A stretch of DNA of 52,556 nt from a virus (lineage: Duplodnaviria > Caudoviricetes), in IMG/VR virus record IMGVR_UViG_3300036829_000111, positions 1-52,556 of that record; one strand, 5' to 3'. Below are positions 1 to 52,556 of the stretch, piece by piece; position 1 is the stretch's first letter; every line of letters begins with the position of its first letter. The notes below the pieces were generated by a model. That model had not been told where the DNA came from. It saw only the letters and a list, made by a program, of their open reading frames with translations, and made no database searches. The translations under genes and the position numbers were made by a program.

Positions 1-256
1 GCTTCCAGACGGTGAGCGTGTCGCCCTGGCGCACGTAGTCAAGCGCCGCGGTGAGCCCTGCACGCTCGGAGGCGGCCTTGCGGGTGCTGATCTTCTCGGT
101 GTAGATCCGGCCGCACCCGGCGGCGGTCAGCGCGTCGTGCTGGAGCTGCGCGTCCTGCGCGTCGGTCGAGACGCGGGCGAGGCCGATCAGGTTCCGGTCG
201 CCGCTGGGGACGTCGATGACGGTGAATGCCGGCGCGGGTGCTGCGGCGTGTGACAT
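1..256 (-). CDS. Small serine recombinase (resolvase/invertase), 5' part, truncated by window edge
   Basis: Manual translation from ATG at 256: MSHAAAPAPAFTVIDVPSGDRNLIGLARVSTDAQDAQLQHDALTAAGCGRIYTEKIS...RAGLTAALDYVRQGDTLTVWK. Contains the ARVST catalytic serine motif and the GDTLxVW motif. Confidence 0.93.
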   Translation of the reverse strand, partial: MSHAAAPAPAFTVIDVPSGDRNLIGLARVSTDAQDAQLQHDALTAAGCGRIYTEKISTRKAASERAGLTAALDYVRQGDTLTVWK

Positions 257-265
257 AGCTCTAGT

Positions 266-370
266 GTATCAAAACTGTCTCACAACTTTCAGCGTTTCAG
301 CTAAGTTTTTAGACAAGTTTTGAGACGGCAAACGCCGAGTGCGGGTACCTGCTGCCGGTCGTCTCATAAA
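266..370. promoter_or_regulatory. Putative res/crossover site and resolvase promoter
   Basis: AT-rich island with imperfect inverted repeat GTATCAAAACTGTCTCACAACTT (266-288) / AAGTTTTTAGACAAGTTTTGAGAC (303-326) and a further GTCTCA at 361, directly upstream of the resolvase. Confidence 0.65.
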
Positions 371-650
371 TGACCGTTAAGGGACGCGCCTCGATAGCGG
401 CCACCGCCTCCGGGTCGTGCACATACCACCCGTCCCGGATCTGTCCCCGCTCGCCCCACGCTAGGTGCACGAGCCACCGGTCCCCGGAACGCTGCCACGC
501 CAGCACCCAGCACAACTGCCAGGTGCCATCTGTGCGGCGGACCATCAGCCGCGGCGTCCTCGGCGCGGTCAGCGGGGCATCCTCGTCCGGCTCCGCAGGC
601 ACCAGGTCGGGGACGACTCGGCGTGGCGGCTGCGGGACGATGGGATGCAC
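309..650 (-). CDS. Hypothetical protein (Trp-rich small beta domain)
   Basis: ORF co-oriented with the operon; core WQLCWVLAWQRSGDRWLVHLAW. The 3' end runs into the res region. Confidence 0.55.
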   Translation of the reverse strand: MHPIVPQPPRRVVPDLVPAEPDEDAPLTAPRTPRLMVRRTDGTWQLCWVLAWQRSGDRWLVHLAWGERGQIRDGWYVHDPEAVAAIEARPLTVIYETTGSRYPHSAFAVSKLV

Positions 651-657
651 TTGCTGA

Positions 658-945
658 TTATGCGGTCGGCCGCGGTACCGGTGCCAGCCCGCGCAGGAAC
701 GACTCGGCTCGCCGTTCCCAGTCGTGCCAGTTCTCGTTACCGCCGCCGGGTGGCCGCTCCCCGTACTGGCGCAGGAAGAAGGCTTCCTCGAGCAGCTGGC
801 GCGCGGGGTCCTGCTCGCCGTACGCCTGAATGATCGCGTCTGCCATCTGCTCGGCGACGACCTTCCCGGCCAGCGGTCCCGTTGCCGGGACGCGGACCTC
901 TATCCGGGTCAGGGCGTCGGCGAGACGCTCACGGTCAATCGGCAT
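658..945 (-). CDS. Hypothetical phage protein
   Basis: Tightly packed minus-strand ORF overlapping the upstream gene. Confidence 0.7.
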   Translation of the reverse strand: MPIDRERLADALTRIEVRVPATGPLAGKVVAEQMADAIIQAYGEQDPARQLLEEAFFLRQYGERPPGGGNENWHDWERRAESFLRGLAPVPRPTA

Positions 946-1234
946 CGGTGCCGTCCTCCTCCGGCCCGTAGACGGCTCCCTGCCACGATTCCACGGCCAC
1001 CGTGTGACCGGTCTCCTTAACGTGGTCCATGGCGTCGCGGCAGAGCACGTGCCAGTCCGATGTCCACCCGTGGAGACCGTCTACAGGGAGCGGCCCGCAG
1101 GTCTTGCACACGACTGCGCTTTTACCGGCGGTCTCGCGGAGCCATGTGCCGCCGATGTAGGGCTTGCCGTCGCGGTGCACACGGTAGGCGATGACCTCAA
1201 ACGGCCCTTCGGCCACCACAACCGGCTCAGACAT
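935..1234 (-). CDS. Hypothetical protein with CxxC and His motif
   Basis: CKTCG...HVKETGH; overlaps neighbours. Confidence 0.7.
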   Translation of the reverse strand: MSEPVVVAEGPFEVIAYRVHRDGKPYIGGTWLRETAGKSAVVCKTCGPLPVDGLHGWTSDWHVLCRDAMDHVKETGHTVAVESWQGAVYGPEEDGTDAD

Positions 1235-1685
1235 CCGGCGCCTCCTTCCACGGGCCGATCGTGCGGTACATGACCTGGGGCTCCTCCGGCGGGTAGATCA
1301 GCGCGACCTGACGGGCGGCGCGGCGTGCCATGTCCTCGTCGTCGTAAGGCTGGATGTGGAAGCCGCCCGGCGCGTCGTGGTAGCGACCCTTGTACCGGAC
1401 CGCCCACCGGGTGCGGGTGCCGGGCTCCGGCTGGCGGCCGGTCTCATGGGCGCGGGTGACCCATCCGGCGATCACCTGGCAGACGGCATCCTCCCACTCG
1501 GCGAGCCACGTGATGGTTCGCTCGTCGTAGGCGCCGGTCGTGACTCCGGCAGCGGAGAGGGCGCAGTGGAGCAGCTCCCGGTTCTGAGGGTCGCGGAGGA
1601 TGCTCCAGCCGGGTTCGGGAGTGATCGCATGGTGGGCGGCGGAACGGGCGGCCTGCTTGTCCCCGTAGGGGCCGTTGTCAGCCAC
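1227..1685 (-). CDS. Hypothetical phage protein
   Basis: Translationally coupled ORF with normal composition. Confidence 0.7.
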   Translation of the reverse strand: MADNGPYGDKQAARSAAHHAITPEPGWSILRDPQNRELLHCALSAAGVTTGAYDERTITWLAEWEDAVCQVIAGWVTRAHETGRQPEPGTRTRWAVRYKGRYHDAPGGFHIQPYDDEDMARRAARQVALIYPPEEPQVMYRTIGPWKEAPDV

Positions 1686-2034
1686 GGCGTACCGCCCCCC
1701 GGAACCAGTCGAGCCACTGTCTCCGCGTCCACCGGGCGTCCGCGACCGCGGTCGCGCCGTCCTCGCACCACGCGGCCAGTTCCTCCAGCGTGCGGAACGA
1801 GGGCGACAGCGGAGTACCCGGAGTGGTCGTCTCGTACAGCGCGTACTCGTACCGGCGACCTTCGGGGATCTCCGGCATGTACTCGGCCGGGTCGACGTCC
1901 CAGCCCGCCTTCAGGTCTTCGCGCATGTCGCGGCGTGAGAACAGGGGCACGTACTTCGGTGACCCGTCGCTGTAGGTGCCGCGATGGCGGGGATGCTTCC
2001 AGCCCCTCGCGACCGGGCGCAGTTCACGTCCCAT
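1678..2034 (-). CDS. Hypothetical phage protein
   Basis: Likely start at ATG 2034 (MGRELRPVARGWKHP...YALYETTTPGTPLSPSFRTLEELAAWC). Confidence 0.75.
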   Translation of the reverse strand: MGRELRPVARGWKHPRHRGTYSDGSPKYVPLFSRRDMREDLKAGWDVDPAEYMPEIPEGRRYEYALYETTTPGTPLSPSFRTLEELAAWCEDGATAVADARWTRRQWLDWFRGAVRRG

Positions 2035-2038
2035 TGGC

Positions 2039-2461
2039 CTAGCCCCTCCTCGGCGCAGCGGCGTCCTTGGCGTGCGCCTCGGCGTAGCGCTCGGCTTCCA
2101 TGAACGCGCGCTGGAACTGCTCGCGCTTCTCGGTGCTGAGGGCGACGCCGTCACTGCCGGCGAAGACCTGCAGCACGACGTCCGCGCCCTTGTGGCCGAC
2201 CTCAACCGAGCAGCCGTCGGGGGCGAAGATGACGTCGATGTCCTGGTAGCTACTCGCCACCCCTGCGGGCCGCGCCGGCTCCGGGCGCTCGAACGCCTCG
2301 ATGGCCCGCCTGCGGGCCTCGTCCGCCAGCCCGGCCATACGGTCCGTCCACTGGGGGGCGTGATTCGGGTCTTCCCGGATACGGGCGGCGAACTCCTCCA
2401 GCGCCGTGTCGAGGACGAACGCGAGGTCGCCGTCAAGTTCGTATGCGACTACGGGACGCAT
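2039..2461 (-). CDS. Hypothetical protein
   Basis: Packed ORF with purine-rich RBS upstream. Confidence 0.7.
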   Translation of the reverse strand: MRPVVAYELDGDLAFVLDTALEEFAARIREDPNHAPQWTDRMAGLADEARRRAIEAFERPEPARPAGVASSYQDIDVIFAPDGCSVEVGHKGADVVLQVFAGSDGVALSTEKREQFQRAFMEAERYAEAHAKDAAAPRRG

Positions 2462-2464
2462 GCT

Positions 2465-2716
2465 CTACCTCTTTCCTGCCGCCGCAGCGGTGTCCTTGGC
2501 GGCCACCAGCCGCCACTTAAAGTCCCCGGAATGCGCCTGCATGCCGTTGCGCTTCCAGAACGGGATGATCGCGCCGTTTCGCAGCTTCGCCTGCACGTAC
2601 ACCGCGCCGACCTTCTCCACCGTCGCGGGGATCTCGGCGCCGCCCCGCTTCGGCCGGCGGGTCACGCCGTTGAGTTCGAGGACGAGGCAACGCTGACCCT
2701 TGTGCCACTCGGTCAC
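2465..2716 (-). CDS. Hypothetical protein
   Basis: GTG start overlapping the upstream TGA (GTGA). Confidence 0.65.
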   Translation of the reverse strand: MTEWHKGQRCLVLELNGVTRRPKRGGAEIPATVEKVGAVYVQAKLRNGAIIPFWKRNGMQAHSGDFKWRLVAAKDTAAAAGKR

Positions 2717-3012
2717 TGCTGGCCGTCCTTCACGGTCAGCGACTTCTGCGCCGCGGTCCACGTCGGACACGGGTGCAGGGCGGACATGACCGGGTCCTCC
2801 GGGTCGGAGCACGTCTTGCACACCCACGTCCGGCCGTCGGCCACCAGGACCGGGACGTGCGGCTTCAGCGCTTCCGTGAGCGCGTTAGCGGCGCGGGCAA
2901 GCGCGGACGCCTGCTCGGCGAGCACGCCCGGCGTGTCCGGCGTCTTCGCCGCGAGGTCGCGGAGGTTTCCCACCTCCGTTGCCACGTCGGTGGCCTGCTC
3001 TAGTGACATCAC
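2713..3012 (-). CDS. Hypothetical protein (CxxC plus HxC)
   Basis: GAAGGAGAGG RBS before GTG/ATG; MSLEQATDV...CKTC...HPC. Confidence 0.65.
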   Translation of the reverse strand: MMSLEQATDVATEVGNLRDLAAKTPDTPGVLAEQASALARAANALTEALKPHVPVLVADGRTWVCKTCSDPEDPVMSALHPCPTWTAAQKSLTVKDGQQ

Positions 3013-3025
3013 CTGGTCCTCTCCT

Positions 3026-3478
3026 TCACTGGACGGACCGGCCGAACCGTGCCCGGTCGCGCCCGCTGTCCTCGTCGTTGTCCTGCGGCCACGAGGTGCC
3101 GCCCGACGCCCCGTGGTCGCCGTCGTGGCCGGTCGGCTGGTCGCAGTACTGCGGCGGCTCTCCGTACGAGCCGTCACCGTTACGCGGCGGCCACCACTCG
3201 GCGCCGCACAGGTCGCCGTCCTCCCCGTCGCGCCATGCTTCGTGAGCCAGGCGCTCCGCCTCGTCCTCGGCTTCCTCCGCCTTCGCGGCCACCATCTGCG
3301 CCCGCAGGTCCGGGAGGATCGCGGCGAGCTGGTCGACCCCGGCGACGGTCAGCTCCATCTCCGGGATGAGCCCGTGCGAGTAGTCCCGCCTGACGGTGAC
3401 CGGCTCGCCCTCGTGGTCGGCGATCGTGCCGACCGGGACGTGGCGGTGCGCTGCGTCGTTCATGACCTTCCCCTTCAT
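3026..3478 (-). CDS. Hypothetical protein
   Basis: ATGA overlap with upstream gene; C-terminal C...CxxxxGHxGxH motif. Confidence 0.65.
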   Translation of the reverse strand: MKGKVMNDAAHRHVPVGTIADHEGEPVTVRRDYSHGLIPEMELTVAGVDQLAAILPDLRAQMVAAKAEEAEDEAERLAHEAWRDGEDGDLCGAEWWPPRNGDGSYGEPPQYCDQPTGHDGDHGASGGTSWPQDNDEDSGRDRARFGRSVQ

Positions 3479-3942
3479 CGCCAGCAGCCACAGGGCTGCT
3501 CCTGCCGGTGCTCGCCCCGCGAGAGGGCGAGCATGTCCGCGTCAACGCACGCGTCATGCATGAGGTCGTCGAGGCCGGCCCGGTACCGGTCGATCCCGGC
3601 GAGACGCTGCGCGCGGACCATGTCCACCAGCGCGCCCGGCACCGCGTCCCCGGCCGGGCCGATGCGGCCCCCGGGGCCTTCCGGGCGCCCGTCCGGACTC
3701 CAGCGGACCACGTGGTACACCTGCGAGTGCTGCGTCAGCCACGACACCCCGGACGCGCCGTCCTCCGCCGTCCAGTGCACCCGGGCGAACCGGTCAGTGC
3801 CCGTGCCGGGCGTCACGGCGTCCACGCGGACGGGCTGCGGCCAGAACGGGACGAGGATCTCGTCACCGGCATCGGCCTGCCACAGTTCCGGCGGGCGCGG
3901 GACGTGCTGGTCGCGGAGAAGCGTCATCTGCTCAGGTGTCAT
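3475..3942 (-). CDS. Hypothetical protein
   Basis: ATG 3942 preceded by GGAGG. Confidence 0.65.
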   Translation of the reverse strand: MTPEQMTLLRDQHVPRPPELWQADAGDEILVPFWPQPVRVDAVTPGTGTDRFARVHWTAEDGASGVSWLTQHSQVYHVVRWSPDGRPEGPGGRIGPAGDAVPGALVDMVRAQRLAGIDRYRAGLDDLMHDACVDADMLALSRGEHRQEQPCGCWR

Positions 3943-4047
3943 CGCCGGTCCTCCGTCCACTCGGCGTACCGGCGCTCCAGCCGCCGCATTCCGGGTGCTC
4001 TGTGATGGCCGGTGCGGCGGTGATTGCGGCGTTGCTCATGGCAAAAT

Positions 4048-4104
4048 TGTACAACGCGACGACTTGTACAGGCAAGCGCGAACGTGACTCAGTTACCATG
4101 TACT
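4048..4104. promoter_or_regulatory. TGTACA operator palindromes in divergent promoter region
   Basis: TTGTACAA (4048-4055), TTGTACAG (4064-4071) and ATGTACT (4098-4104) upstream of the Phd/YefM-like gene. Confidence 0.65.
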
Positions 4105-4105
4105 C

Positions 4106-4333
4106 ATGGACACGATTCCCGGCACGATGAACGTCAGCGAAGCGCGGGCGAACCTCACCGAAGTCGTCAACACAGTGCGCCTTCAGGACCGCACGGTGCG
4201 CTTGATGCGACGGGGAACACCGCAGGCGGCAGTCGTGCCCGTCGACATCCTCGACCTCATTGAGGAAGTGGGTGGCCTGGATGATGCCCGGTCGGCGCTT
4301 CGCCGCTACAACGACCCGCCCTCCGACATCTAG
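4106..4333 (+). CDS. Phd/YefM-family antitoxin-like protein (no adjacent toxin)
   Basis: MNVSEARANLTEVVNTV...VRLMRRGTPQAAVVPVD matches the Phd/YefM N-terminal pattern. Confidence 0.88.
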   Translation: MDTIPGTMNVSEARANLTEVVNTVRLQDRTVRLMRRGTPQAAVVPVDILDLIEEVGGLDDARSALRRYNDPPSDI

Positions 4334-4338
4334 CCGCC

Positions 4339-4692
4339 TCACGCCGCCGTCCTCCGCAGCTTCCCGCGTTCGTGGTACTCGTTGTCGAGCCTGCGCACAT
4401 GCTCCGGAACCGGTTTCCCGTCCCTCCGGTACGCCTTCGCGTCCGCGTGGGCCCGCCGCAGCAGCAGGTCCCGGTCGGTGACATCCGGGCCATCCTCGTC
4501 GGCGCTGACGACCACACGGAGCCGCACCGGGTCGACAGCATCCGCCAGCACCAGGACGAGGGCTTCGATCTCCTCACGGGACAGTTTCCGGGTGATGTGG
4601 CCGGGGCTGAGCCGTCCCTCGACGCACTTGACGACGACGGGCGCGACGAACTTCGCGCGGGCGATCAGGGCGTCACGTTCGGCGGGGGTCAT
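4339..4692 (-). CDS. Hypothetical protein
   Basis: ATG 4692 with ATGA overlap (MTPAERDALIARAKF...). Confidence 0.7.
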   Translation of the reverse strand: MTPAERDALIARAKFVAPVVVKCVEGRLSPGHITRKLSREEIEALVLVLADAVDPVRLRVVVSADEDGPDVTDRDLLLRRAHADAKAYRRDGKPVPEHVRRLDNEYHERGKLRRTAA

Positions 4693-5141
4693 GACGGGTT
4701 CTCGTGTCCTGCGAGCTTGCGGAGGCGCGCGGCAAACTCCCTGCGGAACTCCGCGCGCTCCCCGTGGATGATGGCGGTCATGCTGTCGCCGTGTTTGGCT
4801 GCGGCCTGCTGGTCGCGGGCGGCCAGGCCCTCCTGACGCCCGGCCTCGGCGCACAGTGCCTCGCGCATGTCGCGGACGACATCGCGGGCCTCGTCGCGCT
4901 GGGCGGTGACGGTTTCGAGGCCGTCGATCGTCATCTCGAAGATCTTGTCCCGGGTGCCCTGTGCCGGCTTGCCCCCGGCCTTCTCGACCGCGGCGATGGT
5001 CACCGACGCGACGTGGGCTGCACCCGCCTTGTCGGAGCCGAGCGCGGCGATCTGGATCAGCCCGGCCCATGCCTCGCGCAGCTGCGCGGTGACCTGGTCG
5101 AGCCGCTCCTCCAGCGCGGCACGCTCCGATGCGGCGGTCAC
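4689..5141 (-). CDS. Hypothetical coiled-coil protein
   Basis: GTG start overlapping upstream stop; helical Ala/Glu/Arg-rich. Confidence 0.65.
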   Translation of the reverse strand: MTAASERAALEERLDQVTAQLREAWAGLIQIAALGSDKAGAAHVASVTIAAVEKAGGKPAQGTRDKIFEMTIDGLETVTAQRDEARDVVRDMREALCAEAGRQEGLAARDQQAAAKHGDSMTAIIHGERAEFRREFAARLRKLAGHENPS

Positions 5142-5686
5142 GGCCTGGGCTCCGGTGCGGCGAGCTTCCGCAGCTCGGCGGCGCACTCGCGTTGCCTGAC
5201 AGCGTCGGCTTGCATGGCGGCGCGACTGTTGTAGGCGGGCTCGTTGGCGGCGTCAATGTCTCCCGCGTCCGCCTCGCCTTCCCACTCGTCCGCCAGTTCG
5301 GTGACGGCCTCACGCAGCGCGTTCCGCTCGGCGGCGAGCCGGATGCTTTCGGTGTGGGCCGCGGCCAGCTCCGCCTGCAGACCGGCAGCACGGGCACGGG
5401 AGCCTTCGAGGCGCGCCTGCGCCACGTGGAGATCCGTCTCCAGCTCGCCGATGCGGGCGGCCTGCTGGTCGCGCTCGGCGAGTTTCTTGGCCGTGTTCGG
5501 GTAGCCGGCCTTGAGGACGGCCTGCGCGCCAGCCTCCATCGCAGCGCTGTTCTCATCGGCCAGCTCGTCGTAAGGGACGTACATGGGCTCGTCGGTCTGG
5601 ATGTAGTCCCCGTTCAGGTACGGGTGGGCGGCGATGTACGCGTCGTAGTACGTGCGGCCGGGTGATGTCGCGGTTTTCTCGGTCAT
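5138..5686 (-). CDS. Hypothetical coiled-coil protein
   Basis: Coupled ORF with heptad-like region. Confidence 0.7.
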   Translation of the reverse strand: MTEKTATSPGRTYYDAYIAAHPYLNGDYIQTDEPMYVPYDELADENSAAMEAGAQAVLKAGYPNTAKKLAERDQQAARIGELETDLHVAQARLEGSRARAAGLQAELAAAHTESIRLAAERNALREAVTELADEWEGEADAGDIDAANEPAYNSRAAMQADAVRQRECAAELRKLAAPEPRP

Positions 5687-6135
5687 CGTGCTGTTCCTTC
5701 CAGGGTTTGAGCGGTCTCCACCAGTCCGAGTTCGCGCGCCCGCTGCTCCGCCGCAGGCTCGGCGAACCGGATGAACTTCCGATGCTCCACGGCGTACGCG
5801 ATCTCCCCAGCTGTGGACTGGCCGAAGTAGCCGCTCTGGTCGGACACGACCAGCACCTCGTCGGCGAGGTCGATCTTGCGCTTGTGGAGGTCATCCAGGC
5901 TCGTCTTGACCTCGCCGCCCTGGCTGTCCTCCGCGGAGAGGTCGCCGGACCAGCCGAACACGCCGGGTGCGAGGACGATCCGGCCGGCCAGCGTCTCGTC
6001 CCGGTTCGCTGCGGTGAACTCGTCACGGAAGCGGGTCGAGCCGCACAGGCAGACGATCACCGGGCGCTTGCCGCCGAAGTCGCGGACGAGGTCGTGGTAC
6101 TCGCCGCATTCGTTTGAGTAGTGGGGGTAGCTCAT
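5683..6135 (-). CDS. Nucleoside 2-deoxyribosyltransferase-like (DUF4406-like) protein
   Basis: ICLCGSTRF...LHKRKIDLADEVLVV...GYFGQSTAGEIAYA pattern. Confidence 0.7.
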   Translation of the reverse strand: MSYPHYSNECGEYHDLVRDFGGKRPVIVCLCGSTRFRDEFTAANRDETLAGRIVLAPGVFGWSGDLSAEDSQGGEVKTSLDDLHKRKIDLADEVLVVSDQSGYFGQSTAGEIAYAVEHRKFIRFAEPAAEQRARELGLVETAQTLEGTAR

Positions 6136-6386
6136 CGTGTTCCTCCTGTTTGAGCGGTCTCCGCCGCAGCGGACTTGACGGCGTGCTCGGCGTCGCGGAG
6201 CGCGCGTGTCTCAGCGATGACAGCGGCCTCGAAGACGTCGACGGCGTCCATCACCTGCGTCACAGCCGGCCCGGTGATGCGGGCTATCGCAGCCGGGTCG
6301 CTGACCGGGGTTCGAGACAGGGTCGACTCCAGGCGGTGCGTCAGCGTGGACGTGAGAACCGCGCGGGCATCGGATGCGGTTGTCAT
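6132..6386 (-). CDS. Hypothetical protein
   Basis: Coupled ORF. Confidence 0.6.
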   Translation of the reverse strand: MTTASDARAVLTSTLTHRLESTLSRTPVSDPAAIARITGPAVTQVMDAVDVFEAAVIAETRALRDAEHAVKSAAAETAQTGGTR

Positions 6387-6428
6387 GGGGGGTTGTCCTA
6401 GCTGCGGGAATGGGTTGGTTGCGGGAAC

Positions 6429-6767
6429 TCAGGGAGAGGCGGCCAGTGCCGCCAGGTGGGCGTGCCACCGCTCGTGGTGGCCGCCGGCGTTCGTCGGGAC
6501 CGCTGGCTGCCACTTCCAGCCGCAGGCGCAGCCGATGCCGCGCAGGCCCGGCTCCGGCAGCTCCTCGGTGGTCAGCCAGTGCGGCAGGTGGCCGGCGTCC
6601 GTGACCAGCGGGGAGTGAGCGGGGCAGAGGTAGCCGTGGACGACGGGCTTGATCAGGCGCCAGCCGGGAACGTCGCGGAGTCCCTCGCCGGTCCAGATGT
6701 TGAACCGGGCCTCGCAGGCGGGGAACATGCAGTGGCGGAGGTAGCCGGGGTCGGTGAAGTCGGTCAT
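6429..6767 (-). CDS. Hypothetical Zn-binding protein
   Basis: CMFPAC, CPAH, CACG and HxxWxxH motifs; ATGA overlap. Confidence 0.65.
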   Translation of the reverse strand: MTDFTDPGYLRHCMFPACEARFNIWTGEGLRDVPGWRLIKPVVHGYLCPAHSPLVTDAGHLPHWLTTEELPEPGLRGIGCACGWKWQPAVPTNAGGHHERWHAHLAALAASP

Positions 6768-7516
6768 GACGCCTCGCCGAATAGGCAGCCTTGCGCGAGC
6801 CGACGGGCGGCGAGCTCGCAGTAGCGTTCGTCTGCCTCGATGCCGATGGCGCGGCGGCCGGAAGCGCGGGCAGCGTCCAGCGTCGAGCCAGATCCGGCGA
6901 ACGGGTCGATGATGAGGCCGCCGGGCGGGCACGCGTAGGCGATAAGCGGGTCGAGGATGCCGACCGGCTTCTCCGTGGGATGCAGGCCGCCACGCACGGA
7001 CTGAGCGAACTGGACTGACCGCGCCAGGCGCGTGCCGTCATCGTCATAGCGCGTCATGCCGATATCACCCAGGTGTGGTCCATGGGCAATGTTGCGCATC
7101 CGTATGTGCTTGTCCGGGCCGGTGTAGGCCGTGCGAGGGGTGTCGTGGTGGAGGTCGCTCCAGTCGCCCCGGTACCAGTGCGCAGCCGTCTCGTGGACGC
7201 GCTTGAAGCGGTCGGTCGCAAACCCAGTCCCGTTGGCTTTCTCCCAGATGACGTCCTGGCTGAGCTTCCACCGTGCGGCGGTGAACTCGTATCCGTGGTC
7301 GAGGAACATTCGCAGGCTGCCGAAGCACCACAGCGACCGCGTGACAGGTGCCGCCGTCTCAAGCCAGCCGTGCGGCCACCGATCCCATACGAGAGACGTC
7401 TCGCCGTACGGCGGGTCGGCGACGATGCAGTCCGCGGTGACGCCGAGTGCAGGCAGGATCCCGCGCGAGTCGCCGAGGTACAGCTCGACCTGGCCGTCGG
7501 CGAAGTAGGGCTTCAC
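6764..7516 (-). CDS. DNA N6-adenine/N4-cytosine methyltransferase (beta class)
   Basis: DPPY catalytic motif precedes HPTEKP and the DPFAGSGST SAM-binding motif. Confidence 0.95.
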   Translation of the reverse strand: MKPYFADGQVELYLGDSRGILPALGVTADCIVADPPYGETSLVWDRWPHGWLETAAPVTRSLWCFGSLRMFLDHGYEFTAARWKLSQDVIWEKANGTGFATDRFKRVHETAAHWYRGDWSDLHHDTPRTAYTGPDKHIRMRNIAHGPHLGDIGMTRYDDDGTRLARSVQFAQSVRGGLHPTEKPVGILDPLIAYACPPGGLIIDPFAGSGSTLDAARASGRRAIGIEADERYCELAARRLAQGCLFGEAS

Positions 7517-7728
7517 GCCGCCACCTCCAGCGCGCCCGGCGGGTTCAGCGGCCAGTCCGCCGCCTCCGCGTCCCACCACGCAGGCCACGACGTCCCGCAC
7601 ACCTCATGCGTGTAGTCGGCACGCAGGGAGCCGTTGCCGTCCGGGGTGACCGTGGACGGGAGGACCGCGGGGAAGTCGCCGGGGTGGCACTCCGGGCAGG
7701 CGTCGGCGAGCGGCGAGCGGGTCATCAC
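7513..7728 (-). CDS. Small Zn-ribbon-like hypothetical protein
   Basis: CPEC...HEVC; coupled at both ends. Confidence 0.6.
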   Translation of the reverse strand: MMTRSPLADACPECHPGDFPAVLPSTVTPDGNGSLRADYTHEVCGTSWPAWWDAEAADWPLNPPGALEVAA

Positions 7729-9086
7729 GCCGCCTCCTGGGGGAACTGCTGCTGTTCCTGCGCCGAGGGACGGTACATGTCGGCACACATCGCGAAATGT
7801 CCGCGGAACGCCAGCGTCGCAGTTCCGAGCGGTCCCTGCCGGTTCTTCGCCACGATCAGGTCGATCTCGCCAGCCCGGGCCGACTCCTGTTCATAGGCGT
7901 CCTGCCGGTACAGCAGGATCACGATGTCGCTGTCCTGCTCCACCGAACCCGAGTCACGCAGATCCGCGGGCAGCGGCCGGTGGTCCGTCCGCATCTCCGG
8001 GCCCCGGTTCAGCTGGCTGCCTACCAGGATCGGAACCTTGAACTCCTTCGCCAGCAGCTTCAGGCCACGCGAGAACTCCGAGATCTCCCGCTCCCTGCTC
8101 GCCGCCTTATCGGTGCCCTTGATGAGGCCGAGATAGTCGACGACCACCAGCTGCGCCGGGCTTCCCGCGCGGCGCATAGCCCGCAAATCCGACCGGATCG
8201 ACTGCACCGACATGTACGGGTCGTCGTTGATCAGCAGGTTCCCGCACCCCGTCAGGTGCGTGTGCGCCTTCGCGAGCCGCTCCCAGTCGCGCTCCTCAAG
8301 GCCGCCGTCCCGGATCCGCTTCAGCTCGACGCCGGCATGGAACGACAGGATCCGCTCGATGCACTCATCGGAGGACATCTCCATCGTGCACACGAGAACC
8401 GGCGCGCCCAGGTTGACGCCGGCGTGCACGGCGATGTTCAGCATGACCACGCTCTTGCCCATACCGGGGCGGCCGCCAACTGTGACCATCTGGCCGGGGC
8501 TGAAGCCCGGGACAAGCAGGTCGAGGTCCAGCCATCCGCTGGGGATGCCCTGCCGCCCTTCCGGGCCGCACTCGATGCGGTCGATTACCGGGCCGATCAG
8601 GTCGGCGATGCTCCGTGCGCCGGGCGGCAGCGCGGTGCCGGCTGCTTCGTCCAGCACCTTGTACGCCGCGTCGATGCGGTCGGCCAGGTCCGTGCTCCCG
8701 CCGAGAGCCGCGCTGCGGATGCTCGCTCCTGCCTCCGCGAGACGCCACCGGACGGCGCAGTCCCGCACCCGCTGCGCATACCAGGCGGCGCTCGCCGCGG
8801 ACGGGACTGCGGTTATCAAGGTGTGCAGGTACGGTGCACCGCCGGTCTTCGCGAGCGTGCGGCGTGTCTCCAGCTCGGCCTTGACGCGGATCGGGTCCGC
8901 ATGCTCCCCGCGGCCGGAAATCGCCGCGATCGCAGCGAAGATTTCCCCATGCGCGGGCCGCGCAAAGTCGCGGGCGTCCAAGATCTCCAGGCAGTCCGCG
9001 ACCGCAGCCTCCGACAGCATCATCGCGCCGAGCACCGCCTGCTCAGCCTGCAGGTCAGACGGGATCTCATTGTCGACGTCGTTCAC
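7725..9086 (-). CDS. dnaB: Replicative DNA helicase
   Basis: AEQAVLGAM N-terminus, GRPGMGKS Walker A, VVDYLGL, SQLNRG, DLRDSGSVEQDSD, KNRQGP. Confidence 0.97.
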   Translation of the reverse strand: MNDVDNEIPSDLQAEQAVLGAMMLSEAAVADCLEILDARDFARPAHGEIFAAIAAISGRGEHADPIRVKAELETRRTLAKTGGAPYLHTLITAVPSAASAAWYAQRVRDCAVRWRLAEAGASIRSAALGGSTDLADRIDAAYKVLDEAAGTALPPGARSIADLIGPVIDRIECGPEGRQGIPSGWLDLDLLVPGFSPGQMVTVGGRPGMGKSVVMLNIAVHAGVNLGAPVLVCTMEMSSDECIERILSFHAGVELKRIRDGGLEERDWERLAKAHTHLTGCGNLLINDDPYMSVQSIRSDLRAMRRAGSPAQLVVVDYLGLIKGTDKAASREREISEFSRGLKLLAKEFKVPILVGSQLNRGPEMRTDHRPLPADLRDSGSVEQDSDIVILLYRQDAYEQESARAGEIDLIVAKNRQGPLGTATLAFRGHFAMCADMYRPSAQEQQQFPQEAA

Positions 9087-10732
9087 CGTGCCGCCTTCCG
9101 TATTTTCCGGATCGTCTTCGCCGCGTAGTGCGCGGTCATCAGGTCGGATGCCTCACCGCGGGACATCCCGGTCCTCACGGCGTGGCCCATGCGCCCGAGC
9201 GCGGACTTCTGCGCCTCGCTGGCAGGCCTGTCCCGCCATGCGGCCTTCGCCTGGGACAGGACGCCGCCGTTCGCGCGGGCGATCTCCTCGCCGACACCGC
9301 GTGCCCAGTCGAGGGCGAGCGGCTTCCCGGACTCCAGGCGGGGACTGCCGCCCTTCAGGCAGCGCCACACGTCCCACTCGTCCTCGCCGACACCCGGCCG
9401 GGAGGTGAGAATCATGACCTGATCGGCGCCCGCAGGAAGCACCCACGAGCCGTCCACGTCGATCCAGCGGAGCTCGCTGCGGCGCAGGAGCTCAATCTGC
9501 TTCGTCCGGGCCGCGGCAACCGCGATCTTGCGCTGCTCCGCCTCAGCCTGCTCCTCGGCCGCGTCCAGCAGGGACTTGCCGTTCTTCACGGACCCCGGGG
9601 GCATCCCGGCAAGATCGGCGATCGTGGCGAGACCGAGCTGCTCGGCGGAACCCGCGACGTCGAGGATCGGCGCGTCAGTCTTCGAGTAGGGCCTGCCGCC
9701 GACCTTTCCGATGAACGGCCGCAGCACGCGTCCCGCCATCTGGACGAAGAACGGGGCGGACTTCGTCGGGCGCAGCATCAGCGCGCACGACACGGCCGGC
9801 TCATCCCAGCCCTCAGTGAGCACCTGGGCGTTCGGCACGACGCGCGTCTCTCCGCGGTGCAGGCGGCCCAGGATCGCCCGGCGCTGCTCGAGCGGCATCT
9901 TCCCGTCCACGGCCTCCGCCGGGACGCCCTTGCGGGTGAGGGCCTCGGCGAGCGCGTGCGCGGTCGCGATCGTCGGGGTGAACGCCACCCCGATCCGGTC
10001 CTTCGCGTATTGCACGTACGCGTCCGCAGCGGCCTCGAGGGCGTCAGAGCGCTCCAGCTCGGCGGCGATCGACGAGTCCGTGTAGTCGCCGGCGCGGACC
10101 TGCGCGTTGGACAGGTTGAAATCGCCGCCGACCTGGATGGCCTTCACGTCGCACAGGTAGCCTTCGGCGATCATCTGGATGATGCCGCGCTGGTAGGCGA
10201 TCTCCTGCCAGACGTGGCCGAGCCCGATCTTGTCGCTGCGCCCGGCCGTGGCTGTGAATCCGACCGTGAGCGGGCCGTTGCCGGCCATGCTGCCGAGGCG
10301 CTCGAGGATGTCCAGGTAGATGTCGGCGACGGCGTGGTGGGCCTCATCGACGATGACCGTCGAGAACTTCCCGAGGCGCTCCAGCCGTCCCGGCCGGGCG
10401 AGCGTCTGCACCGAGGCGACGACGACCGGGGCACCGTAATCGTCCTGCTTGGCCTTGACGATCCCGATGTCCAGGTTCCCGCTGACGGCGGCCAGCTTCG
10501 CTGCAGCCTGCGAGATCAGCTCGTCCCGGTGGGCGAGGATCAGCGACCGGCCCGGGCGGCTGCTGACCAGGTGCGAGAACACCACGGTCTTGCCACCGCC
10601 TGTTGGCAGGACGACGAGCGGGCGCGTGATGCCCTTCGCATGAGCTGCGTTGACGGCGGCGATAGCCTGTGCCTGGTAGGGGCGGAGCGGCAGCGATGCG
10701 GACGCGGGCATCTCCAGTGCAAGCGCGTTCAC
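9083..10732 (-). CDS. SF2 DEAD/DEAH-box helicase
   Basis: LRPYQ, PTGGGKT, DEAHH, TAT, LTEGWDEP, QMAGRVLR; GTG start at 10732. Confidence 0.95.
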   Translation of the reverse strand: MNALALEMPASASLPLRPYQAQAIAAVNAAHAKGITRPLVVLPTGGGKTVVFSHLVSSRPGRSLILAHRDELISQAAAKLAAVSGNLDIGIVKAKQDDYGAPVVVASVQTLARPGRLERLGKFSTVIVDEAHHAVADIYLDILERLGSMAGNGPLTVGFTATAGRSDKIGLGHVWQEIAYQRGIIQMIAEGYLCDVKAIQVGGDFNLSNAQVRAGDYTDSSIAAELERSDALEAAADAYVQYAKDRIGVAFTPTIATAHALAEALTRKGVPAEAVDGKMPLEQRRAILGRLHRGETRVVPNAQVLTEGWDEPAVSCALMLRPTKSAPFFVQMAGRVLRPFIGKVGGRPYSKTDAPILDVAGSAEQLGLATIADLAGMPPGSVKNGKSLLDAAEEQAEAEQRKIAVAAARTKQIELLRRSELRWIDVDGSWVLPAGADQVMILTSRPGVGEDEWDVWRCLKGGSPRLESGKPLALDWARGVGEEIARANGGVLSQAKAAWRDRPASEAQKSALGRMGHAVRTGMSRGEASDLMTAHYAAKTIRKIRKAAR

Positions 10733-11319
10733 TTCGCGGCCCTCCGCCTGTCCGCGCCGCGGAGCGGGATCAGCCGGCACATCTCGGCGAGCCGGGAGGC
10801 GACACGGTCTCCGATTACATCGCGCAGCTCGGCGGCCGGGATGTTGGACGTGAAGATCCCTGGCAGCATCGCCTCGTAACGGTGATTCACGAGCCGGTAG
10901 AGAATTTCCTCGGTCCACTCGGTGACCTTCGCGGCCCCAAGATCGTCCAGCAGCAGGAGGTCCGCGGCCGCGAGCCGCGCGAACTCGCCCTCGCTGTCGA
11001 CGCCTTCGCGGGGGCGCATCGATGCGTACATGTCGGGCGCGGTGGCCGCTTCCCAGTTCACGGTGATGCCGCGGGCGGCGAGCGAGCGGACGGCACCGAA
11101 CGCCTGGTGCGTCTTCCCGGATCCAGTGGGGCCGAGAATCAGCAGCGACGGCGACTCGGGAGAGAACCCCTGGCACCAGGCAGTGACATCGGAGTGGGTT
11201 GCGGTGGCATGCCGAAACCGGGGCGGGATGCGCCGGTCGGCGACTTCCGCCGCGCGGCGCAGGAAGCCCTCGCGGGTCGACACGTCGTAGAGCGGCGCGT
11301 CGTTCGGTGGTGCTGTCAT
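10729..11319 (-). CDS. DnaC/IstB-like AAA+ helicase loader
   Basis: GPTGSGKTH, LLLLDDLG, IFTSN, DRVASRL. Confidence 0.93.
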   Translation of the reverse strand: MTAPPNDAPLYDVSTREGFLRRAAEVADRRIPPRFRHATATHSDVTAWCQGFSPESPSLLILGPTGSGKTHQAFGAVRSLAARGITVNWEAATAPDMYASMRPREGVDSEGEFARLAAADLLLLDDLGAAKVTEWTEEILYRLVNHRYEAMLPGIFTSNIPAAELRDVIGDRVASRLAEMCRLIPLRGADRRRAAK

Positions 11320-12233
11320 CAGATCGGCTCCTCGTAGACCGAGTCATCGGAAGGGTTCTTGTAGGTCTTGTGGCCGCGCTGCGGCGACGCACGATTACCC
11401 CCGGCTTCCCGAGCGAGCCGGGCTCTGGCGTCGGCGGTGGCGGCGGCGTTGACGAAGCTGTCGAGCAGGGACACGTTCTTGTCGGCGATAAACCAATCGG
11501 CGAGGCCCTTCCGGATGTGCCGGTCAGGCGTGCCCTCGTTCAAGAGCGCACCGATCTGCTTGGCAAGCCGTCCTTTGGTCTGGCCGGTGAGTTCGCCGCC
11601 GTTGGCACGAACCCAGTCGATGAAGCTGCCAAGGATGGTCTGCGCGGTGGGCGCGTCAGCGCGCGCCGAATCTGAGGGTTGCTTTACTGAGGGTTCTATG
11701 AGGGGTAGCGGGCCTGTTTCCGCAGGTAGTGCGATCGAGTCCGCACCCTTTCGGCTTGATTCCGCACCCTTTTCCTTCGAATCCGCACCCTTTATCTCGG
11801 GTTGAGGGTGCGTTCTGGCCGCACCCTTTCCGCGCGCTTTAGGGTGCGTTCTGGCCGCACCCTTTCCCTGCTCCTCGCAGGGCTCCATCGCGTCAGATTC
11901 CCCGTCTTCGCAGTCCTCGAAAGGGTGCGCACAGTCCGCACCCTTTTCATCGTGGGCGAGAGGAAGAAGAACGAACCTTGCGCGACCGCCCCGGTTGCCT
12001 CCGCCATCCCGCTTCAGCACGCCCTCCGCGACCAGCTCGTCGGCGATGTGCGAGACGCGGGACGGCGACTTGCCCGTGCGATGCGAGAGCAGGCTGCGGC
12101 CCGGCCAGCCCGTGCGGGACCTGTCGTTGGCGTTCTCCGCCCAGGACAGGAGCCACAGCTTCCGGACATCAGGACCGTGGTAATGGTCGAGGATCTCGCG
12201 TACCAAGCGGATGCCCATAACCTCACCCGGCAT
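11319..12233 (-). CDS. Phage replication initiator (N-terminal wHTH, central repeats)
   Basis: N-terminal LSWAENAND...WPGRSLLSHRTGKSPSRVSHIADELVAEGVL; lies upstream of loader and helicases; repeated KGA motifs. Confidence 0.85.
   Translation of the reverse strand: MPGEVMGIRLVREILDHYHGPDVRKLWLLSWAENANDRSRTGWPGRSLLSHRTGKSPSRVSHIADELVAEGVLKRDGGGNRGGRARFVLLPLAHDEKGADCAHPFEDCEDGESDAMEPCEEQGKGAARTHPKARGKGAARTHPQPEIKGADSKEKGAESSRKGADSIALPAETGPLPLIEPSVKQPSDSARADAPTAQTILGSFIDWVRANGGELTGQTKGRLAKQIGALLNEGTPDRHIRKGLADWFIADKNVSLLDSFVNAAATADARARLAREAGGNRASPQRGHKTYKNPSDDSVYEEPI
11741..11946. repeat. Iteron array, putative replication origin within initiator gene
   Basis: CCGCACCCTTT at 11741, 11762, 11783, 11819, 11855 and 11936, plus inverted AGGGTGCG at 11805, 11841 and 11922. 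Confidence 0.85.
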
Positions 12234-12404
12234 TGCCGGCCACCTTCCCGGTCATAGCCGCGGATCGCGGTCGCGCCCGCGGTCGCCCGGAGTCCGGTCG
12301 CAGGCTGATATGTGGTGCCGGGGACGATGGACAACGCCGCCGCCTTCCTGATCAGGGGGATTCGCGAGTTTTCAGATGAGTCGCGCAGCCGTTCGATTGC
12401 AAGC

Positions 12405-12495
12405 ATGCCACATACTACGTGGCATGGCAACTAGTCACGTGGCATAGTAGGTTGTTGCATGGCCTACATTTATGCCGCACACTAGGGGTAGGCCA
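12405..12495. promoter_or_regulatory. Divergent promoter/operator region between replication operon and small HTH gene
   Basis: ATGCCAC/GTGGCAT repeats (12405, 12419, 12439) and TGGCCTAC/GTAGGCCA inverted pair (12460, 12488); lower GC. Confidence 0.6.
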
Positions 12496-12516
12496 CACCC
12501 GTGTGACAATGCGAGG

Positions 12517-12732
12517 ATGACTGACCCGATGGTTGCTGTTGTTGATGCGCGCAACGCGTACGTTGCCGCCCGTGAGCAGGTCAAGCTGACGCGGATCGCG
12601 CTCGGCAAGGCCATCGCCGAGGCGCGCGCCGCCGGAACTGACCAGGTCGACATCGCCAGGGAGCTGGATCTCACTAGGGAGCAGGTCCGGCGGTACCAGG
12701 TCGAGTACGAGGAAGACGCCGGCATCAAGTAG
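12517..12732 (+). CDS. Small HTH DNA-binding protein
   Basis: AIAEARAAGTDQVDIARELDLTREQVRRY. Confidence 0.85.
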   Translation: MTDPMVAVVDARNAYVAAREQVKLTRIALGKAIAEARAAGTDQVDIARELDLTREQVRRYQVEYEEDAGIK

Positions 12733-12865
12733 CCGCGCTCCTGACCTCACTCCCGCCCACCTCCCGCCGCGTTCCCGCGCTCCCGCCGCACCGGCACGAA
12801 CAGCGCGGCCAGCGTGATGGCGGCGCACCCGGCGACCACCACGGCGTACAGGACCCAGGCGAGGC

Positions 12866-13252
12866 TCATTCGCACCCCCTCGGGTCTTCGGGGACGTCGA
12901 GGCGGGCGAGCATCGGCCTGCGTCCCCCGCAGGCCCCGGACGGCGCGAGGAACCGGAGTTCCGGCTGGACCTGCCCGCGCTTCATCTGCGCGTACAGTGC
13001 GCCGCCGTGGGGGCTGGAGAAGGAGACGCTGATGCTCTCGGCGACGTCGTCGGGTTCGGCGGCGCCGAGGATCTGCCCTGTCGCCAGCCGGGCCCAGGCT
13101 TTCGCCCGCGCGGCCGCGGGGCTGCCAGGAGCGGATGCGATCCGGTCCCCGAACGTGGCCCCGCGGCCCTTGCGGCGGCGTTCGAGCTCGGAGCGGGCCA
13201 GGTACCCGGCGGCGCCTGCGAGGACGGCGGCGGCGATGGCGGGGCGGTTCAT
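12866..13252 (-). CDS. Hypothetical protein with N-terminal hydrophobic helix
   Basis: ATG 13252; ATGA overlap. Confidence 0.6.
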   Translation of the reverse strand: MNRPAIAAAVLAGAAGYLARSELERRRKGRGATFGDRIASAPGSPAAARAKAWARLATGQILGAAEPDDVAESISVSFSSPHGGALYAQMKRGQVQPELRFLAPSGACGGRRPMLARLDVPEDPRGCE

Positions 13253-13482
13253 GCGGCGCTCCTCAGGTCGCCGAACAGGTCCGGCTGCTGCCAGCAGTCG
13301 GGGCAGCCGGGGCACGGCGTCACGGCCTGGACCTGCTGCGGGGTCTGGCAGCCCGGCCGGGGGCCTGCCCAGCAGCTGACCCACATGCCCGGCTCGGGCG
13401 CGGTGTGCCAGTGCTGGACGTGGCCGCAGGGCTGGAAGGTGATGAGGAAGCCGCGGGTGGTGGCGGCGGACGGGGAGGTCAT
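13249..13482 (-). CDS. Small Cys-rich hypothetical protein
   Basis: Multiple Cys/His residues; coupled. Confidence 0.6.
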   Translation of the reverse strand: MTSPSAATTRGFLITFQPCGHVQHWHTAPEPGMWVSCWAGPRPGCQTPQQVQAVTPCPGCPDCWQQPDLFGDLRSAA

Positions 13483-14324
13483 GCTGCCTCGCTTTCGCCG
13501 GTCTCCGGATTGCGCCGCAGCGCGCTCTGGAGGGTGTCACGGGAGACACCGAGGCGGCCCGTGGCCTCGTCAAGGCTGAACCCGAGCGAGAACAGTTCCC
13601 GCGCCTCAGCGGCCAGTTCAGCGCCGCGCAGCGGCTTGTCCGGGCCGCGCCGCCACCCATCGGCGGGTGAAGCATCCGGGTCGTCGATGTCATCCCACGC
13701 GGCCGGGGGTGCCCATCCGCGTGCCGCGGCGTAGTTCCGGGAGCGGCTCGCCGCTATCTTGTCCCGCCACTCCGCCTCGGGGGGCGCCTGGTCCCACAGT
13801 TCGTCGTACAGAGCGCCCACGGCACGCGCGGTGCCGGCATGGACCTTAGCGTTGTTCATCATCGTGCCGAAGTTGGAGCGCAGCATGCCCAGGCGCTCCG
13901 CGAGTTTCAGCTGCGACCATCCGCAGGCGACGAGGGCCTGCACGCGGCGGTGCGTGCCCGTGGCGTCCACGTCGGCGCGGGCGCCCAGCAGTTCGAGAGA
14001 CGGGCGCACGGCGAGGATCTTCGCCTCGGTCTCGGGGCGGATCCGCTGGCTCGGCGGCCGGTCGCCGGGGCCTCCGTACAGGAGCTTGCTCATCGATCCG
14101 GTGGAGACCCCGGTGAGTTCCGCCGCGCGCTTCCAGCCGATGCCGTGCGCGGCGAGCATGCGGACGTGCTCCCGGGCTCGTTCTGCGTCAACGTAGGGCT
14201 GCCATTGGCCGTAGGCGATGAGCCGGGTGCGCTGGTTCTCTGCGGTCCGGTTCGCCTGCGTGCAGGGCGCGCAGCGGCAGCCGCGGGCGTAGCGGGCTCG
14301 TGCGCCGTGCTCTGGCCCGTTCAT
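13479..14324 (-). CDS. Actinophage multi-HTH DNA-binding protein with N-terminal Zn motif
   Basis: HG...YARGCRCAPC followed by HTH-like segments (GIGWKRAAELTGVS; GWSQLKLAERLG). Confidence 0.8.
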   Translation of the reverse strand: MNGPEHGARARYARGCRCAPCTQANRTAENQRTRLIAYGQWQPYVDAERAREHVRMLAAHGIGWKRAAELTGVSTGSMSKLLYGGPGDRPPSQRIRPETEAKILAVRPSLELLGARADVDATGTHRRVQALVACGWSQLKLAERLGMLRSNFGTMMNNAKVHAGTARAVGALYDELWDQAPPEAEWRDKIAASRSRNYAAARGWAPPAAWDDIDDPDASPADGWRRGPDKPLRGAELAAEARELFSLGFSLDEATGRLGVSRDTLQSALRRNPETGESEAA

Positions 14325-14590
14325 GCGGCACGCTCCGGCGCATCGAACAGCGTGTGCTGCGCGTCCGGTTCGGTCCGTATGACCGCCCCGCGCTCGTCGG
14401 TGAATCCGGTGCAGCGGCAGCCCGGCCGGGTGCATGGCCGGTCGCGGTAGCGCCCGTGCTCGCCGTGCCACAGCGTCAGGTGGTGGCAGCCTTCACGGGT
14501 GCATGCTCCCGGTCCTCCGGGAACGGCCTCGCCACGGGACAGGAGGTCAGCCACGCGGCCGTCCTCCGCTGTCATCGGCCAGTTGTTCAT
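14321..14590 (-). CDS. Small Cys/His-rich hypothetical protein
   Basis: CTREGCHH...H...CTRPGCRCTGF. Confidence 0.6.
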   Translation of the reverse strand: MNNWPMTAEDGRVADLLSRGEAVPGGPGACTREGCHHLTLWHGEHGRYRDRPCTRPGCRCTGFTDERGAVIRTEPDAQHTLFDAPERAA

Positions 14591-15243
14591 GCCGTCACCT
14601 CGCGGATGATGACCCGGAGCCGTCCCCGCGGGTAAGGCTGGTCGCCGATCTCACACCCGGCGTGGACCACGTAGCGGGCGTCATCGCCGGATCCGCGGCG
14701 CCCGGGAACGTGCCGGCCGATCTTGCCTGCCAGCGTTATGCCGTCGATTACCGGCTTCAGCGTCGGGCCGAGGTTGTCAGGATCGCGGTCCCGGCTCAGG
14801 TTCGGCGGGTCGTAGACGATAGTGACGGTGACGCGCTCCAGGTGCGGCGGCTTCGCCTTCAGGGTCATCGCCCAGGCGGCTTTCTTGATGGCCTCGGACC
14901 GGCGGTGGCGTTCCATGTGGTGGATCCGGTCGTTGAGGCTGAGGAGTTTCAGCCCGGCGGGCAGCTCGATCGTCCACTGTGGTGCGGCCAGGACGGCTGC
15001 GTCCGTGCGCTCCGCCGTCCCGGCCGTGTCTGCGGGGCTCCCGGCCCTCCTCCTGGCGCCGGGAGCCGGGCCGCTGCCTGCGCCGGTGGGGGCTAGCGCA
15101 GGCAGGGACGGTGAGGTGCTCCGGGCACCGTCAGGACGGGGGGCGACGGTGCCCGGAGCGGCGGCGCGAGTGTCCTCGAGCGCCGCGCTTCCCCGGCCGG
15201 CTGATGGCGGGCAGGCCGGGGAAGCTTCAGGGTTGCGGGTCAT
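14587..15243 (-). CDS. RusA-like Holliday junction resolvase
   Basis: LSLNDR...RDPDNLGPTLKPVIDG...DD; low-complexity N-terminal extension. Confidence 0.8.
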   Translation of the reverse strand: MTRNPEASPACPPSAGRGSAALEDTRAAAPGTVAPRPDGARSTSPSLPALAPTGAGSGPAPGARRRAGSPADTAGTAERTDAAVLAAPQWTIELPAGLKLLSLNDRIHHMERHRRSEAIKKAAWAMTLKAKPPHLERVTVTIVYDPPNLSRDRDPDNLGPTLKPVIDGITLAGKIGRHVPGRRGSGDDARYVVHAGCEIGDQPYPRGRLRVIIREVTA

Positions 15244-16238
15244 GCCGTCGCCACCTCGGCGGCACGCGCGAACTGCCTAACGCGCAGGTCTTCCGGCCAT
15301 GCGTCCCAGTCGCCGCCCTTCGGCCCCGCGCCGAGCTCGCGGCCGAGCATGGAGCCGAGCTGCTTCACAAACACCGGCACACCGGAGTCCTGACACTGCT
15401 CGACAAGGAGGCGCGCCCAGCCCTCAGCCATGCGGCGAGCACCGGGGCCGCTCTCTCCGCCGACAATCACCCAGTCGATAGCCGGGCCGACGGTGAGTTC
15501 CTGAGTGACAAGCCCGCTCGGCTCGCGGTGCTCTGGTCCCCACCCCGGACGCCCGTCCAGCCAGTAGGTCAGGCGCGGCCGGTGCCCGTTCACGACCGGT
15601 CCGTGGAGGTCGATCGGTCCCAGCAGCGGCTCCGCGCTGATGAACCGGATCGCGGCCGGCGTTTCGAGCAGCGCCGGGATGCGGATGTCCGCCCAGTGCT
15701 GGTCTTCGGTGCTGACGCCGAGCCAGACGTTCGGCAGCGGCGGCACTATTTCGGGCCAGCGGCCAGTGCCGTAAATCCATCGCCGCACTTCCACGAACCG
15801 TTCGGCGGGAATCGGCAGGTCAATGCCAACGGCCCAGTCGGCAGCCTCATAGAGAAGCTCGCGCCACTTATCTTTGGAGGACAGCAGCGACCGCATGCGC
15901 GCGTGCCGCTTGGTCAGCACCTGATAGGTGTGGTGCGGCGTCAATGCCATCACGGCAAATACGCGGGCGATGTACTCGTCGGGAACGTCCTTATGGAACA
16001 GGTCGCTCATCGAATTTACGAAGACTCTCCTCGGCCGCTTCCAGCGCAGCGGCTGGTCCAGCTTGTCCGGCCGCAGCTGCACGTCGAAGCCGTGCTCGAA
16101 GTAGTGGCCGGGCGTCCCGCGCCAGCGCTCGGCGAACGTGGAGGCATAGCAGCGGTCGCATCCGGGCGAGATCTTCTCGCAGCCGGTGACAGGGTTCCAC
16201 GTCGCGTCGGTCCACTCGATCTTGCTGTCGTCGCTCAT
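15240..16238 (-). CDS. Phage Gp37/Gp68 (DUF5131) family protein
   Basis: IEWTDATWNPVTGCEKISPGCDRCYA, FVNSMSDLFH, SAEPLLGP, WVIVGGESG. Confidence 0.95.
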   Translation of the reverse strand: MSDDSKIEWTDATWNPVTGCEKISPGCDRCYASTFAERWRGTPGHYFEHGFDVQLRPDKLDQPLRWKRPRRVFVNSMSDLFHKDVPDEYIARVFAVMALTPHHTYQVLTKRHARMRSLLSSKDKWRELLYEAADWAVGIDLPIPAERFVEVRRWIYGTGRWPEIVPPLPNVWLGVSTEDQHWADIRIPALLETPAAIRFISAEPLLGPIDLHGPVVNGHRPRLTYWLDGRPGWGPEHREPSGLVTQELTVGPAIDWVIVGGESGPGARRMAEGWARLLVEQCQDSGVPVFVKQLGSMLGRELGAGPKGGDWDAWPEDLRVRQFARAAEVATA

Positions 16239-16519
16239 CACAGAACCCCGTTCGCCAGGTCGTCTTCGATGGCCGCTTCGATCCCGGCGATCTCCGGGTC
16301 GTCGGGCAGGTAGTAGGTGCGCGCGGTGGCGCAGAATGCGATCAGTTCCTCGGCGGTGAGCACCGCGCCCTCGCACTTCACCGGGCCGCGCATTTTCTTC
16401 CGCTTCGTGCCGGGCAACAGCGGCTTGCCGTGCGCCCAGCACGCCTCGACATGGCACACCAGGGCGACGAGGCCGACAGCCCCGAACCCGATGGCGAAGC
16501 CGACTATGAGCGGCCACAT
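16238..16519 (-). CDS. Hypothetical membrane protein
   Basis: N-terminal hydrophobic helix; coupled. Confidence 0.6.
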   Translation of the reverse strand: MWPLIVGFAIGFGAVGLVALVCHVEACWAHGKPLLPGTKRKKMRGPVKCEGAVLTAEELIAFCATARTYYLPDDPEIAGIEAAIEDDLANGVL

Positions 16520-16809
16520 CAGCCCTCACCGCCCTGCAGCGCGTCGAGCCGTGCCCGCTCGTACCTGCCGGCGGCCGCCGGGCCGACCCCGACCTCGGCC
16601 GCCGCCTCGGCGACGCTCCGGCCGGCGTTGCGCAGCTGGCAGAACCGCTCGTACCGGGCGGCCTTCTCTGCGGACGCGGCCCGGGCGGCACCGGAGGGCG
16701 CCCTCACGACGTCCTCATCCGTCTTGGTGCCGCGATACACGTACCGCGTGCCGGCCGGTATCCCGTTGGGGGACGAGCCGAGGCTGGCCGCCCGGATCCG
16801 CGCGGTCAC
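16519..16809 (-). CDS. Small HTH protein
   Basis: LRNAGRSVAEAAAEVGVGPAAAGRYER. Confidence 0.7.
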   Translation of the reverse strand: MTARIRAASLGSSPNGIPAGTRYVYRGTKTDEDVVRAPSGAARAASAEKAARYERFCQLRNAGRSVAEAAAEVGVGPAAAGRYERARLDALQGGEG

Positions 16810-17189
16810 GCTGCATCACCGTCCGGTGCCCACGAGTGCCTCAACAGACCCGCCTCGTATGCCCAGCCGAGTTCGGACTCGGGCCGGAACGTGATCTCGT
16901 CATGGCAGGGACGGCACAGCGGCACCATGTTGCCCGGGTCGGTGATTGACCCGCCGCGTGCCCGGGTGAGCGGTTCGTGCACGTCATCGGCGAGGCGTCT
17001 GCAGCCCGGCCGCGCGCATGACGGGCGCTCCGGCCACAGCGCGTCGATGACCCGTCGGCGCTGCCGGTTCTCCGCTGCCCGCTTCGCGGACACCGCCCTG
17101 ATGCTGGCCGTGCGGAGCGGTGCCACGGTCCTCAGCGGCGCGACGGGCCTCAGCGGCGTCTTGCGCTGCAGTCCTCCCGAGCGGTTCAT
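16806..17189 (-). CDS. HNH endonuclease-like protein
   Basis: CARPGC...DVHEPLTRARGG...NMVPLCRPCHDEI. Confidence 0.85.
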   Translation of the reverse strand: MNRSGGLQRKTPLRPVAPLRTVAPLRTASIRAVSAKRAAENRQRRRVIDALWPERPSCARPGCRRLADDVHEPLTRARGGSITDPGNMVPLCRPCHDEITFRPESELGWAYEAGLLRHSWAPDGDAA

Positions 17190-17359
17190 GACCCGCTCCT
17201 GTCGATGACGTCCAGCTCCAGGTACACGACCACGTCGCCCTCGTGCGTGCGGGACGGCTTCCGCGGGGAACGCCCGACCATGCCGGGCAGTCCCTCCACC
17301 TGCCGGACCGCTTCCGCGACCTCCTCGGGACTTCCGCTGAACCTGATGTGGACGCTCAC
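17186..17359 (-). CDS. Small hypothetical protein
   Basis: Manual ORF (MSVHIRFSGSPEEVAEAV...VVVYLELD) filling the gap with 4-bp overlaps at both ends. Confidence 0.6.
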   Translation of the reverse strand: MSVHIRFSGSPEEVAEAVRQVEGLPGMVGRSPRKPSRTHEGDVVVYLELDVIDRSGS

Positions 17360-17754
17360 GCCGCTACCCCCGCCATCTCGTACGCCTGCCGCACGGATGC
17401 GCCGAGGGAGCGGACGATCTCGCCCTGGTCCCGGACGACACGCAGGTGGTCCTGCGCGGACTCGCGGGTCGCGACGGAGATGTCATAGGCAAGCTGAAGG
17501 TCGGCGACCTTGTCGTCCACCCAGGCGTCTCGCTCGGCGGTCGTGAATCCGCCGCGCGTCACCTTCGGGCGCTCGTCCGACAGCAGCCAGCGGCGGCGTT
17601 CGGCGTTGAGCTCGTGCTTTCGGCTGACCTCGTTGTCGCGGGCTTTCGCGAGGGCTTCCTGAGCCTTGGTCAGTTCGGTGACGAGCCACCGCAGCCGCCG
17701 CTCAATGTCATGCGGCGACAGCGGCTCGTACTGCCCGGTCGGCTGCTCACTCAC
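17356..17754 (-). CDS. Hypothetical helical phage protein
   Basis: GTG start; coiled-coil composition. Confidence 0.7.
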   Translation of the reverse strand: MSEQPTGQYEPLSPHDIERRLRWLVTELTKAQEALAKARDNEVSRKHELNAERRRWLLSDERPKVTRGGFTTAERDAWVDDKVADLQLAYDISVATRESAQDHLRVVRDQGEIVRSLGASVRQAYEMAGVAA

Positions 17755-18361
17755 CGGACGCACCGTCCCCGGCCGGCAGCGCGAGCGCGTCCAGGGCGAT
17801 GCCCTGCAGCTCGCCGCGCCGCCACGCCGCGATCACCTCGTCGCGGGCGTTCTTCGCCGGCCGGTAACTGAACGCCCCGGTCGGCTTGACGTCCGTGACC
17901 TCGGCGACCTGCTCCTTGTCGCCGCTGTCCTTGTCGACCAGGTAGCCGCCGGTCTCCTCGATCTCCTTCAGCAACGCCGCCCGGACCTCGGCCCGGATGC
18001 GGGTGCGCACCAGTTCGGGGAACACGGCGCGCACCACGTCGAGGAGTTCGGTGTTCGTCGCCGCGGACGGGTCGAGGTAGTCCTCAAGCCCTTCCGGGTT
18101 GTGCTCTTCCAGCCATCCGGTGAGCGCGTCCTCGGTGGCGTTGATGTCCTTGCTGCCGGACTTGATCGAGATCAGTCCGATCTCGGTTCCGTCCGGCATC
18201 ATGACCTTCTGCTGCGACTGGCCGTCCGCGCGCAGCGGGCCGAACGCCTCCTCGGCGTCCTTCCGCGCGCCCTTGTAGGCGCCGCTGATCTCCTTGCCGA
18301 TCACGTCCAGCACCGCGACGCGCAGGGCGTGGTCCCGTGCGGACAGGCTCTCGTCACTCAC
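17747..18361 (-). CDS. Hypothetical phage protein in recombination cluster
   Basis: Coupled to the recombinase gene. Confidence 0.75.
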   Translation of the reverse strand: MSDESLSARDHALRVAVLDVIGKEISGAYKGARKDAEEAFGPLRADGQSQQKVMMPDGTEIGLISIKSGSKDINATEDALTGWLEEHNPEGLEDYLDPSAATNTELLDVVRAVFPELVRTRIRAEVRAALLKEIEETGGYLVDKDSGDKEQVAEVTDVKPTGAFSYRPAKNARDEVIAAWRRGELQGIALDALALPAGDGASGE

Positions 18362-19521
18362 GCCGCGCTCCTCAGCTCGTTCTGGCGGTTCTTCAGTACG
18401 TCGCCGAGCTCGTTGGCGATCTCGGGGGTGACGGTCTTGTCCTTGACGGCGCGGGCCAGTTCGAGCTTCAGCCCGCGGATGTCCTCATGGCTCCCGGCGC
18501 CCCCGGCACGGCCGGTGAAGTCGACGGCCCACGCGGACTCGCCGCCGTCGGCGTCCTGCCCGGACTCCGGCTCGGCTGCGGGCTGCTGCTGCGCCTGCCG
18601 TGCCCGGCCGCGCAGTTCCGCGACGCGGGCGTCAATCGCCCGGCGGATCTCGTTAGCGCGCTCCGCTTCGAGCGCGCCCCGGTCGTAAAGCTGAGTCACC
18701 TCGTCCTTGATGGCGATCACGTCGTCCGGGGTGCCGATCTCCGCGATCTTCACGTCCCAGTCGCCGAGGTCCGGGCCTGCCGGGCGCTGCGGCCCCTGGC
18801 CGGCAGGCTGCCGGCGCTCCTGCTGCTGCCGGGTGCCGTTCGAGGCGGTCTCGCGAGGCTTCCACTGCCGCTGCTGCCCGTTGCCGTCCGGCCGCGCCGG
18901 AGAGGCGTTGTCGAACGCGTCCACGGCGGACTGCGGCGCGCGGCCGCCTCGCTCCGACCTGCCGCCCGAGGCGGTCGCGTTCTCCGCCGTCGGGTCGGCC
19001 CGGTCGCCCTTGGCCCACAGATCGACAGCCACCCCGAACCGCATCGCTGCGTTGCGGAGCGCGTCGCCGATCAGCACCTTCTCGGCGTCGTTCTGGTTGC
19101 CAGGGCACGACCCGTAGCCGGGCCTGGTGACGCCGCCGACCGTGAGGTTCATCCACAGGCCGACCGCGTTGCCGTTGCGGTCCCGCTCGAACTTCGGCGG
19201 CGCGTTGTCGATCACGTGCCGGACGATGTCCGGGTTACCGGAGGCGAGCGCCGCCTTCAGCATGTCCGGGTCCGGGTCGGTGGCTTTCGGCGCCCATGAC
19301 CATTCCGGATCTACCTCAAGCAGCCTGATCGTGACGTCGGCGTGGCCGACGTAGTCCAGGTGGATGTGCTTGCCGATGGTGGATTTGCATGTGTCGCACC
19401 ACGTCGCCCGGTGCTCGCTGCAGTTGTGGTTGCTGCAGGCCCGGCAGGTGGCGCGGGGAAGCTTGCCGACCACGTCGGCGGGGAACGGGGCGCGCAGCTT
19501 GGTCAGGTCGACGTCGTTCAC
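18358..19521 (-). CDS. Rad52/Sak-like single-strand annealing protein
   Basis: LRAPFP...LDYVGHADVTIRLLEVDPEWSW...EKVLIGDALRNAAMRFGVAVDLW; Cys/His insert and disordered C-terminus. Confidence 0.85.
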   Translation of the reverse strand: MNDVDLTKLRAPFPADVVGKLPRATCRACSNHNCSEHRATWCDTCKSTIGKHIHLDYVGHADVTIRLLEVDPEWSWAPKATDPDPDMLKAALASGNPDIVRHVIDNAPPKFERDRNGNAVGLWMNLTVGGVTRPGYGSCPGNQNDAEKVLIGDALRNAAMRFGVAVDLWAKGDRADPTAENATASGGRSERGGRAPQSAVDAFDNASPARPDGNGQQRQWKPRETASNGTRQQQERRQPAGQGPQRPAGPDLGDWDVKIAEIGTPDDVIAIKDEVTQLYDRGALEAERANEIRRAIDARVAELRGRARQAQQQPAAEPESGQDADGGESAWAVDFTGRAGGAGSHEDIRGLKLELARAVKDKTVTPEIANELGDVLKNRQNELRSAA

Positions 19522-19841
19522 AGTGCACTCCCCGATGTCGTGAGGCCGATAAGGTCCGCGACGATCCGCCGCTCGGCGTCGTCCGGGGCGGCGTAGATGA
19601 TCGCGGCGCAGATGTCGTCGCGGGACTCCGCGTCCCGGACGAGCGCGGCGGCCCGCTCGAGGCGTGCCTGCGCGGCGGCGTCGTTCGCGTGGTCGCCGCA
19701 CCTGTCCTCGACCGACTTGGCGCAGTCCGTGCACTCGTAGGTGTCGGGCTCGACTAGGGCGGCAAGTTCCAGCAGGAGCGCGGTCAGGCCCTTCTTGACG
19801 TCGGCGAGGGTGAACGCCGGGGCTTCGGTCGTGGCGGTCAT
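19518..19841 (-). CDS. Hypothetical protein (CxxC...CxxH)
   Basis: ATG 19841; coupled. Confidence 0.65.
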   Translation of the reverse strand: MTATTEAPAFTLADVKKGLTALLLELAALVEPDTYECTDCAKSVEDRCGDHANDAAAQARLERAAALVRDAESRDDICAAIIYAAPDDAERRIVADLIGLTTSGSAL

Positions 19842-20038
19842 GACGTCGTCACCTCCGCCCGCTCGGTGACGTCCAGGTGCAGGTCCGACATCTCGGCCGA
19901 GGCCACGATCTGGGAGAGCATCGCGCCCGGCGTGCCAGCTGGAGTGTTGTAGAAGCGGTTGCAGGCGCGGGCCAGGAGATCGGCCACCTTGCGGCGCTCG
20001 GCTCGGCTGAGGGGATCGGCCCAGCATGTGCTGCTCAT
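19838..20038 (-). CDS. Small hypothetical protein
   Basis: ATG 20038 with 4-bp overlaps. Confidence 0.55.
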   Translation of the reverse strand: MSSTCWADPLSRAERRKVADLLARACNRFYNTPAGTPGAMLSQIVASAEMSDLHLDVTERAEVTTS

Positions 20039-20541
20039 GCCGCCACCCCGCTCTCGATCTCGTGCGCCCACGTCAGCGGGCTGCGGGTGCCGGTGATCCG
20101 GTCGATCGCCCGCATCACGGTCCTGTAGTCGGCAGGGGACGTGCCGCCGGCCGCGGGGTAGACGAGGGACTGCTCCCACGCCAGTGGCGGCCGGGCGGTC
20201 CTCGGGGTCCTCGGGGACAGGGGCTGCAGGCGCGGGCGCGGTGCGTCCTCGCGGACCCGCTGCGTCTCGGTGCGCGCGGGGGCGTTGAACGGGTGCTGGC
20301 CCTTCAGTGCGGTGCGCAGCCTTGCGAGCAGCTCGGGCGTGGCCTGCGCCCACTGCGGGGCGGAGGGTCCGAACACGGCCTGCGCGTCGGACAGGCCCGG
20401 GATCTCGCCCGTGTCGCGGAGCGGGTCCGGCTGCGGCTCGTCGGGGACTTCCCGGAGCGCGTCCGCCACGGTGACGGCGGTGTCCGGGTCGAACTGGTGG
20501 CGGCCGCGCCTGCGGCTGCGGGGCAGGAGCGAGATGCTCAT
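20035..20541 (-). CDS. Hypothetical Pro-rich protein
   Basis: ATG 20541 with 4-bp overlaps. Confidence 0.6.
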   Translation of the reverse strand: MSISLLPRSRRRGRHQFDPDTAVTVADALREVPDEPQPDPLRDTGEIPGLSDAQAVFGPSAPQWAQATPELLARLRTALKGQHPFNAPARTETQRVREDAPRPRLQPLSPRTPRTARPPLAWEQSLVYPAAGGTSPADYRTVMRAIDRITGTRSPLTWAHEIESGVAA

Positions 20542-20897
20542 GCGGCCACCCCGTTCCCGGCGGCGCGCTTCCGTGCGTCCTCCAGCCACGCCGTGGTGCC
20601 CTTGTTGGCGGGCGCGACATGCGCCTCGCAGGTCAGCGGGCCCCAGACCAGCTCGGCCATGAACGTGCCGTCCGGCAGGGTGATCAGGGGGGTGTTCCAC
20701 GACTCGGCGATGGCCTGCAGGTCGCGCAGTCTCCAGGCGCGGGTGGTGCCCTTGGCCCGGACGTTGATGAGCGGCGAGTCGGGGAGCCGCGCGTCCGGGT
20801 TGGCCTCAACCCAGTCGGCGAACTCGCGGAGCGCGGTCACGAAGTCGGCCCGCGCCATCGCCTGCGCCTCGGCGGCGGAAACGGCAGTGATAGTCAT
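20538..20897 (-). CDS. Hypothetical protein
   Basis: GAGGAG RBS upstream. Confidence 0.7.
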   Translation of the reverse strand: MTITAVSAAEAQAMARADFVTALREFADWVEANPDARLPDSPLINVRAKGTTRAWRLRDLQAIAESWNTPLITLPDGTFMAELVWGPLTCEAHVAPANKGTTAWLEDARKRAAGNGVAA

Positions 20898-20992
20898 TAC
20901 CGGTGCTGCTCCTCTGATGGCGGATCAGTTACAGTTGTCGGCGGCGGTGTTGCTCCGCCCCTCGCCCCGGTGTTCGCAGCACCGGGGCTCTT

Positions 20993-21187
20993 TCATGCGG
21001 CTCTTGCGGGTGCCGCGTGAAGCTGGTTGTAGTGCGCCTCGATCTCGTCGGGGCTCTTTGCGTGTCCGGGGTAGTGCGCGGCCCTGGCGACCGCAGCCGC
21101 CCCGTACTCGGCGGCGAGCTGGTCGCGTTCGGCACACGCAGAGGCGAGGATTCGCGCTGCGGCGGTGATGGCCTCGTCCTTGGTCAT
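20993..21187 (-). CDS. Small hypothetical protein
   Basis: Coupled to the cro-like gene. Confidence 0.6.
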   Translation of the reverse strand: MTKDEAITAAARILASACAERDQLAAEYGAAAVARAAHYPGHAKSPDEIEAHYNQLHAAPARAA

Positions 21188-21435
21188 AAGGCGGCGGCCT
21201 TCGCCGCGGGCTCACCGGTTCCGGCGTCGTCCCTGATGAGGTCATCGACGGGGACGCCGAGTTCGCGGGCGATGCTGATGAGGGTGCTGATGCCGGCCGG
21301 CTTGTTGCCGAGCTCGATGTTCGACAGCGCTTGCGGCGTGATGCCGATGAGCTCGGCGAAACCGGGGACGCTCAGGCCGCGCTGCTTGCGGAGCGCGCGG
21401 ATCTTGGCGCCGTCCTGGCTTCCGATGCGATTCAT
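21184..21435 (-). CDS. Cro-like XRE HTH regulator
   Basis: IRALRKQRGLSVPGFAELIGITPQALSNIELG; first gene of leftward operon, divergent from repressor. Confidence 0.92.
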   Translation of the reverse strand: MNRIGSQDGAKIRALRKQRGLSVPGFAELIGITPQALSNIELGNKPAGISTLISIARELGVPVDDLIRDDAGTGEPAAKAAAL

Positions 21436-21659
21436 AATGACTAATTTAGGAGTCAGATGGAATCGATGTCAAGCCGATGTCGGAATCACGAGGTAACGAG
21501 ACGGCATAGTGCAGAATTGTTACCTGTAGTGGGCACTAGATCGTCACGGAGAGGTGCCCCCGTCATATGATTCCTAGAGAATCATCCGACGGGGCGTGAT
21601 CAACTCCGCCTGACACAGAGACGCTCCGCACAGCCACCACCACGAAAGGAGCCGTCCCA
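21436..21659. promoter_or_regulatory. Immunity switch intergenic region
   Basis: AT-rich; repeated GAATC/GATTC half-sites and palindrome ATGATTC-CTAGA-GAATCAT (21567-21585). Confidence 0.7.
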
Positions 21660-22253
21660 GTGCCGCCAGCCGCCAGCACCTGGAAACGGCTAGGAGACCT
21701 GCTCGTGCGCCGCCGCATCGAGCTAGACCCCGCCTACGCCAACCGCCAAAAATTCGCCGACGCAGTACGCGTGAACTACAGGACCATCGCCGACATCGAG
21801 AAGGGGCGCCGCGACAACTACGAGGCCGCCACCATCGCCTCCGTGGAGGTCGCCTACCGGCTGGCAGGCGGCTCGATCGCCCGCACCGTCGCCGGCGGCA
21901 GCCTCGAGCCGCTGTCCGTCACGGAAAGGACCGTCGACCCGTCCGCGCAGGCCGCCCGGGCTCGCGCGGATACCTCCGACCCGGACACCGCCCCCGACGT
22001 TCTGTTCCCCGCCGACCCGGTCCGCCAGGACATGTGGCGGGTGATCACCGACCCGCGCATGCCCGCGGACGAGAAGCTCGCCGCGCTCGCCGGCCCCGCG
22101 CTGTTCCCCGGGGACCGCGCCAAGCAGGCCATCGTGGCAGCCGACATCATCAGCCGCGAGAAGCCGGCCGAGATGGCGGCGAAGATCCGGGTCCTGGACC
22201 GCATGCGCGCCGAGGCGCGGGGAAGGTCAGTGCACAGCGAACAATCAGCGTAA
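21660..22253 (+). CDS. cI-like immunity repressor (XRE HTH)
   Basis: WKRLGDLLVRRRIEL...NRQKFADAVRVNYRTIADIEKGRRDNY; divergent from cro-like gene. Confidence 0.85.
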   Translation: MPPAASTWKRLGDLLVRRRIELDPAYANRQKFADAVRVNYRTIADIEKGRRDNYEAATIASVEVAYRLAGGSIARTVAGGSLEPLSVTERTVDPSAQAARARADTSDPDTAPDVLFPADPVRQDMWRVITDPRMPADEKLAALAGPALFPGDRAKQAIVAADIISREKPAEMAAKIRVLDRMRAEARGRSVHSEQSA

Positions 22254-22423
22254 CAGCCCGTGATCGCACCGTAATGCACATGTAAGCGGGATGAATTTCC
22301 GGTAAACCTGGACAACCCTCAACACGTCACCTATCAAGGGGAGTACCGCAAGGCACACTCCACCATGAGGCCGCCCCGGACCCCGGCGGCAATCCCGCTA
22401 CCGCGCACGAGGGGACTACCTCC

Positions 22424-22708
22424 ATGCCCTCCGATCCCGCTTCCCTCGCCGAGCACGTCGACCGCGCCGAGGTCCTGTACAGCCAGGCCGCCCGGCTGTG
22501 CGGCGCGAGTCCCCAGCCGCAGCCCGTCGAGTTCGCCGTCCTGGCCGATGCGATGAGGACCCTCGCCGACGCGCTCCGCAGCGCCATCCCGTCCGCCGAG
22601 GCGGTCGCCGAGTCCTACGCCTCCGGGTGGGACGCCTGCGAGAAGTCGATCGCCGCGCTCGCCGCCGAGGAGGACCGGACCGGGCGGCACCTGCGCGTCG
22701 CCGGCTAA
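22424..22708 (+). CDS. Hypothetical protein
   Basis: GAGGGG RBS; helical composition. Confidence 0.6.
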   Translation: MPSDPASLAEHVDRAEVLYSQAARLCGASPQPQPVEFAVLADAMRTLADALRSAIPSAEAVAESYASGWDACEKSIAALAAEEDRTGRHLRVAG

Positions 22709-23454
22709 GGCAGCCGGGCGATCATCGTGCCGACCCCGCCCTGGCGCGACGGCCGGTACGCGACCCCGGATGACACCACCCTCATCCCGGCATCCTCCGC
22801 CCATCCCGCCACGTCCCCGGGTGCGTGCCAGTGCAAGGGGATGCCCATCGCCGCGAACGCCTCCGTCACGGCCGGCGGGGCACCTGGGACCCCGGCCGAG
22901 GTGACCAGCCACGACCCCGGCGGCATCAGCGCGGCGTAGCCGGCGATCACCTCCGCGCACCGGTCCGCAGGCCAGAAGTGCATGCAGAGCCGCAGGTGGC
23001 AGCACCACGGCCCCGGCGAGCCCGCGATCAGCGGGTTCGCGAGCAGCTCGGCAGGCCGCGAGGCCCAGCCCTCGATCGCGTGCACCCGCGGGCTGGTAGG
23101 CCGCACCGCCTGGCGGATCAGGACCGCCTGCGGGTTCGGGTCGGCGAACACGTGCGTGCCGTGCAGCACGCGGCCCCGCGTCGTCACGTGCGGCTCCGGG
23201 TCGGCGGGCAGTCCCGCCGGGGCGTGCACCACCGTGCTGGTCCCGTGCCTGAGCGCGCGGACCGTGGCCTGCCGGTGGAACTCGCGGGCATGCCGCACCG
23301 CGGCGGCCGTGCCGGGCGCCAGCGCCTCCACCCGGGCGGCGAGGTCCCGGTCCTCCGGGTTCGCCCACCTGCTATCGGCCCAAGCGGCGTACAGACGGGA
23401 GCAGTCGCTCGGTTCCATCGGCGGAGTTTCTCCCGTCACAACACTGTTACTCAT
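22705..23454 (-). CDS. Divergent actinobacterial SAM-dependent methyltransferase-like protein (Methyltransf_19/DUF574-like)
   Basis: SRLYAAW...DRDLAARVEALAPG...REFHRQA...AGLP...PH...MHF...MPPGSWLV; start uncertain. Confidence 0.7.
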   Translation of the reverse strand: MSNSVVTGETPPMEPSDCSRLYAAWADSRWANPEDRDLAARVEALAPGTAAAVRHAREFHRQATVRALRHGTSTVVHAPAGLPADPEPHVTTRGRVLHGTHVFADPNPQAVLIRQAVRPTSPRVHAIEGWASRPAELLANPLIAGSPGPWCCHLRLCMHFWPADRCAEVIAGYAALMPPGSWLVTSAGVPGAPPAVTEAFAAMGIPLHWHAPGDVAGWAEDAGMRVVSSGVAYRPSRQGGVGTMIARLP

Positions 23455-23613
23455 CAGTACAGCGCTGCCAGGGGACACCGACATCACGCGGTCGCCAGCA
23501 GCGCACCAGGGCGGCGGCAACCGCGCCACGCCTCGCCTGACAACGCTACTACCAGGTAATCTCTCGTGTCACAGCGGCCCCGCCCGGGGCCGGCACGCCC
23601 CGGCGCACACGCC

Positions 23614-23874
23614 TCAAGCCGCACGCCTCATCGGCGCCCACGACACCACGCCGTCCGCGGCCGTCCCCTTCGACCCGACCCCGGTCCGCTTGTGCACCAG
23701 CACCAGGTCCGGTCCCGGCGCGAGCCGGGCCAGCTCCACCACCGCGGTCCCGGCGATGCCGATGCACTCCCCGGCCGCCTCGACAGCGTCCTGCTCGCGC
23801 CCGGCGACACCGCTATGGCTGCCCGCATCCCACAGCCACACGACGGGATACAGGGGGTCCGCTGAATCGGTCAT
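23614..23874 (-). CDS. Hypothetical protein
   Basis: ORF divergent from XRE gene. Confidence 0.55.
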   Translation of the reverse strand: MTDSADPLYPVVWLWDAGSHSGVAGREQDAVEAAGECIGIAGTAVVELARLAPGPDLVLVHKRTGVGSKGTAADGVVSWAPMRRAA

Positions 23875-23970
23875 ACGGGCAGCATGCACGCAGGCGGGGT
23901 AACGTTGTCACTGCGACGCGCTGCCCGCTCCAGCGCCGCAAAACTGGCAGCACTCACTTACGGAGCGGGC

Positions 23971-25083
23971 ATGGACGTATTCGCCGATGTCGTGACACGC
24001 TACATAGAGGAACGCGGCGTCAGCGTCCGCACCCTGGCCAGGACGATCGGCTACAGCGACGCCTACGTGGGCAGAGTCATCCGGGGCGTCAGGCCGCGGA
24101 GTGCCGGCCTCGCCCGTCGCATCGACGACGCCCTCGATGCCGGAGGGGAGATCGCCGACGCGGTCAGCACCGGCCCGCAGCCCGCAGCGGAAGAGGTCTA
24201 CGTCGTGCCGCAGGAACTCATCAACGACTTCGCCTTCCAGCTTGCCTCCCAGTACCGGACCGACCGCTACCTCGGCTCCGGCACCCTCATCCCCGTCGCG
24301 CACGCCCAGTACAAGGTGGTCAAGGGCGTCGCAGAGGCCGCGAAGGGCACCGACCGGGCCGCGCTCGAGGGCACTGCAGCCGGGTTCGCCGGCCTGCTCG
24401 GCTGGCTTTACCAGGACGCGGGCAAGATGACCGAGTCCGCGCACTGGCACGACCTCATGCTCGTCCACGCGCAGCGCTCCGGCGACGTGCAGCTGGCCGC
24501 GTTCGCCCTCCAGGCGAAGGCGTTCATGGTTTCCGACACCGGTGACGGCGCCGCGGTCTTGGACCTCACCGGCGAGGCGCTGCAAAACCGCTCTCGGCTC
24601 GCGCCGAAGGTCATGGTCCACCTGCTCCAGCAGCGGGCCCACGGGCTGTCGCTCGCCGGGGGCGACCCCGCCGAGGCGTTCCGGCTGATCGACGAGGCCG
24701 AGACGTTCATGGACGGCGCCGACGACGGGCGGCCATGGGGCACCGCGGTTAACAGCCCGCGGTTCCTTGATGTCCGGCGGGCCTCTGTCGCTACGAGGGC
24801 GGGCCTCGCCGGGGCGCTGGATATGTGGGATGACCTGCTGCCCGATGTCGCGCCGGGACGGGACCGCGGCGTTTTCATGACGCGGAAGGCGCAGGCCCTC
24901 GCGGCAGCCCGGGAGCCGGACGAGGCGGTCCGCGTGGCACGGGAGGTGATCCTGCTGGCCAGGCGCACCGGGTCAGCCCGGATGCGGCGCGAGCTCGACG
25001 TGCTGCAGGACAGGCTGGTGCCGTATCAGCGCCAGGGACGGGAACTGCGGGAGGCCGTGGCAGGGCTGCGCAAGGGACGCTAG
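23971..25083 (+). CDS. XRE HTH regulator with C-terminal helical-repeat (TPR-like) domain
   Basis: ERGVSVRTLARTIGYSDAYVGRV...LARRIDDALDAGG; LLGWLYQDAG; RRTGSARMRREL. Confidence 0.88.
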   Translation: MDVFADVVTRYIEERGVSVRTLARTIGYSDAYVGRVIRGVRPRSAGLARRIDDALDAGGEIADAVSTGPQPAAEEVYVVPQELINDFAFQLASQYRTDRYLGSGTLIPVAHAQYKVVKGVAEAAKGTDRAALEGTAAGFAGLLGWLYQDAGKMTESAHWHDLMLVHAQRSGDVQLAAFALQAKAFMVSDTGDGAAVLDLTGEALQNRSRLAPKVMVHLLQQRAHGLSLAGGDPAEAFRLIDEAETFMDGADDGRPWGTAVNSPRFLDVRRASVATRAGLAGALDMWDDLLPDVAPGRDRGVFMTRKAQALAAAREPDEAVRVAREVILLARRTGSARMRRELDVLQDRLVPYQRQGRELREAVAGLRKGR

Positions 25084-25096
25084 GCGACTAGACAGC

Positions 25097-25131
25097 AAGA
25101 GACCCCCCGCCATCCTGGCGGGGGGTCTCTC
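25097..25131. terminator. Hairpin terminator between convergent genes
   Basis: AGAGACCCCCCGCCA-TCC-TGGCGGGGGGTCTCT perfect 15-bp stem. Confidence 0.85.
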
Positions 25132-25141
25132 TGCGTTCAGG

Positions 25142-25591
25142 CTAGGGCTGCGGATCGTGCAGGGCTCCATGATCCGACGCACCCCACTGGCGCAGGTGCG
25201 GCCACGTGTTACACCACAGGCATGCCCACGCCAGGTTGGCCGTCCCATTCGATCCGCTGAGGACGCGCGCAATGCGGTGGTCGAGCGAGCCGATACGCCG
25301 GCCGACCGGCTCCCACGGGAGAGGACGCCCGTCAGCGCCCGACGGACGCTCCTGCAAGGCCAGCGAGCCGCAATACTCGCAGCGGCCCCGGGCATTCTCC
25401 AAGACAGTCCAGATATCAGCGGCAGTGAGCTTGACGTCAACGGCCTCGAGCCGCTTGCGATTGGCGGTCTTCGCCTTACGCGCGCACCACCTCCTGCGCT
25501 CCGCCTCAGTCGTCTGCTCCAGGTAGTGCTCCCAGCTGGCGTACTCCGCCGGCATCGCACCAACCCCGGTCTCCACGAGCTTAAACTTCAT
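25142..25591 (-). CDS. HNH endonuclease
   Basis: GRCEYCG...SLDHRIARVLSGSNGTANLAWACLWCN. Confidence 0.88.
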   Translation of the reverse strand: MKFKLVETGVGAMPAEYASWEHYLEQTTEAERRRWCARKAKTANRKRLEAVDVKLTAADIWTVLENARGRCEYCGSLALQERPSGADGRPLPWEPVGRRIGSLDHRIARVLSGSNGTANLAWACLWCNTWPHLRQWGASDHGALHDPQP

Positions 25592-25627
25592 CTTGCCCGT
25601 CTCCGGTCCATCACGGCAGGCGTCAGC

Positions 25628-25804
25628 TCATCCATGACGCTCATCCTCTCTATGTCGTGTCGCTCTGGATTCCCGAAGTCTGGACAAGTGCGGGGAAAGG
25701 ATCGCCGCGACCTTGTCGGCCTGTTCCTGGGTGAGCGGCCCTAGCGCGCGGCCGGCCTCGGTGCCCGCGGCCTCGATCTCGGCGAGAGTGCGGCAGACGG
25801 TCAT
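25628..25804 (-). CDS. Small hypothetical protein
   Basis: Manual ORF MTVCRTLAEIEAAG...PLTQEQADKVAAILSP; ATGA overlap. Confidence 0.55.
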   Translation of the reverse strand: MTVCRTLAEIEAAGTEAGRALGPLTQEQADKVAAILSPHLSRLRESRATRHREDERHG

Positions 25805-26130
25805 GGTGCCACCGTAGCTGGCTCCACGGACACCGACGCCCCGGCAGCACCGGCCCCGAGCGCCCGCACAACCTCAGCACCCACCGCCAGCGCATCCGCG
25901 CAGTCCCTCGCGTCCACGACCAGTGAGAGCACCGACTGCGCAGACGTCCACCCGGTCACCAGTCCACGCGCTGACAGGATCACCGCGGCGAGATCGGCGA
26001 TCGCCTGGTCCTCCGCGGGCTCCGCATTGCTCCCGCTGCGCGTGATCGTCACATCAACCCGGTACCGGCGCCCGACCGCCGGGAGATCCGGGAACAGGTC
26101 GGAAAGCGTGATCGGCGCGTCAACGTCCAT
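25801..26130 (-). CDS. Hypothetical protein
   Basis: Co-oriented ORF with alpha/beta pattern. Confidence 0.6.
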   Translation of the reverse strand: MDVDAPITLSDLFPDLPAVGRRYRVDVTITRSGSNAEPAEDQAIADLAAVILSARGLVTGWTSAQSVLSLVVDARDCADALAVGAEVVRALGAGAAGASVSVEPATVAP

Positions 26131-26172
26131 GACCGCACGGTACGGCGGGGCACTGACATTCCGACAGCACCG

Positions 26173-26358
26173 TCACTCCGTGTCGGGCTGCGTCTTCCGC
26201 GAGGGGTCGTCGCCGAGCTCCCTGTCGATGAATTCCAGGATCGCGCGCCGCACGATCGACGCGAGCGGAACCTCGTACCTTTGCCGCCGCCGGATCGTCT
26301 CCAGGTCTTCGCGCATGGGCTCGTCGAGGCGCAAGTTGTACCCCTTCATCGGCGGCAT
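26173..26358 (-). CDS. Ribbon-helix-helix (CopG/Arc-like) regulator
   Basis: YNLRLDEPMREDLETI...LASIVRRAILEFIDRE. Confidence 0.8.
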   Translation of the reverse strand: MPPMKGYNLRLDEPMREDLETIRRRQRYEVPLASIVRRAILEFIDRELGDDPSRKTQPDTE

Positions 26359-26501
26359 GCGGGAACCTTACAGAAGCCCGCAGTAACCCTCATCGGCGGG
26401 TTACGCAGCGTATCACGATGCACCACGCCGCACCACGGCGTAGTGCGAACGTGGCGACAATCCGTGATGTTGTGACTACGCCTGGAAGACCGCCCCCAAA
26501 C

Positions 26502-26547
26502 GCCGCGCCCCCCGGAAGACCGTCATCTTCCGGGGGGCGCGGCTTTA
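26502..26547. terminator. GC-rich hairpin terminator
   Basis: GCCGCGCCCCCCGGAAGA-CCGTCA-TCTTCCGGGGGGCGCGGC followed by TTT. Confidence 0.8.
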
Positions 26548-26588
26548 CTGGCGTTCTGGTGCCTCGCGGCGCGGCGGGGCATTGACAT

Positions 26589-26954
26589 TCAGCGCAAGGC
26601 GCTCCGTCCGTAGCCGTCGATCCACGACCGGGCAAAGTCGCAGACGCCGTCCGCGTGGTCGTGGGCGTCCTCGCGCACCCGGCCGCCATGCAGTTGCCCG
26701 CACGGCGCATAGTCGGCGCGCTGCCGCTCGTCCATCAGCGCCCAGTCCTCGCGGCACGGCATCGTCCGCCGCCGCCCCGGCCGCCAGAACAGGACGAGGC
26801 AGCCGAGCGGGGGCAGCACCAGGGCGGCGGAGTCGTTGCACCACTCATCGCCGCCGCGGAAAGCCCTCGGCCGCCACCAGTCGGTCACCGACCAAGGGAA
26901 CCACCACATGAAGCGGCGCCGGTAGATGCCGTCGCGGCGGAAGGTCAGGCTCAT
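26589..26954 (-). CDS. Trp-rich hypothetical protein
   Basis: GGDEWCNDS motif; co-oriented. Confidence 0.6.
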   Translation of the reverse strand: MSLTFRRDGIYRRRFMWWFPWSVTDWWRPRAFRGGDEWCNDSAALVLPPLGCLVLFWRPGRRRTMPCREDWALMDERQRADYAPCGQLHGGRVREDAHDHADGVCDFARSWIDGYGRSALR

Positions 26955-27135
26955 AACCGCAGTGTCCCACTACCGGGCGGCAGCCGCGGCGTCCGCGAAC
27001 TCGGTCAGCGCCCCGGCGATCTCCCGCGCCTTGGCCTCGTCCAGCACCACCTCAGCCCAGCAGTGCGGCTCACCGCGCACGAGAACCTGCCACGCCCCGG
27101 CGAGGCGCTGACGGAGCCGTGCGCGCCAATCGCCC

Positions 27136-27462
27136 TCAAGCATGATGCAACCCTCCGCTGATACGCTCGACCTCTTCCGTCACCTCTCCTGCCCCCGCCT
27201 GTAAGACGTCTACCTTGCCGCTGAACCGCTGTCGTGCCGCTTGCCGTGATACCCCGATGGCGAGCCCGATCCGCGTCCACGACCTGCCGTGCGCCCTTGC
27301 TATGGCCACGCGCTCCGTCAGCCTCGCCTCGGCAGTGCTCACCGCATCCGCCGCGGCGGCGATGTCACGCAGGTCTGAAATGTCTGTGCGTACGGCTGAT
27401 TCGGGGTCGAAGTCCTCGAACGCCTTGGCTGCCTTCTCGATGTCTTCGTCGGTCCATGGCAT
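27136..27462 (-). CDS. Putative antitoxin, HTH protein
   Basis: Acidic N-terminus and ARAHGRSWTRIGLAIGVSRQAARQRF; GAGGTG RBS. Confidence 0.8.
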   Translation of the reverse strand: MPWTDEDIEKAAKAFEDFDPESAVRTDISDLRDIAAAADAVSTAEARLTERVAIARAHGRSWTRIGLAIGVSRQAARQRFSGKVDVLQAGAGEVTEEVERISGGLHHA

Positions 27463-27704
27463 GTGATCACCACCTCTAAGAGGTATTTGTTGAAGCGAGG
27501 CCGAAGCCGCATTGCGTGGATGATGACGGGATCGTCGCTGTCCGGTCCCAGGATGCCGATTTCAAGAAGGGCGCCGTTCCTGGCGGGGCCGATCAGCATC
27601 AGGAGATGGCCGTGCTCGAACCCCGGATTGACCGCGTTGCGGATGGCGTGCCAGATGTCTTCGGCCGTGACGCCGTGCTTGAGTGCTGAGGTATGTAAGC
27701 GCAT
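27339..27704 (-). CDS. Putative RelE/BrnT-fold toxin (toxin-first TA pair)
   Basis: MRLHTSALKHGVTAEDIWHAIRNA...LIGPARNGALLEIG...VIIHAMRLR; apparently leaderless. Confidence 0.75.
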   Translation of the reverse strand: MRLHTSALKHGVTAEDIWHAIRNAVNPGFEHGHLLMLIGPARNGALLEIGILGPDSDDPVIIHAMRLRPRFNKYLLEVVITCHGPTKTSRRQPRRSRTSTPNQPYAQTFQTCVTSPPRRMR

Positions 27705-27739
27705 GTTGACAAGATAAGTTGTCGGCAAGGAGCGAGTCA
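27705..27739 (-). promoter_or_regulatory. Promoter and operator of TA operon
   Basis: Minus-strand TTGACT ... TATCTT a few bases before ATG; GACAA-N7-TTGTC palindrome (27708-27724). Confidence 0.65.
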
Positions 27740-27784
27740 AGCCGTGAGCCGATGGAGCAGGACGCCATGGGGCAACCATTGACC

Positions 27785-28534
27785 CTAGGCCGCGGACTCG
27801 ACCGGACATCCGCAGGCGCAATCGCTCTCCCAGCGCCAGCAGTCCCGGCACACCGCCTCGACGTTGGCCATGAACGTGTCCAGGTACGGCGCGTCGCCGA
27901 GGATCTTGGTCATGTAGGCGACGAGGTCGCGGACCGGCTTTTCGGGGTTGGCGTAGGTGTAGTACAAGCCGAGCACCTCGCCGTCACTCAGCCCGTCGGC
28001 GTCGTCCTGGCTGCAGGAGTCGGCGACAGCCTGACGGACTTCCGCGATGACTTGATCGACTGTCCGTGTCGCGCTCGCGCCGGAGGCGTGAGCCCGCCGG
28101 GAGGCCCGTCCTTGGACCATCTTTTGCGTATTAGGGGTGTGCGTCTTTAGCTCTTTATCTGACGGGCTGCCGTCTGACGACTCCCCGAAGTACGGGTTGC
28201 CGTCACTCGGCGCCTCGGTCTCATCATTGGCGAGCGGGGCGTCACTGATGACCTGTTCCCAGTTCCAGTGGCCGCGGGCATCCTGCTTGCGGGTTCGTCG
28301 CATGTAACCGCACTCCATCAGTTCGTGCAGTGCGGTCCGGATAGCCTCGCGTCCCTCCGGAACCTGAGTCTCAAGCCACTGCGCGGTGAACTGCTTGTCC
28401 GGTGGCAGGGACAGGACGAACACCAGGACGCCGCGCGCCCGGAGGCTGAGACGCCGGTCCTGTGCGGCGGCGTTGGCGATCTGGACGAACTTGCCTTCGG
28501 CGGCGCGAACGCTTCGGATAGCAGTCACGGGCAC
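27785..28534 (-). CDS. Second replication-initiator-like wHTH protein
   Basis: FVQIANAAAQDRRLSLRARGVLVFVLSLPPD...EGREAIRTALHELMECGYMRR, a typical phage/plasmid Rep N-terminus. Confidence 0.8.
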   Translation of the reverse strand: MPVTAIRSVRAAEGKFVQIANAAAQDRRLSLRARGVLVFVLSLPPDKQFTAQWLETQVPEGREAIRTALHELMECGYMRRTRKQDARGHWNWEQVISDAPLANDETEAPSDGNPYFGESSDGSPSDKELKTHTPNTQKMVQGRASRRAHASGASATRTVDQVIAEVRQAVADSCSQDDADGLSDGEVLGLYYTYANPEKPVRDLVAYMTKILGDAPYLDTFMANVEAVCRDCWRWESDCACGCPVESAA

Positions 28535-28664
28535 TCCGTTTCATTCGGATGAGATGCCCGTGGGAGGGATTCTCCGCGTGGCTCCCTTGCAGGAACCGGA
28601 TTGCGGGTTACCATTAACGCACTGGGAAGCGCGTTGGTCCCTCGGGCCTTCGATCTTGCGAATC

Positions 28665-28695
28665 GCCCGGCGCTGTGGGAGGCGCCGGGCTTTTC
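28665..28695 (+). terminator. Intrinsic terminator on the strand opposite the rep leader
   Basis: GCCCGGCGC-TGTGGGAG-GCGCCGGGC-TTTT. Confidence 0.7.
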
Positions 28696-28751
28696 GTTTG
28701 TCAAGACCGAATCTACCGGGAGATGACCCGAATGCCCGTTCGGCGCGCCGA

Positions 28752-28973
28752 CTACCGCGGCAGGTCGAACTCGCCGTTCTTGGCGCCCCCCAGGAAGGCG
28801 GCCCACTCGTCCGGCGTGAAGGCGAGCACGGGCCCGCGGCCCTTGTCCTTGGAGTCCCGCACGCCGATAGCGTCACCGGTTATCGCGACCTCGACGCAGG
28901 TCTTGTCCGAGCAGCTGCCCGCCGTACGGAACGGGACGCCTTCCAGCGCTGCTTCCAGTGCCTCGCGGTTCAT
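28752..28973 (-). CDS. DUF397 (BldB/Scr2-like) protein
   Basis: CVEVA...GVRDSKD...PVLAFTPDEWAAFLGGAKNGEFD. Confidence 0.95.
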   Translation of the reverse strand: MNREALEAALEGVPFRTAGSCSDKTCVEVAITGDAIGVRDSKDKGRGPVLAFTPDEWAAFLGGAKNGEFDLPR

Positions 28974-29515
28974 ACCGCCTCCTTCATTCCCAGTGATGTG
29001 AGATAGTCCGCCAGCGGGACGGAATGCCGCATGGCGAGGTCGCGTATGCGCCGGTAGTGCCTGATCGTGTGCGAGTCCGAGGCAAGCTCCGCGCCTGTGA
29101 AGTCCCCGTCCTCGTCGTAGTCCATGAGCACCACTGCGCGATCATCGAACAGCCAGTAGTCGCGGCTCGGCAGCGACACGGCCGGATGGCGGTAGGGCGG
29201 CAGGATCCGCACGTCCTCCCCGGCATCCACGTTCGCCGGGTAGGCACAGGTGAGCTCGAATTGCAGGTAGTCACTCAGGGGTTCGTCGACGACATGGACC
29301 CGCGCCATCTGCTTCCCGTCGCTCAGCGAGGAGCGGACGAACTCCTGCCACGGTCCCCGCCAGGCCGGGTCCTGCGGCTCGCCGGCGAGGAACCGCCGGA
29401 ACGGCTCGGCCTCGTTCGCGGCGACGTACTGGTCCAGCAGCTCAAGCCGGAACGCCGACCGCTGGAACAGCGAGTCGAAGACCGCTCCGAACTCTTCTGG
29501 TGTTAGGTGCGCCAT
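28970..29515 (-). CDS. DUF6879-like protein
   Basis: FQRSAFRLELLDQY...RVHVVDEPLSDYLQFE...NVDAGEDVRIL...DYWLFDD. Confidence 0.85.
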   Translation of the reverse strand: MAHLTPEEFGAVFDSLFQRSAFRLELLDQYVAANEAEPFRRFLAGEPQDPAWRGPWQEFVRSSLSDGKQMARVHVVDEPLSDYLQFELTCAYPANVDAGEDVRILPPYRHPAVSLPSRDYWLFDDRAVVLMDYDEDGDFTGAELASDSHTIRHYRRIRDLAMRHSVPLADYLTSLGMKEAV

Positions 29516-29590
29516 GGTTTGTGCTCTCAGTTCGCTCAGTTCGGCTTTTCAACGCTAACGCGCGGAGAGCGCCCAGGGAAGACATCGGTA

Positions 29591-29638
29591 AGACTAGTCG
29601 CACATCCTCGCTATCTGTCTGCGACTACGGCGACTAGC
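29591..29638. promoter_or_regulatory. GCGACTAG-type operator cluster 1
   Basis: AGACTAGTCGC, GCGACTAC and GCGACTAGC in the divergent intergenic region. Confidence 0.6.
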
Positions 29639-29673
29639 ATCTACGGGGTAACCAGGATCTATCCACGTGCGAG

Positions 29674-30534
29674 GTGTTCCCGCTGATGATGCCGAGACAG
29701 CATCCGAGTGCCGACCGCCGCCGTCTCGCCGCGGCGCTTAAGGAACTGCGGGAAGACACTGGCATGTCTGCTGAGAGGTTCGGGGAGCCGCACGGCTGGT
29801 CTCAGGGCAAGGTCTCCAAGATCGAGAACGGCCGGACGGTCCCTTCCCGCGATGACGTCGAGACGTGGGCATCGACCGCAGGCCATCCTGAGCAAGGCCC
29901 GGCTCTCATCGCACTGCGCGACGCGGTAGCCACCCAGACGCGAGGCTATGCGGGACGCCGGGGAGCCACGCTCGCGGCCCGAGCAGAGGAGGCCGGCGTT
30001 GCAGAGTCGCTGGCGACGGTGACCCGGGTCTTCCAGCCGGCAATGGTCCCCGGCCTGCTCCAGACCGCGGAATACGCCCGGAACGTTCTCGAGATGATCG
30101 GCCGCCCCGAGGAAGAGATTGCACCCGCCGTCAACGCCCGCATGCAGCGCCAGGACGCCCTGTACCGGCCCGGCCGCCACTGGGAGTTCATGCTCACCGA
30201 GGGCGCGCTGCGCTGGCGGCCGGGCTCACGGCAGATGATGAGCGCCCAGTACGACCGGCTTCTGAGGGTGGCCGGCGTCGAAAGCGTCGAGCTCCGGGTC
30301 CTGCCGTTCGCACTCCAGGCGCCCACGTTCTACGACAACCCCTTCACCATCTATGAGATCCCCGACGACCCAGCAGTCCTCGTCGAGGGCACGCCCCTAG
30401 AGCAGTTCTGCCGCGACGAAAGCGACATCGAGGAATGCCGGACCTCGTTCGCGCGAGGCTGGGATGCCGCCCTCGCCGACGATGACGCCCTGCGCATGAT
30501 CGCCAGCCTTCAGCGCGAGCTCGACGGGGACTGA
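29674..30534 (+). CDS. XRE HTH + DUF5753 (WhiJ/Scr1-like) regulator
   Basis: RRRLAAALKELRE...WSQGKVSKIENG; VPGLLQTAEYA; ARMQRQ; LTEGALR. Confidence 0.95.
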   Translation: MFPLMMPRQHPSADRRRLAAALKELREDTGMSAERFGEPHGWSQGKVSKIENGRTVPSRDDVETWASTAGHPEQGPALIALRDAVATQTRGYAGRRGATLAARAEEAGVAESLATVTRVFQPAMVPGLLQTAEYARNVLEMIGRPEEEIAPAVNARMQRQDALYRPGRHWEFMLTEGALRWRPGSRQMMSAQYDRLLRVAGVESVELRVLPFALQAPTFYDNPFTIYEIPDDPAVLVEGTPLEQFCRDESDIEECRTSFARGWDAALADDDALRMIASLQRELDGD

Positions 30535-30553
30535 CGCCACTCCCTCGCTGGCC

Positions 30554-30588
30554 AGCCGCCTCCCGGATCGCCGGGCGGCGGCTTTTTT
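30554..30588 (+). terminator. Intrinsic terminator
   Basis: AGCCGCC...GGCGGCT hairpin followed by T7. Confidence 0.8.
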
Positions 30589-30599
30589 AATGCCCGGAG

Positions 30600-30646
30600 T
30601 TAGTCGCATGTCAGTCTTGACTAGAAGACTAGGCGCGACTAGTCTC
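30600..30646. promoter_or_regulatory. GCGACTAG-type operator cluster 2 with promoter of rightward operon
   Basis: TTAGTCGC, TTGACTAG, AGACTAGG, GCGACTAGTCT; includes TTGACT as a -35-like box. Confidence 0.65.
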
Positions 30647-30694
30647 CAGATTATGCAGAACGCTGGGAGCGCCCAGAGCACCAGGGGAGTACAG

Positions 30695-30949
30695 GTGCCG
30701 ACGGGGCGTGAGCGAAGGTTCATGCGCGTTCGAGAAGTCGCGCGCGCTCTTGACGTGAGCGAGATGACCATCCGGCGCGCTTACGCGGCAGGAGTCATCC
30801 CCGGCATCACGTTCGGGACCTCCTGCCGCATCCTGCGCGCATTCGTCGTGAGCCTGATCGCGGCTGTCGAAGCAGGCCAGCAGATCGAGGTCGAAGAGTT
30901 CGGCCGCCAGTGGACGGCCCAGAACGCGACGCCTGAGGCGGTGGCGTAG
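30695..30949 (+). CDS. Excisionase-like (HTH_17/MerR-type) DNA-binding protein
   Basis: FMRVREVARALDVSEMTIRRAYAAGVIPGITFGTSCRI. Confidence 0.88.
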   Translation: MPTGRERRFMRVREVARALDVSEMTIRRAYAAGVIPGITFGTSCRILRAFVVSLIAAVEAGQQIEVEEFGRQWTAQNATPEAVA

Positions 30950-31157
30950 ATGGCCGCCGCCTTTTCTGCAACCCCCCCTGGAGACGCTTCATGCGCGCTG
31001 ACCAGCCAGACCCGGAGGACTGCGTCCTCTGCAACGTCCGGGGTGCCGGCTGCCCGTTCCACGGGTCCGGCCGCTGACCCGGAAAACGATCGAGGGTCCT
31101 GCGACGCAACCGCAGGACCCTCGCTGCTCTCAACCCCGCTAGGAATGGAGAACGTTC

Positions 31158-31322
31158 ATGCGCAAGCTATCACGCCTGCCACTCCTGCGCCCCCTGACTC
31201 GCCGGCGCGTCGTCCGGACGCTGACCGCCGAGTCGATCGAGGCGATCCGCACGGAAAGCTTCATGGATGGCTACCGGACCCGCGACGCCGAGCTGGCGGC
31301 CAGCGCCGGAGTGTCGTCGTGA
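31158..31322 (+). CDS. Small hypothetical protein
   Basis: Manual ORF MRKLSRLPLL... with GGAG RBS; GTGA overlap with next gene. Confidence 0.5.
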   Translation: MRKLSRLPLLRPLTRRRVVRTLTAESIEAIRTESFMDGYRTRDAELAASAGVSS

Positions 31323-31732
31323 CACCCGCCGACTTCCGCCTCGCCGACTTCCTCGGCTGCCTCGCCGCGTCGATCCACGAGACGCGGATGGGACGCCCGG
31401 CCCGCGCCGAGGCCCAGTGGCTTGAGGCGCAGCTCCCCGCGTCGGACCTGTTCCGCCCCGGCACCGACGCATCGGACGCGGCAGGCGTGCTGATCGCCGC
31501 CGTCCGCGCCGACGGCAACGGCGACCCGGCCGCCGCGAACAAGCTGCACAACGCGCTGGACGTCGCAGGAGAGGCCGCCGCCATGGCGGCGAGGAACCGT
31601 ACAGCGTTCCTGCGGGACGCGCTCGGCGACGCATACGAGGCCGTCGTGTCGCTGCCGGAGGACTGGCGCGACGCGATCTGCACCCTGCTCGCCCCCGTCG
31701 CCGTCGCCGCCGTGGGGGTGCTGCCGGCATGA
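31319..31732 (+). CDS. Hypothetical helical protein
   Basis: GTG start (VTPADFRLADFL...). Confidence 0.65.
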   Translation: MTPADFRLADFLGCLAASIHETRMGRPARAEAQWLEAQLPASDLFRPGTDASDAAGVLIAAVRADGNGDPAAANKLHNALDVAGEAAAMAARNRTAFLRDALGDAYEAVVSLPEDWRDAICTLLAPVAVAAVGVLPA

Positions 31733-31914
31733 TCACCCTCATCGCCACCAAGCAGGACATGTCCCGCTGGACCCGCGCCCACGAGAACACGCCCGGCATC
31801 AACTGGTCCGTCCAGGCCGGGGACGGCGGAACGCTGATCATCGTCGAGCACGAGGACCGCTCCTTCCCGACCGGGACCAGCGTCCCGGCCGCGCCTACGG
31901 CGGTGGCGGCGTGA
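31729..31914 (+). CDS. Small hypothetical protein
   Basis: 4-bp overlaps at both ends. Confidence 0.6.
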   Translation: MITLIATKQDMSRWTRAHENTPGINWSVQAGDGGTLIIVEHEDRSFPTGTSVPAAPTAVAA

Positions 31915-32363
31915 AGAACCGCACCGCCTCCCAGTTCAGCCTCGGCGCCCTCGGCCCGCTGCTGGACATGGAGACGCCGAAGAACTGGCAGGACCTCGCC
32001 GCGTGCCAGTACACCGATCCCGAGGTCTTCTTCCCGGTGAAGGGCGGCACCTCGGCACCGGCCAAGCGCATCTGCGCTGCCTGCGCGGTCCGCATGGAGT
32101 GCCTGGAATTCGCCCTGGACAACGATGAGCGCTTCGGGGTCTTTGGCGGCACGTCCGAGGCGCAGCGCCGCCGCATCCTCCGCGACCGGGCCCGCTCGGC
32201 GCAACCCGGACCCCAGCGCATGTGCCGCAGGAACCTGCACGTCATGGACGCGGCGAACACGAACGAAAGCGGGAAGTGCCGCGCATGCGGCGGCCAGTCC
32301 GCAGCCCAGGTCCCGGACAACGGCACCCCGTGCGACCGCACGGAAGCGGCGCAAGTCGCGTAA
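31911..32363 (+). CDS. whiB: WhiB-family transcription factor with C-terminal Cys/His extension
   Basis: WQDLAACQYTDPEVFFP...AKRICAACAVRMECLEFAL...FGVFGG. Confidence 0.93.
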   Translation: MKNRTASQFSLGALGPLLDMETPKNWQDLAACQYTDPEVFFPVKGGTSAPAKRICAACAVRMECLEFALDNDERFGVFGGTSEAQRRRILRDRARSAQPGPQRMCRRNLHVMDAANTNESGKCRACGGQSAAQVPDNGTPCDRTEAAQVA

Positions 32364-32377
32364 CGGAAGGAACCCTT

Positions 32378-32575
32378 GTGAAAACCTTTATCGGCGCCGC
32401 CTTCATAGTGGTCGACGTCATCGTGGTGAAGGCGCTGATGATCGCCAGCCACGCCCCGCACGCCGGCAACAAGGTGGCGGAAGGCGCCATTATCCTCTTC
32501 GTCGCCAACGTGGTGGCCTTCTGGCTGCTCGGCAAGCTGAAGAAGTCCGCAACTCCGTTCGGGGGGTCGCGGTGA
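32378..32575 (+). CDS. Small 2-TM membrane protein (Spd-like)
   Basis: GAAGGA RBS; two hydrophobic segments. Confidence 0.7.
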   Translation: MKTFIGAAFIVVDVIVVKALMIASHAPHAGNKVAEGAIILFVANVVAFWLLGKLKKSATPFGGSR

Positions 32576-32793
32576 AGGCGACCGCCCCGCCGGAGCGCGC
32601 GAACTGGTCGCCCGTGGCCGCCGCGTTCGCGTCGATGCTGGCCTTCATCCTGCTGGTCTCCCTGGCGATCGGCTTCGGCGTCGCCCGGAACTGGACTGGC
32701 GTCGCCGCCGTGATCGGCGCGTTCGTGCTGCTGGTCAGTGTCGGCCTGGTCGTCGAGCGCATCTGCCAGCGCCGCGTAAGGGGGCAGAGGTGA
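32572..32793 (+). CDS. Small 2-TM membrane protein (Spd-like)
   Basis: Two hydrophobic segments; GTGA overlaps. Confidence 0.7.
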   Translation: MKATAPPERANWSPVAAAFASMLAFILLVSLAIGFGVARNWTGVAAVIGAFVLLVSVGLVVERICQRRVRGQR

Positions 32794-32921
32794 CACCGGA
32801 ACTCGTGCTCGCCGCCGCGCACACCGCGGCGAAGCACCAGACGAACACCCCCGGGTGGATCCTCCTCATCGTTCTCATCGCCATCGGCGTGTGGGCGCTT
32901 GGCCGCTGGCTGAGGAGCTGA
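32790..32921 (+). CDS. Small 1-TM protein
   Basis: Manual ORF ...PGWILLIVLIAIGVWALGRWLRS. Confidence 0.55.
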   Translation: MTPELVLAAAHTAAKHQTNTPGWILLIVLIAIGVWALGRWLRS

Positions 32922-32927
32922 CCGCTG

Positions 32928-33521
32928 ATGCGCAGGTACCGCTATCGCCACCCCTACCGCCTGCACCGCGGCGGTGTTAACCCGCGCACGATTGCGGTCG
33001 CGGCGGGTGCTGTAGCGGTACTGGCCTGGATGCAAGCGCACCCGGGCACCGGGCACGCGGGCGAGTCGGCGGCCGGGATCGGCGGCAGGCACGCCACAAA
33101 GCCGCATCCGGCCTCCCCGTCGCGGGCAGCCCGGATCGCGGTCGCCTACGCCGAATCCAAGGTCGGCCGCGTCCCGTACGTGTGGGGCGGTGTCACCAAC
33201 GGGGGGATGGACTGCTCAGGCCTGACGTGGAACGCGTGGGGCGACGCCGGGGTGCACATCGCCCGCACCTCCCAGGACCAGTGGGCGACCGAGCACCGGG
33301 TCTCCAGCCCCGCAGCCGGGGACCTGGTGTTCTTCCCCGGCGTCGACGGAACTCCCTCGGCACCGGGGCACGTGGGGATCGTCACCGACCCGGCGAGGCA
33401 CCGGATGGTCGATGCCTACGGGGCTGGCACGCTCGTCCGTTACGACACGTACGGCTCGGACGCTTCGGCACCGGGGCTGTCCGCGGTCGTCGGCTTCACC
33501 GACCCGGCAGGAGGCGCGTGA
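32928..33521 (+). CDS. Exported NlpC/P60 peptidoglycan endopeptidase
   Basis: PYVWGG...DCSGLT...RTSQDQ...GDLVFF...GHVGIV; N-terminal hydrophobic segment. Confidence 0.95.
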   Translation: MRRYRYRHPYRLHRGGVNPRTIAVAAGAVAVLAWMQAHPGTGHAGESAAGIGGRHATKPHPASPSRAARIAVAYAESKVGRVPYVWGGVTNGGMDCSGLTWNAWGDAGVHIARTSQDQWATEHRVSSPAAGDLVFFPGVDGTPSAPGHVGIVTDPARHRMVDAYGAGTLVRYDTYGSDASAPGLSAVVGFTDPAGGA

Positions 33522-33808
33522 TGGGCACCCGTGCCGCGCTGGCCTGCGGGACCGTGCTGTCGTTCGCGGTCACCTGCGCATGGTCGTGGACGGCGGACGC
33601 GCTCGCGGGCCCGATTCCCGCGCCGCGCCTCGGCGCCGGCCTGCGTGCCGATTACGCACGGCTCGCCGACTCTGCCGCAGGCGGCCCGGGGATCGCGCTG
33701 TTCGCCGTCGTTGCCGCGATCTACGCGCTGTGCCTGTTCGTCTCCGGACTGCGGCGGATCCGCCGGGAGCAGGCCGCGAAGGAGCGAATGGCGGGTGATG
33801 AGCGGTGA
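33521..33808 (+). CDS. 2-TM membrane protein
   Basis: Two hydrophobic segments; coupled. Confidence 0.65.
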   Translation: MGTRAALACGTVLSFAVTCAWSWTADALAGPIPAPRLGAGLRADYARLADSAAGGPGIALFAVVAAIYALCLFVSGLRRIRREQAAKERMAGDER

Positions 33809-34332
33809 GGCGCTACACGACCCATTCCCGCTACGGGCGGCACGGCTCGAACAGGGACATGATCGTCGGTGTGGCGATCGGCCTCGTTGCGCTGGCCGGC
33901 GGCACGAAAACCGCGGTGACGGTGACTCATCACCACGCCTCTGCCCCTCACGTCGCCGCGGTCACCAGTGGCAGCGAGCGCGCGTTCATCCGCGCCACCC
34001 TCGCCGACCTCGGCGCCCCGGCCACGTCCGCGAACATCTACTCGCTCGCCGCGTGGTTCCCGCACGAGTACCCGAGCTGGCCGCCGTGGGCCGCCAACAA
34101 CCCCATGTCATCCACTTTGCGGATGCCCGGCTCGACCACCTACAACTCCATCGGCGTCCAGAACTATCCGACAGCCTCCGAGGGCGCGCATGCGACTGCG
34201 CTGACCCTCGCGAACGGCTACTACCCCCTGATCGTCGCCGCCCTGCGCTCCGGCCGGGGCCTGTGCGGCAACCCCAACCTCGCCGCCGAGTTCCTCGTGT
34301 GGTCCGGCGGCGGCTACAGAGGAGCGTGCTAA
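33805..34332 (+). CDS. Exported lysozyme-like cell-wall hydrolase
   Basis: TM segment, then LGAPAT...AW..HE...NNPMSSTL.MPGST.YNSIGVQNY...G..AT..TL.NG.Y..I..AL. Confidence 0.7.
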   Translation: MRRYTTHSRYGRHGSNRDMIVGVAIGLVALAGGTKTAVTVTHHHASAPHVAAVTSGSERAFIRATLADLGAPATSANIYSLAAWFPHEYPSWPPWAANNPMSSTLRMPGSTTYNSIGVQNYPTASEGAHATALTLANGYYPLIVAALRSGRGLCGNPNLAAEFLVWSGGGYRGAC

Positions 34333-34335
34333 CCC

Positions 34336-35241
34336 ATGTCAACCACTTCGCAGGACAGGATCCCAGAGCTGCGGGTGCGCCCCGGGGTCAGCAAGGCGGT
34401 CGTCTGGTCCGGGGTCGCGCTCGGCACGACCCTGGCGATCCTGGCCATGATGCACGGGGCGCGGCTGCACCTCGGCGGAATGCCCGCCCTCCCCGGCGCC
34501 GTCTTCGGCGTGCTTGTCGAGTGGGCGCTGTTCGTGGCCACGGCGATCCTGGCGGCCGAGATGACCCGCCGCCATCACAAGACGGCGGCCCGGTACGCGG
34601 CACAGCAGGGGAGCCGCGGCGCGTCCGCCGGAGGCCAGGCCCTCCGCAGGCACGCGCTCATGTTCCTCGACAAGTCAGCCGACTGGGCCGCCCCGCGGTG
34701 GCATGCCCGGACAGGCAGCACCCGCACGCCGGATGAGATCACGCAGCCGATTCCCTCGGCAGCACCCGCAAGCCCCTCCGCAGACAGCGCGGAGGTCAAT
34801 CCAACCGAAGGAGAAAACATGACGACACCGACACGCGGCCTTGTCAGCCGCATCAGCCCTGACCGGCGGGCGCAGCGCACCGCATCCCGCAGCGGCGCCG
34901 TCATCCCGGCGGAGTGGGGCCATGTGGTCACGCAGACCGCCGACTTCGACCCCGAAGACGACGGGCACCTGCTCGACTGGATGGGCGGGCAGGTCGCCGG
35001 CGTAGCCGCCTACGGGGAGGCGCTCGTCGAGGTGTACGAGGGCCTCACCCGCGACAAGGGGGCCGACCCCAAGGCCGCCGCCGCGATCCACGATGTCGCC
35101 GACGCCATCGCCCACGCCGCGGAGATGATGGCCGCCGCCAAGGCGAAGTTCTCCGAGCACTACGAACTGCCTCGCGAGTACGCCGCCAACGGCGGGCTCA
35201 TGACCCACGACGGCCGGTGGGTCACCGGCGAAGGCGACTAG
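34336..35241 (+). CDS. TraA-like transfer accessory protein (N-terminal TMs, C-terminal helical domain)
   Basis: Immediately upstream of traB; two TMs; internal RBS+ATG at 34819. Confidence 0.6.
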   Translation: MSTTSQDRIPELRVRPGVSKAVVWSGVALGTTLAILAMMHGARLHLGGMPALPGAVFGVLVEWALFVATAILAAEMTRRHHKTAARYAAQQGSRGASAGGQALRRHALMFLDKSADWAAPRWHARTGSTRTPDEITQPIPSAAPASPSADSAEVNPTEGENMTTPTRGLVSRISPDRRAQRTASRSGAVIPAEWGHVVTQTADFDPEDDGHLLDWMGGQVAGVAAYGEALVEVYEGLTRDKGADPKAAAAIHDVADAIAHAAEMMAAAKAKFSEHYELPREYAANGGLMTHDGRWVTGEGD

Positions 35242-35256
35242 CCCTCACCTACCGTT

Positions 35257-35286
35257 CCCGCCGCCGGGCACGCGCCCGGCGGCGGG
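35257..35286. other. Perfect 13-bp GC hairpin before traB
   Basis: CCCGCCGCCGGGC-ACGC-GCCCGGCGGCGGG, no U-tract. Confidence 0.7.
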
Positions 35287-35315
35287 GACCTGACCAGAAG
35301 CAGGAAGGAAGTTCA

Positions 35316-37616
35316 GTGGCCATACAGGCGCCGGAGCGATGGGCACCGGAGCGGCCGTGCCAGATCCCCGGGCACCCCCACGACGACGTCGGAGATGACG
35401 AGCGTCTGCTGCTCACCATGTCGCCGTGGCAGAGGTTCCGGTCATGGATCATGGCCGCGCCCGCTGAGCGGCTGCCCCTGCCCGCGTTCGTGACTGCGTG
35501 GCCCGCCACGGAGATCATGCACGCAGCCGGCGTCCCCGGCACGGTCCCCGCCTGCGCGACATGCGCCGCTACCGCCGCAGCGTGGCTGACCTGGTTCCGG
35601 CACCGGAAGGCATCCCCGCACCCGCGGCTCGCCCCCCTCGAGGCCGCAGGCGTCGCCGCCGCTGCCGGCGGATGGATCACCGCCGCCGACATGTGGGGCC
35701 CGCTCGGCTGGCCCGCCCACCTGCTCACCGGGATCTACCTTGCCGGGTCCGCCGGCGGGTACGCGTGGCTGCGCCGCCATGAGGCTGTCCTCGCCGCCCG
35801 CAAGCGCCGTGAAGACGCCGCTGCCGAGATCGCCGACAGGCGCCACTGGCATGGGGTGCTCCACCGGGCCGGCCTTGGCGGCTGGCACGTGCAGTGGCGC
35901 CGCGACACCAACCTCGGCGAGGAGCGGCTGATCACCACCAGCCCGGAGAACGCGTCCGCCAAGCAGATCGCCGCGAACAGCAGCAGGATCGCGGAGAAGC
36001 TCGAGCACATCCTCGGCCTGCCCTACAACCGGATCGACATCAGCACGACCGGCCAGCCGGGCCAGCTGATCATCGGTATCCGCACCGTGGACGTTTCGTC
36101 GCGGAGCGCCGCCTACCACCCGATGACGATGCCGTGGCCCGAGAGCAGCCCGTCCCCGTTCGCGGACTGGTTCCCGGAGACCGCCAGTATCCGCGACCCG
36201 GCCGTGTGGGGATTCTGCCCCGAGGACAGTTCCCCCCTGGCCGCCCAGCTGCTGAGCGACATCGGCGGCCGGGCCATCGGCGTGTTCGGCATGACCGGCT
36301 CCGGCAAGTCGTCCCTGCTGAACAACCTCCGCGAGTTCGTCACCCGATGCCCCGACGCCCGCATGGTGCAGCTGAACGGCGCGCACATGGGCGACGAGTT
36401 GTCCTGGGAGCCGCTGTCCGCGCTGACGCGATGCGGCCCGGTCGCCACCAACGAGAACGTCCGCAACGACATCGCCGAGATCCTGGAAGCGCTGCGCCTG
36501 CTCGTCACGAACCGGTCAGAGACCCTCGAGAAGACCGGGCATTCCACGTTCCAGCCCACGGAGAAAGATCCGGCCGTCGTCATCTTCATCGACGAGGTCG
36601 ACGAGATCGTCAAGTACGTCCCCGGGGCCGGAGATGCGCTGGATTTCCTCGCCGGCAAGCAGCGGAAATCGGCGGTTGCCCTGGTTCTCGCGACTCAGCG
36701 TGCCGTGATCAAGGCGATCGGCGGCGGTGCCGTGCGGGCGAACCTGAGCGAGGCCCTCGTCGGCAAGGTCGCTCGCGGCTCTGAATCCCGCCACGCGACC
36801 GGGGCGGAGAGCGAGCTGCCGGACATCCGCGAGTACAGCGGCGGGGCGCCCGGCTATTTCCAGACGTTTGACCCGCACTCAAACACCGTCACCGGACGGG
36901 GCCGGGCGTTCCTCCTCGGCGTGCCACCCGAGGAACTGGCCTACGTCAAGCGCCTCGTCGCGGCCCGCAGGCACCTGCGGGACTGGGGCATCCCCGACAT
37001 GCCGGAGATGGACCTGGACGGCGGCGAGGCGGTTGCTGAAGCCGCCGCGGGCGAGACGACGCGGGAAGTCGCCGGCCTGCGCGAACGGCTCGCCGCCGCC
37101 CGCGACAACGCCGCGGCACAGCCCGCGCCTGCAGCGGCCGCCAAGACGCAGCCGCCCGCGCAGGCTCCGACCTTCATCCCGGGGGTTCCGCAGCCTGTCG
37201 TACAGATGATGCTTCGGATGCTCGCCGCCCCGGACGGGGTGACCGCGGCGGCCTTCGGCGATGCCATCGGCAAGTCGAAGACCACGGCGTACGGGTACCT
37301 GAAATCAGCGGAAGACCGCGGAGTCGCCGTTCGCGACGGCAACTCGGTAGCGAGTCGTTACCGGCTCGCGACCCGTCGGCAGCCGGAATCCGTCCGGGAT
37401 CAGTCCGAGACGATGGAACCGGCCCAGACCCGGCCCGAGGGATACGTGACGCTGGAAGACCTCGCCGAAGAGGTACGCGACGGCCGGGTGGATGTCGATG
37501 ACGAGGCCCGCGCCGTATTGATGCAGGCGCTTCAACTCCGCGACCAGGCACCCGCGCGCCCGCATCTGACGGTCGTGCCGGACCCGGACCCGGAACCGGA
37601 AAGTGACGCACTGTGA
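35316..37616 (+). CDS. traB: TraB-like FtsK/SpoIIIE conjugative dsDNA translocase
   Basis: N-terminal TM helices, GMTGSGKSS Walker A, VIFIDEVDE Walker B, LATQRA motif, C-terminal wHTH; GTG start after GGAAGGA. Confidence 0.88.
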   Translation: MAIQAPERWAPERPCQIPGHPHDDVGDDERLLLTMSPWQRFRSWIMAAPAERLPLPAFVTAWPATEIMHAAGVPGTVPACATCAATAAAWLTWFRHRKASPHPRLAPLEAAGVAAAAGGWITAADMWGPLGWPAHLLTGIYLAGSAGGYAWLRRHEAVLAARKRREDAAAEIADRRHWHGVLHRAGLGGWHVQWRRDTNLGEERLITTSPENASAKQIAANSSRIAEKLEHILGLPYNRIDISTTGQPGQLIIGIRTVDVSSRSAAYHPMTMPWPESSPSPFADWFPETASIRDPAVWGFCPEDSSPLAAQLLSDIGGRAIGVFGMTGSGKSSLLNNLREFVTRCPDARMVQLNGAHMGDELSWEPLSALTRCGPVATNENVRNDIAEILEALRLLVTNRSETLEKTGHSTFQPTEKDPAVVIFIDEVDEIVKYVPGAGDALDFLAGKQRKSAVALVLATQRAVIKAIGGGAVRANLSEALVGKVARGSESRHATGAESELPDIREYSGGAPGYFQTFDPHSNTVTGRGRAFLLGVPPEELAYVKRLVAARRHLRDWGIPDMPEMDLDGGEAVAEAAAGETTREVAGLRERLAAARDNAAAQPAPAAAAKTQPPAQAPTFIPGVPQPVVQMMLRMLAAPDGVTAAAFGDAIGKSKTTAYGYLKSAEDRGVAVRDGNSVASRYRLATRRQPESVRDQSETMEPAQTRPEGYVTLEDLAEEVRDGRVDVDDEARAVLMQALQLRDQAPARPHLTVVPDPDPEPESDAL

Positions 37617-37752
37617 CCATGGAAGCGCGGTTGAGGAGGGGACGCGTACGCGACCCCCGGATTGAGTTCGGAAAGGCGTTCGGTTGTCTTGCTGAGCAGG
37701 GGTTTTGAACGGAAACGGAACGACAGTCGAATGGAAAACCGAACGGAAAACC
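37578..37752 (+). repeat. Candidate clt/TRS direct repeats at end of traB
   Basis: GACCCGGA x2 (37581, 37587), several co-oriented CGGAA, tandem GAATGGAAAACC/GAACGGAAAACC (37729-37752). Confidence 0.5.
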
Positions 37753-37756
37753 AGTC

Positions 37757-38476
37757 ATGACCGCTTACGAAGAGTCACCGTATGAGCGCGCCGAGACGCC
37801 AGATGAGGCCACGCGTGGCGATGCCCTGATGATTCCGCTGTCGCGCATGCTCACCGGCAGGCCTCACCCCCCTGTCGTCTACTTCGCCCGCATCGGCAAC
37901 ATCGTCAAGATCGGCACGACCACCAACCTCACGTCGCGCATGCGGTCGATGTATGTGTCGCTTGAAAACGTGCTGGCCGTGGTGCCTGGCGGCAGGGAAG
38001 AGGAGAGCGCCTACCACAAGCGCTTCAAGGCGAGCCGGGTCGAAGACACCCACGGGCGCGAGTTGTTCCACCTTGATCCGCAGTTGCGGCGCTTCCTGCG
38101 CCTCGGCCCAGAAAATCCCCAGGCGGACACGCTCAGGACGAAGGCCCGGCAGATGGGGAGGCGTCGCCCTGGCGCCCCCCAACGCAAGCAGTTTCTTCCC
38201 GTGGACGTGGCAATCCCGGTAGGGCCGTTCGCCGCCAACGATGCGCCCCCGGTGATGCGCGAGGTGCCCTCATATGTCATGGAGGTGCTGTGGCGGCTGC
38301 TCGCCAAGCCGGAAGGCACCACTGCGACCTATGTCGCCGCCGCCATCGGCACGTCCAAGACCGTCGCGTGGGAGTACCTGACCACACTCCGCGACCAGAA
38401 CATGGCAACACTGACCGGTGGCGGCCGAGGGGCGCGGTGGAGACGCACGAAGCCACCCGAGGAGCAAGCATCATGA
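37757..38476 (+). CDS. GIY-YIG (T5orf172/MUG113-like) nuclease domain fused to TraB-like wHTH
   Basis: VVYFARIGNIVKIGTTTNLTSRM...GGREEESAYHKRF...RELF; C-terminus aligns with the TraB wHTH. Confidence 0.82.
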   Translation: MTAYEESPYERAETPDEATRGDALMIPLSRMLTGRPHPPVVYFARIGNIVKIGTTTNLTSRMRSMYVSLENVLAVVPGGREEESAYHKRFKASRVEDTHGRELFHLDPQLRRFLRLGPENPQADTLRTKARQMGRRRPGAPQRKQFLPVDVAIPVGPFAANDAPPVMREVPSYVMEVLWRLLAKPEGTTATYVAAAIGTSKTVAWEYLTTLRDQNMATLTGGGRGARWRRTKPPEEQAS

Positions 38477-40416
38477 GCAGTTACGAGGACACGCTGTACT
38501 CGCGCGCCGAGCTGCTGGATGAGACCAGCGACCTCGCCGCGGAAGCGACGGAAGTGCTTGACGGTGCGGCCGCGACGGGCGTCGACCCGGCCGCCGTCAC
38601 CAGCCTGCGAGCAGCCGTCCGGGCGCTCGACCCCGCAGGCGGCACCCCCTCCTACCAGGAGCACCCCGGCGACAGCTACCACTCCGACATCGAGTTCCTC
38701 GAGGCCATCGTCGATGCCGAGGACCAGGTCCGCGAGCGGCTCCGCGACGCGGACAAGCTCCGGGGCGAGGCCGCCGAGGCGATGGACAAGGCCCAGGATG
38801 ACCTGGGACGATCCCGCCGCGACCTGCAGAACGCCCAGATGGCCCTCGCCGCCGCGATGGCGCTCCCCACCAAGGATCCCTGCAACGGCTGCCACTCCGC
38901 CAAGGCCGCCGCGATCATGCAGGCCGAACAGGAAGTCGCCGACGCCGAGCAGGCCATCGCGGATGCCGAGCGGCGCATCAGCACCCTCGGCGGCGCCCTG
39001 GAGATCCTCGACGAGCTCACCCGCAGGCTCACCGCCGCCATGAAGGCGCTCCGCCGGGTGCCCGCCGACCTGGGCGAGACCTACGAGCTGGTTGCCGAGT
39101 TCATCCGCCGCGGCGGGAAATTGACCCACGACGGCCGCTTCATCACCGGCGAAGGCGACATGCCAGTCGGCGGCCGCCGCCCAAAAGGCCAGGGGCGGCT
39201 GTGGAACGCCCGAAACGATCACCATGACAGGAGCAGCATGAACGGCACGCCGCCGGTCAACGGCACGCAACTGCGCTTCGGGAAACTGCCCATGGTGTGG
39301 CTTCCCGAGTCGCCCGCGCCCGCATCACAGTGGCCGCAGCAGGAAGCGCCGGCCGGACTGCCGGCGGAGGCGGAAAGCCCGGCAGAGCCGAAGCGGCGCT
39401 CGTTCACCCTCAGCCGCGGCCAGAAGACGCTCGCCGTCGCGATCCTCGTCCTGGCGCTCGCCGTCACCCCCGTGTTTTTCCTCGTCATGTTCCTGACCGT
39501 GAACGGGATGCTCGGCCCGTACTTCGACGGCTGGGCGTGGACGGTGCCGGTCGCGACCGAGACGACGTTCCTGCTGCTGTTCCTGCTGGCCGTCTTCATG
39601 GAGTGGGTGCGCAAGCCAAAGAAGCTGCTGTGGGTCGCCCCGCTCCCGTTCGGCGCCATGTCCGTGTTCCTGAACGTGTGGGCCTCGCACGACAGCGTCC
39701 CCGGCATGATGGGCCACCTCGCGGTGACCCTCGCGTTCTTCATCCCGGTGATGTTCGCGAAGTCCGCTGTCCGGTCCCTTCTCGTCACCGACGAGGAGCG
39801 GGCCCGCACCGTCGCGCTGGCCGACGCGCAGGCCCATGCCCGCGACATGCTCCGCTCCGGGCTCGGCATCCGGTGGCGGGCGAAGGCCCCGATGATGCTG
39901 CGCCGCCAGCTTCGCTCCGGACGCCTCCCGGCGCGGGTCCTCGAGGCCGTCAACACCGGCCAAGCGACCGCATGGGAGGACGCCGTGGAGACGTGGATCG
40001 CCGCCGCCGTGACCCTCCCGGAGCGCACCCGCGCGGTACTCGACGCGGCCCGCGCAGAGGCCTCCCGGAGCATGCCCGCAAGCACGCCGGAGACGCCCGC
40101 CGAGCCTGCCCCGGAGCCCGTCCCCGAGCCCGCTCCGGACACGCCCGCAGCCGTGCCTGAAGCACGCCCCCGGGCAAGCGCGAAGCGTGTCTCCAAGCCT
40201 GCCCTGAAGCTCACCGCAGCACGGTCCCGGAGCATGTCCCCGGCCGAGCTCGCCGCGAACGTCGAGGCCATGCTCGACGCCAACGGCGGGACCGTGTCCG
40301 TGAACAAGATCAAGGCCGACCTGAGCGTCGGCACGGACAAGGCCAAGACGGCACTGGAGATCGCCCAGCGGAACCGGGCGCGCGTCATCCCGATAGGGGA
40401 GCGGCGGCAGGCGTAG
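38473..40416 (+). CDS. Coiled-coil domain fused in frame to SpdB2/DUF2637-like 4-TM spread protein with C-terminal HTH
   Basis: Helical N-terminal half; internal RBS+ATG at 39238; four TM segments, PE-rich linker, VSVNKIKADLSVGTDKA HTH. Confidence 0.7.
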   Translation: MSSYEDTLYSRAELLDETSDLAAEATEVLDGAAATGVDPAAVTSLRAAVRALDPAGGTPSYQEHPGDSYHSDIEFLEAIVDAEDQVRERLRDADKLRGEAAEAMDKAQDDLGRSRRDLQNAQMALAAAMALPTKDPCNGCHSAKAAAIMQAEQEVADAEQAIADAERRISTLGGALEILDELTRRLTAAMKALRRVPADLGETYELVAEFIRRGGKLTHDGRFITGEGDMPVGGRRPKGQGRLWNARNDHHDRSSMNGTPPVNGTQLRFGKLPMVWLPESPAPASQWPQQEAPAGLPAEAESPAEPKRRSFTLSRGQKTLAVAILVLALAVTPVFFLVMFLTVNGMLGPYFDGWAWTVPVATETTFLLLFLLAVFMEWVRKPKKLLWVAPLPFGAMSVFLNVWASHDSVPGMMGHLAVTLAFFIPVMFAKSAVRSLLVTDEERARTVALADAQAHARDMLRSGLGIRWRAKAPMMLRRQLRSGRLPARVLEAVNTGQATAWEDAVETWIAAAVTLPERTRAVLDAARAEASRSMPASTPETPAEPAPEPVPEPAPDTPAAVPEARPRASAKRVSKPALKLTAARSRSMSPAELAANVEAMLDANGGTVSVNKIKADLSVGTDKAKTALEIAQRNRARVIPIGERRQA

Positions 40417-40487
40417 CCCGTCCGCGAGACTCCTGGCAAGCCGGGCCGGACACCCAGCCAGTACTCCCGAAGGAGAGCACCCACATT

Positions 40488-40640
40488 ATGTTCAACGCGC
40501 TTGTCATCGTGGCCATCGGCTTGTTCGTCGCGGTCTACGGCGCCGACCTCATCGCACCTGGCAACAGCGCGGTCCAGGTCGCGATCTTCGTCGTGTTCAA
40601 CGTCGGCGCCTACCTGGTCGTGCGTCGCCGCGACGCCTAG
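40488..40640 (+). CDS. Small 2-TM membrane protein
   Basis: Manual ORF MFNALVIVAIGLFVAVYG...; AAGGAG RBS. Confidence 0.65.
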   Translation: MFNALVIVAIGLFVAVYGADLIAPGNSAVQVAIFVVFNVGAYLVVRRRDA

Positions 40641-40755
40641 TCCTGACGGCCCCGAGGGCGCACGGCATCCGCGAGGGGACCGCGCGCCCGGCCGGGCACT
40701 CAGGCCGCCCGCCAACATCGTCGACAGCAACAACACCACGGAGGAGTAACCGATC

Positions 40756-41052
40756 ATGACCGACACCACCCAAGAGGCCACCCCGTCGGCTGACACCCGG
40801 GAGGGTGGCTACGCCTACCACTGGATCATCACCCTCCAGTACCGCAACAAGCACGGGCTGGCGGCAGCAACCCAAGACGGCACCCTCGGTACCACCTACA
40901 CCACGCGGGGCGACGCGCTCAAGGCCGTAATTGGCAGCGTGAAAAAGGCGCTCAGGATCGCCGCAGACGCCCAAGTCGTCATCCTGTTCTTCGCCCTGGA
41001 GCCGAACCGGTTGCCCGCTCCGGTTCAGGTCGCGTCCAGCGACGGCGACTAA
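40756..41052 (+). CDS. Hypothetical protein
   Basis: GGAGGAG RBS; YHWIITLQ...ILFFALEPN. Confidence 0.75.
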   Translation: MTDTTQEATPSADTREGGYAYHWIITLQYRNKHGLAAATQDGTLGTTYTTRGDALKAVIGSVKKALRIAADAQVVILFFALEPNRLPAPVQVASSDGD

Positions 41053-41167
41053 GCCCCGCGCCTGCGACCGGAAGGTCGCCTGCAAGACCCCGCTTTCGCG
41101 TTTAGGGCACCGACATCGTTTCCCCGTCTCGTTCGCATCATCCGCCCCGGTGCCCGATGATGATGCC

Positions 41168-41992
41168 ATGTCCCCTCGTGTCCCTTTCCCGTCCGGGTCT
41201 GACGGCGACCGCCCGTGTTCACAGGGAACCTGGTGCGCCTCCGCCATGACGAGCATCGAAGGCGAGCGCATCCCCGCCTACGGCCCGCGCGCCTTTTGCC
41301 CGGCCGACCGCGGCCGGATCGAGACGGCGCTCGCCGAACTGCCCGGGCAGTACGTGCACCTCGCCGCCGAGCTCGGCCAGCCCGCGCAGGGCAGCAGTAC
41401 GACCAGGTCGCCGTTCGGCCCGAAGATCCCGCTCCGCACCGGCATAGACGCCCTCATGCGGCTGTACAGCGAGGTGCTCACCTCGTGGCATGAGCGAGTC
41501 GCCGTGATCGCCCGGCTCACGCCGCCGCCGGATCACGTCCGCCCCGGCGTCGCCATCGCCCGCGCCGTCGACGTCCTCACGCCCCGCCTCGATGCCCTGC
41601 TCGCGCTGGAGCCGGAGCCGATGCGCCGCGCCGTCTCCCACCGGGAGCTGGAACTCCTCGGCGACGTCGACGGGATCGTCCGCCCCGGCTACGCCGCGAT
41701 CACCCCCGACCTCGACGGCGGAGACGCGGGCCTGGAGATCCTCGCCCTGCACCGCCGGTCCCGCGCGGTACTGGGGGAGACGCGCGAACGGCCCGTCGAG
41801 CTGCTCGGCGTGCCGTGCCGCGTCGAGGACTGCGACATGCTCGCGCTGCGCCGCGCCGAACTGCCGTCCGATCCGGACGAGGACCCGCCGTGGTCGGTAT
41901 GCGAATTTTGCGGAGATGTGATGAGCGAGGAGGAGTACCGCGAGTGGACGAAGCGGTACGCGAGGTGGGCGCGAGGACAGGAGGCGTCGTGA
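41168..41992 (+). CDS. Conserved actinophage protein with C-terminal Zn ribbon (possible late-gene regulator)
   Basis: N-terminal Cys motifs and PCRVEDC...VCEFCG; positioned before late genes; start uncertain. Confidence 0.7.
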   Translation: MSPRVPFPSGSDGDRPCSQGTWCASAMTSIEGERIPAYGPRAFCPADRGRIETALAELPGQYVHLAAELGQPAQGSSTTRSPFGPKIPLRTGIDALMRLYSEVLTSWHERVAVIARLTPPPDHVRPGVAIARAVDVLTPRLDALLALEPEPMRRAVSHRELELLGDVDGIVRPGYAAITPDLDGGDAGLEILALHRRSRAVLGETRERPVELLGVPCRVEDCDMLALRRAELPSDPDEDPPWSVCEFCGDVMSEEEYREWTKRYARWARGQEAS

Positions 41993-42198
41993 GACTTCCC
42001 GGGCAGTTCCGCCCCCGCCATACCTGCGAATGCCGCGACTGCGGCTCTCAGGGCAGCACGAGGCGCTGGCGCAAGCGGGTTGAACAGCGCGAGGTGCTCA
42101 CCGAGATTCAGGAAGCCATGTCCGAGCTCGGCCCCGACGCCGCGACACGCGCGGACATCGTCGCCAAGTGTGCTTGCTCGCAGGCCGAAATGCTGTAA
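41989..42198 (+). CDS. Small hypothetical protein
   Basis: GTGA overlap; CECRDC. Confidence 0.5.
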   Translation: MRLPGQFRPRHTCECRDCGSQGSTRRWRKRVEQREVLTEIQEAMSELGPDAATRADIVAKCACSQAEML

Positions 42199-42274
42199 CG
42201 TGGAGTCACCTGGAACAGTTGTCCCCTGGGAGCCTTGCGCACCCAGGGGATTTCGCGTATTTAGGGCGGTGGCC

Positions 42275-42526
42275 ATGTTCATCACCCGCGCGGATGGTTT
42301 CATCACCACCGAGCAGGCCGCCGAAATGGTCGGCAAGAAGCCCGGGACGATCCGTCAGTGGAAGTTCCGCGGCCATCTCGCCCCGGTCGGCCTGGACGAG
42401 CAGGGCAAGCCGCTCTACCGTCCCGCCGACGTGGGCCGCGCCGAGAAGACAGTCCGCGACAACGCCCTCCGCACTAACGGCACAGACCCTAGGCAGATGC
42501 GCGCGACGCTTCCCGAGGCGGCTTAG
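42275..42526 (+). CDS. MerR-like HTH DNA-binding protein
   Basis: ITTEQAAEMVGKKPGTIRQWKFRGHL...PLYRPADV. Confidence 0.85.
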   Translation: MFITRADGFITTEQAAEMVGKKPGTIRQWKFRGHLAPVGLDEQGKPLYRPADVGRAEKTVRDNALRTNGTDPRQMRATLPEAA

Positions 42527-42542
42527 ATCATGCCTTCGGAAA

Positions 42543-42551
42543 TGGTAGACT
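42543..42551 (+). promoter_or_regulatory. Putative late promoter (extended -10)
   Basis: TGGTAGACT in a low-GC intergenic stretch upstream of the late block. Confidence 0.45.
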
Positions 42552-42759
42552 GAACTGGGATTTCACCCATTCACCTGCCGCTTTCTCCCGATCGGTCGTC
42601 TCGTGCTGCATGCCCTCGCCATTGCTTCCGTCCTGCTCGCCGGCCCCGGCTGGCTCGGCATCGCCCTCGCCATCCGCGACGCCGCTGCCCGCGACGCTGA
42701 GCAGGCCATCCCTGAGCGCGATACGGCACGCGACATGAGGCTCGCAGCCTGACCGGGAG

Positions 42760-43101
42760 GTGTCCGTGACCGCTGCGCCCGCGCGCAAGCACCCGCGCAC
42801 GGTCCTCGCCATCACAGCCGCAGCCTGGACCCTCCTGTGGGTGACGCTCGGCTCCCTGTCCGACTGGGGCGCCTACTGGATCACATGGAGCGCGGCCGGC
42901 TTCTTGATCCCCGAGCTGTACGGCCTCGCGACCAACACCGCGGACACCCTGTCCCGCAACACGTGGGCGCTTGAGCACCTGGACTTCGGGCATCCGCTGG
43001 ACTTCGCCGAGTGGACGCCGCTGCACTATGCGATCGCGGTAGTCGTGTGGCTGCTGTTCCTGTGGCTGAGCGTACATATCCCGTTCGGCTGGCTGCGTTA
43101 G
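42760..43101 (+). CDS. Trp-rich membrane protein (about 3 TMs)
   Basis: Hydrophobic segments; GGGAGG RBS. Confidence 0.7.
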   Translation: MSVTAAPARKHPRTVLAITAAAWTLLWVTLGSLSDWGAYWITWSAAGFLIPELYGLATNTADTLSRNTWALEHLDFGHPLDFAEWTPLHYAIAVVVWLLFLWLSVHIPFGWLR

Positions 43102-43110
43102 ACTCGCCGC

Positions 43111-43422
43111 GTGACCGCCGAACTCGCCACCTGCGACGGCTCGCCGCCACCGCAGGGCCTTCCGCGCGGCGAGTGCATCATGACGAGCCTCGATGACGGA
43201 ACGATCCGCATCGACCACGCCGACCCGCGCATCCTCATCAGCGCCGAGGTGCTCGACGCCATCGTCGACGAGCGGCCGCCGCAAGCATCGCTTGACCTAG
43301 CCGGATGCACGACCTACGACGGCGCGGTACTGCGAATACACGGCGTCAACCGGACCATGGTCTACCGGATCACCGAATACGTCCCGTCCGTCCGCGGCTA
43401 CATCGCCGAATGGCCGGACTGA
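43111..43422 (+). CDS. Hypothetical protein
   Basis: Packed ORF, beta-rich. Confidence 0.7.
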   Translation: MTAELATCDGSPPPQGLPRGECIMTSLDDGTIRIDHADPRILISAEVLDAIVDERPPQASLDLAGCTTYDGAVLRIHGVNRTMVYRITEYVPSVRGYIAEWPD

Positions 43423-43434
43423 AGGAGCCAGCCC

Positions 43435-43614
43435 GTGCACGCTGACGGCCCGTACGAATACGACGTGGCCGACACCGGCAGGCTCACCAGCGACGAACGC
43501 AAGGCCCTGCTGAACCGCTTCGCCGCCGAAGGCTGGCAGCTGGACCACGTCGACGGCGTCCGCTACATCTTCAAGCGGCCGAAGCGTGACGCCACCACTC
43601 CGCGCGAACGGTGA
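43435..43614 (+). CDS. DUF4177-like small protein
   Basis: Manual ORF: YEY...LLNRFAAEGWQL...YIFKRP; AAGGAG RBS. Confidence 0.65.
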   Translation: MHADGPYEYDVADTGRLTSDERKALLNRFAAEGWQLDHVDGVRYIFKRPKRDATTPRER

Positions 43615-43618
43615 ACCC

Positions 43619-43906
43619 ATGGCCCTGCGTCCGTGTACAGGCTGCGGTCGGCTAGTCCGCGGATCACGGTGTGCCGACTGCCGAGGCAGTACGGCCAGCC
43701 GCGGCTACGGTGCCAGCCACCAGGCTGAGCGTGCCAACTGGCAGCCAGTCATCGACTCAGGCCAAGGCTGGTGCAACGCTGAGCGGTGCCTTGAGTCCTC
43801 GCGCCAGATCCTTCCAGGTGCTGATTGGGACCTCGGGCACTTGCCTGATCGTTCCGGCTGGTCAGGACCCGAGCACCGCCACTGCAACAGGGCGACGCGC
43901 CGCTGA
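43619..43906 (+). CDS. Packaging-associated HNH-like endonuclease
   Basis: PCTGCG...CADC...RGYGASH...WDLGH...GPEHRHCNRA, directly before terS. Confidence 0.85.
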   Translation: MALRPCTGCGRLVRGSRCADCRGSTASRGYGASHQAERANWQPVIDSGQGWCNAERCLESSRQILPGADWDLGHLPDRSGWSGPEHRHCNRATRR

Positions 43907-44167
43907 TCTCTCCGGTATCCCGGCTGCCGCCATCACGGAGACGCCACACCGCAGCGCGAGCCGGAAACCAAGCGGCAGTCACAGAACGTGACCAACCACT
44001 CAAATCGGTCGGGCCGCGACGGCGAACGATAGGGGGGGAGGGTACCGACGGCGGCCGGATGGCCTCCCTGACCCGCCGCACGCTTCTCGCAAAATGTACG
44101 GTTCACGCGATTCCGGAGGGTGGCCATCCGTCACCCTCCGCGCCATACCCCCTGACCGCATAGGGAG
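43907..44167. other. Probable cos/packaging-site region
   Basis: Non-coding gap between HNH and terS with G-run AGGGGGGGAGGG (44031-44042); call is by position only. Confidence 0.5.
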
Positions 44168-44575
44168 GTGACCGTGCCTCAGCCGCCTAAGTTCGAGCCT
44201 GCCAGGCGCAACGCACGGTCAGGTCCGGTCAGGCTCCCGGCCGAGGGACGGGAGGGCGACCCGCCGGAATGGCCGCTGGGCGGCCGTACTACGGCTGCGG
44301 AAAGAGCGGCCTGGGTCGACCTGTGGCGTACGCCGCAGGCGGTGGCCTGGGAGAAGCTGGGATGGACGCGGACAGTCGCCCGGTACTGCCGGGTCATGGT
44401 CGAGGCGGAGAAGCGTGACGCGACGCCGGCGCTCCTTGCGCAGGCGACATCCCTCGAGGATCGCCTGGGACTGACCCCGAAGGCGATGCGGCTGCTGTTG
44501 TGGGAGATCGTTTCCGATGAGGTGGCCGAGCAGCGGGCCGCCACCGACGTGCGGGCGCGGATTAAGGCGGTCTGA
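44168..44575 (+). CDS. Terminase small subunit
   Basis: W..LWRTPQAVAW...LEDRLGLTPKAM; coupled to terL. Confidence 0.88.
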   Translation: MTVPQPPKFEPARRNARSGPVRLPAEGREGDPPEWPLGGRTTAAERAAWVDLWRTPQAVAWEKLGWTRTVARYCRVMVEAEKRDATPALLAQATSLEDRLGLTPKAMRLLLWEIVSDEVAEQRAATDVRARIKAV

Positions 44576-46155
44576 TGCCGTGGCGCGGCCCGTCTGAGCC
44601 AGGGGAGTTCCCGACTCTCGGCTACGAGATCGGCGAGTGGATCGAGGCGCACGTCGTCATCCCGGACGGCTACCGCCGCGGGGAGCAGTACCTGCTGACC
44701 GATGAGATGTGGCGGTTCCTGCTGCGCTTCTACCGGATTGACGAGGCTGAACAGAGCCTTCGCTACTACGGCGGCCAGCTGCGCCGCTCGCAGAAGTGGG
44801 GCAAGGACCCGTTCGGCGCGGCGATCATCCTGGCCGAGGCCCTCGGCCCGGCGCGGTTCGACGGCTGGAATGCCAGCGGCGAGCCGGTCGGCAAGCCGTA
44901 CCCGACGCCGTACATCCCGTGCCTGGGGACGTCCGAGGAGCAGACGGACAACACGTATCTTCCGCTGCTGGACATGATCCGGCTGGGGCCGCTGGCCGAC
45001 CTGCCGGGCATGGACGCGGGGGAGACCCGGGTGAAGCTGCCGAACAGCGGCTCGATCGAACCGGTGACCGCCTCGGCGCGGGCGCGGCTCGGGCAGCGGA
45101 TGACGTTCGCGACCTTGACCGAATCGCACCTGTGGACGCTGCAGGGCGGATTCCGGCGCCTGGCCGGCGCAGTGAAGCGGAACATCGCGGGCATGGACGG
45201 CCGGTGGCTTGAGCTCACCAACGCGTGGGATCCGACCGAGGGCAGCGAGGCCCAGGTGACATCCGAGTCGGCCAACGACCGGGTGTACATCGACACGGTC
45301 GAGCCGCAGCGCGTGGAAGACCTTCAGGATGACGAGGCGCTGTACCGGGAGCTGCTGCGACAGTACGGGGACTCGGCGGCCGAGCGCGGCGGCTGGGTGA
45401 ACATCCGGGGCCGCATCATGCACGAGGTGCGCAGCGCCGCGCACCTTGAGGCGGACCGGCGCCGGTTCTTCCTGAACGAGATTGTCGTCGGCGAGTCGGT
45501 GTTCGTCGATCCCGTGCGCTGGGACCTGCAGGCACGCCCGGATGAGACTCTCGCGCCGGGCGAGCGTGTGGCGCTCGGGTTCGACGGATCGAAGTACCGG
45601 GACGCTACCGCGCTGGTGGCCTCGCGGAGGTCGGACGGGCGCCTGTTCGAGATCCGGATATGGGAGCGGCCGGAGGATGCCGGCCGGGACTGGCGCGTTC
45701 CCTCGGCTGATGTTGACCGGGTGGTGCGGGAGACGTTCGGCGCCTACGACGTTGCCGTGATGTTCGCGGACCCGTACCGCTGGCAGGACTACCTGGATGC
45801 CTGGGCGGTCGCGTTCGGCGCGGACCGGGTCGTGGAGTTCCCGACCAACCAGGAACAGCGGATGGACAAGGCGATCGAGCGGTTCACGACGGCGTTCGGG
45901 AACCTGGAGATCACGCACAGCGGCTCAGAGATGATGACGGGCCATTTCAAGAACGCCGTCGTGGTCAAGGGTGCCCGCAAGAAGCCGCGGCCCGGCGAGG
46001 AGCAGTCTCTCGCGACGCACTACCTGAAGATGGCCAAGCGCGGCGACGGAAAGCTCATCGACGCCGCTGTCGCCGGCGTCCTCGCGCATGAGGCACGGGC
46101 GTGGGCCGCTGAGCACGTCCCGGATGCCAGCGACCCGTTCGTCCTGTTCGGATAG
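44575..46155 (+). CDS. Terminase large subunit
   Basis: RSQKWGKDP P-loop, TNAWDP, LGFDGSKYRDATALV nuclease motif, IDAAVA. Confidence 0.95.
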   Translation: MPWRGPSEPGEFPTLGYEIGEWIEAHVVIPDGYRRGEQYLLTDEMWRFLLRFYRIDEAEQSLRYYGGQLRRSQKWGKDPFGAAIILAEALGPARFDGWNASGEPVGKPYPTPYIPCLGTSEEQTDNTYLPLLDMIRLGPLADLPGMDAGETRVKLPNSGSIEPVTASARARLGQRMTFATLTESHLWTLQGGFRRLAGAVKRNIAGMDGRWLELTNAWDPTEGSEAQVTSESANDRVYIDTVEPQRVEDLQDDEALYRELLRQYGDSAAERGGWVNIRGRIMHEVRSAAHLEADRRRFFLNEIVVGESVFVDPVRWDLQARPDETLAPGERVALGFDGSKYRDATALVASRRSDGRLFEIRIWERPEDAGRDWRVPSADVDRVVRETFGAYDVAVMFADPYRWQDYLDAWAVAFGADRVVEFPTNQEQRMDKAIERFTTAFGNLEITHSGSEMMTGHFKNAVVVKGARKKPRPGEEQSLATHYLKMAKRGDGKLIDAAVAGVLAHEARAWAAEHVPDASDPFVLFG

Positions 46156-46164
46156 GAGGCAGGC

Positions 46165-46320
46165 ATGGCGCTGACTGAGGGCACTCCGGGTGACTGGCAG
46201 CCGGGGAGTTACCCGGCCGCTGTCCATCTGGTGTACAAGGGCGATGACCGGGCGCCGATCCCCGTCGTGCACTGGCCGGCCGGTCCTGTGAAGCTCCCCG
46301 TCCCCGGGGAGGCGCAGTGA
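46165..46320 (+). CDS. Small hypothetical protein
   Basis: AGGAGG RBS; GTGA overlap with next gene. Confidence 0.55.
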   Translation: MALTEGTPGDWQPGSYPAAVHLVYKGDDRAPIPVVHWPAGPVKLPVPGEAQ

Positions 46321-46553
46321 CGGTTCTCGACACGGTCCCGGTCGACCGGATCACGGCGCGGGCCCGCGAGGTGCATTTCTGGCGGACCGTCCTCACGATC
46401 ATCGCCGGGCTGCTGTTCGGCCTCGGCTGGCTGGCGTACAAGACGGTCGCGGTGGCATGGCTGGCCGCGGCCTGGAGTGCGGTCGCTGTCCGGGAAGGCT
46501 GGCTAGAAGCTCGCAAGGGCCAGCTGAGGCGTGCCGCCGGGCACACCGGTTAA
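46317..46553 (+). CDS. Small membrane protein between terL and portal
   Basis: Hydrophobic core. Confidence 0.7.
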   Translation: MTVLDTVPVDRITARAREVHFWRTVLTIIAGLLFGLGWLAYKTVAVAWLAAAWSAVAVREGWLEARKGQLRRAAGHTG

Positions 46554-46577
46554 CGGAACTGCGCGGCGGGAGGGCTG

Positions 46578-47993
46578 ATGGGTCTCGTTGACCGGGTGAA
46601 TTCTTCCCTCTCCGCATCTTCGCGCGGCACGCTGCGGTCACGGTCGGATTCGCCGCTGTCGATCGACGATTACGCGAACTTCTTCAACTTCGGCGGCCTC
46701 GCCTACCCGATCGTCCAGACGACGCTGGGTTCGGTCGACCGCGAGCGGGTGGCGCTGTCGGCGGTCGGCGCCTATAAGGCGTCGGGGCCGATCTTCGCGC
46801 TGATCCAGGCGCGGCTGCAGGTGTTCAGCCAGGTGGCGTTCCAGTTCACGAGGCTGACGGGGTCGATGCCGGGTGACCTGTTCGGCACGCAGGACCTGCA
46901 GATCCTGGAGACGCCGTGGGCGGGCGGTTCCACGGCACGGCTGCTGTCGGTGATGGAGGTCGACAACAGCCTCGCGGGCAACAGCTACATCGTCCGGGCA
47001 CGCCCGGGCACGCTGTCGCGGCTGCGGCCGGAGTTCGTGACGATCATCCTCGGCTCCGAGACGGACGCCGAGTCGCCGGCCGACGCGCCGGACTGCACGG
47101 TCGCGGCCTACCTGTACACGCCGCCGTCCGGCAAACAGACCATTTACTTCCCCGGGGAAGTCGCGCACTACGCGCCCGTCCCGGACCCGTATTACCACTT
47201 CCTCGGCCAGTCGTGGGTGACGCCGGTGATCCGGGAGCTGGAAGGCGACACGCTCGCCACCGAGCACAAGACGCGCTTCTACGCGAACGCCGCAACTCCG
47301 AACCTGGCGATCAAGTTCGACCCATCGCTCGACATCACGAAGGTGAAGGCCTTCAAGGAGCTGCTGGAGGAAGAGCACCGCGGCGCGTTCAACGCGTGGA
47401 AGACGATGTACCTCGGCGGCGGCGCCGACCCGGTGACGGTCGGCATGAACTTCCGCGACATGGAGTACGCGGCGATCCAGGGCAAGGCGGAGTCGCGGCT
47501 GGCCGCCGCGGCGGGGGTCCCGCCGTCGTGGGTGGGCTTCTCCGAGGGCCTGCAGGGCTCATCGCTGAACGCCGGGAACTTCAACTCGGCGCGCAGGCGC
47601 TTCTCCGACGGCACGGTCTGGCACCTGTGGCGGGCTGCCGCCTCGGCGCTGGAGTCCGTGGTGAACGTGCCGCCGGGCGCGAACCTGTGGCCGGACACGC
47701 GAGTCCCGTTCATGCGAGAGGACGCCGGCGACCAGGCGGCGATCCAGGCGCAGCAGGCGTCGACGATCGGGTCGCTGATCAAGGACGGGTTCGACCCGGA
47801 CTCGGCGGTGAAGGCCGTCATCAACAACGACTGGTCGGTGCTGGAGCACACGGGCATGGTCTCGGTCCAGCTGAATCCGCCCGGTTCCGATGCGGCCAGC
47901 GGCGGTGCGGCCGGCGGTGGCGGTGCCGCGAACGGGCTGCCGCCGAAATCAGGTCTTGCCATGAAGGAAAGCGGCGACAGCGACCCGCTGTAG
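46578..47993 (+). CDS. HK97-family portal protein
   Basis: GNSYI...LRPEFV...GQSWV...FYANAATP...HRGAFNAWKTMYL...LAAAAGVPP. Confidence 0.93.
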   Translation: MGLVDRVNSSLSASSRGTLRSRSDSPLSIDDYANFFNFGGLAYPIVQTTLGSVDRERVALSAVGAYKASGPIFALIQARLQVFSQVAFQFTRLTGSMPGDLFGTQDLQILETPWAGGSTARLLSVMEVDNSLAGNSYIVRARPGTLSRLRPEFVTIILGSETDAESPADAPDCTVAAYLYTPPSGKQTIYFPGEVAHYAPVPDPYYHFLGQSWVTPVIRELEGDTLATEHKTRFYANAATPNLAIKFDPSLDITKVKAFKELLEEEHRGAFNAWKTMYLGGGADPVTVGMNFRDMEYAAIQGKAESRLAAAAGVPPSWVGFSEGLQGSSLNAGNFNSARRRFSDGTVWHLWRAAASALESVVNVPPGANLWPDTRVPFMREDAGDQAAIQAQQASTIGSLIKDGFDPDSAVKAVINNDWSVLEHTGMVSVQLNPPGSDAASGGAAGGGGAANGLPPKSGLAMKESGDSDPL

Positions 47994-48044
47994 CCGCCCC
48001 TGATCCCGATCCGTCCCCGCCCGTGCGCGCAGGGGCGGCTTTTC
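47992..48044 (+). terminator. Terminator-like hairpin between portal and protease
   Basis: AGCCGCCCCTG ... CAGGGGCGGCT followed by TTTCT. Confidence 0.55.
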
Positions 48045-48078
48045 TGTTGCCTAGCACCCTGGGAGGTCGCGGTGCCCG

Positions 48079-51000
48079 ATGAGCGATGAGGGCCGGGTGC
48101 GGCGCGCGCTGGCCGGGGACACGTCCCTGCTGGCGATGCGGGCATTCCCGCTGCGGGACATCGAGATCCTGTCGCGGGCCAAGGGCGGCGACGGCCGGAC
48201 GGTCACCGCGTACGCCGCCGTGTTCAACAAGCCGACGGAGATCGTCGACCAGGACGGGCACTACAACGAGCAGATCGCCCCGGTCGCGTTCAACAAGAGC
48301 CTCGCGGACCGGTCCCGGAAGATCGGCGTCTACTACAACCACGGCAAGACGCTGCACGGCACGCCGTCCGAGCGCGGTTCGGTGCCGCTCGGCAGCCCGC
48401 TGGAGCCGCCGCGGCCGGACGGAAACGGGCTGCTGACCGTCTCCCGGTACAACCGGACGCAGCTTGCCGACGACGTGCTCGAGGCGATCAAGAACGGTGA
48501 CATCACCGGCCAGAGCTTCACCGGCGTGTTCCTGCATTCCGACCCCGACAACGGCCCGTACTACGGCCGGAGCGGGCAGCTCACCACGGTGACGCGCCGG
48601 GAGATCGCCTTGGTCGAGTACGGCCCCACGCCTATCCCGGCCTACGAGGCCGCCGAGATCGTGGGGGTCCGCAACAGGGAGGGACGAATGTCCGGCGACC
48701 ACGATCACACTCACGACCGGGCGTCGGGCCCGGAACCGTACGAGCGGCATCCGGGCGAGGACGTGCAGTGCCCGGCGTGCGGCAAGTTCAACGACGACGA
48801 CGCGGTCTACTGCGACCAGTGCGGGAAGAAGATCCCGGACTCGGCGTTCCCGGCCGGCCCGCAGCCCTACCACCGGGACGCGGGCGAGACGGTGCAGTGC
48901 CCGAACTGCATGAAGTTCGACATGCCGGATGCCCGGTTCTGCGACCAGTGCGGGGAGCAGCTGCCGGACTCGGCGTATAACTCCGGCGGTGCCGCGGCGC
49001 CCGGGAACGCGGACCGGGCGGCGGCCCGCGCTCCCGGTGACGCCGGCGACGGCGAGGCGGCGGCCCCCGAGGATGAGCGCACCCGGGCGAACACGATGCT
49101 GTGCGAGCACTTCGGCTGGGAGCCGGGAGGCGCCGACGCGCTGGGCGACTCCGAGCGGAGCCTGCTGCTGGCCAGCATCAGCGAAGCCCACGGCGGCGGC
49201 GAGCACGAGCGCGCCAGCGTGGACGACAGCGCCTGGGACGGCAACGCCGCGATGGGCACGTGCAGCAGCGCCTCGGACTACCGGGCGATCTGCGCCGGGG
49301 AGAAGACCATCGGCGACCCGTCGGAGCGGCAGCACTGGGCACTCCCGCACCACAAGCAGCCCGGTGCGGCGCCGAACGCGGGCGGGGTCCGCAACAGCCT
49401 GTCACGGCTGCCGCAGACCCAGGACCTGAAGAACAAGAGCGCCGCCGAGGCGCACCTGCGGGCCCACATGCGGGCCATCGCCCCGGACTCCGGAGATTCC
49501 GGGTCCTCGAATTCTTCCGGCAGGTCAGAGCCTGCCGGGCCAGCCGCCGTCAACGGCACTGGAGCCGGCACGGGAACACCGCTCCCGCCGCCAGCCGAGC
49601 CGCCCACGCACTCGGTAAACCGCAGCACATCCAACGCAAGCACAGGAGAAGGAACGATGACCGAACAGGCCATGACGGTCGAGGAGCGGGCGGCTCGCCA
49701 GGACGAGATCCGGGCGCGGCTCGCCGAGATCGACAGCCAGTACACCGGCGCGGCGCTGCCCGAGAAGGCCCGCTCCGAGTGGAAGCAGCTGCAGGACGAG
49801 CTCGTGATCAACGAGGACGCGATCCGCGACGCCACCGAGCGCGCTACCTACCTGCGCACGATCGCCGCGCAGAACCCGGAGGCGACCGTGCAGGGTGCCG
49901 ACCCGGGCTCCGGCTACGCGGACGCGCAGGAGGCGCAGCGGTCCGGTGCCGTGCCGCAGCAGTCCCGCAGCGGCACCCCGCGGGCAATGTACGGGGCGCC
50001 GTACCTCTCCCGCCGGCCGCACAACATCTACGATGTCGCCGGCATGCGGCGCGAGGCCCGCAGCATCGAGGACCTGCCCGGCCTGTACCGGGACCGGGCG
50101 AAGTGGTCGCTGGAGGAGGCGACGTTCCCCGGCGACGGAAGGCCCCGCGAGGTCGTACAGGAGCGCGTCCAGCACCTGCTCGACACGCGGGATGACGTGA
50201 ACGGCACCCTCGCCCGCAACATGCTGTTGACTGGCAGCCCCGAGTACCGGCGGGCGTTCGGCAAGCTGCTGGCGCGGATGAACGTCGGCGCACTGGACCA
50301 GGCCGAGCAGCGGGCCCTCGCGATGGGCACCCCGGCATCGTGGCAGCCCGGCTCCTTCCCGGTGCCCTACCAGCTCGACCCCACGGTCACGCTGACCAGC
50401 AACGGCGCGATCAACGCGCTGCGGCAGATCGCCCGGGTCGAGCAGATCGTCGGCAAGGAATGGCTGGGTGTCACCAGCTCGGGGATCACGGTCACCCGCG
50501 CCAACGAGGTCACCGCGGCCACCGACGCCACCGCGTCGCCGTTCGCCATGAACCAGCCCGGCGTCGCCCCGACCCGCGTCCAGGCATTCGTGCCGTTCTC
50601 GGTCGAGGTCGAGCAGGACTGGAACGGCCTCATGGCCGAAATCGCCATGATGCTCGCCGACGCCAAGGACGTGGAAGAGGCGGCGACATTCCTCACCGGC
50701 GCGGGCACCGGGAACATCCCGCAGGGCGTCCTCACCGGCGTCACCGCCGGGGGCACCGCCCAGCAGATCACGACCGCAGGCACCGCGGCCGTGTCGCCCG
50801 GCGACGTGTACGCCCTGGAATCCGCCATGGCCCCCAGGTTCCGCGCCCAGGCGTCGCTCCTGGCCAGCAAGGGCGGATACAACGCGATCCGCGCCACGTT
50901 CCAGGCCTTCGCCTCGGCCGCCGGGGACGTGTGGGTCCGCCCCTCCGCCGGCACCGCGCCGGAACTCCTCGGCTACCCGGCCTACGAGAACAGCAACATG

Positions 51001-51213
51001 GCGTCCACGACAGCGACCGGAAACCAGGTCCTGCTAATGGGCGACTTCAAGCAGTTCATTGTGGTCGACCGGATTGGCATGTCCGTCGAGTTGATTCCCC
51101 ATGTGTTCGCTTCTGGCGGTCTCCCGCAGGGCCAGCGCGGGATTTACGCACTTTGGCGCAACTCCAGCCAGGTGCTCGTCCCCAACGCGTTCCGTTTCCT
51201 GCAGGCGCGATAA
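48079..51213 (+). CDS. HK97 prohead protease - zinc ribbons - unknown domain - major capsid protein fusion
   Basis: Protease motifs AYAAVFN, YNHG, GQSFT, EYGPTPIPAY. C-terminal HK97 capsid (FLTGAGTGNIPQGVL, LLGYP, GDFKQFIVVDRIGM). No internal stop. Confidence 0.93.
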   Translation: MSDEGRVRRALAGDTSLLAMRAFPLRDIEILSRAKGGDGRTVTAYAAVFNKPTEIVDQDGHYNEQIAPVAFNKSLADRSRKIGVYYNHGKTLHGTPSERGSVPLGSPLEPPRPDGNGLLTVSRYNRTQLADDVLEAIKNGDITGQSFTGVFLHSDPDNGPYYGRSGQLTTVTRREIALVEYGPTPIPAYEAAEIVGVRNREGRMSGDHDHTHDRASGPEPYERHPGEDVQCPACGKFNDDDAVYCDQCGKKIPDSAFPAGPQPYHRDAGETVQCPNCMKFDMPDARFCDQCGEQLPDSAYNSGGAAAPGNADRAAARAPGDAGDGEAAAPEDERTRANTMLCEHFGWEPGGADALGDSERSLLLASISEAHGGGEHERASVDDSAWDGNAAMGTCSSASDYRAICAGEKTIGDPSERQHWALPHHKQPGAAPNAGGVRNSLSRLPQTQDLKNKSAAEAHLRAHMRAIAPDSGDSGSSNSSGRSEPAGPAAVNGTGAGTGTPLPPPAEPPTHSVNRSTSNASTGEGTMTEQAMTVEERAARQDEIRARLAEIDSQYTGAALPEKARSEWKQLQDELVINEDAIRDATERATYLRTIAAQNPEATVQGADPGSGYADAQEAQRSGAVPQQSRSGTPRAMYGAPYLSRRPHNIYDVAGMRREARSIEDLPGLYRDRAKWSLEEATFPGDGRPREVVQERVQHLLDTRDDVNGTLARNMLLTGSPEYRRAFGKLLARMNVGALDQAEQRALAMGTPASWQPGSFPVPYQLDPTVTLTSNGAINALRQIARVEQIVGKEWLGVTSSGITVTRANEVTAATDATASPFAMNQPGVAPTRVQAFVPFSVEVEQDWNGLMAEIAMMLADAKDVEEAATFLTGAGTGNIPQGVLTGVTAGGTAQQITTAGTAAVSPGDVYALESAMAPRFRAQASLLASKGGYNAIRATFQAFASAAGDVWVRPSAGTAPELLGYPAYENSNMASTTATGNQVLLMGDFKQFIVVDRIGMSVELIPHVFASGGLPQGQRGIYALWRNSSQVLVPNAFRFLQAR
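48727..48978 (+). repeat. Tandem 43-codon zinc-ribbon repeat
   Basis: GPEPYERHPGEDVQCPACGKFNDDDAVYCDQCGKKIPDSAF / GPQPYHRDAGETVQCPNCMKFDMPDARFCDQCGEQLPDSAY. Confidence 0.9.
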
Positions 51214-51220
51214 CCATCAC

Positions 51221-51256
51221 GGCCCGGCCGGAAGCTGTCCGCAGCCCGGCCGGGCC
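51221..51256 (+). terminator. Hairpin after capsid gene
   Basis: GGCCCGGCCGG ... CCGGCCGGGCC stem without U-tract. Confidence 0.5.
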
Positions 51257-51284
51257 CGCTACTCACTGGGAGAGTGCCCGAGCA

Positions 51285-52436
51285 ATGCGCGTGCTTTTTC
51301 ATTCCCCGGGCACCAACCCGACCGGCTACGGGCAGCAGACCGCCCTGTTCGTCCCGCTGATCGCCTCCCTCGGCCACGAGGTGGCGATCTCCGCGTTCCA
51401 CGCCGTCCGCGGCGCGGCAACCGAGTGGAACGGGCACCGGGTCTACCCGGCCGGGCACGACCCGTACGGCTCGGACGTGCTGCGCGAGCACGCCCGGCAT
51501 TTCGGCGCCGACCTCGTCATCACGCTCATGGACGTGTGGGCGCTGAAACCGGACGCGGTGGCCGGCTTGCCGGTGGCTCACTGGATGCCGGTGGACTGCG
51601 ATGACGGCGGCGGTCTACAGGGCCGCGGCCTGTCGCTGCGAGACCACGTGCACCTGCGTGCCGGCGGAGGCGTGCCGGTCGCCATGTCCCGGTTCGGGGA
51701 AGCGCAGCTGCGCAAGTCGGGGCACGACCCGCTGTACGTGCCGCACGGCATCGACACGAACGTGTGGAAGCCGCCGGAGGACCGCAAGGCGCTCCGGGAG
51801 GCGATGGGCACCGCTGACTGTTTCGTGGTCGGCATCAACGCCGCGAACATCGACAAGACCCGGAAGGCGTGGCCGGAGCAGCTCGCCGCGTTCGCCCGGC
51901 TGCACCGCAGGCACAGTGACACGCGGCTGTTCGCGCACACGTTCCGGAAGACCGAGCCGGGGCTGAACCTGGCGGGGATCGCCCGGGACCTGGGTATCGC
52001 CGACGCCATCATGTGGCCGGACGAGTACATGCTGAAGTCCGGGCTGATCACGCCGGAGATGCTGGCCGCGACCTGCGGCACCTGGGACCTGTATTCCGGG
52101 TGCGCGATGGCTGAGGGGTTCGGGCTGCCGGTCCTGGAGGCGGAGGCGTGCGGCGTGCCGTCCGTGGTGACGGACGGGTCGGCGATGGCCGAGGTCGGAG
52201 CCGGGTGGAAGGTGCCGGGGGAGCCGGCCTGGTCCGAGCTCCACGCGGCGTGGTGGCGGAAGCCGTCGGTCGACGCCATCGCCAAGGTGTACGAGAAGGC
52301 CTACCAGGGCGGCCCGTCCTATGAGGCGAAGAAGGCGAAGGCGCGCGAGCATGCGCTGGCCTACGACGTCCAGCGGGTCCTGAAGGACCACTGGGAGCCG
52401 GCTTTGAAGACGCTTGAGGAGCGGCTGTGCGGCTGA
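51285..52436 (+). CDS. GT4-family (GT-B) glycosyltransferase
   Basis: TGYGQQ, YVPHGIDT, RK, EGFGLPVLEAEACGVPSVVTD. Confidence 0.93.
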   Translation: MRVLFHSPGTNPTGYGQQTALFVPLIASLGHEVAISAFHAVRGAATEWNGHRVYPAGHDPYGSDVLREHARHFGADLVITLMDVWALKPDAVAGLPVAHWMPVDCDDGGGLQGRGLSLRDHVHLRAGGGVPVAMSRFGEAQLRKSGHDPLYVPHGIDTNVWKPPEDRKALREAMGTADCFVVGINAANIDKTRKAWPEQLAAFARLHRRHSDTRLFAHTFRKTEPGLNLAGIARDLGIADAIMWPDEYMLKSGLITPEMLAATCGTWDLYSGCAMAEGFGLPVLEAEACGVPSVVTDGSAMAEVGAGWKVPGEPAWSELHAAWWRKPSVDAIAKVYEKAYQGGPSYEAKKAKAREHALAYDVQRVLKDHWEPALKTLEERLCG

Positions 52437-52556
52437 ACCTGGGCTGCGGCAGCGTTCCCGAACCCGGCTACGTGAACGTGGACGTGTGGGATCAGCCCGG
52501 CGTGGACGTTGCCCATGACCTGGACGTCTTCCCGTGGCCGTTCAAGGACGGCGAGG
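52427..52556 (+). CDS. Class I SAM-dependent methyltransferase, 5' part
   Basis: MRLNLGCGSVPEPGYVNVD...DVAHDLDVFPWPFKD; truncated by window edge. Confidence 0.88.
   Translation, partial: MRLNLGCGSVPEPGYVNVDVWDQPGVDVAHDLDVFPWPFKDGE

Follow-up and report, generated by a model that had tools for sequence, protein, structure and literature searches.

The window, that is, the whole stretch of 52,556 nt that was analysed, is an actinobacterial phage-like element (Caudoviricetes; IMGVR_UViG_3300036829_000111), in which a TraB module is accompanied by terminase, portal and capsid genes. Between the traB-like gene and a spd-like gene there is a third reading frame, whose product joins a nuclease-type domain to a DNA-reading domain of the TraB kind (the putative nuclease, below simply the nuclease). 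The features of this locus are listed here.

35316..37616, plus strand: gene of a TraB-like membrane DNA translocase, with weak AAA and FtsK/SpoIIIE-like matches
37162..38451, plus strand: segment replaced in comparison with the related locus L077 (per-100-nt identity profile), comprising the TraB winged helix and tail, the spacer repeats and the nuclease gene
37164..37364, plus strand: TraB winged helix, the predicted DNA-reading domain, aligned with the nuclease winged helix; recognition helix SKTTAYGYL
37591..37751, plus strand: candidate clt-like repeat array, with six CGGAA, three AACGGAA and two CGAA[TC]GGAAAAC at a 12-bp period
37638..37657, no strand assigned: near-palindrome GGGGACGCGTACGCGACCCC just 3' of the traB stop, with 13-nt arms that are 92% complementary
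37757-38476, plus strand: maximal nuclease ORF, 239 aa (37757-38473 without the stop)
37757..37828, plus strand: degenerate second copy of the spd-like gene's 5' end, in the reading frame of the nuclease ORF (MTAYEESPYERAE against MSSYEDTLYSRAE in the DNA alignment)
37829..38476, plus strand: core of the nuclease gene, 215 aa (239 aa if the start is 37757)
37874..38098, plus strand: T5orf172 or GIY-YIG-type domain, from Pfam, invariant columns and hhalign to ICP1 Odn
38114..38257, plus strand: low-confidence linker (AlphaFold pLDDT 45-66 over residues 95-140)
38258..38458, plus strand: C-terminal winged helix of the nuclease; recognition helix SKTVAWEYL
38473..40416, plus strand: spd-like gene of a large membrane/coiled-coil protein, which in relatives follows traB directly

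The start of traB is uncertain between 35316 and 35451, where the collection's own gene call (P0018) begins. A profile of 9 TraB homologues matches the TcpA-type coupling protein 6o1w (E 2.2e-9) and FtsK 2ius (E 2.9e-7), and the window's TraB-like protein itself does not reach the cut-off of Pfam FtsK_SpoIIIE. At least 293 homologues of it occur in metagenomes and MAGs, and tblastn at E<=1e-3 gave no match in 72,556 PLSDB plasmids or 50,697 GenBank phage records; TraB is here an architectural label, for a protein that appears to be without detectable similarity to characterised plasmid TraB. The orthologue of its winged helix in L003 matches HTH_IclR (E 1.2e-6). Homologues of the spd-like protein, 53-58% identical, are encoded directly after a repeat array in L077, L096, L097 and L099, and no GntR-type TraR/KorA was identified beside traB among the selected ORFs that were scanned. 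The stop of the nuclease gene overlaps the start codon of the spd-like gene (ATGA), and its homologues P0002-P0005 begin with MIPLSR, corresponding to position 37829 of the window. The insert is flanked by a duplicated 5' end of spd, and the copy at 37757..37828 looks like an insertion scar which may or may not be translated.

A T5orf172 domain joined to a TraB-type winged helix

The N-terminal part of the nuclease is recognised by Pfam T5orf172 (PF10544) over residues 48-108 of the 239-aa ORF, with 22.4 bits (E 1.8e-4) where the cut-off is 20, and the same profile gives 25-32 bits on its relatives, while MUG113 reaches 22.1 bits, slightly below its cut-off of 22.3. K27, I28, G29, L34, R37, E59 and E78 are invariant in 66/66 related domains, and Y18, N33 and H63 are conserved at 90% or more across them (numbering of the 215-aa protein; 24 is added for the 239-aa ORF). 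The model of this domain has a pLDDT of 84.2; in Foldseek its top 7 chains are UvrC GIY-YIG domains with weak scores (E 0.12-0.6, TM 0.35-0.40), and in VIA the ranks 2-4 and 6-9 are taken by Slx1, HIGLE, I-TevI, EndoII, PD-T4-3 and UvrC, weak as well (Z 2.9-3.6; VIA range 2.9-3.9), among them I-TevI (1ln0) at Z 3.0. With hhalign, Y18, R37, E59 and H63 fall on Y127, R148, E180 and H184 of Odn, at a probability of only 36%; E180A is a catalytic-dead mutant of Odn (PMC8263062, in part).

For the C-terminal part, BLASTP of the 239-aa ORF against the TraB-like ORF returns a single ungapped segment, with 26/67 identical residues (39%) and 39/67 positives, between residues 163-229 of the nuclease ORF (nt 38243-38443) and TraB residues 612-678 counted from 35331 (nt 37164-37364); its E of 6e-11 refers to a single pairwise comparison. 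When the nuclease protein is searched against the window's own record, it matches only itself and this TraB segment (E 1.6e-10). The AlphaFold model of the nuclease has a mean pLDDT of 84.7, with residues 145-210 above 90, and the C-terminal domain is modelled as a winged helix which VIA aligns with ArsR/MarR/IclR-type domains (Z 8.0-8.4, rmsd 2.0-3.2 Å over 61-76 residues). The linker before it is longer in the window than in the four full-length homologues (alignment), and the two recognition helices differ, being SKTVAWEYL in the nuclease and SKTTAYGYL in the neighbouring TraB.

The earlier note had described the gene as a T5orf172/GIY-YIG-like N-terminus joined to a TraB-type winged helix, and this architecture is borne out by Pfam, BLASTP and AlphaFold; its hand count of 19/39 identical residues was reproduced, both peptides that it quoted are present in the translations, and the residues equivalent to catalytic ones, on which it had made the proposal depend, are present in the nuclease. 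Its term near-copy is too strong, the nuclease winged helix being 40% identical to that of the neighbour over 60 aa and 58-60% identical to those of other TraB homologues (P0051, P0113 and P0123).

Recurrence of the pairing and absence from close relatives

The combination of a GIY-YIG-type domain with a winged helix beside traB, for which a search had been proposed, does occur in other genomes. More generally, a nuclease tail homologous to a neighbouring protein was found at eleven metagenome loci and in one viral contig (L080); a paralogue of the tail lies in the same locus in 13/31 relatives whose tail has 40 aa or more, and in 1/3 further relatives in viral contigs (L080). For four unrelated tail types, this partner is the C-terminus of the TraB/FtsK-like ATPase encoded directly upstream:

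Tail type 1, winged helix: the window and L003
Tail type 2, Xis-like: L008/12, L010/11 and L014-17
Tail type 3: L037, whose partner passes Pfam FtsK_SpoIIIE with 27 bits (cut-off 24)
Tail type 4: L080, in the viral contig

Inside single loci, the homology between tail and neighbour has E from 1e-5 to 1e-32; the ATPases of the Xis-like clade stay below the FtsK_SpoIIIE cut-off, which only the L037 partner passes. Apart from the L004-type and L013, every TraB-adjacent locus has a tail homologous to the reader of its neighbour. The tail is close to the neighbour's own in L080 (70%) and L008/L012 (62% and 56%), and P0289 holds TraB, its DNA-binding domain and T5orf172 in one polypeptide; self-directed action is therefore indicated in some lineages.

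Full-length homologues of the nuclease numbered only 4, beside at least 293 homologues of TraB, and none of the four loci found through TraB (L077, L096, L097, L099) carries the gene. L077 is a close relative: its TraB has 77% protein identity to that of the window, and the DNA is 83-99% identical across most of traB, whereas in the per-100-nt profile the stretch that drops to 50-56% coincides exactly with the TraB winged helix. The T5orf172 N-domain is absent from the complete 83.6-kb viral record of L077 (G001). The window and L077 thus present a presence/absence polymorphism of the nuclease gene between close relatives at one site, and the gene is optional.

Reader alleles, repeat motifs and candidate targets

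The winged helices of the nucleases nest within the diversity of TraB winged helices, with identities up to 75%; in L003 the identity is 74.6% to P0123 and 50.8% to its own TraB. In the window, L003, L010, L013, L014, L016 and L017, foreign TraB alleles are nearer to the tail than the allele of the neighbour is. The own TraB ranks mid-field among TraB winged helices (54/111 in the window, 53/111 in L003), and for three nuclease tails of the Xis-like clade the own neighbour ranks 45/48, 39/47 and 15/48. In this clade the TraB tails form two groups, with 3/3 nuclease tails in one and 3/3 neighbouring TraBs in the other, a mismatch whose chance is about 1/4 because only two independent lineages are involved. 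The five nuclease winged helices group together in a single clade, with a weak support of 40, so that old duplication followed by drift would account for part of the pattern. Between the TraB of L077 and the nuclease of the window the recognition helix is 8/9 alike, while the whole domain is only 35.6% identical.

As to the possible sites, the candidate array at 37591..37751 has the window's peak CGGAA density (6 per 200 bp), and the near-palindrome at 37638..37657 includes a GGGACGC box common to relatives. Repeat arrays downstream of traB are present in L003, L077, L096, L097 and L099; the CGGAA array of the window is weaker, and L003 has both the nuclease gene and a strong array. GGGACGCA stands in the spacer downstream of traB in 2 copies in L077 and 6 copies in L003, and the latter number was reached in 0/200 shuffles. 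In L077, L096 and L097, with the TraB helix SKTVA[Y/F]EYL, CGAACGA ranks first among the strand-merged 7-mers of the traB-spd spacer (3, 6 and 5 copies). The class of the TraB recognition helix varies together with the repeat motif between the genes; the class predicts the motif incompletely, because L099 has the helix SKTVALEYL with the motif CCGGGCG. The nuclease helix SKTVAWEYL falls in the TraB class tied to CGAACGA arrays. Such arrays occur in nuclease-free loci and not in the window, where CGAACGA is absent from the spacer (0 copies) and does not exceed 1 per 150 bp anywhere in 52.5 kb.

The nuclease probably cuts DNA at sites read by TraB-type pumps, most likely in competing relatives. 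The reading we prefer, tentatively and at slightly less than even odds, is that the nuclease is a mobile and site-directed enzyme which resembles homing endonucleases and, much as ICP1 Odn does, attacks sites of another specificity class, here clt-like ones. The protein would be a two-domain endonuclease, in which a flexible linker connects the N-terminal T5orf172 catalytic domain to a C-terminal winged helix from the TraB-reader family; the winged helix would bring it to short clt-like repeat arrays just downstream of traB genes, and the catalytic domain would cut near the bound repeats. It would stand outside the core transfer machinery, as an optional cassette at the traB/clt/spd junction which carries along its own version of the TraB winged helix and of the repeats. 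The reader in the window would most likely be of a specificity class other than that of the neighbouring TraB; the carrier would be spared and related elements of another class cut, with the outcome that a rival is excluded or that the cassette homes with its linked specificity module, a logic shared with ICP1 Odn and with free-standing T5orf172 homing endonucleases. Among the three functions offered by the earlier note, an attack on rival elements with a different clt fits best, in view of the gene's absence in close relatives, the reader nearer to foreign alleles and the window free of CGAACGA arrays; the mid-field rank of the own TraB weakens it, as does the strong array that L003 has along with the nuclease gene. 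An identity of 40% to the neighbour leaves room for shared specificity as well, since 42% to the RepA_N domain sufficed for it in Odn (PMC8263062, in part).

Another of those functions, the opening of DNA for translocation, cannot be a core transfer step, because the gene is in 0/4 relatives found through TraB and has so few full-length homologues beside those of TraB, and it is kept as a minority rival because the P0289 fusion and L080-type loci tie the nuclease to the neighbour's own reader. In this form the nuclease would bind its own clt via the TraB-like reader and nick or cut there, giving the hexameric TraB pump an end or a relaxed substrate, as an accessory "relaxase substitute" for double-stranded DNA transfer. 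We regard this as unlikely. The place between traB and spd, with the overlapping codons, the general homology of the tail to the neighbour's reader and the high identities in L080 and L008/L012 argue for it; the complete close relative without the gene, the seven loci with a tail nearer to foreign alleles and the missing CGAACGA motif in the window spacer argue against it, as does the fact that in small Streptomyces plasmids traB and clt alone suffice for transfer. Less probable again is the regulator that was the third of those functions, in the form of a domesticated, non-cutting DNA-binder, which would occupy TraB-type sites and regulate the spd operon or compete with TraB loading, a kil-kor-like brake with T5orf172 as a scaffold only, as proposed for PLE CapR. 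There is a precedent in a domesticated homing-endonuclease relative that became a repressor (10.1101/2020.11.28.402263; PMC10448857; both in part), the repeats lie directly upstream of the nuclease gene and spd, and the scanned ORFs yielded no TraR/KorA; the catalytic-equivalent residues are nevertheless invariant in 66/66 domains, including the one aligned with Odn E180, and a gene present so sporadically is more in keeping with a selfish cassette than with a regulator that is needed.

The subfamily to which the N-domain belongs is very large, with 58,558 cluster representatives at E<=1e-3, the majority bearing other extensions; a part matching a TraB homologue was present in only 2/145 newly listed representatives compared (from the best 150), and 74 actinophage records and 8 Streptomyces plasmids contain relatives that lack the tail seen here. 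These counts would suit a common phage GIY-YIG-type gene that landed by traB with no special link, the shared domain being a generic winged helix. Such a coincidence is strongly disfavoured, and very improbable in our estimate, by the pairwise E of 6e-11, by the recurrence of tail-to-neighbour homology in four unrelated tail types and by the nesting of the nuclease winged helices among those of TraB.

A broader reading, possible and yet on the unlikely side, is that a large actinobacterial phage-like family has Streptomyces-style TraB/clt/Spd modules with discrete, swappable reader-plus-site alleles, and that a mobile T5orf172 nuclease has on repeated occasions acquired readers of the TraB type (at least 4 unrelated domain types) to cut rival clt, driving allele swapping and copying itself with the linked reader and clt into the victim. 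TraB-type pumps move double-stranded DNA in conjugation without a relaxase, and we know of no nuclease that acts at clt, the TraB-type recognition site. A nuclease reading TraB-type sites would, if true, give a handle on what such sites are in a large uncultured family, on how specificity classes arise and are exchanged, and on fighting and invasion among related mobile elements in mycelial actinobacteria; it would carry the principle of Odn, a nuclease equipped with the DNA reader of its victim, beyond one Vibrio phage-satellite pair into another phylum and another cis function, and would suggest that reader capture by T5orf172 genes is general. If the broader reading is true, a nuclease would for the first time be linked with relaxase-free conjugation of double-stranded DNA, and homing or exclusion would be directed at the transfer origin, not the replication origin. 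Pairs of reader allele and repeat motif are directly testable by gel shifts and cleavage assays.

Comparison with known systems

In GIY-YIG homing endonucleases of the I-TevI type, a flexible linker joins the N-terminal catalytic domain to a C-terminal DNA-binding domain of helix-turn-helix type, and the cut is made at a distance from the bound site. The nuclease of the window has the same order of catalytic domain, linker and reader; it differs in belonging to the T5orf172 subfamily, with K-I-G for Y-I-G, and in not being intron-encoded. The carrier could be immune because such a cut lies away from the bound site, if the insert separates the two.

In Streptomyces conjugative plasmids, the C-terminus of the membrane FtsK-like ATPase TraB reads short direct repeats of 8 bp (clt) by traB (PMC4447253, in part). 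The window resembles them in the Spd-like and cell-wall hydrolase genes alongside, and its relatives in their repeat arrays; it differs in that its TraB has no sequence match to plasmid TraB in PLSDB and that the module is in a phage-like genome. No nuclease partner for TraB systems was found in the literature searched.

T5orf172 homing endonucleases of phages exchange DNA-binding domains with non-endonuclease genes (PMC10448857, in part). Like their free-standing genes, the nuclease gene is sporadic between conserved essential-type genes and sits at an identity break; unlike in these, its reader stems from the neighbouring gene family itself.

[quoted passage not shown] The earlier statement that no example had been described thus needs a qualifier, Odn being the same design principle at a replication origin. 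As far as that source goes, both proteins combine T5orf172 with a domain homologous to another protein's reader of a repeated cis site (42% there, 40-75% here), in both the mimicked reader and the site make up a swappable module with discrete alleles, and the residue aligned with the catalytic E180 is conserved in the nuclease. The reader, however, is N-terminal in Odn and C-terminal in the nuclease; Odn mimics a replication initiator and the nuclease a TraB/FtsK-like DNA translocase; Odn sits in the antagonist phage, whereas the nuclease gene adjoins a homologue of the mimicked gene in the same kind of element; and the host phylum is different, the nuclease being known from sequence alone. 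CapR of the V. cholerae PLE satellite, as described in part of its source, is a relative of the DNA-binding domains of T5orf172 endonucleases used as a DNA-binding regulator; it would imply no cutting, in contrast to the invariant catalytic-type residues of the nuclease family.

A putative nuclease gene within a transfer module

The record under study is a 52.6-kb virus record of IMG/VR with about 70% G+C, classed as linear and with an estimated completeness of 63%. Its main features are the following.

Left half of the window, minus strand: phage replication genes (DnaB-like helicase, second helicase, methyltransferase, single-strand annealing protein)
Right part, plus strand, in order: NlpC/P60 hydrolase, two unknown genes, TraB-like ATPase, nuclease ORF, 648-aa Spd-like protein, phrog_1568 DNA-binding protein
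About 35316-37616, plus strand: large TraB-like ATPase
37757-38476, plus strand: nuclease ORF
After the phrog_1568 gene, plus strand: small and large terminase, portal, protease/zinc-ribbon/capsid fusion

The nuclease stop overlaps the start codon of the Spd-like gene (spd) in an ATGA, and neither a sigma-70-like promoter nor an intrinsic terminator was found in 37400-38600. The stretch 32928-43614 reads as a Streptomyces-style transfer/spreading module (NlpC/P60 hydrolase, TraB-like pump, Spd-like membrane protein) in an otherwise phage-looking genome (DnaB helicase, annealing protein, terminase, portal and capsid; 1-20000 and 44156-51213), and the same module is present in the relative genome G001; the window element may be a phage that is also able to move its own DNA between hyphal compartments. 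Elsewhere in the window, one 1052-aa ORF (48055-51213) encodes Peptidase_S78 (prohead serine protease), double zinc-ribbon and HK97-type major capsid domains in a single chain, and a divergent gene pair consists of a DUF6879 gene (28970-29548, minus strand, E 1.8e-58) and an HTH_31/DUF5753 regulator (29638-30534, plus strand, E 3.2e-40). A tRNA search of the whole window found none, and PADLOC returned weak matches only (PDC-S57, E 4.5e-4), which leave a known defence system unsupported.

For the ATPase, a profile of nine TraB homologues matches the TcpA-type coupling protein 6o1w (E 2.2e-9) and FtsK (E 2.9e-7), and the C-terminus of the orthologue in the relative locus L003 matches HTH_IclR (E 1.2e-6). 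Because these matches of profile and architecture stand beside a tblastn search of PLSDB plasmids and GenBank phages in which the window TraB found no match, "TraB-like" is used here as a label for architecture and context, not for demonstrated family membership.

The earlier note had claimed that the gene next to traB carries a near-copy of the C-terminal winged helix of TraB behind a T5orf172/GIY-YIG-like N-terminus, and both domains are there, though "near-copy" overstates the likeness: the peptides quoted were found in the two translations, a hand recount gave 19 of 39 residues identical, BLASTP returned one ungapped segment of 67 residues (39% identical, E 6e-11), and the N-terminus scores 22.4 bits against Pfam T5orf172, for which the cut-off is 20. 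The AlphaFold model of the nuclease (pLDDT 84.7) has two confident domains with a disordered linker between them, the C-terminal one being a winged helix that superposes on ArsR/MarR/IclR-type domains with VIA Z 8.0-8.4 and rmsd 2.0-3.2 A (61-76 residues). Structural matches of the whole-protein model are to winged helices only; folded alone (pLDDT 84.2), the N-domain gives weak matches which are consistently GIY-YIG domains, namely UvrC for the top seven in Foldseek (E 0.12-0.6), and Slx1, HIGLE, I-TevI, EndoII, PD-T4-3 and UvrC for VIA ranks 2-4 and 6-9 (Z 2.9-3.6). Residues K27, I28, G29, L34, R37, E59 and E78, numbered from MIPLSR at 37829, are invariant across 66 related domains. In a profile alignment with Odn, the origin-directed nuclease of Vibrio phage ICP1 (E 3.9e-4, probability 36%), E59 falls on Odn E180, and the E180A mutant is given in PMC8263062 as predicted to abolish catalysis. 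MIPLSR is the start of all four full-length homologues, and translation of the long ORF may therefore skip its first 24 codons.

Readers shared between nucleases and their neighbours

Family-alignment scans gave 56 loci in metagenomes, 18 in genome contigs and 15 in viral contigs. A TraB profile matches at 13 of 75 loci, always in the ORF that immediately precedes the nuclease gene; these 75 were ascertained via the nuclease, and the fraction is no measure of how often TraB genes have a nuclease partner. Of the nuclease relatives, 31 have a tail of 40 aa or longer, and for 13 of these a paralogue of the tail lies elsewhere in the same locus, the set including the near-duplicates L010/L011, L008/L012 and L014/L015/L016; among three further relatives in viral contigs, one (L080, 70% over 76 aa, E 3e-32) has such a paralogue too. 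BLAST clustering divides the tails into mutually unrelated types.

Tail types and partners of the nuclease relatives
Type 1: winged helix; window and L003
Type 2: Xis/MerR-like; L008/L012, L010/L011, L014-L017
Type 3: L037; partner above the Pfam FtsK_SpoIIIE cut-off
Type 4: L080; partner TraB-like only by its translation, which shows Walker A/B-like motifs and, in the N-terminal part, hydrophobic stretches
Small non-ATPase partners, two cases: L052, L053

The upstream ATPase of L080 has no Pfam match and aligns with the TraB profile at an hhalign E of 0.012. Since homology between tail and neighbour recurs across loci and tail types, the domain sharing is not due to chance; four or more unrelated types of reader have come to be shared in this way, "reader" meaning the C-terminal DNA-reading domain of TraB. 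The tail of the L004 type (also L005, L007 and P0010-P0014) has no significant match to its own upstream TraB; nor has that of L013, which matches the TraB of L008/L012.

Apparent repeated capture of readers is claimed solely for tail types that are unrelated to one another. Within the winged-helix class it was dropped, the five nuclease winged helices forming one weakly supported clade (support 40) near TraBs with SKSSA[H/L]DYL; within the Xis-like clade the nuclease tails are split in the tree, but a single clade remains compatible with the data in an AU test (p 0.13).

Among 120 listed TraB homologues, 108 have a recognisable helix motif, and the motifs fall into discrete classes (SKTVAYEYL 17, SKSRAADYL 14, SKSRAGDYL 11, SKSAAHRYL 10, SKTVALEYL 8, and others); the helix of the window TraB, SKTTAYGYL, occurs once in this list and SKTTALGYL three times. 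The winged helix of the window nuclease (SKTVAWEYL) is 58-60% identical to the TraB homologues P0051, P0113 and P0123 and 40% to the neighbouring TraB, and that of the L003 nuclease is 74.6% identical to P0123 versus 50.8% to its own neighbour, although neither neighbour is an outlier (ranks 54 and 53 of 111). The 46 TraB tails of the Xis-like clade form two well-supported groups, with the nuclease tails of L014, L016 and L017 all in one and their three neighbouring TraBs in the other; the best foreign match of these tails is 69-89% identical versus 51-59% for their own neighbours, which rank 45/48, 39/47 and 15/48. This split counts as two independent lineages, because L014 and L016 are closely related. 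The L010 tail, too, is closer to the TraB of L008/L012 than to its own. Against the trend, tails lie close to their own neighbours in L080 (70%) and L008/L012 (62% and 56%), and the protein P0289 unites TraB, an Xis-like reader and T5orf172 in one polypeptide.

P0289 has 674 aa with T5orf172 at the extreme C-terminus; it represents either two neighbouring genes fused in nature or a read-through confined to a single assembly, and it may point to links between translocase and nuclease beyond the TraB-neighbour nuclease family. L008 holds two T5orf172-family genes (538-1062 and 2261-2944) in one 3.6-kb contig, the first alone having a tail that matches the upstream TraB. The T5orf172 subfamily as a whole is very large, with 58,558 cluster representatives at E<=1e-3, of which 16,119 remain at E<=1e-10; in the best 150 of them (P0198-P0342 among these) the domain is mostly C-terminal, behind 60-250 other residues, which may be additional readers acquired by capture.

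An optional gene in a replaced segment

The viral contig L077, whose record is the complete 83.6-kb genome G001 with terminal repeats, encodes a TraB 77% identical in protein to that of the window, and has the order traB, 133-bp spacer, spd. Its DNA identity to the window, taken per 100 nt, is 63-88% in the gene upstream of traB and 83-99% over traB (35175-37073), drops to 50-56% over 37162-37552, where the winged helix and tail of TraB are encoded, and climbs back to 78-94% from 38452 on, within spd; in between, the nuclease gene falls wholly in an alignment gap. A search of the nuclease protein against the whole of G001 found the TraB winged helix as its sole match. We considered the nuclease reader as a copy of the L077 TraB reader and dropped this, the recognition helix alone agreeing (8/9) and the whole domain being 35.6% identical. 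The two genomes are mosaics: G001 has no homologue of the window large terminase at E<=1e-3, despite a TraB module 83-99% identical in DNA.

Three actinomycete MAG loci reached via a TraB homologue (L096, L097 and L099) likewise have traB, spacer and spd, so that the nuclease gene is present in none of four TraB-ascertained loci; a fifth, L098, is truncated and was left out of the count. These scans used single proteins as queries, and the window TraB as query found nothing in genome contigs. A word-based protein search gave four full-length nuclease homologues versus at least 293 TraB homologues (metagenomes and MAGs), and scans of genome contigs and viral contigs gave no close relatives of the full-length nuclease. 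TraB homologues of the Xis type come to at least 60. Positions 37757-37828 are a degenerate copy of the 5' end of spd, sharing by our own count about 73% of some 55 aligned bases (MTAYEESPYERAE versus MSSYEDTLYSRAE), and the nuclease insert is therefore flanked by two copies of the spd start.

The spacer itself holds repeats whose motif varies from locus to locus. Clt regions are described in PMC4447253 as holding 8-bp direct repeats recognised by the cognate TraB. The clearest candidate for such an array is that of L003, where GGGACGCA occurs six times exactly within 95 bp (1741-1835) between traB and the nuclease gene, as two inverted copies followed by four direct ones at 11-13 bp spacing (expected 0.19; six reached in 0 of 200 shuffles). 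CGAACGA is the top strand-merged 7-mer of the spacer downstream of traB in L077 (three copies), L096 (six) and L097 (five), with all or nearly all copies of each locus inside that spacer, and the TraB helices of these loci are SKTVAFEYL, SKTVAYEYL and SKTVAYEYL, respectively. L099 (SKTVALEYL) has CCGGGCG four times instead; either the middle helix residue may matter, or the link between helix and motif is imperfect. A common layout of some four direct repeats, spaced by roughly 11-12 bp and followed by two inverted ones, was seen in L096 (5239-5380), L097 (5317-5468), L099 (5260-5469) and L077 (7248-7380), and in front of spd the first three have a GTCCCCTCC box where L077 has GGGACGCA.

In the window, CGAACGA is absent from the traB-spd spacer and never exceeds one copy per 150 bp across 52.5 kb, and the L077-type motif CGCGAACGAA has five one-mismatch matches versus 6.5 expected, none near traB. 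Its spacer carries CGGAA six times and AACGGAA three times, the densest CGGAA cluster of the window. Because the window thus has an array of its own and no CGAACGA, TraB reader and spacer repeats change together between it and L077, like a specificity module, and the predicted recognition helix of the nuclease belongs to a class associated with a motif that its carrier lacks.

Another motif, GACCCGGA, which we take to be the pSVH1 TraB site, occurs 21 times in the window versus 4.8 expected (21 reached in 0 of 100 shuffles). It was set aside as clt evidence because the copies are scattered over the record, one tandem pair (37581-37594) falls within the coding part of traB and there is a similar one at 19265-19278; the excess may reflect codon usage, and a literature search on the motif gave unrelated papers only.

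Candidate roles and the closest described system

We propose that the protein would be a site-directed T5orf172 endonuclease, guided by its TraB-family reader to clt-like arrays, and that its gene would be genetically like a free-standing homing endonuclease cassette. An allele-specific nuclease, directed at rivals or homing, is the reading we tentatively prefer, at somewhat short of an even chance; to it belong the foreign affinity of the readers, the motif absent from the carrier and the optional gene in a replaced segment. Among its weakest links are that few independent lineages underlie the pattern of a reader that is not the neighbour's allele, and that in some lineages the nuclease is tied to its neighbour's own reader. 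Those latter lineages would suit a nuclease that processes the element's own clt for transfer, which we consider unlikely, the spacer of the window having no copy of the motif associated with the helix class of its nuclease. A regulator that binds and does not cut, against which the invariant residues of the N-domain speak, seems slightly less likely still. Coincidence, by which the shared domain would be a generic winged helix, is very hard to credit beside the recurrence across tail types. The probability left over from these four readings goes to functions outside those considered.

Literature searches within one library found no paper with both TraB and T5orf172, and none joining TraB, Streptomyces or clt with GIY-YIG. 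In PMC10448857, T5orf172 homing endonucleases are described beside essential genes and at the bounds of exchange regions, with DNA-binding domains swapped with other genes. The closest described system to the window nuclease is ICP1 Odn, which, according to PMC8263062, combines a T5orf172 domain with a domain 42% identical to the origin-binding domain of PLE RepA, cuts the origins recognised by RepA, and seems to have favoured the exchange of RepA_N/ori modules. The design principle is thus already known from Odn.
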